A DNA stretch of 63,600 nucleotides, filler included, from a bacterium (lineage in GTDB: Bacteria; JALSQH01), in the NCBI GenBank assembly GCA_026985515.1. It is 7 parts of 7 records of this genome, joined end to end, with 100 filler letters (N's around TTAATTAATTAA, not from the genome) between each part and the next. Parts side by side here need not be neighbours in the genome. Positions count along the whole stretch, not along the records: positions 27,539 to 35,255 come from JALSQH010000216.1; 6 more parts are not named here. One strand, given 5' to 3'. Numbering within the stretch: the stretch's first letter is position 1; each line of letters opens with the position of its first letter. The notes beneath the pieces were generated by a model, which saw only the letters and a list, made by a program, of their open reading frames with translations, had not been told where the DNA came from and did no database searches. Made by a program: the position numbers and the translations under genes. This document shows positions 1 through 63,600 of the stretch, one piece after another.

Positions 1-102
1 ATGCGTTATCGCACTCGTCAACGTAGTCTTACCATGATCTATATGCCCGATCGTTCCAACATTTACATGCGGCTTACTCCTTACAAACTTCTCCTTGCTC
101 AT
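1..102 (-). CDS. tuf: Elongation factor Tu, 5' part (runs off window edge); second tuf copy
   Basis: Reverse strand reads [27 protein letters not shown]; nucleotide-identical to the 5' end of tuf at 15002-16195; follows fusA as in the str operon. Confidence 0.97.
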
Positions 103-114
103 CGCTACCTCCTT

Positions 115-2196
115 TTATTCTCCCTTGGCCTTTTTGATTATCTTTTCAGCTACATCAGGCGGTACAGGACTGTAGTGAGAAAACTGCATCGTAAAATTAC
201 CGCGACCCTGCGTCAAACTCCTTAATCTTGTAGCATATCCAAACATCTCTGCAAGAGGAACTTCAGCAGTTATTACCTGTCCCCCTGACCTTGCTTCCAT
301 TCCAAGAATCTTCCCTCTTCTGGAATTGAGATCACCAATCACTTCACCCATATATTCATCTGGAATGACAACTTCAACTTTCATAATTGGTTCCAGTAAA
401 ATTGGTTTTGCCTTCTCAACTGCCTGCTGAAAGGCCAGGGAACCTGCAATCTTAAAAGCCATTTCTGATGAATCAACCTCGTGGTAACTTCCATCAACAA
501 GGGTGACCTTAATATCGATCATGGGATAACCGGCAAGAAAACCTTTCTCCATTGCCTCTTCAATACCCTTCTGCACCGCAGGAATAAACTCCTTGGGTAT
601 TACTCCACCGGTAATCTTATCAATAAATTTAAAACCAGAACCCTGAGGTAGAGGTTCAATTTCAATGATGGCGTGTCCATACTGACCCCTACCCCCTGTC
701 TGCTTGATATACTTACCCTCACCTTTTGCAGGTTTTGTGATCGTTTCTTTATAGGCCACCTGTGGTTTACCTACATTGGCACCAACTTTGAATTCTCTTT
801 TTAACCTGTCCACAATTATTTCCAGGTGCAACTCACCCATTCCAGAAATTATGGTCTGACCAGTTTCCTCATCAATTTTTACCCTGAAAGAAGGATCCTC
901 TGTGGCAAGTTTCTGAAGAGCTGTGCTCAGCTTCTCCTGATCCTCTCTTGTTTTTGGTTCAATTGCAATTGATATAACAGGCTCAGGAAATTCCAGAGAT
1001 TCCAGTACAATGGGATGCTCAAGGTCACAGAGGGTATCACCGGTATAGGGAGTTTTCAATCCAATTCCAGCAATAATATCACCTGCATACGCTTCTTTAA
1101 TTTCCTCCCTTTTATTGGCGTGTACCCTTACCAGCCTTCCAATCCTTTCTTTCTTTCCTTTTGTAGCATTCAGAACGGTGGAACCGGATGTGAGTGTTCC
1201 GGAATATATTCTGAAGAATGTGAGCTGTCCTATATATGGATCAGTTATGATTTTAAAAACAAGAGCTGAAAATGGCTCTTTATCATCTGCCCTTCTTATC
1301 TCTTCTTCACCCGTTTCTGGATTTATACCTTTAACAGGTGGAATATCAAGTGGTGATGGGAGAAAATCCACCACTGCATCGAGAAGAGGCTGCACACCCT
1401 TATTCTTATACGCGGAACCACACAGGGTGGGAACAGCATTTAAAGAAAGTGTAGCCTTTCTTATGGCCCTGTAGAGGTCTTCTTCGGTTATTTCTGCATC
1501 TTCAACATACTTCTCAAAAAGTTCTTCATCAGATTCTGCTGCCTCTTCAATTAATTTATGACGCCACTCCTCTGCAAGACTCTTCAGGTCTTCTGGAATC
1601 TCCTCGTAATGATATTTTGCACCGAGTGTCTCCTCCTCCCAGATTATTGCCCTCATTTTGACAAGATCAACAACCCCCACAAATTTATCCTCGGAGCCAA
1701 CTGGAATCTGCAAAACGAGAGGTCTGGTATTCAGTTTCTTCTTCATCTGTTCCACAACATCGAAGAAGTTGGCCCCTATACGATCCATCTTGTTAACAAA
1801 TGCTATTCGGGGAACGCCATAGTTATCAGCCTGCCTCCAGACTGTTTCAGATTGTGGCTCAACGCCTTCAACAGCAGAAAAAATAGCAATGGCACCATCA
1901 AGGACCCTCAGTGCTCTCTCAACTTCAATGGTAAAATCAACATGACCGGGAGTATCAATGATATTTATCATATGATCTCGCCAGAAGCATGTGGTGGTTG
2001 CCGAGGTGATTGTTATCCCCCTCTCCTTCTCCTGTTCCATGTAGTCCATCACAGCGGTACCTTCATGAACCTCACCAATTTTGTGAGATTTACCTGTATA
2101 GTAAAGAATTCTCTCCGTGGTGGTTGTTTTTCCGGCATCAATATGAGCCATAATTCCTATATTTCTGTATCGCTCAATGGGAACCTGTCTTGGCAT
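115..2196 (-). CDS. fusA: Elongation factor G
   Basis: [24 protein letters not shown] motifs; position after rpsG. Confidence 0.99.
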
Positions 2197-2211
2197 CTCT
2201 TCTATCCTCCA

Positions 2212-2694
<483 letters not shown>

Positions 2695-2698
2695 TCAA

Positions 2699-3070
2699 TT
2701 ATTTGGGTTTTTTGGTTCCATACTTGGATCTGCCCTGTTTTCTATTCTCAACACCAGCTGCATCAAGAGCACCCCTTATTATGTGATACCTGACACCTGG
2801 CAGATCCTTAACCCTTCCACCTCTCACCAGCACAACGGAGTGCTCCTGAAGATTATGACCAATTCCTGGGATATAGGCAGTTACCTCATATCCGTTGGAT
2901 AATCTCACCCTTGCGACCTTTCTAATAGCAGAATTTGGTTTTTTTGGCGTTGTTGTAAATACTCTAACACAGACACCTCGTCTCTGGGGACAACCTGTGA
3001 GAGCAGGAGATTTCGACTTTTTCTTTATCTTTTCTCTTCCTTTTCTCACCAGCTGATTAATGGTCGGCAT
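2699..3070 (-). CDS. rpsL: 30S ribosomal protein S12
   Basis: [27 protein letters not shown]. Confidence 0.99.
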
Positions 3071-3098
3071 CTATCACCATCTCCTTTTTAAAGGTTAA

Positions 3099-3118
3099 AG
3101 CCCCCCTTATGGGAGGCT
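3099..3118 (-). promoter_or_regulatory. Stem-loop in rpsL leader (possible attenuator or terminator)
   Basis: Minus strand AGCCTCCC-ATAA-GGGGGGCT followed by TTAACCTTT, between the predicted promoter and the rpsL SD. Confidence 0.45.
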
Positions 3119-3164
3119 AATTTTTCGTTAAAGCAATATTTTGTATAGCTAAAACCGTTTCTAT

Positions 3165-3192
3165 ATTCTACAATTTAAAGGCAGTCTGTCAA
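3165..3192 (-). promoter_or_regulatory. Sigma70-type promoter for the str operon
   Basis: TTGACA (3192-3187), 16 nt, TAGAAT (3170-3165). Confidence 0.7.
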
Positions 3193-3225
3193 ATCTTTTC
3201 CTAACTGCCTGTAATTTAAAGGTTT

Positions 3226-6200
3226 TTATGCTTCTGTTCTTTCTTCCTCTGTTTCTGCTGTTTCCTTCTTTTCCTCCTCAGCAAGGACCTTCATCTTCAG
3301 CTTATGATACTTTGGAAATCCAGTTCCAGCTGGAATCAGCCTGCCCATAATTACATTCTCTTTAAGTCCATGGAGATAATCTATCTTTCCAGCAATGGAG
3401 GCATCTGTTAAAACCCTCGTTGTCTCCTGGAAGGATGCAGCAGAAATCCAGCTCTCAGTGGTAAGGGCCGCTTTGGTAATTCCAAGCAGAACAGGCTCAG
3501 CTTTTGCGGGTCTCTTACCTTCCTCTATCATTTTTCTGTTCTCTTCCTCAAAGATATATTTAGGTACATCCTCTCCGGGAAGGAAGAATGTATCCCCTGG
3601 ATCAACAACCCTCACTTTCCTGAGCATCTGTCTGACAATGATCTCAATATGTTTATCGTTGATTTTAACTCCCTGATTCCTATAAACCTCCTGAATCTGA
3701 TCAACAAGGTATCGTGCAAGTTCCTTCTCACCTTTAACCTTGAGGAGAGCATGAGGATCAGGAGCACCCTCAACAAGCTGATCACCTGCCCTTACGTAAT
3801 CTCCTTCCTGAACGATTATATGTTTCCCGCTGGGTATGAGATACCTCTTGGGTTTTCCTATTTCAGGCTGAATAATAATTTCCACTTTACCCTTCAGATC
3901 CTGACCCCTGTGGACAACGCCATCTATTTCTGAAATAATGGCGTAATTCTGAGGTCTCCTTGCTTCAAACAATTCAACAACTCTCGGGAGACCACCTGTA
4001 ATGTCTGTGGCTTTTGATGTTTCTCTTGGAATCTTTGCTATAACTGAACCAGCTGAAATTTCATCACCATCCTTGTAAACCAGAAGCGCACCAATGGGAA
4101 GGTCATATACCGCATCCTGACCTCTGTAGGTTTTCAGAATATTTCCATCCTTATCTGTGATGATAGCTCTGGGCTTGAGGTTTGGATCTTTGGGTTTAAT
4201 TATCCTTCTGGTGGACAGACCCGTTCTTTCATCGGTGGTTTCTTCCATTGTCACATTCTCCACAACATCCTCATATCTTATAATTCCGCTTACATCTGAA
4301 ACGATGGGGTTATTGTATGGATCCCACTCTGAAATCTTTGCTCCTTTTGGTACCTTGCTGTTTTCCTCATAATAGAGGATTGCACCATAAACTCCTGGAA
4401 ATCTTTCCTTTTCTCTACCAGTCTTTTCATCAACTATCTTCAGATAACCACTTCTATTTACTATTACAAGCTTTCCATCTTTGTTTCGAACAGTGGCAAT
4501 TCCCTCAAATTTAAGAATTCCACCAAATTTGCTCTCCTGAGAACTCTGTTCCATTTTTCCTGTAGCAGCGGCGCCACCCGTATGGAAGGTTCTCATGGTA
4601 AGCTGAGTACCGGGTTCACCAATAGACTGGGCAGCAATTACACCCACAGCCTCACCAAGATTTACAAGTCTTCCACGTGCCAGGTCTCTTCCGTAACAGA
4701 GGGCACACACTCCTCTCTTCGCTTTACATGTGATAACAGATCTTATCTTCACCTTTTCAATCCCGGCATTCTCAACAGCCTCTGCCAGTTCCTCTGTAAT
4801 CTCCTGATTCCTGTAAACAATTATCTCTCCTGTATCAGGATGAATTATATCTTCTGCTGCGACTCTTCCGAGAATTCTGTCTTTCAGATGCTCAACTAAT
4901 TCTCCATTTTCATAGAGAGGAGTCATTTCAATCCCATCAAGCGTACCACAATCATACTCAGTAACTATCACATCCTGAGCAACATCAACAAGCCTTCTGG
5001 TGAGATATCCTGAATTTGCAGTTTTAAGAGCTGTATCAGCAAGCCCCTTTCTTGCACCGTGAGTCGAGATGAAGTATTGAAGAACGCTCAATCCCTCTCT
5101 AAAATTAGCAAGGATAGGAGTTTCAATAATATCTCCTGATGGTTTCATCATCAGACCCCTCATTCCGGCAAGCTGCTTCATCTGATCAGAGGAACCCCTT
5201 GCACCAGAATCAGCCATTATGTAGATGGAGTTAAAACTCTCAGTTTCTACTTCGGTTCCATCAGGTCCCTTCACTTTTTCCTTACTGATCTCCTTCATCA
5301 TTTCGCTTTTAACTTCATCTGTAGTCCTCTTCCAGATATCAACAACTCTATTGTGTCGTTCACCGTCGGAGATCATCATATTTCTATGCTGTTCCTCAAT
5401 CTTCTTCACCTCTTCTTCAGCTTTTTTAATAATTTCCCATTTCCTGGAAGGAATCTTCATGTCATCCACTGCAATTGAAATTCCGGCTCTGGTAGCGAAA
5501 TCATACCCCATCTGCATCATTCTATCTGCGAATATGACGGTGGTCTTCTCACCAGCTCTCCTGTAGGAAAGATCAATGAGGTGTGCCAGATCTTTCTTTT
5601 TGAGATTTTTATTAACCTCATCAAAAGGAATTTCCTTTGGAACAACTTCATAGAAGATCACCCTGCCAGTTGTCGTCTCATAAATTTTTCCATCAATCCT
5701 TACCTTTATTTTTGCATGGAGGCTGACCTCACCATTTTCAAATGCAATCCGCACCTCTTCCGGAGATGAAAATGTCATGCCCTCACCTTTCTGGAAGGGT
5801 CTCTCCCGGGTCATGTAGTAAATTCCAAGAACAATATCCTGAGTAGGATAAATTATCGGCTCACCGCTGGCAGGTTTCAGAATGTTGTTGGTGGACATCA
5901 TAAGCACCCTTGATTCAGCCTGAGCCTCAAGGGAGAGAGGTACATGAACTGCCATCTGGTCTCCATCAAAATCTGCATTAAAGGCTGTACATACAAGGGG
6001 GTGCAATCTTATTGCCTTGTCTTCAACAAGAACAGGCTCAAAAGCCTGAATGCTCAGCCTGTGAAGAGTGGGAGCCCTGTTGAGGAGAACCGGGTGCTCC
6101 CTTACAACCTCTTCAAGAGCCTCCCAGACTTCGGGATCACCTCTTTCAACCATTTTTTTGGCTGCCTTTATTGTGGAAACTATTCCCTTTTGCTGGAGCT

Positions 6201-7347
6201 TGCTGTAGACAAAGGGCTTGAACAATTCAATGGCCATTACCTTCGGGAGACCACACTGGTGGAGTCGCAACTCTGGTCCCACAACAATAACCGACCTTCC
6301 AGAATAGTCAACCCTCTTTCCCAGAAGATTCTGTCTGAATCTTCCCCTTTTACCACTGAGCAGCTGACTGAGGGACTTAAGAGGCCTCCTGTTTGAACCC
6401 ATGATGGGTCTGCCCTTCCGCCCATTATCGAAAAGGGCATCCACCGCTTCCTGGAGCATCCTCTTCTCATTTCTGATTATGATCTCCGGAGCATTCAATT
6501 CTATCAATTTTTTCAACCTGTTATTCCTGTTGATAACTCTTCTGTAAAGATCATTCAGATCGCTGGTGGCAAATCTTCCACCTTCAAGGGGAACAAGGGG
6601 CCTCAAATCAGGTGGAATAACAGGGATAACTGTGAGAATCATCCATTCAGGTCTGTTCCCTGAATTTTTGAAAGCTTCCACTATCCGCAATCTCTTAACA
6701 ATCTTCTTCTTCTTTGCCTCGGAAGAGGTCTTATTCAGAGCATCCCTTAATTCCTGAGATAGGTTCTCAAGATCAATCTCTGCAAGGAGCTGTCTTATAG
6801 CTTCAGCTCCCATACCCACTTTAAATTTATCACCATACTTCTTTTTGTACTCCAGATACTCCTTCTCGCTAAGCACCATACCCTTTTGAAGGTCAGTTTC
6901 ACCTGGATCGAGAACTATGTAATCCTCAAAATAGAGAACCCTTTCAAGCTCCTTGGTCTTCAGATCAAGAATAGCTCCAATTTTACTTGGGATACTCTTA
7001 AGATACCAGATATGAGCCACGGGAGCAGCCAGCTCAATATGACCCATTCTCTCTCTTCTAACCTTGGAGGTGGTAACCTCCACACCACACTTCTCACATA
7101 CTATTCCCTTGTATTTGTAACGTTTATATTTTCCGCACAGACATTCGTAATCCTTTATGGGTCCGAAAATCTGAGCGCTGAAGAGTCCATCCTTTTCCGG
7201 TTTGAAGTTCCTGTAATTTATTGTTTCTGGTTTTTTTACTTCCCCGTAGGACCATTCCCTGATTTTCTCCGGGGAAGCTATTCCAATCTTTACCGCTTTA
7301 TAATCTGAAGGATTTTTGGGTTTTTCTTCAAAGTCATAGATCCTCAA
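3226..7347 (-). CDS. rpoC: DNA-directed RNA polymerase subunit beta'
   Basis: [12 protein letters not shown] catalytic motif, N-terminal Zn finger, large trigger-loop (SI3-type) insertion. Confidence 0.99.
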
Positions 7348-7369
7348 GGCTACCTCTCCTTTTTAGGTT

Positions 7370-10300
7370 TTATTCTTTTTCTTCTTCAGGTAACTCTTCA
7401 AGCAACTCCACATCCAGCGCCAGACCCCGCAACTCTCTGAAAAGAACATTGAAGGATTCAGGCACTCCAGGCTCAAGTTTGGGATCACCTTTTACTATCT
7501 GGTAGTAAATCCTGGTCCTGCCAATAACATCATCCGACTTAACGGTGAGAAACTCCTGCAGAGTATAGGCGGCTCCATAAGCCTCCAGAGCCCATACCTC
7601 CATTTCTCCCAGTCTCTGACCACCAAACTGCGCTTTTCCTCCCAGAGGTTGCTGGGTAATGAGAGAATATGGACCGATGGATCTCGCATGAACCTTGTCT
7701 TCAACAAGATGGATCAACTTCATCATATACATAACTCCGACAGTGACCGGAAAGTGAAATTTCTCTCCGGTTCTTCCATCGTAAAGTTCTGTCTGGCCAG
7801 ATTCGGGTAAACCAGCTTCTCTGAGCAGTTCTTTAATCTCTTCTTCATGAGCACCGTCAAAAACTGGTGTCGCGATATGAATGCCATCTTTCAACTTTCT
7901 GGCATACTCCAGTATTTCTTCGTCATTGTAGCTGTCAAGAATTTTAGCCTCCTCGCTGTCACCATAGATTTTCTTCAAATACTCCCTTATGAACTCTGGC
8001 GAAGTGGCTTTTTCGACCATCTCCGCCACTTTTCTGCCAAGTTCTCTGGCTGCCCACCCAAGGTGGGTTTCAAGAACCTGTCCAACATTCATTCTGGAAG
8101 GAACTCCAAGAGGATTGAGAACAATGTCAATAGGTGTACCATCAGGCAGGAAGGGCATATCCTCCACCGGGAGTATCTTTGAAATAACTCCCTTGTTACC
8201 ATGTCTACCTGCCATCTTATCCCCAACCTGAAGCTTCCTCTTGATGGCAATGTAAACCTTTATCCTTTTGATCTCTCCAGCAGACAGCTCATCACTCTTT
8301 TCAAGTCTCTCTTTTTTGGCCTTATAAAGTTTTTCGAGGTTTCTGACTTTTGAAGAGAAATTCTTAATGAACTGGGAAAGTTTCTCGTTTGCTTCTTTAT
8401 CTTTTACCCTGGCTTCTTTCAAAAACTTCAAGAGCGTTTCGCTCCTGGTATTCTGAGCCTTCTCTACGACCTCTTCCCATTCCTTTTCCGTTATTTTATG
8501 TCCCCTGGCAAATGAGATATCCTTTCCCATGCTCCACTTTGGAGAGAGTTCCTTCCCCACAATCAGTGGTTTTATTCTGGCAAAGGCTTCTCTGAAAAGA
8601 ATTCTCAATTCCTCTTCCTTCTCCCTCTCCAGTTTTTCTATTTCTGCAGCAAGAATTGCCTTTGCCCTTCTGTCCCTCTGAACCCCTTTTTTGGTGAGAA
8701 TATCCACACCAATTACAGTTCCATAAACTCCAGGGGGAACCCTCAGTGAGGAATCCTTGAAATCACCAGCCTTTGAACCAAATATGGCTTTTAAAAGTCT
8801 GTCCTCAGGATCAAGCTGACTTTCACCCTTGGGAGTTATTTTCCCAACAAGAATATCTCCCGGTTTTACCTTTGCTCCTATTCTTATTATTCCCTCTTCA
8901 TCCAGATCCTTGACAGCTTCCTCACTTAACCCGGGAATATCTCTTGTTATAACCTCTGGACCAAGTTTTGTTTCTCTTGCAGCGACCTCATACTCCTCTA
9001 TGTGTATGGAAGTGTAAACATCCTCTTTAACAAGTCTCTCACTTACAAGTATGGCATCCTCAAAGTTGTAACCTCTCCATGGGATAAAGGCAACCAGAAC
9101 ATTCCTTCCAAGAGCAAGTTCTCCATGCTCAACAGCGTGACCATCAGCGATAACTTCCCCTTTCCTTACATAATCACCTTTTTTTACAATTGGTTTCTGA
9201 TTGATAGTTGTATCCTGGTTGGATCTTTTGAACTTCTTTAAGTTGTAAATATCAAGTCCAACGTCACCCTCCTCCTCAATCTCACTCTCATCAACTTTTA
9301 TCACAATTCTCTGAGAATCAACATACTCAACGGTTCCGCTTCTTCTGGCAACGACAGATACACCAGAATCTCTGGCAACAATCTTTTCCATACCTGTTCC
9401 AACAAGGGGGGCCTCAGTTTTCATCAATGGTACAGCCTGCCTCTGCATGTTGGAACCCATCAGAGCCCTGTTGGCGTCATCATGTTCCAGGAATGGTATG
9501 AGAGAAGCAGCGACACTGACCACCTGATTTGGAGAAACATCCATCAGGGTCACCTCACTGGCCTTTGCCATTATAAATTCACCCTGATGTCTTGCGGCCA
9601 CATATTCGTTAACAAACCTTCCTTCCTCATCAACTGGTGCATTGGCCTGAGCAATAACATGGTTCTCCTCTTTTGGAGCTGTGAGGTAAACAATTTCGTC
9701 TGTTACTTTCCCATCCTTTACAACTCTGTAAGGTGTTTCAATAAATCCATATTTATTTACACGGGCATAGGTGGTAAGTGAGGAAATCAGTCCAATGTTC
9801 GGACCTTCCGGTGTCTCAATAGGACAGATTCTACCATAGTGAGTGGTATGAACGTCTCTAACCTCAAATCCTGCACGCTCCCTCGTTAATCCACCAGGAC
9901 CCAGGGCAGAAAGCCTTCTCTTGTGAGTGGTCTCTGAAAGGGGATTCACCTGATCCATAAACTGTGATAACTGGCTGCTACCGAAAAATTCGTTAAGAGC
10001 GGAAATAACAGGTTTGGAGCTTATTATATCTCTTATATTTGAGGCAATAGCATCCTCATAACTCATGGTCTTCATTTTTTCCTGAACCGCCCTCTCAATT
10101 TTAACCATCCCCACCCTGAACTGGTTTTCCACAAGCTCACCAACAGATCTCACCCTTCTGTTACCCAGGTGGTCTATATCATCTTCCTCAGCTCTTCCAT
10201 CCTTCATCTCCAGCAGATAGCGAATTGTTTCAAGAATATCCTCTCTGGTAAGAACCCTCTGGGTGACTGGAAAATCAAGTTTCAACTTTTCATTTATCCT

Positions 10301-11683
10301 TACTCTACCAACCTCGCTCAAATCATATCTCTGGGGATCGAAGAACAATTCATGGAATAACTTCCTTGCTGCATCAATATTATGGGGATCGCCAGGTCTC
10401 AGCTTCCTGTAAATTTCTATAAGGGCTTCCTCAGGGTTGGAGGCTCTATCAACCTTCAGCGTATTTCTGAGGTATGGACCCACATGATAATTGTCTATGT
10501 AAAGGACATCTATTTCCCTTATGCCTGCCTGAATCAGTTTTTCAAGGATCTCCTCAGTGAGCTCTTCATTAACCTTGAAAAGGATCTCTCCAGTTTGAGG
10601 ATCGATATGATCTCTGGCTGCAATTTTACCAATGATATCCTCTTTCGTTGCCTCCAGTCTATCAACCTTGTAAACTTCAAAAAACTCTCTTCTTGCTTCT
10701 TTCGCCTTTTTTACGTGTTCTTCAGTAATTATCTCCCCGGCCCTTATGAAAACTTTTCCATTGAGGTCAAGATAATCATCTGCAACTTTTCTTCCTATAC
10801 TTTTCTCAACCGGGACGGTTTCAACCAGATACCTCAGTGCTCTTTTGGGAACACTCTTTCCTTTCTTGAGTGTTATCACAGGTTCCCCGGTTTCAGGATC
10901 ATAAATGGTTGTTCTTGCCTTCAATCCGCTGAGAAATTTTGGATAGTAAGAAATGTAGAACTTATCAGGCCCCTCTATCCAGATCTTCTGTGGTCTGTAA
11001 AAGTAATTGAGGATCTCCTCCTCACTCATTCCGAGAGCCCTGAGGATGTATGTTGCAAAAAGCTTCTTTTTCCTGTCTATTCTTGCAAAGAGAAGGTCCC
11101 TGTGATCAAACTCAAAATCAAGCCAGGAGCCTCTATATGGAATCAATCTTGCATTGTAATTTATTCTCTGTGCAGTGGATTTCATCTTCTCCTTTACAAA
11201 AACAACACCCGGTGACCTGTGCAACTGATTGACAACAACTCTTTCAGTTCCGTTAATAATAAAACTGGCTGTATCCGTCATGAGAGGAATTTCACCAAAG
11301 TAGATCTCTTCTTCCTTTATCTCAGATATCTGACCTGTAGAGGGTTCCCTCAATATAAGCTGAAGATGTACATGAAGTGGCGCTCCATAGGTCTGTTTCT
11401 TCCTCTTGCATTCATCCACATCGTAGCGGGGTTCACCAATTTCATATTTAACGAACTTCAACTCAAAAAGACCGTTGGAAGATTTTATGGGGAAAATCTG
11501 ATTAAACACTTCCTGTAATCCCTGATTCTTTCTCTTTTCTGGAGGGACATCCTTCTGCAGGAATTCTTCATATGACCTCTTCTGAACCTCAAGTAAATAG
11601 GGTATTTCAAGTGGAGCTTTTATTCTTCCAAAATTTTTTCTGATTCTCAATCTTTCAGGTGAAGGTAATTTCATGGACCACAC
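7370..11683 (-). CDS. rpoB: DNA-directed RNA polymerase subunit beta
   Basis: [55 protein letters not shown]. Confidence 0.99.
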
Positions 11684-11704
11684 CTCTCTCTTGTTTTAAA
11701 ATAG

Positions 11705-11749
11705 AAAAAGGGTATCCCGTTTTGAGGGAAATCCCTCTCCGGGACACCC
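11705..11749 (-). terminator. rplL-rpoB intergenic attenuator-like hairpin
   Basis: Minus strand outer stem GGGTGTCCCG/CGGGATACCC enclosing inner stem GAGGGA/TCCCTC, followed by TTTTT; same position as the E. coli rplL-rpoB attenuator. Confidence 0.65.
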
Positions 11750-11784
11750 ATATCTTCCCCGGAAAAAGCCAGTAAAATTGCGGA

Positions 11785-12174
11785 TCATTGAATTTCGACT
11801 TGACCCCCAACCTCTTCCAGTTTTTTCTTTATTTCCTCCGCTTCCTCTTTGCTTATTCCTTCTTTAACCGCTTTGGGCAGACTTTCAATAAATTCTTTGG
11901 CTTCCTTCAAACCAAGACCTGTAATATCCTTCACAGCCTTAATTGCCTTGACTCTGTTATTTGGATCAATTGCCTTGAGGATCACGTTGAACTCGGTCTT
12001 TTCCTCAGCAGCGGCTTCACCTCCTCCCGCAGCCGGTGCAGCAGCAACAGCTACAGCGGCCTGTGCAGACACCCCAAACTCTTCCTCGAGCGTTTTCACC
12101 AGATCGGCCAGCTCCATAACCGTCATGGCCTTAATAGCCTCAATGATCTGTTCCTTTGTTAATTTTTCTGCCAT
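11785..12174 (-). CDS. rplL: 50S ribosomal protein L7/L12
   Basis: LEEEFGVSA hinge, [20 protein letters not shown]. Confidence 0.99.
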
Positions 12175-12201
12175 CTTAAGACTCCTCCATTTGTTCTTTA
12201 T

Positions 12202-12729
12202 TTATGCAGCCTTTTCCTTTTCCTGCCTTATCTGATCAAGTACCACGACAAAATTCCTGAGAAGCCCGGAAGTAACATTGACAAGACCCTGTACCGGATA
12301 GTCGAAAAGATAAAGCAACTTGCCCACCAGTTCTTCCTTTCCGGGTAGTTTTGACAATTTCACAACATCATCAGCCTCCAGAACATCACCACCCGGGATA
12401 AGTCCACCCTTCACTGTGAGATGCTCAAAATCTTCACTTCCCTTGACAACTTTTTTGGCCACAGCCACAGGATCTGAATAGGCAAATACAATCGCGTTAT
12501 TTCCGGTTAAAAACTTTTCAATCCCCTGATAAGGAGTATCCTTTAAGGCTATTTTCAAAAGAGTATTTTTCACAACTTTTAATTCTCCATCAACCTCTTT
12601 TATGCTTGCCCTTACGCTCATCATATCCGCCACAGTGAGTCCTTTAAAATCAACTAGAAAAACACCTTCAGATCTCAGCAACTTTTCATGCATCTCTTTT
12701 ACAACTTCTGCTTTTTTCTCCTTTTTCAT
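12202..12729 (-). CDS. rplJ: 50S ribosomal protein L10
   Basis: DFKGLTV, VVKNTL, LSKLPGKEEL; position between rplA and rplL. Confidence 0.97.
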   Translation of the reverse strand: MKKEKKAEVVKEMHEKLLRSEGVFLVDFKGLTVADMMSVRASIKEVDGELKVVKNTLLKIALKDTPYQGIEKFLTGNNAIVFAYSDPVAVAKKVVKGSEDFEHLTVKGGLIPGGDVLEADDVVKLSKLPGKEELVGKLLYLFDYPVQGLVNVTSGLLRNFVVVLDQIRQEKEKAA

Positions 12730-12734
12730 CGACC

Positions 12735-12802
12735 CTCCTTTCCAGGAGCCTCAGGGACCAATCTCCGCAGGATATTAAGCCCTCTGGGCACCTGCTTCTC
12801 AG
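12735..12802 (-). ncRNA. L10 leader (ribosomal protein autoregulatory RNA)
   Basis: Minus strand GAAGCAGGTGCCCAGAGGGCTTAATATCCTGCGGAG matches the L10-leader pattern (GCAGG...CTTAA...CCTGC.GAG) directly upstream of rplJ; boundaries approximate. Confidence 0.8.
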
Positions 12803-13515
12803 ATTTTTTCCTTGGCAAGCTTTACAACATCCTGCAAATCAACCTTAATAGAAGGACTCATGGTAGTTGAAAGATATATGTTTTTAATGTATCTTCCCTT
12901 TGCCGCAGCAGGTTTTGCCCTCACTATTGCATCATATACAGCCAGAAAATTATCCACCAGATCATCAACTGAAAATGATTTCTTCCCAATTATGATATGA
13001 ACATTTCCATATTTGTCAACCTTAAAATTCAATTTTCCTTTCTTGCTTTCCTCCACTGCCTTTTTGATGTCAAAAGTTACCGTACCTGTCTTGGGGTTAG
13101 GCATTAATCCTCTGGGTCCAAGGATCTTACCAAGCTTTCCAACCCTGGACATCATGTCGGGAGTTGCAATGGCCACATCAAAATCAACCCACTTTTCCTT
13201 CATTATTTTCTCAATAAGATCATCATCACCCACATAATCAGCACCCGCTTCCTTCGCTTCAATAGCTTTTTCTCCTTTGGCAAAAACAAGAACTCTGGGC
13301 TCCTTCCCTGTCCCATGAGGTAATACCACCGACCCCCTCACCATCTGATCAGCCTTTGTGGGATCCACTCCAAGTAGAAAAGCAGCATCTATTGACTCGT
13401 CAAAATTTGCATATGAAATTTTTTTCAGCAATTCTATAGCCTCTCTCAATGGATAAGCCTTTTCTCTGTCAATCTGCTGAAGAGCCGCCAGATATTTTTT
13501 GCCATGTTTAGCCAT
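12799..13515 (-). CDS. rplA: 50S ribosomal protein L1
   Basis: [32 protein letters not shown]. Confidence 0.99.
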
Positions 13516-13527
13516 TTATCCCACTCC

Positions 13528-13953
13528 TTATTCTTTAATTTCGATCCCCATGCTTCGAGCCGTGCCCTCTACCATTCGCATTGCCGCCTCAATGGAGGTG
13601 GTATTCATATCCTGCATTTTTCTTTCAGCAATTTCCCTTATCTGTTTCTTCGTCAGGGTGGCCACTTTGTTTCTGTTTGGTTCCCCTGAGCCTTTTTCGA
13701 TTCCCGCTGCTTTCTTCAATAAAAAGGAAACCGGTGGTTGCTTCAGAACAAAGGTGAAGCTCCTGTCTTCATAGACAGTTATAACAACGGGAATAATATC
13801 TCCCCTCATTTTTTCAGTTTTGGCATTGAAAGCCTTTATAAACTCTCCAATGTTCACTCCATATTGACCCAGAGCAGGACCAACAGGAGGAGCCGGATTC
13901 GCCTGACCTGCAGGAAGCTGTAATTTAATCTGGCCTATTACTTTCTTTGCCAT
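13528..13953 (-). CDS. rplK: 50S ribosomal protein L11
   Basis: [21 protein letters not shown]. Confidence 0.99.
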
Positions 13954-13974
13954 TTCAGCACCTCACTTAAATTA

Positions 13975-14517
13975 TCAGGTTTTTTTCTCTACCTGTTCAA
14001 AATCAAGCTCAACAGGGGTGTGCCTTCCAAAAATACTCACAAGAATCCTCACCTTCCCCTTTTCCTCATTAACCTCCTCAACAACACCTTCAAAATTCGC
14101 GAAGGGACCCTCCTTGACTCTCACCAGGTCGCCAACATCGAATGAGTGAAGATACTTAACACGCAGTTTACCTTCCTCAATGTCTCTCCTGAGTCTCTCC
14201 ACCTCTTCTTCCGGAACGGGTAACGGTTCATGTTTTCTTCCAAGAAAACCGGTTACCCTGGGAATACTGGTTATAAGATGCCAGGTTCTATCATTCATTT
14301 CCATCTTTATGAATACATAACCGGGTAAAAATCTTTTCTCAACTGTCTTCTTTTTCCCCTTTTTCACTTCTTCCACTTTTTCTTTAGGTATGAAGATCTC
14401 CTCGATCATGTCAGAGAGACCTTCCATCTCAGCCTTATCCAGGATCATCTTTTTTACATTATCTTCAAAACCAGAATATGTATGGATGGCATACCACTTT
14501 TTCTCGCCCATACTCAC
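13975..14517 (-). CDS. nusG: Transcription termination/antitermination factor NusG
   Basis: WYAIHTYSGFE, PGYVF, KOW motif GPFANFEGVVEE. Confidence 0.99.
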   Translation of the reverse strand: MSMGEKKWYAIHTYSGFEDNVKKMILDKAEMEGLSDMIEEIFIPKEKVEEVKKGKKKTVEKRFLPGYVFIKMEMNDRTWHLITSIPRVTGFLGRKHEPLPVPEEEVERLRRDIEEGKLRVKYLHSFDVGDLVRVKEGPFANFEGVVEEVNEEKGKVRILVSIFGRHTPVELDFEQVEKKT

Positions 14518-14521
14518 TCCA

Positions 14522-14719
14522 TCATATAAAAATTCTCAAAACCAGTGAAATAACCCAGTCCACAAGGGCCAGGTAACCGGCAGAAATTAGAATGAAGATA
14601 ACCACCGCCACAGTAGCAAGTGCAGCCTGTTTCCAGTTAGGCCATGTTACCTTCTTCCCCTCAGATACTACCTCTCTTAAAAATTCTACCGACCTTTCAA
14701 TGAAATTCTTATCTTCCAT
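14522..14719 (-). CDS. secE: Preprotein translocase subunit SecE
   Basis: FLREVVSEGKKVTWP plus one TM helix; upstream of nusG. Confidence 0.95.
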   Translation of the reverse strand: MEDKNFIERSVEFLREVVSEGKKVTWPNWKQAALATVAVVIFILISAGYLALVDWVISLVLRIFI

Positions 14720-14747
14720 ACGTTAAATCCCCTGATATGAAAAATAA

Positions 14748-14824
14748 TGGCAGGCCAGGAGGGACTCGAACCCCCAACCACCGGATTTGGAGTCCGGCGC
14801 TCTACCAGTTAGAGCTACTGGCCT
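14748..14824 (-). tRNA. tRNA-Trp (CCA)
   Basis: Cloverleaf AGGCCAG...CCGGA-CTCCAAA-TCCGG...GGTTCGAGTCC...CCA. Confidence 0.97.
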
Positions 14825-14828
14825 AATA

Positions 14829-14987
14829 TTACTTCACCTCTTTATGCCATGTATGTCTATGACAATGCGGACAATACTTTCTCAGTCTAAGTTTCTCCCT
14901 GTGTTTCTTTTTGTTTCGTCTGTATGAGTAATTCCTGTTTTTACACTCTTCACACATCAGATGTATTGTGACAATATCTCCCGCCAT
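14829..14987 (-). CDS. rpmG: 50S ribosomal protein L33, Zn-binding form (52 aa, not in ORF track)
   Basis: Hand translation MAGDIVTIHLMCEECKNRNYSYRRNKKKHREKLRLRKYCPHCHRHTWHKEVK; two CxxC pairs; between tuf and tRNA-Trp. Confidence 0.95.
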   Translation of the reverse strand: MAGDIVTIHLMCEECKNRNYSYRRNKKKHREKLRLRKYCPHCHRHTWHKEVK

Positions 14988-15001
14988 TATGCTACTCCAC
15001 T

Positions 15002-16195
15002 CTATTCAATTATTTTAGTTACCACTCCAGCTCCTACTGTCCTTCCTCCTTCCCTTATCGCAAACCTCAATCCTTCCTCCATAGCCACAGGCTTGATCAG
15101 CTCAACTCGCATCGTCACATTATCCCCTGGCATCACCATCTGTACATTCTCAGGCAACGTTATCACTCCCGTCACATCCGTCGTCCGAAAATAAAACTGC
15201 GGCCTGTAACCACTGTGAAACGGCGTATGACGCCCTCCCTCCTCCTTCTTCAATACATACACCTCCGCCTCAAATATCCTGTGCGGAGTTATCGTTCCTG
15301 GCGCAGCTAACACCTGCCCCCTCTCCACATCATTCTTCCGAATCCCCCTCAACAAACACCCTACATTATCTCCTGCTATACCTTCATCCAATACCTTACG
15401 GAACATCTCCACTCCCGTCACCACCGTCTTCTGCGTCTCCCGTAAACCAACTATCTCTACCTCATCACCCACCTTAACCTTACCCCTCTCTATCCTCCCT
15501 GTAACCACCGTTCCCCTACCACTTATGCTGAATATGTCCTCTATCGGCATCAAAAACGGCTTATCTACATCCCTAACAGGCTCAGGTATGTACTCATCCA
15601 TCGCATCCAGCAACTCATATATAGGCTTCACCCATTCATCATCCGCACTCGTCGCCTCCAGCGCCTTCAATGCACTACCCCTTATCACCGGCACCTCATC
15701 ACCTGGAAATCCATAACTGCTCAATAAATCACGTACCTCCATCTCCACCAGCTCAAGCAACTCCTCATCATCCATCATGTCTATCTTGTTCAAAAATACC
15801 ACTATGTACGGAACTCCAACCTGCCTCGCCAGCAATATGTGCTCACGCGTCTGTGGCATAGGTCCATCCGGAGCCGCCACAACTAAAATCGCTCCATCCA
15901 TCTGCGCAGCTCCAGTTATCATATTCTTAATGTAATCCGCATGACCTGGACAATCAATATGCGCATAATGCCTCTTCTCCGTCTCATACTCAACATGCGC
16001 TATGTTTATCGTTATCCCCCTCTGCCTCTCCTCTGGCGCCTTATCTATCTCCTCAAATGGTACCTCCTGCGCCTTACCCCTCAACGCCAGTGCATGCGTT
16101 ATCGCACTCGTCAACGTAGTCTTACCATGATCTATATGCCCGATCGTTCCAACATTTACATGCGGCTTACTCCTTACAAACTTCTCCTTGCTCAT
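15002..16195 (-). CDS. tuf: Elongation factor Tu
   Basis: [31 protein letters not shown]. Confidence 0.99.
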
Positions 16196-16229
16196 CGCTA
16201 CCTCCTAAAAGAATTTTTAGATGTATCAG

Positions 16230-16305
16230 TGGAGCCCACGACCGGGCTTGAACCGGTGACCTCACCCTTACCAAGGGTGTGCTCTACCTGCTGAGCTACG
16301 TGGGC
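16230..16305 (-). tRNA. tRNA-Thr (GGT)
   Basis: GCCCACG...ACCC-TTGGTAA-GGGT...GGTTCAAGCC...CCA. Confidence 0.97.
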
Positions 16306-16318
16306 GTATCTTCTAAAA

Positions 16319-16395
16319 TGGAGCGGGAGACGGGATTCGAACCCGCGACCCTCAGCTTGGAAGGCTGATGCTCTAGCCAGCTGAGCTACTCCCGC
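16319..16395 (-). tRNA. tRNA-Gly (TCC)
   Basis: GCGGGAG...TCAGC-CTTCCAA-GCTGA...GGTTCGAATCC...CCA. Confidence 0.97.
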
Positions 16396-16402
16396 ATATA
16401 AA

Positions 16403-16487
16403 TGGTGGTGGGAGGAGGATTCGAACCTCCGAAGGCTGAGCCAGCGGGTTTACAGCCCGCCCCCTTTGGCCGCTCGGGCATCCCACC
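16403..16487 (-). tRNA. tRNA-Tyr (GTA)
   Basis: GGTGGGA...GCGGG-CTGTAAA-CCCGC, long variable arm, CCA end. Confidence 0.97.
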
Positions 16488-16489
16488 AC

Positions 16490-16565
16490 TGGAGCTGGCG
16501 GAGGGACTTGAACCCACAACCTGCTGATTACAAGTCAGCCGCTCTACCAATTGAGCTACGCCAGC
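16490..16565 (-). tRNA. tRNA-Thr (TGT)
   Basis: GCTGGCG...CTGA-CTTGTAA-TCAG...GGTTCAAGTCC...CCA. Confidence 0.97.
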
Positions 16566-16580
16566 TCACGACAAAATATA

Positions 16581-16608
16581 ATTATACTATTTGAATTCAT
16601 ACTGTCAA
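16581..16608 (-). promoter_or_regulatory. Consensus sigma70 promoter of the tRNA-tuf operon
   Basis: TTGACA (16608-16603), 16 nt, TATAAT (16586-16581); AT-rich upstream tract. Confidence 0.85.
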
Positions 16609-16676
16609 GCACAAAATTAACTTTCAAATCTTTATTTTACAAAAAAGGGCTTTGCTTTCAATTAAAGTTTCCTGTC

Positions 16677-18602
16677 CTATTTACTGTAAAACAGATCATT
16701 CAAATCCACATACCTGTAAGGATTATTGGAAGCCCTTATCCATTTACCATCCTCAGTTTTCTCAAATGCAACCATTATCTTCAAAGCAGTGGCATCATAA
16801 GCCACTGAAAAAATATCTCCATGCATAGCAGCCCAGCTTGCAATTTTGCTCCCGGCTGCGAGATCAATAGGTGTAAGATAACCATTGTTATCAGGGGCAA
16901 TCTCAACCTGTTCCCCTGTAATATCATCTGTAACAACGAGTTTTTCACCGTTCTGATATGCAAGAATTGCCCTGTACATTCGCAGATACCTCTTATTATA
17001 AGAGCCACCCTCAAGCATCTTCCTTTCAAGGTCCTGATAAAAGATATTTTCAGGCTTATATGCCCATGGACCATGACATGCTTCCTGCCACATTCTCAGA
17101 CCATGCATCATCATCTCATCACCTCTGTAAACTGCACAGGCAAGCTCTTTACCAACCTTTCTCACAATTCCATCTTTTGAAAATCTGTAACCTTCGGGAG
17201 TATCAATGATGGGCTTTGGAAGGGCTATTATATCTTTGACGGGTGTATCAGTAAGGCTGTAGGGATATGGAGGATATGGTGAAGGATCATTCCTGTCCTT
17301 GAGCATTATCTCCTCAGCATCTCTTTCATAATTTACAAGCCATGGGTCTTCTGCATGAGTTATGGACTTTACCATTTTTCCATCTTTATCAAACTGGTAA
17401 AGTGTCGCCTCAACTTCACAATTATGTTTCCTTCTGTAAACACCTATAAATACTCCGTTATTCTCCACATTCATCGCTTCCGCATGTGCTCCATTATGAG
17501 CTGGATCACCATAGGTTATCAACCAGTTGTAACCAATTGTGGGAGGCCTGTTAAATCCGTCACCCACATCGTTGATCACATACTTAAGTGCTTCATCAAG
17601 ATTGTGAGCTTTTCCCAGAATTTCTCTGAATTTCAACACCCATGGTTCCCCTTTTAACCTTTCAAAAACACTGGAAGAACCAACCTCGCTTACCGTTATG
17701 CCCGCCTTGCTGATACCTGCAAGGGCGCCCAGGAATCCTATATACCCGATTGTAACATGGGGAATTTCACCATCGGGCATCCATACAGTTAGAGCTTTAA
17801 AATTGGCGATTCCAGTATTTGAATTCCAGTCAAGGTTTCTGCTTGCAATGAGATGACCACCCTTTGTCCTGAAATTCCAGGCAGCAAAGAAGCTGCAGTG
17901 ACCAAGTAATCCGTGAAGATTTATCTTCTCAATACCATGTTCCTTCACCATCTGAGCCCATTCTCTCACCTTCGGGGAGAGTTGCGGTTGAATACCGTAA
18001 AAATCCATTGCCTTAAGCGAAAATCCAGTGGAAAGGACCATTCCCATGTCACCCTGCGGGTCCTCCTCCAGAAGGTCAGAAATATTGCTTATTGCTATGA
18101 TTCTCTTTACAAGTGTTGAAATTGAAACAGTGTTATCGTAGTGATCCTGACCATCTATTTTATACTCATTTTTAAATCCTGCGGCATCTGCTCCATCCTG
18201 TATACCCTTAATCTCCTCCAGAAACTCGTGGGGAACATATGGTGAAAGCTGAGACCATGCCATATCCAGTAACTGACCAAAAATGGTGTTTGCCATGTCG
18301 GGACCCACACCAAGTTCGTTGCCAAGATAATTCATAAAACTCCACCAGGTACCAGCTATCATATCACCAGCTAAATATCCATACTGGTATCCCATCTCGT
18401 AATGAGTTCCCTTCACCCTCAGCACGTAGAGAGGACCATAATCTGTATCCATTTGAGCAAGTATACCCTCACCATAACTTTTTAGCACCTTGCCCACATG
18501 AGCCGAATAATAATCAACAGGGGATTCCTTCTCTTCTTTTTTGCTGCAGGATGTAATTGCAAAAAAAGCGAGTAAAACAAGAATAAATACTGCTTTCCTC
18601 AT
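16677..18602 (-). CDS. Lipoprotein, peptidase C45 / acyltransferase-like Ntn-hydrolase
   Basis: Lipoprotein signal (LAFFAITSC); GTHYEMGYQYG pro-region; nucleophile region HCSFFAAW...IASRNLDW. Confidence 0.75.
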   Translation of the reverse strand: MRKAVFILVLLAFFAITSCSKKEEKESPVDYYSAHVGKVLKSYGEGILAQMDTDYGPLYVLRVKGTHYEMGYQYGYLAGDMIAGTWWSFMNYLGNELGVGPDMANTIFGQLLDMAWSQLSPYVPHEFLEEIKGIQDGADAAGFKNEYKIDGQDHYDNTVSISTLVKRIIAISNISDLLEEDPQGDMGMVLSTGFSLKAMDFYGIQPQLSPKVREWAQMVKEHGIEKINLHGLLGHCSFFAAWNFRTKGGHLIASRNLDWNSNTGIANFKALTVWMPDGEIPHVTIGYIGFLGALAGISKAGITVSEVGSSSVFERLKGEPWVLKFREILGKAHNLDEALKYVINDVGDGFNRPPTIGYNWLITYGDPAHNGAHAEAMNVENNGVFIGVYRRKHNCEVEATLYQFDKDGKMVKSITHAEDPWLVNYERDAEEIMLKDRNDPSPYPPYPYSLTDTPVKDIIALPKPIIDTPEGYRFSKDGIVRKVGKELACAVYRGDEMMMHGLRMWQEACHGPWAYKPENIFYQDLERKMLEGGSYNKRYLRMYRAILAYQNGEKLVVTDDITGEQVEIAPDNNGYLTPIDLAAGSKIASWAAMHGDIFSVAYDATALKIMVAFEKTEDGKWIRASNNPYRYVDLNDLFYSK

Positions 18603-18665
18603 ATAAGAACCTCCTCTTTTTCAAAAAAGGTAGCACACTTTTTTTACCGTGTCAATTTAATTGAT

Positions 18666-18694
18666 TTGTCTTCAAGAAATACATAATTTATAAT
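18666..18694 (+). promoter_or_regulatory. Sigma70-type promoter for fadH
   Basis: TTGTCT, 17 nt, TATAAT, followed by an AAGGAG SD. Confidence 0.55.
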
Positions 18695-18723
18695 GAATAG
18701 CAAAGCAAAGAAAGGAGAAAAAG

Positions 18724-20745
18724 ATGGAAAGATTCAAAATTTTGCTCTCACCCATCAGGATAAGGAAGATGGAAATTCCAAACAGAGCCGGTATGCCTTC
18801 CATGCATCTTCACTACACACCAGGAGGAGAAATTACCGAAAAATTCATAGCATTTTACAGGGAGAGGGCAAAGGGAGAGGTTGGATTAATTGTTATTGGT
18901 GGATGCAGTATTGATAAGACAGCCGGAGGACCAATTCTGGTGGGATTGCATGATGACAAATTCCTTCCGGGCCTGAAAAAATTTACAGATGAAATTCACA
19001 GAGTGAGCGAAACAAAAGTGGCAGCTCAGTTATATCATGCAGGTAGATACGCCTTTTCTTTTCTGATAGGGGAACAGCCAGTTGCTCCCTCCCCTGTTCC
19101 TTCAAAATTGACAAAGGAAACACCCAGGGAACTTACTGTGGATGAAATCAAGAAAATTGAAGACGATTTTGCAGAAGCTGCTTACAGAGCAAAAAGGGCC
19201 GGATTTGACGCTGTGGAAATCCTCGGATCAGCAGGATATATCATTTCCCAGTTTTTATCACCCCTCACCAATTTAAGAAATGATGAATATGGTGGGAGTC
19301 TGGAAAACAGGGCACGATTTGGAGTAGAAGTTATAAAGAAAGTTAGAGAAGCTGTTGGGGAGGATTTTCCCATCATTCTAAGACAGGGGGGAAGTGACTT
19401 TATGAGAGGTGGAAATACCTCAAGGGACATTCTGGAGGCGGTTAAATACTTTGCTGAAGCTGGAGTTGATCTCATAAATGTAACAGGGGGATGGCATGAA
19501 ACTCATGTTCCCCAGATAACTGGAGCAGTTCCCAGAGCAGGCATGGCGTATCTCGCACAGGGTATCAGGAGGGTTACGGGGAAACCTGTTATAATCTCAA
19601 ATAGAATAGCAACTCTGGACCTGGCAGAATCGCTTCTGAGGAATGGGTGGGGTGACATGGTAAATTTTGGTAGACCTCTCATTGCTGATCCCTATCTGAT
19701 AAAAAAGGCAAAGGAGGGTAGGGTTGATGAGATAAGGCCATGCATAGCCTGCAATCAGATGTGTTTTGATGCGGTTTTTCTCGGTCAGGAAGTTGGCTGC
19801 ACTGTCAATCCATTTGTGGGGAAGGAAAATGAAATGACAGATGATACTCTTCCACCTGCTGAGAAACAGAAAAAGATAGTTGTGGTGGGAGCAGGAGCAG
19901 GAGGTCTTAGCGCTGCCATAACTGCTGCAAAGAGGGGACACAAGGTTGTAATTTATGAGAAGAAAGAAAAGATTGGAGGGCAGTTAGAGGTGGCATCTGC
20001 TCCACCAGATAAAAAAGAATTCGCAAGGTTGATAGATTATTATCGTGGTGAGGTTGAAAGACTCAAAATTCAGCTTAAACTCAACAGACCAGCAACACCA
20101 GAGGACATAATAAGCGAAAAACCTGATGAAGTGGTTATCGCCACAGGGGGAATCCCCATTGTACCTCCAATTAAGGGGGTTGATCTACCCCTGGTCGTTA
20201 AAGGTGAAGAGGTGTTGAGGGGGGAAGCTGTACTGGGTGAAAAGATCGTAATTGTTGGGGGTGGAGCTGTGGGGGTGGATGTGGCTCTTTACATAGTGGA
20301 TAAGACTCAGATAAATGGTGAGCAGAGTAAATTTCTCCTCAAGTGGGAAGCGGAAGATTGTGAACGGGTTAAGGAACTGATTCAGAAAAGCTTTAAAGAG
20401 ATAACAATAGTTGAAATGCTGGACAGTATTGGAAGGGATATAGGGAAATCCACAAGGTGGGTGGCCTTAAAGGAACTTTCCAGAGCCGGTGTAAAAATGT
20501 TAGTTAAGACCAGAGCAGTGGCAATTGAAGAGGATGGAGTAGTAGTGGAAAGTGAAGCAGAAGGCAGGTACAAGATTCCGGCAGATACTGTTGTTCTCGC
20601 TGTTGGGTACAGGCCTGAAAATTCACTTTATGAGCAGTTAAAGGAAAAATTTGGTGATCATATCCATCTGATCGGGGATGCCAGAAAAGTGAGGAAGCTT
20701 CCGGACGCTATCCATGAGGGTTTCAAAATTGCCTTGAAATTTTAG
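18724..20745 (+). CDS. fadH: NADPH-dependent 2,4-dienoyl-CoA reductase (OYE-FeS-FAD)
   Basis: QLYHAGRY, GFDAVEILGSAGY, GGWHE, CIACNQMCFD Fe-S motif, two GxGxxG motifs. Confidence 0.88.
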   Translation: MERFKILLSPIRIRKMEIPNRAGMPSMHLHYTPGGEITEKFIAFYRERAKGEVGLIVIGGCSIDKTAGGPILVGLHDDKFLPGLKKFTDEIHRVSETKVAAQLYHAGRYAFSFLIGEQPVAPSPVPSKLTKETPRELTVDEIKKIEDDFAEAAYRAKRAGFDAVEILGSAGYIISQFLSPLTNLRNDEYGGSLENRARFGVEVIKKVREAVGEDFPIILRQGGSDFMRGGNTSRDILEAVKYFAEAGVDLINVTGGWHETHVPQITGAVPRAGMAYLAQGIRRVTGKPVIISNRIATLDLAESLLRNGWGDMVNFGRPLIADPYLIKKAKEGRVDEIRPCIACNQMCFDAVFLGQEVGCTVNPFVGKENEMTDDTLPPAEKQKKIVVVGAGAGGLSAAITAAKRGHKVVIYEKKEKIGGQLEVASAPPDKKEFARLIDYYRGEVERLKIQLKLNRPATPEDIISEKPDEVVIATGGIPIVPPIKGVDLPLVVKGEEVLRGEAVLGEKIVIVGGGAVGVDVALYIVDKTQINGEQSKFLLKWEAEDCERVKELIQKSFKEITIVEMLDSIGRDIGKSTRWVALKELSRAGVKMLVKTRAVAIEEDGVVVESEAEGRYKIPADTVVLAVGYRPENSLYEQLKEKFGDHIHLIGDARKVRKLPDAIHEGFKIALKF

Positions 20746-20815
20746 TGAACATATGTTCAAATATATATGTCTAAATGAACTGTAAGCACCTCCCTGCCTC
20801 CCTTCATTGATCCCC

Positions 20816-20850
20816 TCCCGATCCCGCCGCCGGCGGGATCGGGATTTTTT
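20816..20850 (+). terminator. Intrinsic terminator after fadH
   Basis: Perfect inverted repeat TCCCGATCCCGCC/GGCGGGATCGGGA followed by TTTTTT. Confidence 0.85.
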
Positions 20851-21895
20851 ATCGGCTCAAAACCACCACTTCTACTCTTCTGTTCAGCTGACGATTTCTT
20901 CTGCTGATATTGGGAAGTAAAGGATAATCTGACCCTTTTCCGATTACCTGCAACCTGTTGGGAGAAATATTAAACCTGGAAATGAGATACTGGAAAAGGA
21001 CTTTTGCCTGATCTTCTGTTACTTTTCTATCCAGAGCTGAATTCCCTGAAAGGTCAGTATGGCACTCTATTCTCAACCTGATAGAAGGATTATCCACAAG
21101 TACCTCCCCCAGCGCATCAAGTGTTTGATAGCTCTCTGGAGTTAGTCTGCTGCTTCTATCAATAAACTTTACGCCTTCAAGAATAAATCTGTCCCTTGTG
21201 TTTATCAGATTGTAAATCCTTTCTGCAAGTTTGCCATATTTTTTTACCTTTTTCCTTACCCTGAAAAATCCAGTCTTTCCTGCAATTGTCCAGATATTTT
21301 TCTGTAGATTACATTCATACCTTCCTTTACCCGTTCGTCTCTCAATATCATCCACCATTCCTCCAACCACCTTCTTTGCAAGGGTTACCACTGAATCGTT
21401 CAGACTTCCTATTACAGATGTGAGACCACTCCAAATTACTCTCCCTGTAGCTGTATCAATAAGTTTGGCAGAAAATGAGACAACCGGAACCAGTACCCCA
21501 GTACCGGTAAATCTGTAATTGAAATTCAGAACAGATCCATATAATACGCTGCCGGCCCCTATCTTTCTGCCAAACTGAGCAATTTGTTCATTGGTAGGGG
21601 GAGTGGACAGTTTTACAATCTTTGCCTCTCTTAACCTCACAACCGTATCCCAGTTTACAACATTCCATCCCCTTCTCCGCGAAATTACATCATAAAAAAT
21701 CTGAGAAACAACCACACCAGCATCAGGAACAGAACTCAAATTTCTGAAAGGATAAATTGCCACGCATCTCGCAGAAGGTGGCAGTTCTCTGAGAGGTGCA
21801 ACTACATTGAAAGATGGGGAGGTACATGAATACAGCAATAAAAGTAATGTTGCCAGAATCAAAAAAGTTTTTCTTTCAAATCCTGATAAAACCAT
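20849..21895 (-). CDS. Lipoprotein: PelC/DUF799-like domain fused to OmpA-like C-terminal domain
   Basis: Lipobox LYSC; VAIYPFRNLS, YGSVLNFNYR, LIDTATGRVIWSG; C-terminal IECHTD...NRRVEV. Confidence 0.72.
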   Translation of the reverse strand: MVLSGFERKTFLILATLLLLLYSCTSPSFNVVAPLRELPPSARCVAIYPFRNLSSVPDAGVVVSQIFYDVISRRRGWNVVNWDTVVRLREAKIVKLSTPPTNEQIAQFGRKIGAGSVLYGSVLNFNYRFTGTGVLVPVVSFSAKLIDTATGRVIWSGLTSVIGSLNDSVVTLAKKVVGGMVDDIERRTGKGRYECNLQKNIWTIAGKTGFFRVRKKVKKYGKLAERIYNLINTRDRFILEGVKFIDRSSRLTPESYQTLDALGEVLVDNPSIRLRIECHTDLSGNSALDRKVTEDQAKVLFQYLISRFNISPNRLQVIGKGSDYPLLPNISRRNRQLNRRVEVVVLSR

Positions 21896-22419
21896 TTTGT
21901 TACATCCTTCAAAAGAAGAAGTAGTGGATCGGTACCAACTCCTGCAACATTCTCAGATGAAGTGTGGAAGAATCCTTTATAAACAATTTTTTTTCTTTTG
22001 ACATCGAATATGTACACAGAGAATGAAATTACGGGTGAAGACCTCTCCCCATAACCGCTTGATCTGTAACCATATTCCTCAACATACCCATAAATTATGT
22101 AATCCAGGTGAAGCTTCCTGCCTGCATATTCCAGTTTAAGAGGATCATTCAAATCAATAATTCTGTACTCCGGTACAGCTTCCGAAATTCTTGAGGATTC
22201 AACTATCCTGATGGGAAGAGAATAAAGAAGGGAAGTAATGGCCTCTGCCACCACAATACCTGCATTGGGATAACCGGACAGATTTGAGAAATAGATAACA
22301 CCCACTCTGCTATTTTTCTCCATCTTCGAAGTTGAAACACTCTCCACCCTGTTTGTAGCCATACAACCGGCAAAGAATATGAGAACAGAGAGGTGAAAAA
22401 GCACAGATTTTTTCATCAC
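21859..22419 (-). CDS. PelC/DUF799-like lipoprotein
   Basis: Lipobox FAGC; FSNLSGYPNAG, IYGYVEEYGYR; paralogous to N-domain of the neighbouring gene. Confidence 0.65.
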   Translation of the reverse strand: MMKKSVLFHLSVLIFFAGCMATNRVESVSTSKMEKNSRVGVIYFSNLSGYPNAGIVVAEAITSLLYSLPIRIVESSRISEAVPEYRIIDLNDPLKLEYAGRKLHLDYIIYGYVEEYGYRSSGYGERSSPVISFSVYIFDVKRKKIVYKGFFHTSSENVAGVGTDPLLLLLKDVTKWFYQDLKEKLF

Positions 22420-22513
22420 TCATTTAGTTTATTGAATTTCTGTGAAAATGTAAAGAAAATTCCCCTTTCTTATTTTAATTGCTATAATTACTTCAAAAAG
22501 AGGAGGAATCGCT

Positions 22514-23659
22514 GTGAGGTGCAACATTTTTACGCAGGAGCATGAAATTTTCAGAAGGACGGTTAAGAATTTTGTTGAAAAGGAAATCAAACCATATGCA
22601 ACTGAATGGGATGAAAAGGAAGAATTCCCGAGAGAGCTTTTCAAAAGGCTGGGGGAACTGGGATTCCTGGGGATAAAGTACCCCGAGAAATATGGAGGAG
22701 CCGGTCTGGACTTTACCTATGAAACTGTATTTATTGAAGAAATGGCAAGGGGTGGGTCACTTGGAATGCTGCTGAGCATACTGGTACAAACTGACATGGC
22801 AACACCTGCAATTTACCATTTCGGGACAGAGGAGCAGAAGGAAAAATTCCTGAAACCGGCTCTTTCCGGTGAAAAGATTTTTGCAATAGGAATAACAGAA
22901 CCAGGGGCTGGTTCAGATGTTGCTGCCATAAAAACGACCGCCAAAAGAGAAGGTGATTACTACATTGTAAATGGAAGCAAAACATTCATAACAAACGGAG
23001 CCATTGCTGATTATATAACCCTTGCAGTTAAAACCGCACCTGAGAAGGGGCACAGAGGTATAAGCCTCCTTATTTTTGATACAGGAACTGAAGGTTTCTC
23101 TGTGGGGAAACACATAAAAAAGATGGGCAACTGGGCATCCAACACCGCTGAACTATTTTTTGATAACTGTAGAGTGCCCGTAGAAAACAGGATAGGGGGA
23201 GAAAACATGGGGTTTTACTACATAATGAAGGGCTTTGAAACTGAGAGGTTATCGGGAGCAGTTATGGCTCAGGCTGCTGCTGAATATGCCCTCGAAATAG
23301 CACTCAAGTACGTGAAGGAGAGAGAGGCATTTGGTAAAAAGATAATAGACTTACAGGCAATAAGACATCGACTGGTGGATCTTATGACAGAGGTGGAGGT
23401 AAGCAAAAGATTCCTGTACTATGTAATTGACAAATATGTATCAGGTGAAGATACACTAACCGAAATAACAATGGCCAAACTCTGGATAGGGGAGATGGCC
23501 ATAAGAGTGGCAAACGAGGCTCTGCAATTTCTGGGGGGTTATGGATACACAAGGGAATACCCCATTGAAAGAATATTGAGGGATGTTAGACTATATACGA
23601 TAGGAGGCGGAACATCAGAAATAATGAGAGAAATTCTTTCCAAAAGACTTTTATCCTGA
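22514..23659 (+). CDS. Acyl-CoA dehydrogenase
   Basis: ITEPGAGSDVA, NGSKTFITNG, QFLGGYGYTREYPIER, IGGGTSEIM. Confidence 0.95.
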   Translation: MRCNIFTQEHEIFRRTVKNFVEKEIKPYATEWDEKEEFPRELFKRLGELGFLGIKYPEKYGGAGLDFTYETVFIEEMARGGSLGMLLSILVQTDMATPAIYHFGTEEQKEKFLKPALSGEKIFAIGITEPGAGSDVAAIKTTAKREGDYYIVNGSKTFITNGAIADYITLAVKTAPEKGHRGISLLIFDTGTEGFSVGKHIKKMGNWASNTAELFFDNCRVPVENRIGGENMGFYYIMKGFETERLSGAVMAQAAAEYALEIALKYVKEREAFGKKIIDLQAIRHRLVDLMTEVEVSKRFLYYVIDKYVSGEDTLTEITMAKLWIGEMAIRVANEALQFLGGYGYTREYPIERILRDVRLYTIGGGTSEIMREILSKRLLS

Positions 23660-24576
23660 TTCTGCTGATCTTCACATGCTCAAATTCTCTGCTCTCTTCT
23701 CATGAAGTTCTTATTACCACCGACCCTCCCGGTGCCTTTCTCAACATTGATGGTAAGCTTGTGGGCAAAACTCCAGTTATAATTAACGAAGATTCACCAT
23801 TCAAGGAGTATTCAATCCTCATTACAAAGAGTGGTTACAGACCTCTGCAGAGAACTTTATTCAGTAATCATCCCGGCAATGGATTATGGGAAAGCCTCTT
23901 CTTTGGTGGAGGAATCTCACTTTTACTGGCAACCCCTGCCCTCCCCTCAACCCTGCATCCCCTCACCATTTCCTCCTCCATTCTTTTCATGCTTGCATCA
24001 ACTTCTCTTCTTGACAGATACCACTTCCTTCTAGTGAGAAAAGATGGGAAAAGGAAAATATCAACTCCGGGCATAATAAAATGGAAATTTCCTGTGAATT
24101 ATTTTCCCTCTGATGAGAGATTCAACATTTACTTTGCCACAAGAAAAGAAGTGGACTCAGAGGGTCACAGCAAGAGAATCATTCTCAACCTTAAAAGATT
24201 TTCTGCACAATTCGATATTCTCTCCAGCTTCTCTCATCATACCACTTACGAAAACCTCTCACTCCTTTTTTATCCCGGGAAAAACTTTGAAGGGAAGTTC
24301 TCATTAATAATGGATGAGTTCAAATATTCAGGATTCAAAATTGGAATCAACAGACTTTTTCCCATATGGAATGGCGATTATGGGAGGGTCTTTCAGGTTT
24401 CTGCGGGAATAGGAGGAGGGAAGCTCAACAATAAATTTATTCTTTCCGTTCCTCTTCTGGTGGAAGTTTCTGTCACAGAAATAACATCCTTCTTTTCAGG
24501 TATTGAATTTGACCATACTGGTGCGGAAAAGAGTATCGATATGGGTATCTTAACTGGAGTAAGGTTTCTGTTCTGA
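23614..24576 (+). CDS. PEGA-domain membrane or secreted protein (start uncertain; track start 23761 cuts the PEGA domain)
   Basis: Frame open from 23590; upstream of the GTG it reads KTFILILLIFTCSNSLLSSHEVLITTDPPGAFLNIDGKLVGKTP (signal-like stretch plus PEGA motif); ends GVRFLF like a beta-barrel. Confidence 0.6.
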   Translation: MRNNERNSFQKTFILILLIFTCSNSLLSSHEVLITTDPPGAFLNIDGKLVGKTPVIINEDSPFKEYSILITKSGYRPLQRTLFSNHPGNGLWESLFFGGGISLLLATPALPSTLHPLTISSSILFMLASTSLLDRYHFLLVRKDGKRKISTPGIIKWKFPVNYFPSDERFNIYFATRKEVDSEGHSKRIILNLKRFSAQFDILSSFSHHTTYENLSLLFYPGKNFEGKFSLIMDEFKYSGFKIGINRLFPIWNGDYGRVFQVSAGIGGGKLNNKFILSVPLLVEVSVTEITSFFSGIEFDHTGAEKSIDMGILTGVRFLF

Positions 24577-25343
24577 TGAGGATCACTGTTCTGGGTTCTG
24601 GAACATCTACCGGGGTTCCCGTAATAGGATGCAGCTGCGAGGTATGCAGATCTGAAAACCCCAAGAATAAAAGAACTCGGAGCAGTATCTACATTGTTGA
24701 AGATGAAACTCATATTCTTGTGGACACAACCCCCGATCTGAGATTTCAGGCTTTGAGGGAAAGGATTACCAGAATTGATGCGGTGATTTACACCCACACT
24801 CATGCCGATCACCTCCACGGCATAGATGAATTGAGAATCTTTAATTTTCTGAAAATGGGTCCAATTCCAATCTATTCCTACAGAGAACATCTTGAAGAAA
24901 TTAAAAGAAGATTCTCATATATATTTGATGGGAAATCTGCTCCAGGAGGTGGAAAACCGTGGCTGATTCCAGAAGAGGTGAAAGAGAACGAACCCTTCAA
25001 GATCGGTAGACTTGTCTTTATTCCATTAACACTGTACCATGGAAATATGAGGGTCCTTGGATTCAGGTTAAAAGATTTTGCTTACCTCACCGATTGTAAC
25101 AGGATCCCTGATGAAAGCATGGAAAAACTCAGGGGAGTCAGGGTCTTAATCATTGATGCTCTGAGATACTCTCCACACCCCACACATTTTTCTCTATCGG
25201 AAGCAATTGAAATTATAAATGTGATTTCTCCTGAAAAGGCGTATCTCACTCATATGAGCCACGATTTTGATCATGAAAAACTGAAAAATGAACTTCCAGA
25301 TAACGTTGAACCTTCATACGATGGAATGGTCATTGAGTTATGA
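24576..25343 (+). CDS. MBL-fold metallo-hydrolase, PhnP-like phosphodiesterase
   Basis: LGSGTSTGVPVIGCSCEVC, THTHADHLHG, YLTD, LTHMSH. Confidence 0.9.
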   Translation: MRITVLGSGTSTGVPVIGCSCEVCRSENPKNKRTRSSIYIVEDETHILVDTTPDLRFQALRERITRIDAVIYTHTHADHLHGIDELRIFNFLKMGPIPIYSYREHLEEIKRRFSYIFDGKSAPGGGKPWLIPEEVKENEPFKIGRLVFIPLTLYHGNMRVLGFRLKDFAYLTDCNRIPDESMEKLRGVRVLIIDALRYSPHPTHFSLSEAIEIINVISPEKAYLTHMSHDFDHEKLKNELPDNVEPSYDGMVIEL

Positions 25344-27438
25344 TTGAAGAAAATTACAAAAGATGGTTTCAGAAAAACAGAAGAAAATTCTCTGTTAAAT
25401 TATGTTCAGTTGAATTTTTAAGGAAACTTCCTTTTTACCTGATTTCTCTGGAAATTCTCCTCCTTTACAACCTTATCCTTTCACCCACACAACCATTGAC
25501 CAACATGATTATTACCGGACTATTGATTTCCCACTCCCTTTATCTTCTACTTAAAAATTGCGTTGCAATGTGGAAACTCCCCCGTGACACATTTCTCCTC
25601 AAAATGGAGAAAGAACTCTCCATTCCGCATAATCTGCTGAGTTCCGGAGAGACTATAGATGATCCCACCGTAAAAAGGATTCTCATAAAAAAGCTTCAAC
25701 CCCACACAGAGAAAGAGATAAAAATTCTACCACCAGCCATCAAGAAGAATTTAATTGCGACAACTTTAATCTTTTTTTTCACTGTAATCTATTCTCCCTC
25801 AACCTTTTTCAGAATAATTTTTTCATTGAATCAGGAAAAAAGTGGCAGTGGTACTGCAATTGTTAGCTGGGTAACCGACCTGAATTTTGAAATAAAACCT
25901 CCACCCTACACCGGACAGAAACCGTATGAACTTGAAGGTGTGGAAAAAATTCCCCTGCTCATGGGTTCAACGGTGACGATAAAATTCTCAACGACAGTTG
26001 AGGTGGATAAAGCTGAACTGGTTACTCCGGGTGGAAGAAGTATCTACTTCAAAAGGGACGGGGATATTTTTCTCACTTCCTTTACTCCTATTGAAAACGG
26101 GAAGTACAAAATCTTACTTGTAAAAAAGAGTAAAATTTACACCGACTCAACACAACCTTTTTTTGCTCTCAGAGAAGATAAACCTCCTGATGTAAAGATT
26201 CTCAAGCCCGAGAAAAATCTAACTGTAAAACTGGGAGAAAAGGTTGAATTCAGGGTAAGAGTAACTGATAACTATGGTATTCAGAAGTTGAAAGCTGTAA
26301 TGTTAACAGGAAACGAAAAGAAGGAAGAGGAACTGGAGTTAAATGAAGGTGAAAAATATGTTGAGAAAATCTGGTATTTTGACCCGGAAAAGGACGGTTT
26401 TCACGAGGGAGATACGGTGGTCATTCACTTTGAAGCAGAGGATAACAATAGTTTCAACGGACCCGGGATCGGAAAAAGCAGAGAAATAAAAATTGAGATA
26501 TTCAGTCCCGTAAAAGCGCACAGAAAACTGCTCAGAAAGGAACAGCACATCCTCGATCTCTTAGTGGATGCTCTTGATCTCTCCATAAGAATAATTGTTT
26601 ACAATGAGCAAAAGTCAGGGATGTGGAAAAAATTCAGGACTCAGATAATTCAACAGATCAGCATACTGCTACCCGAACTCAGAAATGATCAATTTACTTC
26701 AAAAGAGGTGGTAGCCTTTTTTGAAATCCTCAGGAGAAAACTTGCTTCTCTACCCGTCCCCCGCAAAGGAAAACTAAGAGATATTGAAGTGCTGGAACAT
26801 CTGATACTGAAATTAGATAACCTACTAAAAGATGAAAGATTTCAGCAAATAAGGTTGTATCAGGACCAGATAAATTTCCTGAGGGAAAAGCTACAGGATC
26901 TAATAAATCAGTACAGGCAATCCCATGACCCGGAAATATTTAGGGAGATTGAAGATACCTTGAGAGATCTTCAGCAAAAACTGAGTGAGCTACAGAACTT
27001 CATCAACGAAACAACTCCTTACCACCTTCCAGATCAATTTGTAAACTCTGAGGCATATAGGAATCTCTCCTCAGGAAGATTGAAGAGAGAAATCGAAAAA
27101 TTGAGGAAGAATCTTCAAAATATGGATAAAGAATCGGTAATAAGGGAGGCTGAGGATCTGCTCAGCAAACTCTCCCACTTCAATCAGGCTCTCTCAAAAG
27201 CTGAAGAGAAGTTTTCCGCATCCCTTCAAAGTGTAAATGCACAGCTGCAGCGGCTGGAAAAGGAATTGGAATTCATATCAAAGGAGCACAAAAAGTACAT
27301 GGAATCTCTTCGCCGCTACAACCGGAAGATTTCAAAATCTGCCTCAAAAAGAATAAGAAACATGATCAAAAGGATTCTGGACGAGATGAATTTAAGCATA
27401 CCTTCCTTTTATCTCTACTCACCCCCCATTTCGAAAAG
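25340..27438 (+). CDS. DUF4175-like membrane/coiled-coil protein (truncated by gap)
   Basis: N-terminal TMs, PPPYTG, EDKPPDV, TDNYGI, AEDNNSFNGPGIGKS, long coiled coil. Confidence 0.65.
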
Positions 27439-27538
27439 NNNNNNNNNNNNNNNNNNNNNNNNNNNNNNNNNNNNNNNNNNNNTTAATTAATTAANNNNNN
27501 NNNNNNNNNNNNNNNNNNNNNNNNNNNNNNNNNNNNNN
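27439..27538. other. Artificial scaffold spacer
   Basis: 100 nt: N run, TTAATTAATTAA (stops in all frames), N run. Confidence 0.98.
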
Positions 27539-28376
27539 AATTTTTCCCTTTTTCAACTCTGAATCTTTCACCCTGACTTTTTGAGTGGATGTATTCATGC
27601 ACCACGTTGTAGAATAGATGAGGTAGTTCCCTTTTTATCTTTTCCACTTTTTCTTCATTTAATATAGGTACACCATGACCTGGAACTATCATTTTTACAG
27701 GAAGCTCCTTTATTTTTTCAAGTGATCTGAAAAGATCAAAGCAGTTTGACCCCTGAGGTCTCAGAGTGCCGGCTTTAATCAATTCCTCTCCATTTTTTCG
27801 GACAAAAGCAACCAGAAGGTCTCCCACCACTGCCAGTCCCTTGTCTTCCAGGAAGTAGGTAATGGAATCTGGAGTGTGACCGGGGGTATGGATAACCCTG
27901 AATTTGAATCGTCCAATTTCAACTTCTCCTTCTTCAATGAATTCTGCCTGATAGTGTCGCAGCAGTGCAGGATCAATGTCAAAATATGTTTTCATAACAT
28001 CAAAAAAATTTATATGGCCTGTGGTGAAACCAGGATGATACTGGATCGCCTCATCTGTTATGGGATATGCGAAAACTTTTCCGGAATATTTCAGAACATT
28101 CATTATGGCGAAATGATCAAAGTGACGGTGGGTAAGAAAAATATTTCTGACATTGAGTGACTCAAAAAATTCTTTTTTCTCCTCAAAGAGAGGATCATTT
28201 TTTCTGTAAAAGCCAGGATCAATAAGATCCACAAACTTACCATTTTCTCCTTCCACTATGGTGGTGTTGCAGTCAAAGATGTAGTATCCTTTTGGATTCA
28301 CAGGCGAAAAGATCTTCTCACCTCGTAAGATTTTGATTCCATCAACAGCTTCAATCACTCTTTCTTTGATACTCAT
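27539..28376 (-). CDS. MBL-fold metallo-hydrolase (glyoxalase II-like), 3' end truncated by gap
   Basis: LTHRHFDH, HTPGHTPDS, VGD, PGHG. Confidence 0.85.
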
Positions 28377-28385
28377 GTCAATTTA

Positions 28386-29576
28386 TTATACCCCTATTTT
28401 GAGGGTAATTCCATATTTTTTTCCCAGGGAGAGGAGAGATTCAAGAAGATCAGATATTTCTTCGAAAGTGTGGGTGGCCATAAGAGATACTCTCAGCCTT
28501 GAGGTTCCAGGAGGTACAGTTGGTGGTCTTATTGCCCCCACAAAGAATCCCTTCTCATACAGATCCGCTGATATCTTAAGCGTGGTTTCCTCCCTCCCAA
28601 TGATAACAGGGACTATCTGGGATGAGAGATGAATCTCCCTTTTGAATAGTTCCTCTGCCCTCTTTTCAAAGAATCTGATGTTTTCCCATAATTTTTTTCT
28701 CAATCTTTCATCTTTTCTCATTATTTCCATTGCCTTTATAATGGCAGACGCAAGTGGAACCGGGTAGCCGGTGGTAAAAATAAAGCTTCTGCTCCTGTTA
28801 ATAAGGAAATTGATTAGATTTTTGCTTCCAGCCACATATCCTCCTGAAACTCCCACAGCCTTGCCAAGGGTGCCCATGTGTATTTCAATTTCATTTTGTA
28901 GACCCAGATGAAAGGCAAGTCCTCTTCCCTCTGGGCCGAAAATTCCCGTTGCATGTGCTTCATCTACCATTACAGCGGCATTGTACCGCCCGGCAATTTC
29001 AACTATTTCCTTTAAAGGTGCCAGATCTCCATCCATGCTGAAAACTGTGTCTGTGACTATCAATTTTTTTTCTGCCCTGCTTTTTGAAAGGAGTTCTTCC
29101 AGGTGTCCTGTGTCGCGATGTCTGTAGATGCTTATTTTTGCTTTACTCAGTCTGCAACCATCTATGATAGATGCATGGTTGAGCTGATCGCTGAATATTT
29201 CATCCTCCTTACCCATCAGGGCTGTTATAATACCGACATTTGTGTGATAGCCACTTGTATAAACCAGTGAAGCTTCCTTTTCTTTAAACTCAGCTATATA
29301 TTTTTCCAGCTGGTTGTGTGGTGAATGATTACCAACAATCAGTCTCGCCGAGCCAGAACCTACACCCCATTTTTCCGCAGAATTAACCAGAGCTTTTATC
29401 ACTTCGGGATGGGATGCGAGGCCAAGATAGTTGTTTGATGAAAAATTTATAACCTCTCTGCCATTTATAATGATTCTGCTTCGCTGGGGTGAGGATACTT
29501 CCCTCAATTCCCTGTAGAGACCCTTCTGTTTTATTTCATCTATTTTTTCCATTATCCACTTTTCTAACCAGCTCAT
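28386..29576 (-). CDS. bioF: 8-amino-7-oxononanoate synthase
   Basis: SSNNYLGL, LNHASIIDG, VFSMDGD, DEAHATG, GTLGKA; overlaps bioB. Confidence 0.93.
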   Translation of the reverse strand: MSWLEKWIMEKIDEIKQKGLYRELREVSSPQRSRIIINGREVINFSSNNYLGLASHPEVIKALVNSAEKWGVGSGSARLIVGNHSPHNQLEKYIAEFKEKEASLVYTSGYHTNVGIITALMGKEDEIFSDQLNHASIIDGCRLSKAKISIYRHRDTGHLEELLSKSRAEKKLIVTDTVFSMDGDLAPLKEIVEIAGRYNAAVMVDEAHATGIFGPEGRGLAFHLGLQNEIEIHMGTLGKAVGVSGGYVAGSKNLINFLINRSRSFIFTTGYPVPLASAIIKAMEIMRKDERLRKKLWENIRFFEKRAEELFKREIHLSSQIVPVIIGREETTLKISADLYEKGFFVGAIRPPTVPPGTSRLRVSLMATHTFEEISDLLESLLSLGKKYGITLKIGV

Positions 29577-30544
29577 AATATTTCCAGCCCCAGTTTAGTG
29601 ACCATTTTTATATCATCTTCAAAATTTCTTCCTTTTGTGGTGAGGTAGTTACCCACCATGAGTCCGGATACACCTGCAAGGATCAGATAAGATTGCAGAT
29701 CACCCATAAGGTATTCTCTTCCTCCAGCAATAAGAATGTGTTTATCGGGAAATATTAGTCTGTATACTGCAACACTTTTTAACGCATCGAGGGGGGTTAG
29801 ATAGTGAGCGTTTTCAAGAGGTGTTCCAGGAATGGGATGGAGAAAATTTATTGGAATTGAGTCAACATCAAGTTTTTTTAACTGATGAGCCATTTCTATT
29901 CTCTGTTCAAAACTCTCACCCAGACCAAAGATCCCTCCTGAACATATTTCCAGACCTATTTCCTTTGCTTTTTCAAGAACTCTTATTTTATCCTCCTGTT
30001 TGTGTGTTGTAACAATTCTGGGATAGTATGAAGCTGATGTTTCGAGGTTGTTGTGGTATCTTGAGAGTCCTGCATTTTTCAGATCTTTCAGAAAATCTTC
30101 ATCTATCACACCGAGGGATGCGTCTGGAAGAATCTCTGCCTTTTCTCTTATGAGTTCAACTGCCTTTAGGATTTTCATCTTTTGTCTTTTGGTAAAGGAG
30201 CCTCTTCCACTTGTGACGATGGAGAAACGCCTTGCTTTCCCTTTCTTTGCAATCAGTGCCCTGTTAAGAATTTCTTCAGGTTCCATAAGAGGATAGATGG
30301 GCATTTTTGCTTTTGACACAGATGACTGGGCGCAGAAGGCGCAATCCTCCGGACACAGCCCCGATTTGGCATTAACAATGGCGCAGAATTCAATTTTATT
30401 GGTAAAGTGTTTCTCTTTGATGGCGGTAGCAGTTGAAAAAAGGTTTAAAAGATCCGTTAGTTTATCTATTTTTTTTATTCTGTTAATGAGTTCCTCATCC
30501 AGATTGAGATCTTCAACCAGCTTTGAAAAATCCCTTCCCTGCAT
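29573..30544 (-). CDS. bioB: Biotin synthase
   Basis: KSGLCPEDCAFCAQS radical-SAM motif, YHNNLET, SIPINFL, GNYLTT. Confidence 0.95.
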   Translation of the reverse strand: MQGRDFSKLVEDLNLDEELINRIKKIDKLTDLLNLFSTATAIKEKHFTNKIEFCAIVNAKSGLCPEDCAFCAQSSVSKAKMPIYPLMEPEEILNRALIAKKGKARRFSIVTSGRGSFTKRQKMKILKAVELIREKAEILPDASLGVIDEDFLKDLKNAGLSRYHNNLETSASYYPRIVTTHKQEDKIRVLEKAKEIGLEICSGGIFGLGESFEQRIEMAHQLKKLDVDSIPINFLHPIPGTPLENAHYLTPLDALKSVAVYRLIFPDKHILIAGGREYLMGDLQSYLILAGVSGLMVGNYLTTKGRNFEDDIKMVTKLGLEIL

Positions 30545-30585
30545 AATTGAATATTATACAGTGATGGGGGAAGAATGAAAGGCTC

Positions 30586-31674
30586 TTATCTTGTAAGAAG
30601 GTTTTTAAATTGAGTGAAAAAGTCAGGTATTCCGACGTTTATTAAATATCCCGTTTCTAACTCATTAGAACTTATCTCCATTCCCAAGAGAAAATTTTCG
30701 ATGGTGGCAAGAATCAATAAATTTTGATTCGCCAACTGAATCAGGACATATTCCTTTATCGGTGGATATCCAATTTCTTTTTCTATTCTATGGTATGTGT
30801 TGAAAATAGATATAAAATTTGCCATAAAATCACCTTTATCACCTTTTTTAAATACAACTTCAGGAGAACTTGAAATATGAACAATTCCAATGTTTAATAA
30901 CGATGTTCCGAAAATATCTTGAAGTATTTGCTCTACCTTTGTTACCTCGCTATCTTGCTCATTGCTTTTAATAATTTCTTTCTGTTTTTCTCCTAAATTT
31001 CTTGTCTCTTCATCTATCTGTCTTGATGATTCCATAAGAATAAATTCAATTGGAGCTATTACCTCAGGTTTAACATTTTTGAATGGCAGTTGTTCGTAAA
31101 AATAACTCTTAAGTGAAAGAATCTTTTTTAAAGCATCAACTCCTGTCAGGTCACCGAAGTTGCATCTTATCAGATTCCCGTCCTGTATGTAAATTTCTCC
31201 TTCCCCTTCCCTTGAAACTACCTTTATTCTCGCACTTCCCTTTTCAAATCCGACTACTGAGAGTAGAGTTGGCAGATCAATTTTTACTTTTCCTGTTACT
31301 GGAGTTTCTTCATCTTTTCTTGATAATAGGAATTCTATTGATTCAATTAATTGCTCTTTGGTTACTGGTTTGCTTAACATGTAATCTATACCAATTTCTG
31401 CAATTCTCCTTGCGACTTTGTCATTTAAGTATCCGCTCACTACAAGAAATTTTTGCATAGGATTGCGTTGTTTAATGTTCTTAATCAATTTAATCCCATC
31501 CATTTTTGGCATAACTAAGTCGGTTATAATGAGATCATATTTGTCAGGAGAATATTCTTTAATCAAAGAAAAGGGATTATTGTACAATTTAATGTTATAT
31601 TTATCAGCAAGAAATGATTTATACTGTGACAATATCTTGTCCTCGTCATCTATGACGGCTATTCTGTAACTCAT
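30586..31674 (-). CDS. Response regulator: REC + PATAN/DUF4388 + C-terminal roadblock-like domain
   Basis: IDDE, TDLVMP, VSG, SKP (intact REC); GEIYIQDGNLI...ILMESSRQIDE (DUF4388-like); C-terminus homologous to 31671-32048. Confidence 0.8.
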   Translation of the reverse strand: MSYRIAVIDDEDKILSQYKSFLADKYNIKLYNNPFSLIKEYSPDKYDLIITDLVMPKMDGIKLIKNIKQRNPMQKFLVVSGYLNDKVARRIAEIGIDYMLSKPVTKEQLIESIEFLLSRKDEETPVTGKVKIDLPTLLSVVGFEKGSARIKVVSREGEGEIYIQDGNLIRCNFGDLTGVDALKKILSLKSYFYEQLPFKNVKPEVIAPIEFILMESSRQIDEETRNLGEKQKEIIKSNEQDSEVTKVEQILQDIFGTSLLNIGIVHISSSPEVVFKKGDKGDFMANFISIFNTYHRIEKEIGYPPIKEYVLIQLANQNLLILATIENFLLGMEISSNELETGYLINVGIPDFFTQFKNLLTR

Positions 31675-32048
31675 TTTCTGTTATCCTCTTTGAAAATATT
31701 ATTGAATTTCTTTATCATTTCAGGCAGAATGACATTTAAGAATAAGCCAAGAGGGATTTTCACGGAATCAAAAAGTATACTCCATTGATAGTGATCATTT
31801 GGTATCACCACAAGTTTTTTATCGTTTTTAAGGTCAAACAAATAATAATCACCAATTTTAGGAAAGTTTCCATCATGGAGTAATTTTTCAATTTTATAGG
31901 TTAACTCTGAGATTAATATACCGCCTTTTTTATGAAAATTCTTTCCAGCTACTATCTTTTTTTCTTTATTGGACCAGATAAATGTACTAACTAAGGAATC
32001 TTTTAATTCATCTTCCAGCGAAGCTAAAATTCCTTCTAATGGGCCCAT
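31671..32048 (-). CDS. Roadblock-like small protein
   Basis: 125 aa; GNFPKIGDYYLFDL...PLGLFLNVILP aligns with GYPPIKEYVLIQL...ETGYLINVGIP of the neighbour; ATGA overlap. Confidence 0.6.
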   Translation of the reverse strand: MGPLEGILASLEDELKDSLVSTFIWSNKEKKIVAGKNFHKKGGILISELTYKIEKLLHDGNFPKIGDYYLFDLKNDKKLVVIPNDHYQWSILFDSVKIPLGLFLNVILPEMIKKFNNIFKEDNRK

Positions 32049-32148
32049 TTTTAAAATCCAGTTTTATAAAAATTCTCCTTCCATACTTTTATTATAAACT
32101 TTTTTTTGTAAAATGAAAGTTTTCGGACAAATTGCTAATAAAGAGCCA

Positions 32149-33486
32149 TTAATCTCCAACAATACCTCTTATTATTTCATAATTACACTTTGCAACTGAT
32201 TCCAGATTATAGCCTCCCTCAAGAAGAAGAATTAGTCTTCCTGAAGCAAATTTTTCAGAGATTTCATTGATTATTTTTGCCATTTGATAGTAGGCATTTT
32301 CGCTGAGCATAAGACCTGTCATTTTCTCATCTCTGTGGGCATCCTGTCCAGCAGAAACAAGTATAATGTCAGGTTTGTACTCCTCTGCAATGTCATAAAC
32401 AATTTTAAATTTTTCAAGATATTCATCATCCTCAATAAGTGGTGGTAATGGAAAGTTACGGGTGTAACCTTTTCCTGGACCAACCCCGGTTTCTTCTTCA
32501 GAACCTGTATTGGGATAAAGGTTTCTCTGATGGAAGGAAACATACATGATTGGTTTGTCATATAAAATTTCCTGGGTGCCATCACCGTGATGAGCGTCCC
32601 AGTCTATTATCATTGGCCTGTATCCCTTTTCAAAGAGAGAAAGAGCCAGTCCAGCCATATTGTTGAAAAAGCAGAAACCCTTGGCCTCGTTTCTTGTGGC
32701 ATGATGTCCAGGTGGCCTGGCAAGCACAAAAATTTTTTTGTGTTCTTCCACTATTTCTCCAGCCAGCAGAGCACCACCGAAGGCTAATTTTGCAATGTCG
32801 TAGGTTTCTTTTGTTACGAAGTTGTTTCGTCCAAGAGGGGTAAGTGTCTCTGATGCCTTTTTTACTTTTTCCACAAGTTCTCTGGAGTGTACCTTGAGTA
32901 GTTCTTCCTCTGTTGCAGGTCTCGGAGGTATAAGGTTTAGTTTATGTAAAATACCCTTAATTCTGAGGTAGTTAATCGTATATGCAATTCTTTCGGCTTT
33001 CTCCGGATTGTAAGGATTGTCATAGATTAGGAATTTTTCTGTATATATCAGAGTAAGTGGTGCTTTTTTTATGATGGTGGGATATGGATCGTAAAGATCC
33101 ATAATTAAACCTCTCTGAGCGACTTTTTCAAACTTATAACCAAGTCTCTCATATATTTGGGGTCTTCCAGTTTGTACGAAGAGTTTCTTATAGCCCCGCT
33201 CTTTGAGATGGTCGATTAGCAGGTCAAGAGCTCCTTTACCATATCCTTTTCCTCTATAAAATTTATCTATTTCAAAGAACAGAAGTTCGGGGAGGTCATC
33301 TTCATGATATATAATCAGCATCCCCCCTACAATTTTACCTTCGGCTTTGATGGCAAGGTATTCTTTGTTATATTTTTTTTTTATTTTTTCGTAATAGGGT
33401 TTCCAGGGGAATTCATCCAGACGGATTTCAGTAAAAGGATAATCCTCTACCCTCGCTGTTAAAATTGGAATAAGCTCAACTATCAT
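32149..33486 (-). CDS. GNAT acetyltransferase - histone deacetylase family fusion
   Basis: GNAT motif A EIDKFYRGKGYG and IYERLGY; HDAC motifs RPPGHHA, GFCFFNN, DWDAHHGDGTQ, SAGQDAH, LEGGY. Confidence 0.92.
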   Translation of the reverse strand: MIVELIPILTARVEDYPFTEIRLDEFPWKPYYEKIKKKYNKEYLAIKAEGKIVGGMLIIYHEDDLPELLFFEIDKFYRGKGYGKGALDLLIDHLKERGYKKLFVQTGRPQIYERLGYKFEKVAQRGLIMDLYDPYPTIIKKAPLTLIYTEKFLIYDNPYNPEKAERIAYTINYLRIKGILHKLNLIPPRPATEEELLKVHSRELVEKVKKASETLTPLGRNNFVTKETYDIAKLAFGGALLAGEIVEEHKKIFVLARPPGHHATRNEAKGFCFFNNMAGLALSLFEKGYRPMIIDWDAHHGDGTQEILYDKPIMYVSFHQRNLYPNTGSEEETGVGPGKGYTRNFPLPPLIEDDEYLEKFKIVYDIAEEYKPDIILVSAGQDAHRDEKMTGLMLSENAYYQMAKIINEISEKFASGRLILLLEGGYNLESVAKCNYEIIRGIVGD

Positions 33487-33512
33487 ATAGGGATTCCTTC
33501 AATGTTGATAGG

Positions 33513-33536
33513 AAAAAAAGGGGGGAAGAATCCCCC
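33513..33536 (-). terminator. Intrinsic terminator after the roadblock gene
   Basis: Minus strand GGGGGA-TTCT-TCCCCC then CTTTTTTT. Confidence 0.7.
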
Positions 33537-33541
33537 GCCTA

Positions 33542-33910
33542 TTATCCTATTGTTTCATCAAAATCTTCCACAGCTTCGTCCAGCATCATTCTTACAAGAC
33601 CAAGATTCATGTCTTTGCTACCAATGACGAAGATGAATACTTTTGCCTTTTCTGAATGCATAAGAACTATTTTACCTTCTGTTCCTTCAATTGAGATGGT
33701 GTCTGGTTTCCCAAGGGCAGCTTCTGTTATAACTTTCGTTGCAGTGTTAACTGCATGAGAAATCAATGCAGCGATTTTGTCCTGGGCGTATTTTTTATCC
33801 AATTTTGATGCTATGATCATTCCATCTGTACCAACAATTGCAGCTCCCTCTGAACCTTCAATATGAGAAAGTTCATCAATGATTTTGTCGAATACTTCCT
33901 GTCGTCCCAT
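33542..33910 (-). CDS. Roadblock/LC7 (MglB-family) protein
   Basis: IEGSEGAAIVGTDGMIIAS, IEGTEGKIVL, NLGLVRM; AAGGAGG SD. Confidence 0.9.
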   Translation of the reverse strand: MGRQEVFDKIIDELSHIEGSEGAAIVGTDGMIIASKLDKKYAQDKIAALISHAVNTATKVITEAALGKPDTISIEGTEGKIVLMHSEKAKVFIFVIGSKDMNLGLVRMMLDEAVEDFDETIG

Positions 33911-33980
33911 TGTAACCTCCTTTCAATTTTCAATAATTAATATAATCACGTTTACAGGAAAAGTCAATATAATTACCTAT

Positions 33981-34316
33981 TCAAGAGGTTCTCATGAGAT
34001 TTTCAATTTCAAGAACAACTGCAAAGAAACTTGTATCTGATTTGTCAGTAATAGCTATTATTAGTAAATCTCTAAAAGTTTCACTTTGATTGAAAAAAAT
34101 GTGTTTGTCGTCAGTTACTATAAAACCTCTATAATTTGAAAAATCAAAGTTTTCACCTTCGAGTTTCCTTGTAAAATTTCTTAAAATTTTCTTTACAAGT
34201 TCTTTACTGTCCAGATTGGTTTCACCGAATATTGCAAGTTTCTCACTTGTTGCGTTATATATTAAAATTGAATCCAATCCAAACTCATTTATAATTGAAC
34301 TTATTTGCGGTTCCAT
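33981..34316 (-). CDS. Divergent roadblock-like protein; paralog of 57546-57890
   Basis: 111 aa with roadblock-like alpha/beta pattern; SIINEFGLDSILIYNA vs SLIKEFDLDNLLIADA. Confidence 0.55.
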   Translation of the reverse strand: MEPQISSIINEFGLDSILIYNATSEKLAIFGETNLDSKELVKKILRNFTRKLEGENFDFSNYRGFIVTDDKHIFFNQSETFRDLLIIAITDKSDTSFFAVVLEIENLMRTS

Positions 34317-34331
34317 TTCATTTCTCCTCTT

Positions 34332-35003
34332 TTAGTTTAAATTTTCAATCAGCGGTAAATATCGGTTCAATTCGAGTGTAACGATTCCTGTGGGGAAATT
34401 TTTATAAAATTTAAATATACCTACATTGTCTCTATGAATGATAAAAAGATATTTATTTAAATTTGTTTCAAAAAAAGAATATTTAACTTTATTTTTTAAG
34501 ATAGATGTTGAAAGTGTAATTAAATTTTCTAAAAAAGATTCCACAATTTCTCTCTCTTTGTTTTGGGTCTCAGTGAAATTTATTCTTTTCATGACTTTTG
34601 ACTTATTTTTATGGCATACTTTTATTTCATGGCTATATTCTTTTGATATATTTTCGGCAACTTTTATTAACCACTCTATAAATAATTTCTCATTACGGTT
34701 ATCATATCCTGATTTATTGTTTTCATCTTTTAGCCATTTAAGACTTTTTTGATGTAATATCTTGACAAGTTTTATTATTCCCCTTTTAAGATTCTCATTG
34801 GTTATCGTCTCATCATTATAGAATTTTTTGAAAGAAACGAAATCGCTATAGATAATTTCACCTTTGTGATAAATATGCGTGGACACAATTAATTTATTCG
34901 GTAAAACTTCTGTTTGAATGTGATAAAACCTGTTATTTAGGTTTAGATTCTCATTTATGCCGGGAATCGGGAAAATGTTATTTCTCTTAATAAGTGGTAA
35001 CAT
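34332..35003 (-). CDS. RomY-like N-terminal domain fused to roadblock-like domain; paralog of 57877-58548
   Basis: GINENLNLNNRFYHIQTE...THIYHKGEII; C-terminal FPTGIVTLELNRYL resembles the roadblock terminal helix; GGAGG SD. Confidence 0.55.
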   Translation of the reverse strand: MLPLIKRNNIFPIPGINENLNLNNRFYHIQTEVLPNKLIVSTHIYHKGEIIYSDFVSFKKFYNDETITNENLKRGIIKLVKILHQKSLKWLKDENNKSGYDNRNEKLFIEWLIKVAENISKEYSHEIKVCHKNKSKVMKRINFTETQNKEREIVESFLENLITLSTSILKNKVKYSFFETNLNKYLFIIHRDNVGIFKFYKNFPTGIVTLELNRYLPLIENLN

Positions 35004-35063
35004 TTCAATCCCTCCAATTAAAATCTTTTTAGTTCTTATTAGTTCTTAACCATTATAAATTCA

Positions 35064-35120
35064 ATTATATAACATAATTTTATTTTGTTAAGATTATAAA
35101 ACCTTTTTTTATTTTGTCAA
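35064..35120 (-). promoter_or_regulatory. Tandem sigma70 promoters of the roadblock locus
   Basis: TTGACA (35120-35115), 16 nt, TATAAT (35098-35093); also TTAACA (35091-35086), 16 nt, TATAAT (35069-35064). Confidence 0.7.
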
Positions 35121-35200
35121 ATTAAGGGCCCTTTTGCTCAAAATTAAATCTTACTTTACTTGCTTGTTTATCCATATGTTCCTCCATTTTATAGTTTGCC

Positions 35201-35254
35201 TCATTTGGTGTGTTCGTGTAGCCTCTTTTTTATCTCTTCTATTCTTTCCTCTAC
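35201..35254 (-). CDS. Probable 3' end of an unknown gene cut by the gap
   Basis: Reads VEERIEEIKKRLHEHTK-stop from the contig edge. Confidence 0.4.
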   Translation of the reverse strand, partial: VEERIEEIKKRLHEHTK

Positions 35255-35255
35255 T

Positions 35256-35355
35256 NNNNNNNNNNNNNNNNNNNNNNNNNNNNNNNNNNNNNNNNNNNNT
35301 TAATTAATTAANNNNNNNNNNNNNNNNNNNNNNNNNNNNNNNNNNNNNNNNNNNN
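35256..35355. other. Artificial scaffold spacer
   Basis: N run, TTAATTAATTAA, N run. Confidence 0.98.
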
Positions 35356-35356
35356 T

Positions 35357-37369
35357 GCCGCAAAACTCTACGAAGAAAGCGGCAAATATCTTCTGGCAGC
35401 CAAACTCTATATGGAGACAGGTGATACTGTTCATGCTGCAGAACTTTTCTACAGAGGTGGAGAATTTCAAAAGGCGGGGGACCTCTTTTTCCGCAATGGA
35501 TTAATAGAAAAAGCCATTGAAGCTTATGAAAGAAGCGGACAAACAACAAACTTTGCAGAAGCTGTAAAGAAATACATCAACAACGCAGTAAAAAGTGGAG
35601 AAATTGACCCCGAACTTATGACAAAACTCCAGACCCTCGCCGAAAAAGGCGGAGAGATTTTCTTCAGAACAGGTAAGTTTGAAGATGCTGCAAAGCTTTA
35701 TCTCTTTGCAGGAAAATACAGAGAAGCAGGAATGGCTTTTGAAAAAGCGGGGAATATCAAAAGAGCTATTGACATGTACCTTAAGGGCAACGATAAGGAA
35801 AGGGCAGCTACTCTCCTTGCTGAAATCAATCAGAAAAAGGAAAGCGAAAAGCTAAAGGGAGAACTCTATCTTGAAAAGGGCCAGTTACTCGAAGCGGTAA
35901 AGGCTTTCACCAATGCAGAGGAGTACATCAAGGCAGCACTTATATGGGAAGAATTAGGAAAAAGGAAAAATGCCGCTGATATGTACTATGCAGGCAAAGA
36001 ATACATCAAAGCAGCTGAACTGTATGCAGAAGAAGGAGAATTTCTCAAAGCGGCGGAGTCCTTTGAGAGGGGAGGAGCTCTGGAAAAGGCGATTCAATAT
36101 TACAGAAAGAGCGGAGAAATAAGGAAGGCGATTCATCTATACGAAAAGATGGGAAACTACTTTGAAGCCGGCGAACTCTACTACAATAAGGGACTGACGG
36201 ATAAGGCCATAAAGGCTTTTCAGAAAATACAGCCTGATGATCCACATTATCGCTCAGCAACCTTCTATCTTGCAAGACTATTTGAAGAAAAGGGAATATA
36301 CAATCTGGCTGTCGAGAAATATAAAATTCTCACTGAGATGAAGGGGGAAAAAAACGAATTTTACGCCGAAGTATACTACAGACTGGGAACCCTTGAAGAG
36401 AAACTTGGAAACATTTCAAAGGCAAGGGAATACTTTGAAAAGGTAAATGCTTATGTATTTGACTACAAAGATGTTTCCGTCAAATTACAGCACTTAAAGG
36501 AGAAGGAAAAAACTCTTAAATCAACTCTATCAGAAGAAGTGGATGTAAATGCCAGCACAGTTGTAATTTCCCACAGAGAGCGTTTCAGAATAATTGAGGA
36601 AATTGGAAAAGGTGGAATGGGTATCGTTTACAAAGCAGAAGACACACTCCTTGAAAGAATAGTGGCACTGAAAAAGTTGCCTCCCCAGTTTCAGCGGGAT
36701 CAGAGGGCAATTTCAAGGTTCATAAAAGAGGCAAAGGCAGCTGCAATTCTGAACCATCCCAATATTGTGACTCTCTATGATCTCAGATACGAACCTGATG
36801 GAACAATCTACATAGCAATGGAATATGTTGAGGGTAAAACGCTAAAGCAGATTCTCAATGAATCGGGGCCCTTTCCAGTATCAGCGGTGATACTTATATT
36901 TGGTCAGGTAGCAAAGGGACTCGGATATGCCCACAAGAAGGGAATTGTTCACAGAGACATAAAGCCCTCCAACATAATGTGGACCAGCAACAAGGAAGTT
37001 AAAATCATGGACTTCGGGCTTGCCGCAGCTATCAGTGAGCTGAGGGATGGCGTGACAACCACAATTGTTGGAACACCATACTACATGTCCCCTGAACAGG
37101 CTCTCGGCAACCCTGTGGACCACAGAACCGACATCTACTCACTTGGAATAACAATTTACGAACTGCTGACAGGAAGACCACCATTCAAAGAGGGTGATCT
37201 GGGTTATCACCATATCCACACACCACCTCCTCCACCCACAAAATTCAATCCCTCAATTCCCAAATCTCTGGAAGCCATCATTCTTAAATGTATTGAAAAA
37301 GATCCTGACAACAGATACCAGAGTACAGAGGAGATTCTTGAAGATCTTAAAAAGGTGGTTAAACAATAA
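35357..37369 (+). CDS. TPR/helical-repeat Hanks-type Ser/Thr protein kinase (5' end truncated)
   Basis: Frame open from contig edge; many AAxLYxxxGx repeats; GKGGMG, VALK, HRDIKPSN, DFG, GTPYYMSPEQ. Confidence 0.93.
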   Translation, partial: AAKLYEESGKYLLAAKLYMETGDTVHAAELFYRGGEFQKAGDLFFRNGLIEKAIEAYERSGQTTNFAEAVKKYINNAVKSGEIDPELMTKLQTLAEKGGEIFFRTGKFEDAAKLYLFAGKYREAGMAFEKAGNIKRAIDMYLKGNDKERAATLLAEINQKKESEKLKGELYLEKGQLLEAVKAFTNAEEYIKAALIWEELGKRKNAADMYYAGKEYIKAAELYAEEGEFLKAAESFERGGALEKAIQYYRKSGEIRKAIHLYEKMGNYFEAGELYYNKGLTDKAIKAFQKIQPDDPHYRSATFYLARLFEEKGIYNLAVEKYKILTEMKGEKNEFYAEVYYRLGTLEEKLGNISKAREYFEKVNAYVFDYKDVSVKLQHLKEKEKTLKSTLSEEVDVNASTVVISHRERFRIIEEIGKGGMGIVYKAEDTLLERIVALKKLPPQFQRDQRAISRFIKEAKAAAILNHPNIVTLYDLRYEPDGTIYIAMEYVEGKTLKQILNESGPFPVSAVILIFGQVAKGLGYAHKKGIVHRDIKPSNIMWTSNKEVKIMDFGLAAAISELRDGVTTTIVGTPYYMSPEQALGNPVDHRTDIYSLGITIYELLTGRPPFKEGDLGYHHIHTPPPPPTKFNPSIPKSLEAIILKCIEKDPDNRYQSTEEILEDLKKVVKQ

Positions 37370-38894
37370 CCCTGTAAGCCTTAACCTTTCGTTTCTTTCC
37401 CTTCAATTCAAGATAACCCACATCTTCAAACTCGAAGTAGTTTCTCGTATATTCAAATGTTCTCTCTCCCACCAGAATTGAATTGGGTTTGGCGGCATTT
37501 TCAAGTCTGCTCGCAACATTAACAGCGTCTCCTATAACTGTGTACTCCATCCTGTTTTTTGAACCAATATTTCCCGCAACAACCACACCGGTGTTGATCC
37601 CTATTCTCACCTGAAATCTCTTTTCCTCTGAGATGGTCCTGTTAAATTCCTCAAGAGCCTTCAGCATCTCAATGGCAGTCTCAACTGCGAACTTCGCATC
37701 ATTACCATAGGAAAATGGAGCACCAAATATAGCCATTATGGCATCTCCTATGAATTTATTGACACTGCCCTTGTGCTTGAAAACTATCTCCGTCATTATG
37801 TCAAAATAGTTGTTTAGGAGATCAGCAATTTCCTCAGGGGTGAGTCTCTCCGAAAGAGAGGTAAAATCCTTAATGTCTGAAAATAGAATCGTGGCTTCAA
37901 CCCTCTTGACCTCAATTCCAAGTTCCATTTTTCTTGAAGCTTCTTTCAATATCAGGTTGACAACATCAGGGGAATGAAATCTCTCAAGATTGCTTCTCAA
38001 AATGGCCTCTCTCTTTATGTCGTCCTTCAGTTTATCCAGCTTCAACCCTATTGTTACCATATTTGCAAGAGCCATCATCATCTCTCTGTCAATGGTGTTA
38101 AAACGATGGCTATCTTCACTGCTGTTTATGAGAACTACTCCTCCCAGGAAATTCTCTTCATCCCTGAAGGGAACAAGCAGGAGACAGCACACCTCCACTC
38201 CCAGATTTCCAAGAAATTCTCTGTCAAAAACAAGCTCAGGTTCATTCAAAGTGGAAACATATTTTTTTATGAGAGGGGTTACAAGTTTACCCTTTTCAAG
38301 CCCCACTTTGCTCTTAAAAAATTCGTATTTTCCAAATTCTTCCGGCGTAAACAGAAAAATAGTTTCCACAGGGATCATCTGAAAAATGAGATCAATTGTT
38401 GATTCAAGTATCTCCTCAATTGTATTTGAACGCAGGAGAAGTTTTCCCAGCTGATAGAGTGTGAAGAAAGCAGGATTATCAAAGGAAAGAGTGCTTCTCT
38501 CCTCAACAGAAGTATCAATTGGTACAAAACTTATTTGATGTTCTCCAACAAAGACTATGTCACCTTTATTCAATTTAGTTTTTGTTGTAATCTTCTCACC
38601 ACCCACAAAAGTCCCGTTGGAACTGTTGAGGTCTTCAATAAAAACAGAGTCATCCTTAATGTAGAGTTTCAGATGCTTCCTTGAAACAAAGGNNNNNNNN
38701 NNNNNNNNNNNNNNNNNNNNNNNNNNNNNNNNNNNNTTAATTAATTAANNNNNNNNNNNNNNNNNNNNNNNNNNNNNNNNNNNNNNNNNNNNTATCGTAA
38801 TATCACAATCAGGGGATCTCCCCACCACATACTCACCATTATCAAGGATAAATTCCCTGACCTGATCTCTGTGTTCAACTACAACCTTGTACAC
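37359..38894 (-). CDS. FHA-GAF-class III adenylate/guanylate cyclase (interrupted by scaffold spacer)
   Basis: GTG at 38894 gives MYKVVVEH...VVGRSPDCDITI; after the gap FVSRKH...EDLNSSNGTFV (FHA); ILFSDIKDFT, KFIGDAIM, YTVIGDAVNVASRLE. Confidence 0.88.
38693..38792. other. Artificial scaffold spacer
   Basis: N run, TTAATTAATTAA, N run. Confidence 0.98.
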
Positions 38895-38896
38895 CT

Positions 38897-39232
38897 TTAA
38901 TGATGCGCTCCCTCATGATCATTTTCTGGAAATGGTTCCATAAGGGCCGCACCAAGGGCAAAAACAGATATAACTATACCGCTTATAAAGAAAATAATCT
39001 GAAAGACTTCCACCGGAAATTGAAAGAAAACAGAAACTATTAAAAATGCTCCTGCTACGACATTTACAATTTCCGGCCACCTTTTCTCTGAAACCATCCC
39101 GGCAAGAAGAAGCACCGCAAAACCGAAGATAAGGGCTATGATAATTCTTCCTGAAGATTCCATCAGGCCATTGATTCTGCTCAATCCTGTAAGAGTAATT
39201 CCGATGAAAATATTAACCCAGTCCTGCCACAT
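38897..39232 (-). CDS. SPW-repeat-like small membrane protein
   Basis: WQDWVNIFIG and WPEIVNVVAG half-repeats, four hydrophobic segments; AAGGAG SD favours the ATG at 39232. Confidence 0.55.
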   Translation of the reverse strand: MWQDWVNIFIGITLTGLSRINGLMESSGRIIIALIFGFAVLLLAGMVSEKRWPEIVNVVAGAFLIVSVFFQFPVEVFQIIFFISGIVISVFALGAALMEPFPENDHEGAHH

Positions 39233-39263
39233 GGATAACTCCTTTTTTTCTATCATTATATAC

Positions 39264-39289
39264 AAAAAAAGCGGGGTGTAAACCCCGCT
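39264..39289 (-). terminator. Intrinsic terminator of the psr/rhodanese operon
   Basis: AGCGGGGT-TTAC-ACCCCGCT then T run. Confidence 0.85.
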
Positions 39290-39337
39290 CTACCGCTTGC
39301 AATTTTTCATTCTTCCTCTTACTGAACCAACCAGCCG

Positions 39338-39805
39338 TTAACAACCCTCTTCTTCCTCTTCTTCCTCACCTTTCTTGTGAGTTGACATGAACTTCTTCCA
39401 CCCGAGCCATCCACCTTTGAGATTATACACATTTTTATAACCCATCTGTTTCAGTGTGTAGGTTGCCAGTGCTCCCCTTCCTCCAGTCTTGCAGTAAACG
39501 ACTATCGTTGCATTTTTGTTGGGTATCTTTTTGGAAATTTTGAACTCAAGAAGACCCCTTGGAAGATTAATCGCACCATCAATGTGACCAGCGTTGTACT
39601 CAGAGGGTTCTCTCACATCCAGGAAAATGACACCTTTCTTTCCAAGAAGCTTGTAGGCATGGGCGGGTGAAATTTCTTTGATGTGTTTCTTTGCAGCCTT
39701 TACAAAATCCTTTGCTGTTTTGTATCTTCCCGCTTCACCAATACCAGCGTAGCCAATCACCAGGAAAAATGCTGCCAGCAGAGCTAAAACTTTTCCTTTC
39801 TTCAT
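39338..39805 (-). CDS. Exported single-domain rhodanese (Sud-like sulfurtransferase)
   Basis: Signal peptide; LDVREPSEY, GHIDGA, active loop CKTGGR, LKGG; tail GEEEEEEEGC. Confidence 0.88.
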   Translation of the reverse strand: MKKGKVLALLAAFFLVIGYAGIGEAGRYKTAKDFVKAAKKHIKEISPAHAYKLLGKKGVIFLDVREPSEYNAGHIDGAINLPRGLLEFKISKKIPNKNATIVVYCKTGGRGALATYTLKQMGYKNVYNLKGGWLGWKKFMSTHKKGEEEEEEEGC

Positions 39806-39820
39806 ATCAAAACCTCCTTT

Positions 39821-40651
39821 TTAATTGTTTTCCTCTTCCGGTAAAAGACCCATCTCTTTCGCTTTTTCCTCATACTCCTTCCTCTCCCTCTCTCTCACCT
39901 CTAATTCAAGCTTTTTCATCTCTTTCCACCACTTGAAATGATTGTGGTAGGCGTAAAGTTCATTCACCTTCCCCGTTATCATTGAAGCAAGGGATGGATG
40001 CTCCTCCCAGAGAACAGCAGCCATGAATATGTGAACAAACAGACCGGCAACAACCCCTCCTGCTGCAATGAAATGGAACACAATGGCCCATTTAACAGTC
40101 TCTGCGGAACCAATGTGAAAACTCATTATGAAACCGGTTATAATGAGAATAATAATCCCTCCAATAGCAACCATTGCAAACAATTTCTGCCCGGCGTTAT
40201 ACTCACCCTGGGGAGGCAGTTCAACTTTCATACCCAGAATTCCAAGGCCTCTGTTTATCAACCAGAGAATATCATCTCTATCGAGGACAAAATTCCTCCT
40301 GATAAACGGGATGGTGTAGTTCTTTATCCCAAAAAGATAGTTTACCACCAGAACAACAGACCAGATTATACCTACAAGTATGTGGTACTTCAGTAAATTT
40401 GCCCTCGTACCAAAAAGCTCAGAAACCATGTTGATCCACCAGTCAGGCATAAATTTGAAAAGGGTGGAATTTATAAGAGCAGAGCCTGTGAATAGCTGGA
40501 ATCCCCAGACTGCTGCGTTAAACCAGTGGGTCCATTTGGGTATAACATCATGTTTTTTCAAGTAATGAGTCCTGAGATACTCCTTCTCTTCTGGAGATAG
40601 AGGCACCGGTTTATCCTGTTTTAATAATCTTTCAATATTTACCTGCTGCAT
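39821..40651 (-). CDS. Cytochrome b membrane anchor (FdnI/PhsC type)
   Basis: THWFNA, KYH, GEYNAGQKL, VFH...VHIFMA, SMITG. Confidence 0.85.
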   Translation of the reverse strand: MQQVNIERLLKQDKPVPLSPEEKEYLRTHYLKKHDVIPKWTHWFNAAVWGFQLFTGSALINSTLFKFMPDWWINMVSELFGTRANLLKYHILVGIIWSVVLVVNYLFGIKNYTIPFIRRNFVLDRDDILWLINRGLGILGMKVELPPQGEYNAGQKLFAMVAIGGIIILIITGFIMSFHIGSAETVKWAIVFHFIAAGGVVAGLFVHIFMAAVLWEEHPSLASMITGKVNELYAYHNHFKWWKEMKKLELEVRERERKEYEEKAKEMGLLPEEENN

Positions 40652-40660
40652 CTCATCCCC

Positions 40661-41389
40661 CTATTCTTCAATTTTCGGCTCACCCTTTATGAGCTGGTAA
40701 ATTGCAGCAACTGTTACACCCAGGAAGGAGAGACCTGCTGCAACTCCCAGCAGAGGTCTGAATATTCTCCACACAGTTCCAGCAGTTGAAAACCTCGTCT
40801 TCCTGAGTGGCGCCTTTTCAAGCAACAGTTCCACCTGCTCCTTTTCTCCCATGTAAAAGACACTCGCACCATAATTAACTTCCCCTCTGTGCAGCGGGAC
40901 CGCCCCCTCTTTGTACACCAATCTGTACACCTCACTGTCAGGATCATCAAGATCTCCAAAAATCCTCGCTTCAGCGATACAGGTCTCCACACAGGCAGGC
41001 TCAAGACCTGCATCAACACGTGGCTGACAGAAAGTACACTTATCCACCACTCCAAGATCAGGATGTATGTACCTCGCTCCATAGGGGCATGCATCAGCAC
41101 AATATCCACATCCAATGCAGAGCTCCTGATCCACCAGAACCCTACCCTTTTCATCTTTATATGTGGCACCTGAGGGGCAGACCTTTATGCAGGGTGGATC
41201 TTCACAGTGCATGCAGAGTCCCGGATAAACAGCAGACTTGAGGTTGGGAAATTCTCCCACAGGTCCTATCTCCTTAACCCAGTCTCTGCTGTAACCTTCA
41301 GGAACATTCCACTCAGCCTTGCATGCAATAACACATGCTTTACAATCAACACATCTGTCAATATTCAAAACCATAGCATATCTTGCCAC
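40661..41389 (-). CDS. 4Fe-4S dicluster subunit (PsrB/PhsB type)
   Basis: CVDCKAC, CMHCEDPPC, CIGCGYC, KCTFC...PACVETC; C-terminal TM. Confidence 0.9.
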   Translation of the reverse strand: MARYAMVLNIDRCVDCKACVIACKAEWNVPEGYSRDWVKEIGPVGEFPNLKSAVYPGLCMHCEDPPCIKVCPSGATYKDEKGRVLVDQELCIGCGYCADACPYGARYIHPDLGVVDKCTFCQPRVDAGLEPACVETCIAEARIFGDLDDPDSEVYRLVYKEGAVPLHRGEVNYGASVFYMGEKEQVELLLEKAPLRKTRFSTAGTVWRIFRPLLGVAAGLSFLGVTVAAIYQLIKGEPKIEE

Positions 41390-41392
41390 GAC

Positions 41393-43152
41393 TTACCTCA
41401 CTTTTTCGATTTTCACAAAATTTACTCTGAGTCCCTGTGTCCCTGAAATTGGATCAGTCGCATATCTTGTCATCAATCCATTGTCATCAATCCCCCTGTT
41501 GTAAGCCAGTCTCATGTATGGAGACTTATGTCCAAATCCATGAACAATATAAACACAATCCTTCCTTATACCCTTTGTGACTTTTGCCACAGATATTCCA
41601 CTCTTCACTCCATCCTGATTTACAAGTCTGACTCTATCACCATCCTTTATTCCAAGCTTCTTTGCCACCTCTTCATTGATCCATACGGGATTAATACTCT
41701 GCAGCTCCATTAGCCACTGGTTGTTCTGAGTTCTGGAAAATGTATGGTATGGAGATCTACCGTAGATGAGCCTGAAATAACCCTCTGGCGGCTCTTCATG
41801 GTGCCTGTAAACAGGCAGTGGGTCAAAACCTTTTTCTTCAAGTTCCGATGAGTAGAGTTCAAATTTCCCGGAAGGAGTCTTTATACGCCATCCCTCAGTT
41901 GAAAGATCCTCTGGAAAATAGGGATAAGCTTTTTTCTTTATTACCCCTTTTCTCTTCAATTCATCAAAATCAATTCCACCCTTTGCACATCTCATTCTCA
42001 GATACTCTTCAAAATTTTTATATGGAAAATACTCGCTGAGGCCGAGTCTTATGCCCAGCTCCCTCGCTATCCACCATCCCGGCCTCGCCTCGTAGAGAGG
42101 ATCAACAACAGGCTGTCTCAATGCCACAAATTTTTCTTTCGCAGGAAGAGAAACGAGATCATCATACCTCTCAAGATAGGTAGCTTCTGGTAACACAACA
42201 TCCGCATAAAGGGTTGCCTCAGTGGGTAATACCTCTACCACGACCAGAAGGTCAAGTTTTTCAATAGCTTTTATGGTCTTCTCCCTTCCGGGAAAACTTT
42301 TAAGAATATTCTGTGCATATACAAACCACCCCTTGATTGGATATGGCTTACCAGTTAATGTGGCATCCCGCATCTGGACAGTGAGGCCTTCCCCCTTGCT
42401 TGCAAAGGGGTAAACGGTTCCGGCGCCATCTGCCTTCGGGACTGATGGTCTTGGATATGGAGGATGCTTTACATGGGGAATTCTCCATTTCACAGGGAGG
42501 AAAACACCCCCTTTCCTTCCCCAGGCACCCAGAAGAGCTGTAAGAATTGCCATCGCCCTGCTTCGCTGAACATCGTCCCCATACCAGGCTGTATGTCTCC
42601 CGGGATTAATTGCCACAGCAGGCTTACCCTCTCCCATAACCCTTGCAGTTTCAACAATCAATTCAGCAGGAATCTCAGTTATCTTTGACGCCCATTCAGG
42701 GGTATATTGCTGGACGTGTTCCTTCAATTGATCAAGACCAACTGTCATCGTGTCCACATACTCCTCATCGTACAATTCCTCATTTATAATCACATTTATC
42801 CATGCTAAAAGAAGAGCGAGATCAGTTCCAGGTTTTATGGGCAACCAGTAGTCGGATTTACTTGCTGCCATGGAGTATCTTGGATCAACCACAATAAGTT
42901 TTGCACCCCTCGCAATCCCCCTTGCAAAACTCCTCACATATCCCGTGTGAATATTCTCCCCAACATGACCGCCAATGAGCACTATTACATTCGCATTTTC
43001 AAAATCCGCCCTCTCATTGGCTGGAGGCATTCCAAATGTGAGCTCATATCCCACATCCCTTGCCCCCTTACACTGTCCGAAGGATGGAGCTGCATTGTTT
43101 CTCGAACCATAAGCCTTCATAAGGTGCCTGAATAAACCTCCTCCGGCACCAT
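41393..43152 (-). CDS. Molybdopterin oxidoreductase catalytic subunit, polysulfide/thiosulfate reductase (PsrA/PhsA) type; 5' end truncated
   Basis: Frame open to the gap (GAGGGLFRHLMKAYGS); SFGQC Mo-ligand region, VVDPR, PGTDLA, ADVVLPEATYLER, HTFSRTQNN. Confidence 0.85.
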
Positions 43153-43252
43153 NNNNNNNNNNNNNNNNNNNNNNNNNNNNNNNNNNNNNNNNNNNNTTAA
43201 TTAATTAANNNNNNNNNNNNNNNNNNNNNNNNNNNNNNNNNNNNNNNNNNNN
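43153..43252. other. Artificial scaffold spacer
   Basis: N run, TTAATTAATTAA, N run. Confidence 0.98.
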
Positions 43253-45941
43253 CCTGACTGAGGGAATCACCCATGACAATTCTGGGCATTCTCATTTCAA
43301 GTTTCATCTGGAGAAAGGTTGAGAGAATCATTGGAATCAGGTTTGAAAACTGATCCTTTAAAATTTTTGTGTCAACATCTATCTCACTTTCAACTACCTC
43401 AACGGTGGAAATACCAAGGCTGTAAGCAAGATCCGGATTGTTCAGCTCAGCATAAATCATCAAATATCCTGGAATATACGCGGGGTCGTTTGGGTCAGTA
43501 CATCTTGAAGTTCCATATGCAGGATCATCTGGATGACAACCCTTGTAAAACTCAACATCAATTCCAGCAAGTAAATTCCACCTTAATGTCATGATTCTCT
43601 TGTACACCCCATTTTTATCCTGGAACCAGAATTCAAAATCAACTGCGGGAAAATACATGGCAATATCGTAAGTACCTGAGCCTCCCTCACCTACAGAACC
43701 TGCGGAATTATCATAATTGAAATATCCTGTTAACGCCGTTGGTGTACCTCTCGGAACTGTTCTTATAGCCACATATGAATTGTCCTTTGCTATGCTCTTC
43801 AGTACAGGGATAAATGAAGCAAATGTATCCACATTTAACAGATTCTTTAAATATGTCCCACTTAACAGCGCACTTCCACCAATTGACTCTGTGGCTGAAA
43901 CCGCAAAATCAAGCATGCCAGAAGCATACATTGAATAGAGTGCCTGACGGATAAAGTTGTAATGAATATCAAGCGATAATGAATACCTTGTACAATTCGG
44001 ATTGTTATCATCTATTCCATCATTATTACTATCTGTGAAAGATGAATCGGAACAGGTCCCGTCATCCTGAATACCATTGTGATTGGCATCATATAGAACT
44101 GTGTTAAAATTACCCCACGCATTCTTGTTAGTCCCGGTATATGTGATTGGTTGTATCGTATCAAGGGTGGGCGGTTTAACCTGAGTGGGTGGTGCATTGG
44201 CTTTATACACGAGAGGTGGTCCAAAGTAATCAGGTCCATAGCCATCATTCATGTCAAACTGTTGATCATCATCAATGGAACCATCATAATTATGAAGTGT
44301 ACAGATACCGAAGAAATCTGTGGGTTCCGGATTATTCAGATCAGGATCCCTTGAACAATCAGAATTAAAGAGAATGGGCTCAACTGCTATTGCAGCAGGC
44401 ATAAATAAACTACAATTGGTCCATGGTGCCTTCCATTCACCAGTTGAATCATAATAGGGTGTGACTGAATGGAGTCCTGTACTTCCGTCTTCACAAACTA
44501 CTTTTGCCACTCTTGTACCATTTGAATCAGGAGAACCCGGATAGATACCTACATCAAGAAGACCAGTTCCTGTATTCCATGGATCACCTAAAATATTGTT
44601 CATGTCATATGGAAGACCAGATGCAAGGGCATTTTTGATGGTACTATTTAAACTATTTCGTATGGCATCCTCCACTTTTCCTTCAATTAATCCAGATAAT
44701 AAGTTAATCAACCATCCAAGATTACCACTTAAACTCAACTGAAAATTGTGAAGGTTTGCATTGGTAACCTGAATATCAAGATCCATTCCATCCGGATCAT
44801 TAATGTTATTGTTACAGGAATTATTATCGTTATCAGTATCACATCCTGGATTAGGATCTGTATCACTTGAATTATCCCAGAAGAAAAATCTCAAGTACAA
44901 CTCTACATCAAGAGAAGATGCAGTTGCATTACCAACATTCTCACTACCAGCGGCATGAACTCCAATCTCAATATAGAGATCAGGAACAGTTAATTTTAAA
45001 TAAATTGAATTTCCAGGAATGCTACCACAAGCACTATCTCCTGCACAGAATCCAAACCCCGTAATATCAGTTCCATCCCATGTGCTGCCATCATTATAAG
45101 GTGATGCATTTGGATAATAATAGTGATTCGGAAAAGAATATCCCTTATGAGAAGAAATCAAAGTGCCAAAATCATCTCTGAACTTGGAGTAAGTAGCATT
45201 CGCATTAAAATACATGTGTGACTGATCAATATAAACAGCCTGTTCATCTCCAGGATAACAGTAATACCCATCTTTACTATCATTTCCACCAGATTCTCGA
45301 GAGCTGTTACAATACTCACATGTGTCCACAGCACAATTATCAACACCAGTATCACAAACGCTTCCATGGCCTCCACTGTAAAACCCCCCCCTTGATTCCC
45401 AATCCCCATTAGGATAAATATATACATAATCTCCATTTCCATCTCCCTGGGGCGGATTATTCACATACCAGAAACATCGTGAATCACCATTTCTAGGAGA
45501 CGACTCGCCTGTATAATTACAAGTAGCACCAGCATAGACACAATTTAAACATGCATTATTATGTATGAGACATCTCTCATAAGGAGTTGTTCTAACAGAT
45601 CCCGCATTATCTGTATCCGGATTTAATCCTGGATCAAGGAACTGCATTAGAAGTTCATAATTACAAAAATTTCCAGGTGGATCATGCCAACACTCATTAT
45701 CAAGCAATCTCCCAATAAAATGAAAAGTTCCCTCTGTGATTCTTATCACCAGAGCATTGTTCAGGTTTTCATACTTTCCCCCCGAATTAAAATCATTGAG
45801 GTCAATGGAAAGATTTTTGAAACTCCTTCCCTTGAGTGGGTACTTACTCATCCAGGGGAAAAATTGAAAAGCCTGCAACGACGAAACTAACAGGACAACA
45901 AGGGAAAAATTTAAAATAAATTTTAAAACCTTCCTACCCAT
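43253..45941 (-). CDS. Large secreted Cys/Asp/Asn-rich protein with BPI/LBP(TULIP)-like segments; 3' end truncated
   Basis: Signal peptide (SLQA); ALVIRITEGTFHFI; LSLDIHYNFIRQALYSMYASGMLDF; DxDxDG-like loops. Confidence 0.55.
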
Positions 45942-45973
45942 AAGCCACCTCCCTTCTAACTCTCTTGGCTTCT

Positions 45974-46002
45974 ATTATAGAACAACTTTTCAAAAATGTC
46001 AA
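45974..46002 (-). promoter_or_regulatory. Perfect-consensus sigma70 promoter for the secreted protein
   Basis: TTGACA (46002-45997, overlapping the upstream TGA stop), 17 nt, TATAAT (45979-45974); GGAGGT SD. Confidence 0.8.
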
Positions 46003-47384
46003 GGTAGAACAGGAAGTAGTATTAATCTCCCGATAAAACCCTGTTTGCACATCTTAACTATTTTAAAATTTTCTGGATGTTTCCTAATTAAGTAACTCTT
46101 ATCAACCACCGTATAAATCCTTTTTTGTAACAAAAGCTTCCGCAGGCTTTTTCTATCAGTTATCAATGCTTGTCCCGGTAAAACGAAGGTTATTTTTCCT
46201 TTACTTTCACATGCTCTAAATTGAGGTACAATTAATTTACGAGCAAGTTCGCAATTTTTATCACTTATCACCACGAAGCTCGTTCTATTAGGAAAAAGAA
46301 AATAATCATAGTTATTAAACATTTTCAATAGACAATGATACGATTCAGAATAGTCCTTATATGAATAAACAGAATCTCCTCCTTCAACATGCCAATTTCT
46401 CATTGTTATCCAAAGAATCTGAAAAATCACAACTGCCACGAGAATTCCGATCCTGAACCATTTGCTAATTTTTGCCGTGAAAAAGGAAACACCCAGAAGG
46501 GACAAAACAAAAAGGGGAATAATAATCCTTGACAAATATGAAACAGACAAAAGGAAAAGAGAGTTCAGTGCAAGATAAAATAAAAATCTTTTCTTCCTTA
46601 AATGCAAATATATAAACGGGAAAAACCACAAAACAGGACCATAGTAGAGAAAGGGAGTTAAAGAAAATGGAGCAAAATAACCAAGAACACTTCTTGAACA
46701 CTTAACCTCAGTTATTTTATGAATGAAAAAGAGGGTAAAGGGATTGTGCCAGACTACCAGAGAAACAACAAAATAGTACAGGATAAATGGGGCAAAGAGG
46801 AGGGCAGGTCCCTTAATCCCTTCTCTTCTTTTAAGAGAAATAATAAATGGCGCAACAAGAAAAACTGATAATTCGTGTCTGCAGAGAGGCAGAAGTCCGA
46901 AGAATAAAATTCCCCACCACTTTTCAGATGCAAGGTAAAAATAAATTCCTAGGGAAAGAAAAAGCACCCCGGGGAAGTAACCTTGAAAAGCAGTGAGCCA
47001 GAAAAGGAAAACGGGCTGTAGTATAATCAAAACAAAAATTGTAAAGGGACCGAGACTTTCTCCACAAATTTTCTTACAACTTTTCCACAGTAGATAAGCA
47101 GATAAAAGCAAGATTGTGAGATTAAAAATTGTGATTTGCTTCCATGCAGGGAGAAAAATAAACAGTCTGAAAACCGGAAGAGAGAGCAGTGTCGGAACCG
47201 GATGAGAAAAAGGGGCATAGATAAAAGCGGGGTTTTTCCATGCACACAGACCGTAGTAATATCTGAGGTTGTAAAACACTTCCCAGGCTATCCTGTCAAT
47301 TCCAAGTCTTACAGGGAGATTCTCCGGTAAAAAAATTACCACAGAGAGCAAAGAAACACTGAAGAGAAAGAATTTCTTACCCAC
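45999..47384 (-). CDS. Polytopic membrane protein, GT-C glycosyltransferase-like
   Basis: About 10 hydrophobic segments, HPVPTLL, LPLCRHE, C-terminal soluble domain. Confidence 0.5.
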   Translation of the reverse strand: MGKKFFLFSVSLLSVVIFLPENLPVRLGIDRIAWEVFYNLRYYYGLCAWKNPAFIYAPFSHPVPTLLSLPVFRLFIFLPAWKQITIFNLTILLLSAYLLWKSCKKICGESLGPFTIFVLIILQPVFLFWLTAFQGYFPGVLFLSLGIYFYLASEKWWGILFFGLLPLCRHELSVFLVAPFIISLKRREGIKGPALLFAPFILYYFVVSLVVWHNPFTLFFIHKITEVKCSRSVLGYFAPFSLTPFLYYGPVLWFFPFIYLHLRKKRFLFYLALNSLFLLSVSYLSRIIIPLFVLSLLGVSFFTAKISKWFRIGILVAVVIFQILWITMRNWHVEGGDSVYSYKDYSESYHCLLKMFNNYDYFLFPNRTSFVVISDKNCELARKLIVPQFRACESKGKITFVLPGQALITDRKSLRKLLLQKRIYTVVDKSYLIRKHPENFKIVKMCKQGFIGRLILLPVLP

Positions 47385-48159
47385 CTCTCACCCATGGGAA
47401 GAGATAACCACCCTGGCCCGGTCTGAAGGCTCGTTTTCTTTCCTCGAAAAAGTCTTCTCTGGCCCTTTTAACCGCATCAAAAATAGTATCACCAAGAAGA
47501 ATATGTTTCAGCACGAGAGCAGCAAGTGTACATCCGGTCCCATGGATTTCAAAGGAATCCTCTGGAACTTCAAGAAATTCCGTATGGGAAGAATCATAGT
47601 AAAGATCCACCTTTCTCCCCTCAAGGTGCCCACCTTTAATCAAAACAGCCTTTACCCCTGTTTCGAGAATCTTTTCAGCTGCACTGACCATGTCATCCTC
47701 TTTTTCTATGGTGACTCCTGAAAGCTCCTCTGCCTCCGGTACATTTGGCAACACTACTGTTGCGAGGGGGAGTATAAAATCTCTGTATATGGTCCTGTAA
47801 TCACCCTCAAAGAGAGTATCCTCTGAACTTGCCCTCCAGACGGGATCCACGACTACTGGTATATCAAGTTTTCTGATTTCCCCCCAGATTATCATGGATA
47901 CATCTTTATTTGCCAGCATTCCCAGCTTAACTCCATCAGGTATAATGTCGGAAAGGAGAGTGCTCAACTGGGACTTTACCATATCTTTTGAGAAGAAGAA
48001 TACTCTCTCAACTCCCTCTGTATTCTGGGACACCACCCCTGTAATGACAGAAACAGGATATATACCACTCTGGGAAAAAATCCTGGCATCAAGTGTTACC
48101 CCTGCTCCACCGGTAGGGTCAAAACCTGCAATGGTCAGTGCAACTGGAGACATGATCAC
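47377..48159 (-). CDS. thiD: Hydroxymethylpyrimidine/phosphomethylpyrimidine kinase
   Basis: LTIAGFDPTGGAG, VKLGML, VVDPV, PNVPEAE, KGGH, HGTGCTLA. Confidence 0.9.
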   Translation of the reverse strand: MIMSPVALTIAGFDPTGGAGVTLDARIFSQSGIYPVSVITGVVSQNTEGVERVFFFSKDMVKSQLSTLLSDIIPDGVKLGMLANKDVSMIIWGEIRKLDIPVVVDPVWRASSEDTLFEGDYRTIYRDFILPLATVVLPNVPEAEELSGVTIEKEDDMVSAAEKILETGVKAVLIKGGHLEGRKVDLYYDSSHTEFLEVPEDSFEIHGTGCTLAALVLKHILLGDTIFDAVKRAREDFFEERKRAFRPGQGGYLFPWVRGG

Positions 48160-49976
48160 CTGCCCATAGGACTGAAACTGAAAATGCTCTTATAACTGTT
48201 AAACAATCTGTTCAGATTTAATCCAAAAATCTCCACTTCCTGCCCCTCAAAGTACAGTATAAAATACTGGAAAAGTGCATTCAATGAATACTGGGTAGGT
48301 GGCTGACATCCCTTACCTTTTAACTCCGGGGGAATCCAGGGATCAGGTATGCCTGTGAAGTAATCCTCCGGTTTACTCCATGCATCTAAGTTGATACAGC
48401 CCAACCCTGAAAAGGTTGGATCTTTAAAAGCGATGTAGGTGAGGCTCCGGTGATCAGGAACAGTAGTATCTTCAGGATAGGTGATGTGGATAATCTTCTG
48501 ATTTACATCAATGAGACAATCCCTCGGTATCTTCTCAAGTCCTTTAACTTCCTGATAAAAGGGGTTGTGTTCCACATCAAAATGGGGCTGATCCACAAGA
48601 CAGAAAACATCATGCCAGATCGGGTCGGTACCGGGAGTGGCATATGTAATTCTCCCTGCAAATTCTGTCTGGGTGCGGGCATAATTCACAATTTCCTCTT
48701 TGGTCATGTAAGGATCATTGTGTTCAACAACAAAAACGTACGCTTTTTTATACACATTGTCGTAATAAGTATATGGCAAAAGATCCCTCAGATACTCAAG
48801 ATGATCCTTATCAAAAAGGGCATGAAGATTAAGCTCCACGATGTTGTCCATGGGTTTCTCGTTGAGGTCCCTGAGGAGTGGATTCAGATCATCTTTGATC
48901 GTTAATCTTCTATTCAACTTTCCCTCAAGGGACAATCCCACATTTATCAGAAAATTTTTCCAGTCTTCAAAGAGGGTATCTTTAACCTTCTGCCCCATTG
49001 ATTCTGAAAAGTAGATCTGTCCAAAGAGGTTTGCTATGTCAGGATTGATTCCCACAGGCAGTAATTTTGCAAGACCAAGGCCATCACCAGGGTCATATTT
49101 TCCATTTTTATTTGTATCGTAAATTGGGACAACATTGTTGGATTGATCGGGGTCGTGCTGAAGTTCCACTGTTCCCTCATCCACTATTTTCCCCCACTGG
49201 ATAAAGGCTTCACCCCAGTTATCATCAACTTCAAATAGTTTCTCAGCCATCTGAGGATCAGGATCCGGACCCAGGAAATTTGGATTTTCTCTCAAAATCC
49301 TGACCAGAAACACCTCAAACCCCTGAGAGAGATCCAGAGAGGGGATATTTTCAATATTCAAATCATGTGCATAAATCAAATCAAGCACGCCGATTAGAAA
49401 ATGGGCCATTCCATCAATCCAGTACAATTCAATCAATCCCCATTCTCCACCAAGATCAAGATAATTCAGATTCCCAAGTTTTTCCTCGGCTTCCTCACCA
49501 ATTAGAGCAGATGTGTTAAAAGTTATGGGCATGTGCTCAACATAAAAATGAACATACTCAAAGGTTTCAAGATAATCAGCCTCGTCTCTAACATTAACAA
49601 ACAGTTCATTGAGTTTCTCAAGATAATTTTTAAGCATCTTTTTTAAGTCCAGCCCCTGCGGATAAAACTTTGCCAGTTCCTCAATAACCGATTCTGAGGA
49701 AGAAGAAGTGAAAAATTTTACAATCGCTCCAAGCTCATTTACCACCTGCCCCACGTAACTGAGCATTAATCCATAGTGGGCCTCCGGATCATCTTCTTTT
49801 ATTTTAATAGCCGCCTTAAAGTAATCCTCAGCATCTTCAAAATTTCCATTCTCAAGAGCCTGCTTTCCTTTTGTCATGTTAAGTTTAAAGTAATCAACGC
49901 TCTTTTTGCGGGTCTTGCCATTGCATCCATAAAAAATGAAAAGCATGAGAATAAAGTAAATTACCCATCTTCTCAT
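48156..49976 (-). CDS. TPR-containing lipoprotein, function unknown
   Basis: Lipobox FYGC; N-terminal TPR; EF-hand-like loop DTNKNGKYDPGD. Confidence 0.6.
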   Translation of the reverse strand: MRRWVIYFILMLFIFYGCNGKTRKKSVDYFKLNMTKGKQALENGNFEDAEDYFKAAIKIKEDDPEAHYGLMLSYVGQVVNELGAIVKFFTSSSSESVIEELAKFYPQGLDLKKMLKNYLEKLNELFVNVRDEADYLETFEYVHFYVEHMPITFNTSALIGEEAEEKLGNLNYLDLGGEWGLIELYWIDGMAHFLIGVLDLIYAHDLNIENIPSLDLSQGFEVFLVRILRENPNFLGPDPDPQMAEKLFEVDDNWGEAFIQWGKIVDEGTVELQHDPDQSNNVVPIYDTNKNGKYDPGDGLGLAKLLPVGINPDIANLFGQIYFSESMGQKVKDTLFEDWKNFLINVGLSLEGKLNRRLTIKDDLNPLLRDLNEKPMDNIVELNLHALFDKDHLEYLRDLLPYTYYDNVYKKAYVFVVEHNDPYMTKEEIVNYARTQTEFAGRITYATPGTDPIWHDVFCLVDQPHFDVEHNPFYQEVKGLEKIPRDCLIDVNQKIIHITYPEDTTVPDHRSLTYIAFKDPTFSGLGCINLDAWSKPEDYFTGIPDPWIPPELKGKGCQPPTQYSLNALFQYFILYFEGQEVEIFGLNLNRLFNSYKSIFSFSPMGR

Positions 49977-49978
49977 GG

Positions 49979-50752
49979 CTATCTCTCTTTCATAAATTCA
50001 CCCAGCTTTTCACCTCTTTTCAACTTTTCAAGCATCAGATCTGCAGTTTTCAGATCCTCTTCTGTAAAAACTTTTTCCTCAAGAGAGTTGTCAATGGGCC
50101 GGGCGTTACGCTTGCACTGCAGGAGAACTTCTTCTGCCTTTTTGTTATTTCCCAGAATGCTGTAAATTGCAGCAAGATAGAGGTATGCTGTGGCATTCTG
50201 GGGGAATTTCTTCACAGACATTTCGCAGTACTTCTTCGCTTTGAAAATATTACCAATGGAAACAGGGAATCCGGGTGCTTCAAAATATAAAGCGCATGCC
50301 AGAATGTAGAGGGAACCGGAATGGTAATCAGGATTGATCTTCATAGCCTTTTCAAGCCATCTTTTGACGAGAGGTATATCTGCCAGACTGTACTGTGGCC
50401 CCCTGTAAAGAGCGTAATAACCCAGATGTAGCGCACCATAGTAGTAACCCGCTGCTCTATCAGGATACTTCTTCATTATCCCTTTTGCAATTTCCAGACC
50501 TATTCTGGCAGCTTTCATCTTTAATTTTTTATCTTTCGCCACCAGGACAATTGTTGAGGCAAGGGAAGCTGCCTTTACCATCTTATCAAAAGATACCTCA
50601 CCTTTATTTATCTCCTCAATCAGCTTCTTCAATTCACTAATGTATTGTGGGACCCTTTGTCTGAGTACTTCTATATTCTGAGGATAAAGATTAATCGCCA
50701 GAAAAATAAGTAACGGTAAACACAAGTTCGCAAAATGAAAAAATTTTCTCAT
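49979..50752 (-). CDS. Exported TPR protein, TatT (TRAP T-component)/BstC-like
   Basis: AAGYYYGALHLG, LEKAMKINPDY.SG, LYFEAPGFPVSIGN. Confidence 0.6.
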   Translation of the reverse strand: MRKFFHFANLCLPLLIFLAINLYPQNIEVLRQRVPQYISELKKLIEEINKGEVSFDKMVKAASLASTIVLVAKDKKLKMKAARIGLEIAKGIMKKYPDRAAGYYYGALHLGYYALYRGPQYSLADIPLVKRWLEKAMKINPDYHSGSLYILACALYFEAPGFPVSIGNIFKAKKYCEMSVKKFPQNATAYLYLAAIYSILGNNKKAEEVLLQCKRNARPIDNSLEEKVFTEEDLKTADLMLEKLKRGEKLGEFMKER

Positions 50753-50779
50753 CCATTGTGAATTATAATACTTATCAAC

Positions 50780-50950
50780 TTACAGTTCAAGTTCCACACC
50801 TATTTCGATCACCCTGCCCGGTGGGAGACCTGTAAAAACTGAAAAATCAGAAGATACAGTGGATATAAATCTGAATAACCTCTTCCTCCACATTGCCATT
50901 CTTTCATTCTTAACAAGATTCAACCTCTCCCTACCCAGAAAGAAACTCAC
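50780..50950 (-). CDS. kup: C-terminal fragment of KUP/HAK/KT potassium transporter (not in ORF track)
   Basis: Hand translation VSFFLGRERL...MAMWRKRLFRFI...LPPGRVIEIGVELEL-stop, typical Kup C-terminus. Confidence 0.85.
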   Translation of the reverse strand: MSFFLGRERLNLVKNERMAMWRKRLFRFISTVSSDFSVFTGLPPGRVIEIGVELEL

Positions 50951-50951
50951 A

Positions 50952-51051
50952 NNNNNNNNNNNNNNNNNNNNNNNNNNNNNNNNNNNNNNNNNNNNTTAAT
51001 TAATTAANNNNNNNNNNNNNNNNNNNNNNNNNNNNNNNNNNNNNNNNNNNN
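50952..51051. other. Artificial scaffold spacer
   Basis: N run, TTAATTAATTAA, N run. Confidence 0.98.
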
Positions 51052-51708
51052 CTTTTTCTCATTTTTTTAACTTCTCTGTCTGCCACCCTTGTTTACAGAG
51101 AGCACAGGAGGATAGACTGGGTTGTTGCCTTTTTGGTTGAAATTCCAACTATTTTAGGTGCATTTGCTGGAGGAATTCTGGCAAAGTATGTCAGTGTTAT
51201 TGCCCTGAAATATCTTTTAATTGGAATCATATTTGTGGCTGCAATTCTCATGAACCTTGATGTAAGCAAATACAAAATAAAAATATTTTACACCAGTAAA
51301 GAAAAAAGAGGGTTATTTTGGGTAAAAAGGAAGTGGGGTGATGATACAATATATCTTTTTGTTCCTTATGTGGTTGTGGTAATGTTTACGGTTGGTATGG
51401 TTATCAGTGCTGTTGGAATCAGTGGGGGGGCGTTGAAAGTTCCCATAATGACAATCCTGTTTGGTATCCCGATTGAAATCTCAATTGGTTCAAGTTCTTT
51501 TATGGTTGGATTAACGGCCCTTTCAGGTATAACTGGTCATCTCTCCCATACCCAGATTCCATGGAAAATGGTTCTTTTGTTTGCTGTTCCAGTGCTCATA
51601 GGAGGCCAGATAGGAAGTAGAATCTCTGTCAATCTTGACAGGAAAAAAGCAAAAACCTATTATTCTCTTCTTCTTTTAATTGTAGGAATTGTTACGATGG
51701 TGAGGTGA
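51052..51708 (+). CDS. TauE/SafE (TSUP) family membrane transporter, 5' end truncated
   Basis: Frame open from edge; HRRIDW, GISGGALKVP, IGSS, GGQIGSR. Confidence 0.85.
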   Translation, partial: LFLIFLTSLSATLVYREHRRIDWVVAFLVEIPTILGAFAGGILAKYVSVIALKYLLIGIIFVAAILMNLDVSKYKIKIFYTSKEKRGLFWVKRKWGDDTIYLFVPYVVVVMFTVGMVISAVGISGGALKVPIMTILFGIPIEISIGSSSFMVGLTALSGITGHLSHTQIPWKMVLLFAVPVLIGGQIGSRISVNLDRKKAKTYYSLLLLIVGIVTMVR

Positions 51709-51757
51709 AGGATACTGTTACTTTTTTCCTTTTGCTCCTGTATGTTATAATTAAGCT

Positions 51758-53311
51758 ATGAAGAAACTCCCCATTGGCATCTGGGATTTTGAAGAGATCC
51801 GCACCGGTAACTATGTTTATGTGGACAAAACGGAATTTGTTCACAGACTTGTAACTGAGGGCAAGTATTACTTCCTCTCCCGCCCGAGGAGATTTGGAAA
51901 AACCCTTTTAGTTGATACTCTCCGCAGATTATTTGAGGGCAGAAAAGAGTTATTTGAGGGTCTCTACATCTATGATAAGTGGGATTGGGAGAAAAAGTTT
52001 CCGGTGATAAAGATAGATTTCAGCTCGGGTGGTGTTAACAGTACAGGGTCGCTGATTAATTTAATTTTCAAATTGATAGATGAGCACAAGGAGAAATATG
52101 AGATTTCTTTTGAAAACAGTGAAGTAGGGATAAGTTTAAGGGAACTGGTAAAAAAGTTGAATTCGAAATACAATTCACAGGTTGTAATTCTCATAGACGA
52201 GTATGACAAGCCGATCCTTGATAATATCACTGAAAAAGAACTGGCAAGGAAATTGAGGAGGATTCTTGCAGATTTTTATGGAGTAATCAAGGGACTTGAT
52301 GAGTATGTGAGGTTTGTATTTCTGACGGGGGTGAGTAAGTTCAGTAAGGTGAATCTCTTCAGTAAGCTGAATAATCTAAGCGATATTACATTGAATAGAA
52401 AATACTCGACCATCTGTGGCTACACAGAAGATGAACTTGATAGATACTTTTCAGACTTCCTTGCAGATGTTAATCGTGAAGATGTGAGGATGTGGTACAA
52501 TGGATATTCGTGGCTTGGAGAGAAGGTTTATAACCCCTTTGACATCCTTCAATTCATAGACAATGATTTTTTCTTCAAGAACTACTGGTTTGAGACGGGA
52601 ACTCCCACATTTTTAATTGAGTTGTTGAGGGAGAATAGATACTTCATACCTGATCTTGAAGAAATAGAAGCCACAGATGAGATTCTTGGCAGTTTTGATG
52701 TGGAGTATATTGCAGTTGAGGCTCTGATGTGGCAGACGGGATATCTGACTATAAAAGGTACAAAGAGAGTGGGACCCAGGACCTACTACACACTCTCCTA
52801 TCCTAATCTTGAGGTTAAGATGTCCCTGAATGATGTTATACTGAACTATCTCAGCAGGGTAAGGGAGAATGTTAAGAACAGGCTTGGAGAGGAGTGTTAC
52901 AATTCCCTTGCCTCTGGAGATGTAGAGAGATTCATTGAGGTGATAAAGAGATTACTTGCCTCACTGCCATATACATCCTACACGAAGAATGAGATAGCGA
53001 AGTATGAGGGCTACTACATCAATATCATCTATTCCTTTCTCGCTTCCCTTGGACTTGAGATGGTTGCGGAGGATGTTACAAACAGGGGGAGGATAGATCT
53101 GACAGTAAAGGTTGAGGGTAAGATATATGTTCTTGAGCTGAAGATGTCCCGTGTGGGAGAGGATCCGCTGAGTCAGGTGAGAGAGAAGAGGTACTATGAG
53201 AAGTATTTTGGAGAGGGGGAGGTGTATATTGTGGGGCTGGTTATAGATGAAGATGCGAGAAATGTGAGTGAGAGCAGGTGGGAGAAGGTGGAGAAAAATT
53301 CACAAAAGTGA
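51758..53311 (+). CDS. AAA-ATPase-like protein with C-terminal PD-(D/E)XK nuclease domain
   Basis: MKKLPIGI, YVDKT, SRPRRFGKT, LIDEYDKP, YNPF, YWFETGTP, GRIDL...LELK. Confidence 0.92.
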   Translation: MKKLPIGIWDFEEIRTGNYVYVDKTEFVHRLVTEGKYYFLSRPRRFGKTLLVDTLRRLFEGRKELFEGLYIYDKWDWEKKFPVIKIDFSSGGVNSTGSLINLIFKLIDEHKEKYEISFENSEVGISLRELVKKLNSKYNSQVVILIDEYDKPILDNITEKELARKLRRILADFYGVIKGLDEYVRFVFLTGVSKFSKVNLFSKLNNLSDITLNRKYSTICGYTEDELDRYFSDFLADVNREDVRMWYNGYSWLGEKVYNPFDILQFIDNDFFFKNYWFETGTPTFLIELLRENRYFIPDLEEIEATDEILGSFDVEYIAVEALMWQTGYLTIKGTKRVGPRTYYTLSYPNLEVKMSLNDVILNYLSRVRENVKNRLGEECYNSLASGDVERFIEVIKRLLASLPYTSYTKNEIAKYEGYYINIIYSFLASLGLEMVAEDVTNRGRIDLTVKVEGKIYVLELKMSRVGEDPLSQVREKRYYEKYFGEGEVYIVGLVIDEDARNVSESRWEKVEKNSQK

Positions 53312-53427
53312 AGGTAAAAAATGAAAAAACTTCACCACATATCCGGGGGTTCGGAAAGAAAGAATTTTCCTTAAAAAGTTTGGACCTGTTTTCTCAATGA
53401 TAGAATTTAAGTTACCTGGAGGTTTAC

Positions 53428-54114
53428 ATGGGTTTTGAAGAGCATCCAGAAAGGGAATTATGGCAGATTTTCAGAGTTATTTCAGAATTTGTTGATGGAT
53501 TTGAAATTCTCATGGATGTGGGTCCCGCAGTTTCTTTTTTTGGTGGCTCCCGTTTTGGAGAAGAAAACAGGTATTACAGAATTGCAGAATATATGGCGGA
53601 AGAACTGGCAAAGAGAGGATTCGCAATAATTTCTGGAGGTGGCCCAGGAATAATGGAGGCAGTAAATAGAGGTGCAAAGAAGGGTGGAGGTATCTCAATA
53701 GGCCTGAACATTAAACTTCCCCATGAGCAACAGCCAAACAGATATATTGACAGACTCGCTTCCTTCAGATACTTCTTTGTGAGAAAAGTAATGTTTGTCA
53801 AATATGCCATGGGTTTCATAATTATGCCTGGAGGATATGGAACTCTCGACGAATTGACAGAGGTCCTCACTCTGATCCAGACTGGGAAAATTGAGCATTT
53901 TCCCCTTGTGGTATTTGGAAAGGATTACTGGAAAGGTTTTATAGAATGGATTGAAAACACCCTGCTTAGAAGTGGGGCCATTTCTCCTGATGATCTTAAG
54001 ATTTTCCTACTGACGGATGACCCCGATGAAGCAATAAACTTCATCACCGAGAAATCAAAACATGAGATGACCATCAGACAAAGTGAAATAAGAAGAAAGG
54101 GTTATCTCGGATGA
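53428..54114 (+). CDS. LOG family protein (TIGR00730-type nucleotide phosphoribohydrolase)
   Basis: GGGPGIMEA, FRYFFVRK, PGGYGTLDE. Confidence 0.9.
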   Translation: MGFEEHPERELWQIFRVISEFVDGFEILMDVGPAVSFFGGSRFGEENRYYRIAEYMAEELAKRGFAIISGGGPGIMEAVNRGAKKGGGISIGLNIKLPHEQQPNRYIDRLASFRYFFVRKVMFVKYAMGFIIMPGGYGTLDELTEVLTLIQTGKIEHFPLVVFGKDYWKGFIEWIENTLLRSGAISPDDLKIFLLTDDPDEAINFITEKSKHEMTIRQSEIRRKGYLG

Positions 54115-54115
54115 A

Positions 54116-57100
54116 TCAACTGGATAGTAACTCCTGATAGAGGGAATCCAGTGCTCGCTGATAGTCGTAGCTTCTCTCCTCTATTTTGTCCATAATTTTT
54201 TCCAGCTCACGGGTAAATTCCTCCCTCACAAACCGGTAGAAATGTTCATTATTTTTCAATGCTTCAACAACTTCTATTCCAAGGGTAGTTGGTATTAAAA
54301 ACCCATTTTTGACGACAACATACTTCCTTTCAAGAAGTTTTTCAACAGTCACAGCATACGTTGAGGGTCTCCCAATACCTCTTTCCTTCATTTCTCTTAT
54401 TATTGAAGCAAAGGTGTAGTTGCTTACTGCAGACCTTGAATAAATCTTTACGTCCCCCAGATCATACTTACCTTCCTCTATTTTTTTTGTCTCCACCGGA
54501 TATATAACGGAAAATCCTGCGTCTTCAATTTTCGTAATGAAAGATTCTTCTTTTTCCATGTTGCCCCATATAAATTTAAATCTCTCTCTCAGAACCTTTG
54601 CCTCCCTCATCTGGGAAGCTATAAACCTTCTGAAAATCAAATCATAAACTCTCATATGATCAGGGGAAAGTTTCTGGTTCCTTGTAGCCACAAACTCCCT
54701 TATATCCTCACCATCAAGAGGTCTCGTTGGACGAATGCACTCGTGAGCACCACCAGCAGTTGAGAAACTTCTTCCTTTGAAAAGATCAGCAGAGAAATGA
54801 GTGACAATATACTCTCTGGCAACCTCTATACCGGTAGATGAAACCCTGATACTATCAGTTCTGTGATAGGTGATGAGACCCATTTCAAAAAGATCCTGGG
54901 CAATTTGCATAATTTTTCCCGGTGAGAAACCAAATTCTTTTGCAGCTTCTGAGAGAAGGGTATCGGTGGTAAAAGGTTTAACACTCATATCCACAGTAGT
55001 TGAGTCCACCCTGATAATATTCAATTTTTCTCTCTTTTGAAGTTTTTCTTCAAGATCCTTTTTGCTCTCAGATGTAAATTCAATTTCACTCCCATCAAAC
55101 ATCAATTTTGCAACCCAGATCTTCTTTTTCGATTCTTCATATCTTTTTACTATCCATTCAAGCACAGGCGTCTGAACTCTGCCCGCTGAAAGAGTGTTAC
55201 GATTGAATTTCTTCTGAATATACTGGGAAATTCTGAAACCTATCCATCTATCATAAACTCTTCTTGTTATCTGTGCCTTAACAAGATCAAGATCCATTTC
55301 TCTTGCTTCGCTGAGAGCTTTCAAAAAGGCTTTTCTTGTTACTTCATGAAATTCTGATCTTCTTATATTCAAATTGTAAGGACGCAGATTGAGAAAAAGG
55401 TCAAATCCTATCTTTTCTCCTTCAGTATCCGGATCAGTGGCAATAAATATCTCCTCCACTTCCAGAGCAAAGTTCCTCAGCGAGCGTATAATCTTTTCAC
55501 GATTTTCATCAAGGGGCTCAAAAACTGGCACATACTCATTCTTCTTCACCACACCATAGTATCCCTCATCTTTGTTCAGATCGCACACATGCCCCTTGCT
55601 TGCAACTATCAGGAGGTACCTGTCACCCACTGCTATTTCGTAACCATCAATGCCTTCCTTTCTCCTGCGAAGAGCCCTTCCAAAAAAGTTAGCAATTGTT
55701 CTGGCCTTATTGGGCGATTCAACCACTATCATGGTGGTTTTAAAGAAGTCTTTCCCCTCCTCAACTCCGGAAGGATTTTTCATGAGGGTTCTATCTCTGT
55801 CAATCTCCCTCAGAATCTCCCCAATATCTGCATCGGCACAGTTTGAAAATTCAATTTCTTCAAAATTCCACCTTATTTTCTTTCTCAGCAGGTTGAAAGC
55901 TCGCTCATCGTCCACCAGCACACATGATAGTCCTCTGCTCAATCCGCCAAAAAAGAGCCTTGAGGTCCTGCCCGAAGCCTGAATGTAACCAGTAATATCA
56001 GGTACAACAAAGTAAAATTCTCCCCCCCTTTCCACAAGGGAAATATCCTCACTCTTTCTGATTCTTTCAATAACTTCTCTGGAGTAGAGAATTTTCTTGA
56101 GGTAACTGATATATTTTTCCGGAATTTTTTCAACATTTCTAATTTCTTCGGCTATGTTCCTTAATTTTTCAATCTCTTCAGTAAAAATTCCTTCCCGTCT
56201 TAACACAGGAATCAATATCATTAAAAGATAAAAAAGCTGAATGGGGCTCTCTTCCATATTAATCCTGATTTCACTTCGCGGGACCCCCATGAAAATTGCA
56301 TACCGGACAACCTCGGGAAGATCAAGACCTCTTGCAATTGGATTTTTGTAAGTACCATAGGCAATTATAACTTTAACTTTTCCCTTCAAAAAATCTTCCA
56401 CTTTTTCCTCAAATTCATGATACAGAATCGCCTCAACTCCCCTTTTCCTTAAAAAATCCCTGAATTGCTCAAGATGACCCTTTTCAGATATTGCCGGGAA
56501 AAATATCAGGCCACCACTTCCAAACTTCTCTATTAGACGGTATGCCTCATCAAAAATCCGTGAAGGTTCAACAGGGAGAAAAAGATCATGTACATTTCTC
56601 ATGAGAAGATGAACTCTCCCCACTTCAAAATCCAGAAGTTCTCTGAAGAGATTTACTCTGCTGGATCTGGGACTTGATGTTGCAGAGGATACTGCCAGAT
56701 TTCCTCTTTTCTTTCTCTTTATCCAGTCAATCCTCTTTACCATATGCTCTATTCTGGACAGGTCACCTCCACTCTGTACCAGCTTTCTCTTCTTAAAAAT
56801 GTATTTCATGGCAAAAGAAATATCCTTTTCCGTGAAATTCAGAAGCATTAACAGCCTGTCAATATTCCTTCCAGATTTGAGTACACTGTCTATATCATCA
56901 ACAAAGACAAAAGAATAAATTCCCCGGGGTATCAGGTCAATATTTCTGTAGAGGAACATGTTGGTGGTTATAAGGATTTTAAAGTCCTCCTCCGCTATTC
57001 TCTCCTTTACTTTCCCCAGAAACTTTTTGCCACCATTAGCCGGAATATATGCAACGATATCTTCTTCATTAACACCAAACTTTTTCAATCTATCATATGC

Positions 57101-57496
57101 CTGTTCCACAAGTATCTGGGTCGGGAAAAGAAGATAACTCTTTTCTCCCCTGGATGCCAGAAAATATGCAAGAAGCAACCCAAAGGTCGTTTTACCAACA
57201 CCTGTTGGAGCTATCATTGCAAAGGAGTTTCCCAGAAAAAATTTCTTTGCCCAGTTCCTCTGGAGATTGTTGGGAGAGAAACCTGTCTTTTCTCTGAAAA
57301 AAGCAAAAAATTCTTCCTCTCTTTTTTTCTCCTCACATAATTGAATCATCTCACCACTTTTCAGAAAATCACAAACCTCCTCCCTCAACACTCTCTTCTC
57401 AATGCATCTTTCACAGGGCAATCCCTCCCACAATCTCTCTGAGGAAATATCCCCTCCGCAATTTGGACATAAACGCTTATAGATAAGTGGTAGCAT
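54116..57496 (-). CDS. rgy: Reverse gyrase
   Basis: N-terminal CPNC...CERC; helicase APTGVGKT, DDID, YIQASGRTSR; topo IA VESPNKA, ATDPDTEGE, SAGRVQTP, GLITYHRTD, GIGRPSTY. Confidence 0.97.
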   Translation of the reverse strand: MLPLIYKRLCPNCGGDISSERLWEGLPCERCIEKRVLREEVCDFLKSGEMIQLCEEKKREEEFFAFFREKTGFSPNNLQRNWAKKFFLGNSFAMIAPTGVGKTTFGLLLAYFLASRGEKSYLLFPTQILVEQAYDRLKKFGVNEEDIVAYIPANGGKKFLGKVKERIAEEDFKILITTNMFLYRNIDLIPRGIYSFVFVDDIDSVLKSGRNIDRLLMLLNFTEKDISFAMKYIFKKRKLVQSGGDLSRIEHMVKRIDWIKRKKRGNLAVSSATSSPRSSRVNLFRELLDFEVGRVHLLMRNVHDLFLPVEPSRIFDEAYRLIEKFGSGGLIFFPAISEKGHLEQFRDFLRKRGVEAILYHEFEEKVEDFLKGKVKVIIAYGTYKNPIARGLDLPEVVRYAIFMGVPRSEIRINMEESPIQLFYLLMILIPVLRREGIFTEEIEKLRNIAEEIRNVEKIPEKYISYLKKILYSREVIERIRKSEDISLVERGGEFYFVVPDITGYIQASGRTSRLFFGGLSRGLSCVLVDDERAFNLLRKKIRWNFEEIEFSNCADADIGEILREIDRDRTLMKNPSGVEEGKDFFKTTMIVVESPNKARTIANFFGRALRRRKEGIDGYEIAVGDRYLLIVASKGHVCDLNKDEGYYGVVKKNEYVPVFEPLDENREKIIRSLRNFALEVEEIFIATDPDTEGEKIGFDLFLNLRPYNLNIRRSEFHEVTRKAFLKALSEAREMDLDLVKAQITRRVYDRWIGFRISQYIQKKFNRNTLSAGRVQTPVLEWIVKRYEESKKKIWVAKLMFDGSEIEFTSESKKDLEEKLQKREKLNIIRVDSTTVDMSVKPFTTDTLLSEAAKEFGFSPGKIMQIAQDLFEMGLITYHRTDSIRVSSTGIEVAREYIVTHFSADLFKGRSFSTAGGAHECIRPTRPLDGEDIREFVATRNQKLSPDHMRVYDLIFRRFIASQMREAKVLRERFKFIWGNMEKEESFITKIEDAGFSVIYPVETKKIEEGKYDLGDVKIYSRSAVSNYTFASIIREMKERGIGRPSTYAVTVEKLLERKYVVVKNGFLIPTTLGIEVVEALKNNEHFYRFVREEFTRELEKIMDKIEERSYDYQRALDSLYQELLSS

Positions 57497-57545
57497 GGGA
57501 ATATTTTAACATATTATTCACGGATTTGCTTAGGGGAATTGTCTA

Positions 57546-57890
57546 TTAGAAACTCCTGAAAATTTCAATCAAATTATATACAAGTCCAATTATACTAATT
57601 TGTCTTATTGAGGAAAAGACGAAAATTTTACCAGGCACTTCTCTCCTTGATACAAAACACAACTTTTTGTCACATGTTTCTATGCATATTGTAAAGTCTC
57701 CTTTATATTTCAGTGATTTAGCAATATCATCAGAAAATTCGAAAACAAACTTTTGTATTTCTTCTCTCTGCAAAAACTCTCCGAAGACAAAATCAACCTC
57801 TCTCCTCTCTGCATCAGCAATCAAGAGATTATCAAGGTCAAATTCTTTAATCAAACTGTTAAACAATTTTTCTACGTCAGAAGGTTTCAT
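57546..57890 (-). CDS. Divergent roadblock-like protein; paralog of 33981-34316
   Basis: SLIKEFDLDNLLIADA...FVFGE matches the paralog; same gene order. Confidence 0.55.
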   Translation of the reverse strand: MKPSDVEKLFNSLIKEFDLDNLLIADAERREVDFVFGEFLQREEIQKFVFEFSDDIAKSLKYKGDFTICIETCDKKLCFVSRREVPGKIFVFSSIRQISIIGLVYNLIEIFRSF

Positions 57891-58548
57891 TGCACTTATT
57901 AAAGACGTGCAAAAACCTCTTTAACTCAACCTTTGCAAGTTCTATCGGAAAAGTCTTCTCAAACATGAAAATCCCTGCAAAATCTTTTTTATAACCTAAC
58001 ATTATTAAATTTTGTTCTTCGTAATCAACAGTTGTAAAAGATACTTCCCCTGTAGAAATCAATTTAAGGAATCTGTTAAAGTACACCATAAAACTCTCAA
58101 GGACCTTATTATCCCATACCAAATTCAAATTCTCACTAACAGAAAGAAAGGATCGCTTTAAGAAATCATAAAAGATCACTCCTCTAATATGAGAACCATA
58201 ATCGCTTTTTAAATTATTAGCCGTCTTTCTTACCCATGATAAAAATAGAGATTCAACTTCACTTTCCTTCTTATTCCTTATCCATACAAAAGCCCTGTTG
58301 TGGAGTAATGCAACCAACTTCCTTACCCCTGATACCAACCTGGTATCCGATATGGATATATCTTCATAAAACTTTTTAAAAGAAGCAAAATCTGTATATA
58401 TAATATCCCCTTTATCAAAAACATTTGTAACAACTACTTTTTTGGTGGGTAATACCTCTGTCTGTACGTGATAAATCTTTCCTTTATGTTCAATATTTGA
58501 ATTAAGACCTCCAATTCTGCCAATATCCCTCTCTTTAATTGCTTTCAT
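57877..58548 (-). CDS. RomY-like N-terminal domain fused to roadblock-like domain; paralog of 34332-35003
   Basis: GLNSNIEHKGKIYHVQTEVLP...DFASFKKFY; both paralogs are 223 aa. Confidence 0.55.
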   Translation of the reverse strand: MKAIKERDIGRIGGLNSNIEHKGKIYHVQTEVLPTKKVVVTNVFDKGDIIYTDFASFKKFYEDISISDTRLVSGVRKLVALLHNRAFVWIRNKKESEVESLFLSWVRKTANNLKSDYGSHIRGVIFYDFLKRSFLSVSENLNLVWDNKVLESFMVYFNRFLKLISTGEVSFTTVDYEEQNLIMLGYKKDFAGIFMFEKTFPIELAKVELKRFLHVFNKCNETF

Positions 58549-58601
58549 TATCTCCCACCTCTTTTACCATTATGTATTTAAAAACATTAACTTACTGAAC
58601 A

Positions 58602-58630
58602 ATTATATACACTTCTTTGCAAAAAATCAA
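58602..58630 (-). promoter_or_regulatory. Sigma70-type promoter of the second RomY-like cassette
   Basis: TTGATT (58630-58625), 17 nt, TATAAT (58607-58602). Confidence 0.6.
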
Positions 58631-58705
58631 CCCTACGCTTTAGCTCAAAAATAATCTTACCGAAAAAGGTGGTGTTTACTCAGAAAAATTCCCATAATAA
58701 AATTC

Positions 58706-58733
58706 GTGGCCGCACCAAGAAAGGCACGGCCAC
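58706..58733 (-). terminator. GC-rich hairpin, probable terminator of a gene beyond the gap
   Basis: Minus strand GTGGCCGTGCC-TTTCTT-GGTGCGGCCAC (11 bp with two G-U pairs) then GAATTTTATT. Confidence 0.5.
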
Positions 58734-58745
58734 ATCAAAACATAA

Positions 58746-58845
58746 NNNNNNNNNNNNNNNNNNNNNNNNNNNNNNNNNNNNNNNNNNNNTTAATTAATTA
58801 ANNNNNNNNNNNNNNNNNNNNNNNNNNNNNNNNNNNNNNNNNNNN
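58746..58845. other. Artificial scaffold spacer
   Basis: N run, TTAATTAATTAA, N run. Confidence 0.98.
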
Positions 58846-58847
58846 CC

Positions 58848-59270
58848 AGAAAAGAGCGACTGAATCATGAGATTGCACAGGTTGAATCAGAGATAAAGAG
58901 GTTAAGGGAAATCACCAAGAAAATTAAACCCACACAGAATAAGAAGGCAGAACTGCAGGAAAAGTTGAAAGTCATTGCTTCTCTGGAAGGTAACAGACTT
59001 TTTCCCGTTAAAGTTCTTGATAAATTATCCAATGCTGCTCCCAATCAGTTATGGTTTACCAAACTTGTTTTTGCCAACGGATCTATTAAAATAACAGGAA
59101 AGGCCCTTGATCACAGGCTGGTAGCGGAGTTTGTGAAGAATCTGGAAAAAATTAAGTATTTCAAAGACATAGAAATTGGGGGTACCACTCTTGTTACAAA
59201 AGGTCCATGGAATCTGGTAAATTTCAATATTTCTATGAAGGTGCAAAATATCTCTAATTCTACAGGTTGA
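58848..59270 (+). CDS. pilN: Type IV pilus assembly protein PilN, 5' end truncated
   Basis: Coiled coil, then PNQLWFTKL...ITGKA...VAEFVKNLE; precedes pilO. Confidence 0.85.
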   Translation, partial: RKERLNHEIAQVESEIKRLREITKKIKPTQNKKAELQEKLKVIASLEGNRLFPVKVLDKLSNAAPNQLWFTKLVFANGSIKITGKALDHRLVAEFVKNLEKIKYFKDIEIGGTTLVTKGPWNLVNFNISMKVQNISNSTG

Positions 59271-59277
59271 GGGTTTT

Positions 59278-59913
59278 ATGGATAGAATAGAAGAATACTT
59301 GATGAGAATTGTTAGATTACCATTACCACAGAAGCTTGGGATTCTCGGTGGGATTTTGCTTTTGATCTTTATTCTTTACTATTACCTTTTCTATATTCCA
59401 GTCCTCCACGAGGTTCAGGATCTTGAAAGTACCCTTGAAACCAGGAAACAGGAAATGCTGAAGGAAAAAAGCAGGGCTGATGATCTTCCAAGGTATGAAG
59501 AGGAACTCAGAAGATTACAGGAAAAGCTTAGCGAAGCCATTGCCAAGTTGCCCAACAAGGCTGAAATTGCACAGCTTCTTATCGATATTCCTAATGTAGC
59601 GAATGAGTTGAATCTTGAAATAGTGAGATTTGAGCCCCGACCAGAGGTTAAGAAACCGGGTCAGTTCGTCGCCGAAGTTCCTCTCATTATTGAAGTGAAA
59701 GGGACCTTTAAAAGTATCATGAAATTTTTTGAGAAGATCGGAAAACTGCCAAGAATAGTCAATATCAGAGACATCTCTATTCATTCCACAGGGAAAACGA
59801 ATGACCTGGGTCAGGTGATAGTTGATGCCAGGTTTACAGCAGTAACCTACAGGTATCTTTCTGAACAGGAAAAAAAGCAGTTACAGAAGAAGGGAAAGAA
59901 GAGAAAGAGGTAA
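59278..59913 (+). CDS. pilO: Type IV pilus assembly protein PilO
   Basis: TM plus coiled coil, LPNKAEIAQLL, KLPRIVNI, AVTYRY. Confidence 0.92.
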   Translation: MDRIEEYLMRIVRLPLPQKLGILGGILLLIFILYYYLFYIPVLHEVQDLESTLETRKQEMLKEKSRADDLPRYEEELRRLQEKLSEAIAKLPNKAEIAQLLIDIPNVANELNLEIVRFEPRPEVKKPGQFVAEVPLIIEVKGTFKSIMKFFEKIGKLPRIVNIRDISIHSTGKTNDLGQVIVDARFTAVTYRYLSEQEKKQLQKKGKKRKR

Positions 59914-59917
59914 GAAT

Positions 59918-60454
59918 ATGAACATTCATAAGAGTTTTTGGTTGTCTCTACTTATCTTTCTTATAGTTGTTTCCGTTGGATCCGGGTGTGGTAAAAAAGA
60001 AGAAGAAAAGCTCCCCGTGCCTGGTGCTCATAAAAGAGTTGCCAGAAAAGTAGAGTTGGCGAAACCGGTAACTTCCGCAACCAGGAAAAAGAGTGTGTAT
60101 GTTTATGATATGTTCAGATCCCGAGATCCTTTCCAGCCTTACATATCTGCCAGAAGAGTTAAACTTAACACCGGACCTATTGTGCATCCATTACAGAAGT
60201 ATGATCTGAGTAGCTTATCCTTAAAAGGTATTGTATGGGGAATTTCCAGCCCCACAGCATTAATTGAAACCCCTGATGGTAAAGGTTATTCTGTTCGTGT
60301 GGGAACTCCCATAGGAAAAAATGGTGGAAAAGTGTGGAAGATTTTACCTGACAAAGTTATTATTCTTGAAAAGTATGTGGACTACAAGGGAGAAATCAAA
60401 ACAAGAAAAGTTTATCTAAAATTACCAGAAAAAGAAGAAGGAGTGACTCCATGA
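59918..60454 (+). CDS. pilP: Type IV pilus assembly lipoprotein PilP
   Basis: Lipobox GSGC, RDPFQP, PLQKYDLSSLSLKGIVW, GTPIGKNGG. Confidence 0.92.
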   Translation: MNIHKSFWLSLLIFLIVVSVGSGCGKKEEEKLPVPGAHKRVARKVELAKPVTSATRKKSVYVYDMFRSRDPFQPYISARRVKLNTGPIVHPLQKYDLSSLSLKGIVWGISSPTALIETPDGKGYSVRVGTPIGKNGGKVWKILPDKVIILEKYVDYKGEIKTRKVYLKLPEKEEGVTP

Positions 60455-63426
60455 GGGCAAAGAAGTTTTTTGGAACACTGTTAATACTTTTACTTATTGC
60501 GGGATGTGGTGGGATCAGGCCCGACCTCAACAGGGTTACAGATTTTAAAGTCCTGCGAACTCATCAGGGAATTCTTATGATAATCAGGGGTACCAGACAT
60601 CCTACCTATACCGTTTTCAGACTTGAGAATCCTCCGAGAATTGTTGTGGATATTGCCTATACTGATGTTGGAAAATTATCCAGATCCTACAGGATAAAGG
60701 ATGCGATTATAAAAGGTGTCAAAATTTATCAATATGGTAATAATGCTGCAAATGTAGCCCGTTTCGAGTTGTATCTTAAAACAATGAAGGAGTATCTGCC
60801 AGAGGTAAAAGATGATACGCTCTACCTGTTCTTTCCTGCCGGTAAATTGCAGGAGAACGCATCAGTTGACAATCCACCATTGAAGATTGCACAGGAGGAG
60901 GGAGAAAATATCCTTGAAGAGGACGAGGGATTGTTTGAAGAAACCATTGGTGAGACAACTTCACCAACTGAAAATACAGCCAGTGCAACTGAGGCCAGAC
61001 CTGCCACGGAAGAAACTGCAAAAGCTCCACCAGAAGTAACATCTGAAGCTGCAGCAGAAGAAAAGGAAGTTGAAAAAGCTCCTGCTCCGGAAACGGAGGA
61101 GGCAGTCACAGAAGAAAAAGAGGTAACTACAGTTACAGAAGCGCAGGAAGTTGCTGAAAAAACACCTCCTCCTGTAAGTGCGCCAGTGAAAGCCACTGGA
61201 ACAGCTGAAGTTTCTCCTCCAGCTCCGGAGAAAGTGGAGAAAAAGGCTCCTGCACAGCCTGCACCTGCTCCAGTTGTTACAGAGAAAACCGAGGAGGTAC
61301 CGGAAGAATTGAAGGAGCAAAAGGAACTTGAAGAGAAGGCTCTAACACCAACCACAACGGAAGAAATGGAAGAAACTGCCCCAACACCACCTCCACCACC
61401 TCCATCTGCACCTGAGAAGGTTGAAAAGAAACCCAAGGTAGCTGATAAGATCCTGGATATAAATGTTGAGAGACTGGAAAACAGCACTCTTATCAGAATT
61501 GTGGGAAATGGCCCCATAGGGAATTACAATGTGTTTAAACTTTCTAACCCTGCCAGACTTGTTGTTGATCTCTGGAATGTTGGTAATCTATTTCCCACGA
61601 ACCAGCTTTATCTGGATACTCCCACTATCAAGGAATTAAGACTGGGTCAGCATCCGGAAAAATTAAGAGTTGTTATTGAATTTAAAACGCCTGATGTACC
61701 AGATTATAATGTAGAGAAAAAAGATGATTCCCTTGAATTGACGGTAAGTGAGATTCCTCCAGCTGTCGCGAAAACGCCTGAGGAAGAAAGAAAAGAACTT
61801 GAAGCAAGAGCGCTGGGAAAAATTCCTTCTGCTCCTGAAGAGATTACTCCTGTAACTCCACCGCCACCTCCACCTCCTCAGAAGAAACCTGTAGTTACTC
61901 CTCCAGCAGAAGTTATACCACCTGCTGGACCCAAACCTGCGGGACCACTCCCAGGTGTAAGAAAAAAAGTGGAAAAAAAGCCAGCTGAAAAACCTATAAT
62001 TCCAGCAACAATTCACAAAATTGCCCAGCCTCAGGTGCCTCAAGTAATGACGCCGCCGCCTGAGGAAGAAATCAGCAGAGTAAAGTTTAAGGCACCCAGA
62101 AAAATATATAGAGGAAGAAGGATCTCCCTTGATTTCAAGGATGCAGATATCCACAATGTGTTGAGATTACTTGCAGAAGTCAGCAACCTCAATATTATTG
62201 CAAGTTCTGATGTTAAAGGAAAAGTTACGGTTAGAATGGTCAATGTTCCCTGGGATCAGGCTCTGGATGTAATATTGCAAACTCTGGGACTTGGCTATGT
62301 GAGAATAGGAAATGTAATAAGAGTTGCACCAAGAAAGGAGCTTGAGCAGGAAGAAAAGGAACGCCTTGAAGCCCTTAAAAGCAAACGGGAACTTGAGCCT
62401 CTGTATGTTAAAATTATCCCGGTTAACTATGGTAAAGCCTCAGAAATTGCCAAACAGGTCAAACCTCTTCTTAGTAAAAGAGGATCTGTGAGTGTTGATG
62501 AAAGAACGAATGTGATCATCGTTAAGGATATAATGAGAAATATAAAGGAAGTTGAGACTCTTGTACATAACCTTGATACCCAGACCCCTCAGGTTCTTAT
62601 AGAAGCAAGGATTGTGGAAGCCACAACCAATTTTTCTCAGGAACTTGGAATTCAGTGGGGAGGTAAAATTGCTTTTGGAGCAGCTTATGGTACTCCCACA
62701 GGATTGAATTTCCCCGCCAGTGGAGTTATGGCTGGTTACAATCCAACTGCGGGAGCTGGAGCAGGTGGAGGCGGAGGAGGTGCTGCCGGTACGACCAATG
62801 TTGGTACTCTGAACAGCGGATATGTTGTTGATCTCCCTGCTGCTATTGCTGCAGGTGCTGCTACAAGTCTGGGACTTGTGCTTGGTTCAATTAACAACTC
62901 CAGTGTGCTTGATATGAGATTGTCTGCCATAGAAGACGCTGGAGAGGGTAGAATTATTTCAAGTCCAAGAATAACAACAATGGACAACAGGGAGGCAATT
63001 ATTGAACAGGGTTATTCAATCCCCTATGAAACTGTTTCACAGCAGGGGACACAGACACAGTTTATAGATGCCACCTTAAAGTTGAAAGTGACGCCGCACA
63101 TTACAGCTGATAGAAACATAATTCTCGATCTTGATATTACAAAGAATGCTCCAGAGACAAGTATTACAAGCAGATTCGGGATTCCAAGCATTTCCAAGAA
63201 AGAGGCAAAAACACAGATCTTGCTTCACGATGGCGAAACAGCCGTAATTGGTGGAATTTTCCAGATTGAAAAATCGAAGAGCAGGGTTGGTGTTCCTTTC
63301 CTCTCAAAGATACCTGTCATTGGATGGTTGTTCAGAAGAAGTCACACAGAGGATAAGAGGACTGAGTTGCTGATTTTCCTTACTCCGCGTATTATTCAGA
63401 AGAATGTGGAAGCAAACAATAAATAA
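60451..63426 (+). CDS. pilQ: Type IV pilus secretin PilQ with two AMIN domains and long Pro/Glu/Thr linkers
   Basis: NPPRIVVDI and NPARLVVDL (AMIN), ISLDFKDADI, VPWDQALD, QVLIEARIVEA, VPFLSKIPVIGWLF, ELLIFLTPRI. Confidence 0.96.
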   Translation: MRAKKFFGTLLILLLIAGCGGIRPDLNRVTDFKVLRTHQGILMIIRGTRHPTYTVFRLENPPRIVVDIAYTDVGKLSRSYRIKDAIIKGVKIYQYGNNAANVARFELYLKTMKEYLPEVKDDTLYLFFPAGKLQENASVDNPPLKIAQEEGENILEEDEGLFEETIGETTSPTENTASATEARPATEETAKAPPEVTSEAAAEEKEVEKAPAPETEEAVTEEKEVTTVTEAQEVAEKTPPPVSAPVKATGTAEVSPPAPEKVEKKAPAQPAPAPVVTEKTEEVPEELKEQKELEEKALTPTTTEEMEETAPTPPPPPPSAPEKVEKKPKVADKILDINVERLENSTLIRIVGNGPIGNYNVFKLSNPARLVVDLWNVGNLFPTNQLYLDTPTIKELRLGQHPEKLRVVIEFKTPDVPDYNVEKKDDSLELTVSEIPPAVAKTPEEERKELEARALGKIPSAPEEITPVTPPPPPPPQKKPVVTPPAEVIPPAGPKPAGPLPGVRKKVEKKPAEKPIIPATIHKIAQPQVPQVMTPPPEEEISRVKFKAPRKIYRGRRISLDFKDADIHNVLRLLAEVSNLNIIASSDVKGKVTVRMVNVPWDQALDVILQTLGLGYVRIGNVIRVAPRKELEQEEKERLEALKSKRELEPLYVKIIPVNYGKASEIAKQVKPLLSKRGSVSVDERTNVIIVKDIMRNIKEVETLVHNLDTQTPQVLIEARIVEATTNFSQELGIQWGGKIAFGAAYGTPTGLNFPASGVMAGYNPTAGAGAGGGGGGAAGTTNVGTLNSGYVVDLPAAIAAGAATSLGLVLGSINNSSVLDMRLSAIEDAGEGRIISSPRITTMDNREAIIEQGYSIPYETVSQQGTQTQFIDATLKLKVTPHITADRNIILDLDITKNAPETSITSRFGIPSISKKEAKTQILLHDGETAVIGGIFQIEKSKSRVGVPFLSKIPVIGWLFRRSHTEDKRTELLIFLTPRIIQKNVEANNK

Positions 63427-63438
63427 GGGGAGAATAAA

Positions 63439-63600
63439 ATGAAGGTCAGATATGTATTGTGGATATTGATTATTGCTTTTATCCCTGTTTTTCTGGTCCA
63501 CTGCGGGAGTTCATCAGAAGATAAGAATGGTACAGAACTGGTTATAGAGTCAATCACACCGATGAATGATAATGTTGAGACCACTGATGTTGACGTATTT
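63439..63600 (+). CDS. Predicted lipoprotein, 5' part (runs off window)
   Basis: MKVRYVLWILIIAFIPVFLVHCGSSSEDK..., GGGGAG SD, directly after pilQ. Confidence 0.6.
   Translation, partial: MKVRYVLWILIIAFIPVFLVHCGSSSEDKNGTELVIESITPMNDNVETTDVDVF

Follow-up and report, generated by a model that had tools for sequence, protein, structure and literature searches.

GlnE, GlnD and AceK are enzymes in which one polypeptide both modifies and demodifies, and the direction is set by effectors or a small partner. Bacillus subtilis has the AcuA/AcuC system, a functional pair in which a GNAT (AcuA) acts as writer on acetyl-CoA synthetase and a classical zinc deacetylase (AcuC) as eraser. PMC13039410 describes a small accessory protein, AcuB, that tunes the AcuC eraser. 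The portions of the reviews of bacterial lysine acetylation that we draw on distinguish five acetyltransferase types, none with a deacetylase domain, and GNAT fusions go unmentioned in the main text of a large survey of classical deacylases in bacteria. In the literature searched there was no report of a GNAT-HDAC fusion from a prokaryote; such architectures may be listed in the supplements of Graf et al. 2024.

Here we describe a bacterial gene in which both kinds of domain are joined in one chain. The GNAT-deacetylase fusion gene (32149..33486, minus strand, with its stop codon at 32149-32151) encodes 445 aa and was defined by ORF call, Pfam domains and 33 full-length homologues. It lies in a 63,600-nucleotide stretch of DNA, the whole of which is referred to as the window. 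The window is a chain of contigs with N/TTAATTAATTAA spacers between them, and its source genome is a metagenome bin of 268 contigs. From such material an assembly or gene-calling artefact might have united two separate genes, but we consider this explanation already refuted and its remaining probability negligible. The gene is a single ORF with an ATG start and has neither a stop nor a frameshift across the linker. Because the open frame is 449 aa long, the start cannot be much further upstream, and the homologues use the same methionine. The gene sits 4.6 kb within its contig (C216) and contains no N. A second assembly of the window's own organism (L091) carries a 100% identical copy, and a 421-nt contig from another study (run X2) spans 32826-33246 with 0 differences, thereby bridging the linker codons (33055-33093) independently. 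The 33 full-length homologues, which come from several sources and are 40–81% identical, have the same two-domain architecture. The sequence-only reading had proposed a GNAT and a zinc deacetylase in a single polypeptide and had named the junction as a point to check. The ORF, the Pfam domains, the fold comparisons and the homologues agree with that proposal, the junction is real, and all of the motifs named are present (FYRGKGYG 76-83, YERLGY 112-117, PPGHHA 258-263, DAHHGDG 297-303, GQDAH 380-384 and EGGY 423-426).

The inter-domain linker (residues 132-144; 33055..33093, minus strand) is variable in sequence and length. Mean identity of the 33 homologues to the window protein is 32% in the linker, compared with 47% in the GNAT and 57% in the deacetylase, and the mean pLDDT of residues 131-140 in the AlphaFold model is 74, below the flanking blocks. 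Both halves of the protein are under purifying selection.

The GNAT domain (residues 1-131; 33094..33486, minus strand) matches Pfam PF00583 (Acetyltransf_1) over residues 21-117 with E 4.8e-12 and 46.6 bits against a cut-off of 20.7. AlphaFold models of the N-domain reach pLDDT 89.6 and 90.1, and their elements run strand 1, helices, strands 2–4, helix 3, strand 5, helix 4 and strands 6–7, which is the canonical GNAT order. In VIA-align comparisons all 50 entries listed are GNATs (Z 10.0–11.9, 96–114 residues aligned). The Pfam score, the models and the fold matches thus agree with the earlier assignment of a GNAT fold. E25, P27 and W28 (within EFPW 25-28), E72, R78, G81, G83, Q105, T106 and Y112 are identical in 34 of 34 sequences. 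According to the section of Lammers 2021 that treats it, the motif A P-loop, Q/R-x-x-G-x-G/A, contacts the CoA pyrophosphate, and the conserved R78-G-K-G81-Y-G83 of the N-domain fits this motif.

By sequence and by fold the N-domain is closest to N-terminal acetyltransferases, namely RimI (5isv; 3.3e-6, Z 11.7), 6wqb, NAA80, Ard1 and Naa50. Like RimI, the domain has the P-loop, an FPW acceptor-loop motif (EFPW in the family, AFPW in RimI) and a tyrosine, Y112, at the position of RimI Tyr115. However, it is shorter (~130 aa compared with ~150), it is found only in the fusion and never alone, and it has an invariant Gln105 at the position of RimI Glu103. We take RimI Glu103 to be the proposed general base and Tyr115 the general acid. 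Glutamate to glutamine at a general-base position is a classic inactivating substitution, and acetyl transfer may be slow, E72-based or absent. With this residue in place, three roles are conceivable for the domain: that of a weak catalyst, that of an enzyme acetylating N-alpha instead of N-epsilon groups, and that of a sensor of acetyl-CoA.

The last of these possibilities leads to a distinct explanation, in which the GNAT would have ceased to transfer acetyl and would, as a cis sensor of acetyl-CoA/CoA or through docking, adjust or direct the activity of a protein deacetylase. It would account for the strict conservation of R78, G81 and G83 in a domain whose residue 105 is always Gln, and parts of the reviews cited above describe regulatory domains fused to bacterial GNATs as well as allosteric acetyl-CoA-binding domains. 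Yet Y112, the strand-4 E72 and EFPW are invariant in 34 of 34 sequences and would be needless in a pure CoA sensor, and in several of the closest GNATs of known structure the position equivalent to Gln105 is likewise not Glu, the sequence there being GTG. We regard this explanation as unlikely, with an appreciable chance of being correct nonetheless. A sensor role for the GNAT would make the protein a deacetylase naturally gated by acetyl-CoA.

The zinc-dependent deacetylase domain (residues 145-445; 32152..33054, minus strand) matches PF00850 (Hist_deacetyl) over residues 161-440 (E 5.5e-79, 266 bits). Its tandem histidines (H261 and H262), zinc ligands (D297, H299 and D382) and catalytic Y426 align with the HDAC6 motifs. 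These residues and D295 are invariant (34/34), and the active site is therefore intact, as had been expected. In a PDB sequence search HDAC6 CD2 (1.2e-45) and HDAH (1.3e-43) scored better than the class I enzyme HDAC2 (6.5e-33), and the closest solved relatives are HDAC6 CD2, PA3774 HDAH, Kdac1 and KpHdaH. VIA-align gives Z scores of 42.7–45.2 to 5ji5, KpHdaH, 5zmp, HDAC10, HDA15 and HDAC6, among them 45.2 for 5ji5, 44.5 for KpHdaH, 43.2 for HDAC10 and 42.8 for HDAC6 CD2, with rmsd 1.4–1.8 over ~300 residues. PsApaH scores 38.1 against the 44.5 of KpHdaH. The same His-His, Asp-His-Asp and Tyr set is found in HDAC6 CD2 and in bacterial HdaH/Kdac1 enzymes (P. aeruginosa PA3774, A. baumannii Kdac1 and K. 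pneumoniae HdaH), to which the domain is similar in fold (Foldseek TM ~0.78–0.80, target-normalised; VIA-align Z 42.7–44.5). Graf et al. 2024 refer to the HdaH/Kdac1 group as 'cluster 1'. However, identity to these enzymes is only 26–36%, the family has AGQD where the aligned HDAC6 motif is GFD, and the solved bacterial HdaH/Kdac1 chains listed have a length (~340–380 aa) similar to that of the deacetylase domain by itself. A further likeness to HdaH/Kdac1 and HDAC6 CD2 is Asn276, at a position that is Asp in class I enzymes and whose role is discussed in Lammers 2021. The fusion gene is the sole PF00850 gene in its genome, which additionally encodes four sirtuins. These could cover general deacetylation, in which case the deacetylase half might serve some purpose other than erasing protein marks.

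In a tree of deacetylase domains the 34 fused proteins form one clade relative to 77 stand-alone relatives (SH-aLRT 99). A profile of the N-domain, searched against 1.84 billion representatives, retrieved only fused proteins or fragments down to E 1e-18, and the next match was a generic GNAT at 8.9e-11. None of the 18 longer proteins among the top N-domain matches was found to have a deacetylase domain. Taken from the tree and the profile, the proteins form a small family of single origin, separate from the more common fusions discussed below. Its members are sparsely distributed. A genome scan with the full-length alignment, the patterns of which fell in the deacetylase domain, yielded one fused locus and 79 stand-alone deacetylase loci, which were used as controls. 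A metagenome scan with the N-domain alignment yielded nine loci, four of them fused (one from the window's organism); the other five were dropped as short chance matches. Among species-representative genomes searched with the N-domain profile at E <=1e-15, matches occurred in 1 of 401 in a phylum sample centred on the L011 genome, where 10 candidates were scored for each genome, and in 1 of 70 in its order; each time the match was the genome from which the search began. None of the matches in 40 relatives of the window genome spans the whole fusion protein.

The most informative feature of the locus is a partner gene that is absent from the sequence-only reading. Directly upstream of the fusion gene is a Roadblock/LC7 (MglB-like) gene of 122 aa (33542..33910, minus strand), which belongs to that family given its PF03259 score of 36.2 bits against a cut-off of 23. 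All five fused loci (the window and, independently of it, L092, L011, L093 and L094; a 146-aa ORF intervenes in L092) have a Roadblock gene immediately upstream in the same orientation, and none was found at the 79 stand-alone deacetylase loci, inspected with up to 6 kb of flank. The synteny rests on these five loci from a family of 34 sequences. The Roadblock protein is probably a dimer, and its K45 and K80 are invariant. Complex prediction for the fusion and Roadblock proteins returned a score of 0.00, to which we attach no weight either way.

The second gene downstream of the fusion (30586..31674, minus strand) encodes, by Pfam, a response regulator consisting of REC, DUF4388 (PATAN) and a 140-aa tail of no known family. 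The L094 locus has, immediately upstream of its fused enzyme, a REC-DUF4388-Roadblock triple fusion, and a REC-PATAN regulator is thus present in two fused loci, the window and L094, being fused to Roadblock in the latter. MglB/Roadblock proteins are reportedly found with PATAN-domain response regulators (Makarova 2006). The locus resembles such systems in having a Robl_LC7 neighbour and a REC-DUF4388 regulator in one cluster, and the part of PMC4316618 (Wuichet and Sogaard-Andersen 2014) that covers these proteins likewise associates Roadblock with PATAN-domain response regulators. The same part gives an MglA GTPase within four genes as the criterion of a coupled MglB system and states that no 'orphan' MglB homologue has been characterised. 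In contrast to coupled MglA/MglB systems, Pfam scans of 18 of the listed ORFs of at least 90 aa in 23761-43120 revealed no MglA-like GTPase; three small neighbours have no family at all. The Roadblock protein would therefore be an 'orphan' MglB homologue. A Ras-family search of the window's own genome gave only weak matches, in long ORFs, and since the control was positive in 13 of 14 genomes, it is uninformative on MglA. No link between an orphan Roadblock protein and a deacetylase or acetylation enzyme was found in the literature searched, and the synteny offers a lead on the function of orphan MglB/Roadblock proteins.

The locus differs from AcuA/AcuC in several respects. One chain carries both domains, of which the GNAT is RimI-like and 130 aa long and the deacetylase lies closer to HDAC6/HdaH than to class I HDAC2 (in this unlike AcuC), and the accessory gene encodes Roadblock/LC7, not CBS/ACT. 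We considered membership in the AcuA/AcuC system and rejected it on the type of the two domains and because no acs-like or CBS/ACT gene occurs among the neighbours scanned.

GNAT-HDAC fusions are common in databases (Atlas clusters), and their usual form is a protein of ~580 aa of the acetylpolyamine-amidohydrolase (APAH) type. That such fusions occur but are little characterised, as had been remarked, holds: they are widespread in the Atlas clusters, with L103 as a further instance, and none is characterised in the literature searched. The APAH-type family (~580–610 aa; example L103:1066-2799) resembles the one described here in that a single uncharacterised chain begins with a GNAT-like region and ends in a deacetylase fold. 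However, the best PDB matches of the L103 deacetylase are 9gkz (3.5e-69) and 3q9b (2.5e-55), its top five all being acetylpolyamine amidohydrolases, and its N-terminal region is ~265 aa long with a sub-threshold GNAT score of 20.6 bits. No Roadblock gene was found at the L103 locus. Between L103 and the window protein, BLASTP finds 33% identity across 230 residues, all within the deacetylase core, and the two GNAT parts give E 0.74. To judge from these comparisons the two families are distinct, the deacetylase here being HDAC6/HdaH-like and the GNAT RimI-like. Membership in the APAH-type family was rejected because the similarity is confined to the core and the best PDB relatives differ.

The existence of this larger family speaks for a small-molecule substrate. 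In a small-molecule enzyme, an amine metabolite (a polyamine, N-epsilon-acetyl-lysine or a beta-lysine derivative) would be cycled, or processed in two steps of a pathway, a scheme put forward for the APAH-type fusions. Thermophiles depend on unusual polyamines, and the organism, which comes from a vent, is plausibly a thermophile, as had been assumed, since it carries two reverse gyrase genes above the curated cut-off. The HDAC10 gatekeeper is, we presume, the Glu at the position aligned to an HDAC6 Leu (zinc Asp +7). The fold score to HDAC10 is no lower than that to HDAC6 (Z 43.2 and 42.8), but at the corresponding position, placed by alignment to HDAC6, 29 of the 34 sequences have Leu, Val, Met or Ile and none has Glu. 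A preprint reports that HDAC6 CD1 deacetylates free acetyl-lysine. Against a metabolite substrate, the 60 PDB matches listed for the window protein include no chain under the name acetylpolyamine amidohydrolase, unlike the top five for L103, the GNAT parts of the two families do not align, and no polyamine- or lysine-pathway gene occurs in any of the five loci, the conserved neighbours being Roadblock and REC-PATAN. We therefore consider a small-molecule enzyme unlikely. A polyamine substrate in particular is disfavoured by the apparent HDAC6/HdaH-like rather than APAH-like character of the deacetylase and by conserved neighbours that are signalling proteins.

The solved relatives (HDAC6 and HdaH), the lower Z of PsApaH, the lack of Glu at zinc Asp +7 in all 34 sequences and a GNAT nearest RimI argue for a protein-type rather than a polyamine-type substrate, and the Roadblock link points to protein signalling. 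Our preferred reading, which we hold tentatively and at a little short of an even chance, is that the fusion enzyme both writes and erases acetylation on proteins, or erases it under the control of acetyl-CoA, and works with the Roadblock module. Residues 1-131 constitute a minimal RimI/NAT-like GNAT, predicted to bind acetyl-CoA, followed after the short variable linker by a class-II-like (HDAC6/HdaH-type) zinc amidohydrolase in residues 145-445. The substrate would be a protein and not a polyamine. The single chain could write and erase acetyl marks on a component of the Roadblock/PATAN module, for which the Roadblock protein, with its invariant K45 and K80, is the first candidate, and the balance between writing and erasing could be set by acetyl-CoA/CoA at the GNAT site. 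The resemblance to GlnE, GlnD and AceK is an analogy of mechanism only, since chemistry and folds differ and a substrate shared by the two domains is hypothetical here.

The term "opposing activities", which had been applied to this protein from its sequence, presupposes a single chemical group as the target of both domains. GNATs of the RimI type mostly acetylate N-alpha groups, and an HDAC would not reverse such marks. The two activities might instead be complementary on one partner, with the GNAT acetylating the alpha-amine of an N-terminus (such as the Gly or Ala that Met removal exposes on the Roadblock protein) and the deacetylase removing N-epsilon-acetyl groups. This would suit an N-domain whose best matches are N-terminal acetyltransferases and whose EFPW aligns with the RimI AFPW. 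It would also suit the Roadblock proteins, seven of whose nine aligned rows start with MG or MA while an eighth (P0273) has MGKQE behind a probably mis-called upstream start and the ninth is an internal domain. However, the Roadblock domain of L094, enclosed in REC-PATAN-Roadblock, has no free N-terminus. In addition, the general-base position is Gln, and RimI has also been reported to acetylate lysines. We consider complementary activities improbable.

The writer-eraser reading raises the question of whether some prokaryotes control acetylation through an enzyme that is devoted to it and can be switched, in the way that phosphorylation and adenylylation are controlled. The family provides a compact (445 aa), probably thermostable test case, and because it comes with a defined candidate partner, the 122-aa Roadblock protein, the question can be addressed in vitro. 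In a more specific and more speculative form, to which we assign a low probability, the protein would be an acetylation signalling switch. One writer-eraser would read acetyl-CoA/CoA and set the acetylation of the orphan MglB-like Roadblock protein or the REC-PATAN regulator, thereby coupling carbon and energy status to polarity, motility or a GTPase-type output. If so, it would be an acetyl counterpart of GlnE/PII or of the bifunctional histidine kinases and would provide a first function for prokaryotic orphan Roadblock proteins.

Some features of the locus sit less easily with the preferred reading. A predicted terminator-like hairpin, GC-rich and followed by a T run (33521..33536, minus strand; consensus scan), lies in the 55-nt gap between the Roadblock gene and the enzyme gene and parts the two. 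The invariant Gln105 and the N-alpha bias of RimI-like GNATs likewise count against it, as do the ORF that intervenes in L092 and the variation of the remaining neighbours between loci (L011 has a carbonic anhydrase, L092 an IS200-like gene).

The rest of the cluster in the window consists of small genes on the same strand. A 125-aa ORF of no Pfam family (31671..32048, minus strand) separates the fusion gene from the response regulator and is absent from the other fused loci examined. Profile-profile probabilities below 1% led us to reject a Roadblock identity for the 125-aa and 111-aa neighbours and for the C-terminal 144 aa of the regulator. Pfam searches at E <=10 of the 125-aa, 111-aa and 223-aa genes and of the C-terminal part of the regulator gave chance-level matches only, and the small neighbours are accordingly not called Roadblock-like. 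The 111-aa and 223-aa genes (33981..35003, minus strand), which have 25–32% GC, no Pfam family and a lineage-specific occurrence, form the head of the cluster. Upstream of it, at 35093..35120 on the minus strand, is a predicted sigma-70-like promoter, TTGACA-16 nt-TATAAT, which is a consensus match only, at 12 of 12 positions.

The GNAT-deacetylase fusion gene (32149..33486, minus strand) is a single ORF encoding 445 aa with an ATG start. Just four further open codons lie upstream of this start (449 aa in all), and the closest homologues share the same start methionine. Pfam places Acetyltransf_1 at residues 21–117 (E 4.8e-12, 46.6 bits, cut-off 20.7) and Hist_deacetyl at residues 161–440 (E 5.5e-79), and the motifs named in the sequence-only reading were all found (residues 76–83, 112–117, 258–263, 297–303, 380–384 and 423–426). 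That reading proposed one polypeptide joining a GNAT to an intact zinc-dependent deacetylase, which is borne out by the ORF, the Pfam matches and the invariant catalytic residues.

The window consists of several contigs joined in a row and does not represent a single molecule. Contig C213 stops at 27438 and contig C216 begins at 27539, with a spacer of N runs around TTAATTAATTAA between them (27439–27538). ORFs spanning this join, for example 25340..27490, are artefacts of joining. The fusion gene lies 4.6 kb within C216, and a second assembly of the organism (L091) is 100% identical across it and six neighbours. We aligned assembled contigs from four sequencing runs to the region. A 9194-nt contig from run X1 (possibly the source) covers 31600–34000 with zero differences, and a 421-nt contig from run X2, part of another study, covers 32826–33246 with zero differences and spans the linker codons (33055–33093). 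The architecture is also common to 33 full-length homologues (40–81% identity). Taken together, the second assembly, the X1 and X2 contigs and above all the homologues establish that the junction is real and rule out the assembly artefact that had been a concern, leaving artefact as an explanation with a negligible probability. In runs X1 and X2, contigs of other organisms stack to a depth of up to 163 over 38 bases (32567–32604) encoding the DWDAHHGDGTQ motif; this pile-up reflects conservation of the word and not a repeat inside the window genome.

The AlphaFold model of the fusion protein has a mean pLDDT of 89.6 and a pTM of 0.76 (a separate model of the N-domain alone has a pLDDT of 90.1), and the order of strands and helices in residues 1–131 matches the canonical GNAT order. 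All 50 VIA-align entries listed for this domain are GNATs (Z 10.0–11.9), the top three being a Thermus acetyltransferase, RimI and NAA80. Residues E25, P27, W28, E72, R78, G81, G83, Q105, T106 and Y112 are invariant in all 34 family members, and the predicted CoA P-loop is kept. In a HMMER alignment of the family profile with E. coli RimI, the family EFPW corresponds to AFPW and Y112 to Tyr115, while Glu103 corresponds to the invariant Q105. In RimI, Glu103 has been proposed as the general base and Tyr115 as the general acid. Full transferase activity is doubtful mainly because of Gln105 at the general-base position. E72, also invariant and located on strand 4, could take its place, and GTG occupies the Glu103 position in several of the nearby solved GNATs. 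A GNAT that serves as a non-catalytic acetyl-CoA sensor gating the deacetylase would be compatible with Gln105 and less so with the invariant E72, Y112 and EFPW, and we consider it rather unlikely. When the N-domain profile was searched against 1.84 billion representatives, four matches were at or below 1e-30 and one was at 1e-18, all five being members of the fusion or its fragments, some truncated or frameshifted. Scores then drop to generic GNATs at 8.9e-11, a gap which argues that this GNAT subfamily occurs only inside the fusion.

The remainder of the protein (residues about 140–445) matches deacetylases at Z 42.7–45.2, including 5ji5, KpHdaH, 5zmp, HDAC10, HDA15 and HDAC6 (VIA-align). 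By sequence, the best solved relatives among the 60 matches listed are HDAC6 CD2 (1.2e-45), Kdac1 (7.7e-45) and PA3774 HDAH (1.3e-43); class I HDAC2 matches at 6.5e-33, and no chain named acetylpolyamine amidohydrolase (APAH) is among the 60. Residues H261, H262, D295, D297, H299, D382 and Y426 never vary across the 34 sequences, so that the classical zinc-deacetylase requirements are all present. None of the 34 has Glu where the HDAC6 Leu aligns, seven residues past the zinc Asp, a site that is presumably the gatekeeper in HDAC10. The linker (residues 132–144) is variable, with a mean identity of 32% across the 33 homologues compared with 47% for the GNAT and 57% for the deacetylase. We infer that the substrate is a protein, because the deacetylase is HDAC6/HdaH-like and not APAH-like, Glu is absent from the HDAC6-Leu-aligned position, the GNAT is of the protein-acetylating RimI/NAT kind, and the gene has signalling neighbours. 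The same features speak against a role in small-amine metabolism, which we regard as unlikely.

A Roadblock/LC7 gene (33542–33910; PF03259, 36.2 bits) lies directly upstream of the fusion gene on the same strand. Each other fused locus (L092, L011, L093 and L094) likewise has a Roadblock homologue (40–80% identity) directly upstream on the same strand. A 146-aa ORF lies between the two genes in L092, and in L093 the homologue is cut by the contig end. In L094 it forms the C-terminal domain within a 472-aa REC-DUF4388 (PATAN)-Roadblock/LC7 protein (3882–5300, plus strand) directly upstream of the fused enzyme. A second Roadblock gene is nearby in L094, as are genes for a sigma-54 response regulator and a PAS histidine kinase, and a single-domain REC gene lies downstream. 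As a control, all ORFs of 105 loci were searched by tblastn with the Roadblock protein and with an HMM built from nine Roadblock partners. Both gave matches in fused-family loci only, and none in the 79 loci of stand-alone deacetylases (L012–L090, flanks of up to 6 kb). Residues D44, K45, E75, G76 and K80 are invariant among the partners. The longest contig of one family member (P0006) and that of one Roadblock homologue (P0273) are both 80407 nt, which is suggestive, no more, of a shared contig.

In one chain, the enzyme combines a GNAT fold predicted to bind CoA with a full zinc-deacetylase site, and its gene is tied to a Roadblock gene. Two genes downstream of it in the window, Pfam identifies a REC-DUF4388 response regulator. 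DUF4388 is the PATAN domain. An earlier study records MglB homologues close to PATAN proteins and counts 328 of 749 MglB homologues as 'orphans' lacking MglA, with none given there as characterised (PMC4316618). Of the ORFs of at least 90 aa listed between 23761 and 43120, 18 were scanned with Pfam, and none matched a GTPase family. We tentatively favor, at somewhat short of an even chance, a protein-directed writer-eraser that would act with the Roadblock/PATAN module. An N-alpha acetylase and N-epsilon deacetylase both acting on one partner would suit the RimI and NAA80 fold matches and is improbable in our judgment. The switchable enzyme or acetyl-CoA sensor suggested from sequence is borne out in part as an interpretation, the observation behind it being confirmed. 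With Roadblock defined as candidate partner, the function of the family becomes testable.

The 55-nt gap between the Roadblock and enzyme genes contains a GC-rich, terminator-like hairpin (33521–33536, minus strand; GGGGG...CCCCC then a T run; pattern match only), which might set unequal expression of the two. A perfect -35/-10 match (35093–35120, also by pattern only) lies upstream of the cluster. Two small genes of 111 and 223 aa head the cluster (34000–35250); their GC content is 25–32%, compared with about 40% for the fusion gene, they belong to no Pfam family, and homologues are absent from the other fused loci. Beside the cluster, within 35411–38606, are a 652-aa TPR and Ser/Thr protein kinase (plus strand) and a 415-aa GAF and adenylate/guanylate cyclase (minus strand), giving the region the look of a signalling island. 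The response regulator is followed directly downstream, on its own strand, by genes for a BioB-like radical-SAM protein carrying a BATS domain and for a class I/II aminotransferase that may be BioF-like (28386–30544); both look unrelated to the acetylation module. A molybdopterin oxidoreductase, 4Fe-4S dicluster protein, cytochrome b561-type membrane subunit and rhodanese (39338–43120) resemble a polysulfide or thiosulfate reductase in layout.

In a quick IQ-TREE analysis, all 34 fused proteins group by their deacetylase domains in a single clade (SH-aLRT 99) relative to 77 stand-alone relatives. The latter were the closest such proteins of 290–420 aa, 3 of 80 (P0041–P0120) having been dropped for length, and the tree was built without HDAC6-like eukaryotic sequences. 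The fusion has a single origin, and both of its domains are under purifying selection. The family is rare, with about 35 clusters among 5.8 billion proteins and 4 loci in a metagenome scan. Two samples of genomes around the sole positive species-representative genome yielded it in 1 of 401 and 1 of 70, each match being that genome itself, and a search of 40 genomes related to the window genome found no member. Source names of members include Thermodesulfobacteriota, Candidatus Electrothrix gigas and Syntrophaceae.

The GNAT-HDAC architecture itself is already present in databases. Of the 30 large ESM Atlas clusters nearest to the protein, at least 16 combine PF00850 with PF00583 (lengths of 469, 597, 610 and 708 aa), and one 927-aa cluster has an extra acetyl-CoA hydrolase/transferase domain. 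A 578-aa fusion in genome G029 (L103, 1066–2799) represents this commoner, different family. Its deacetylase is APAH-like (9gkz, 3.5e-69; 3q9b, 2.5e-55), and its GNAT-like N-region of 265 aa scores 20.6 bits, slightly below the GNAT cut-off. It shares 33% identity with the window protein over 230 core residues only, and the N-regions do not align. These clusters and L103 agree with the earlier statement that GNAT-HDAC fusions exist and are little characterised. The window protein represents a second fusion, which is independent of the common one and far less frequent, and its family is a distinct variant given the obligate Roadblock partner, the fusion-only GNAT subfamily and the HDAC6-like deacetylase. 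Searches by fusion terms found nothing relevant in the literature. Bacterial GNAT types I–V, as set out in two reviews, include none with a deacetylase domain (PMC6456759, PMC8556138), and GNAT fusions go unmentioned in the main text of a survey of classical deacylases in bacteria (PMC11532494).

The fusion gene is the sole PF00850 gene in the 2.36 Mb window genome, which has four SIR2-family (sirtuin) genes (on contigs C118, C241, C148 and C34). Two of its genes match reverse gyrase at scores exceeding the curated cut-off (C220:3074–6445 and C120:21–2810), a pair consistent with a (hyper)thermophile. Run X1 is labelled 'hydrothermal vent metagenome'.
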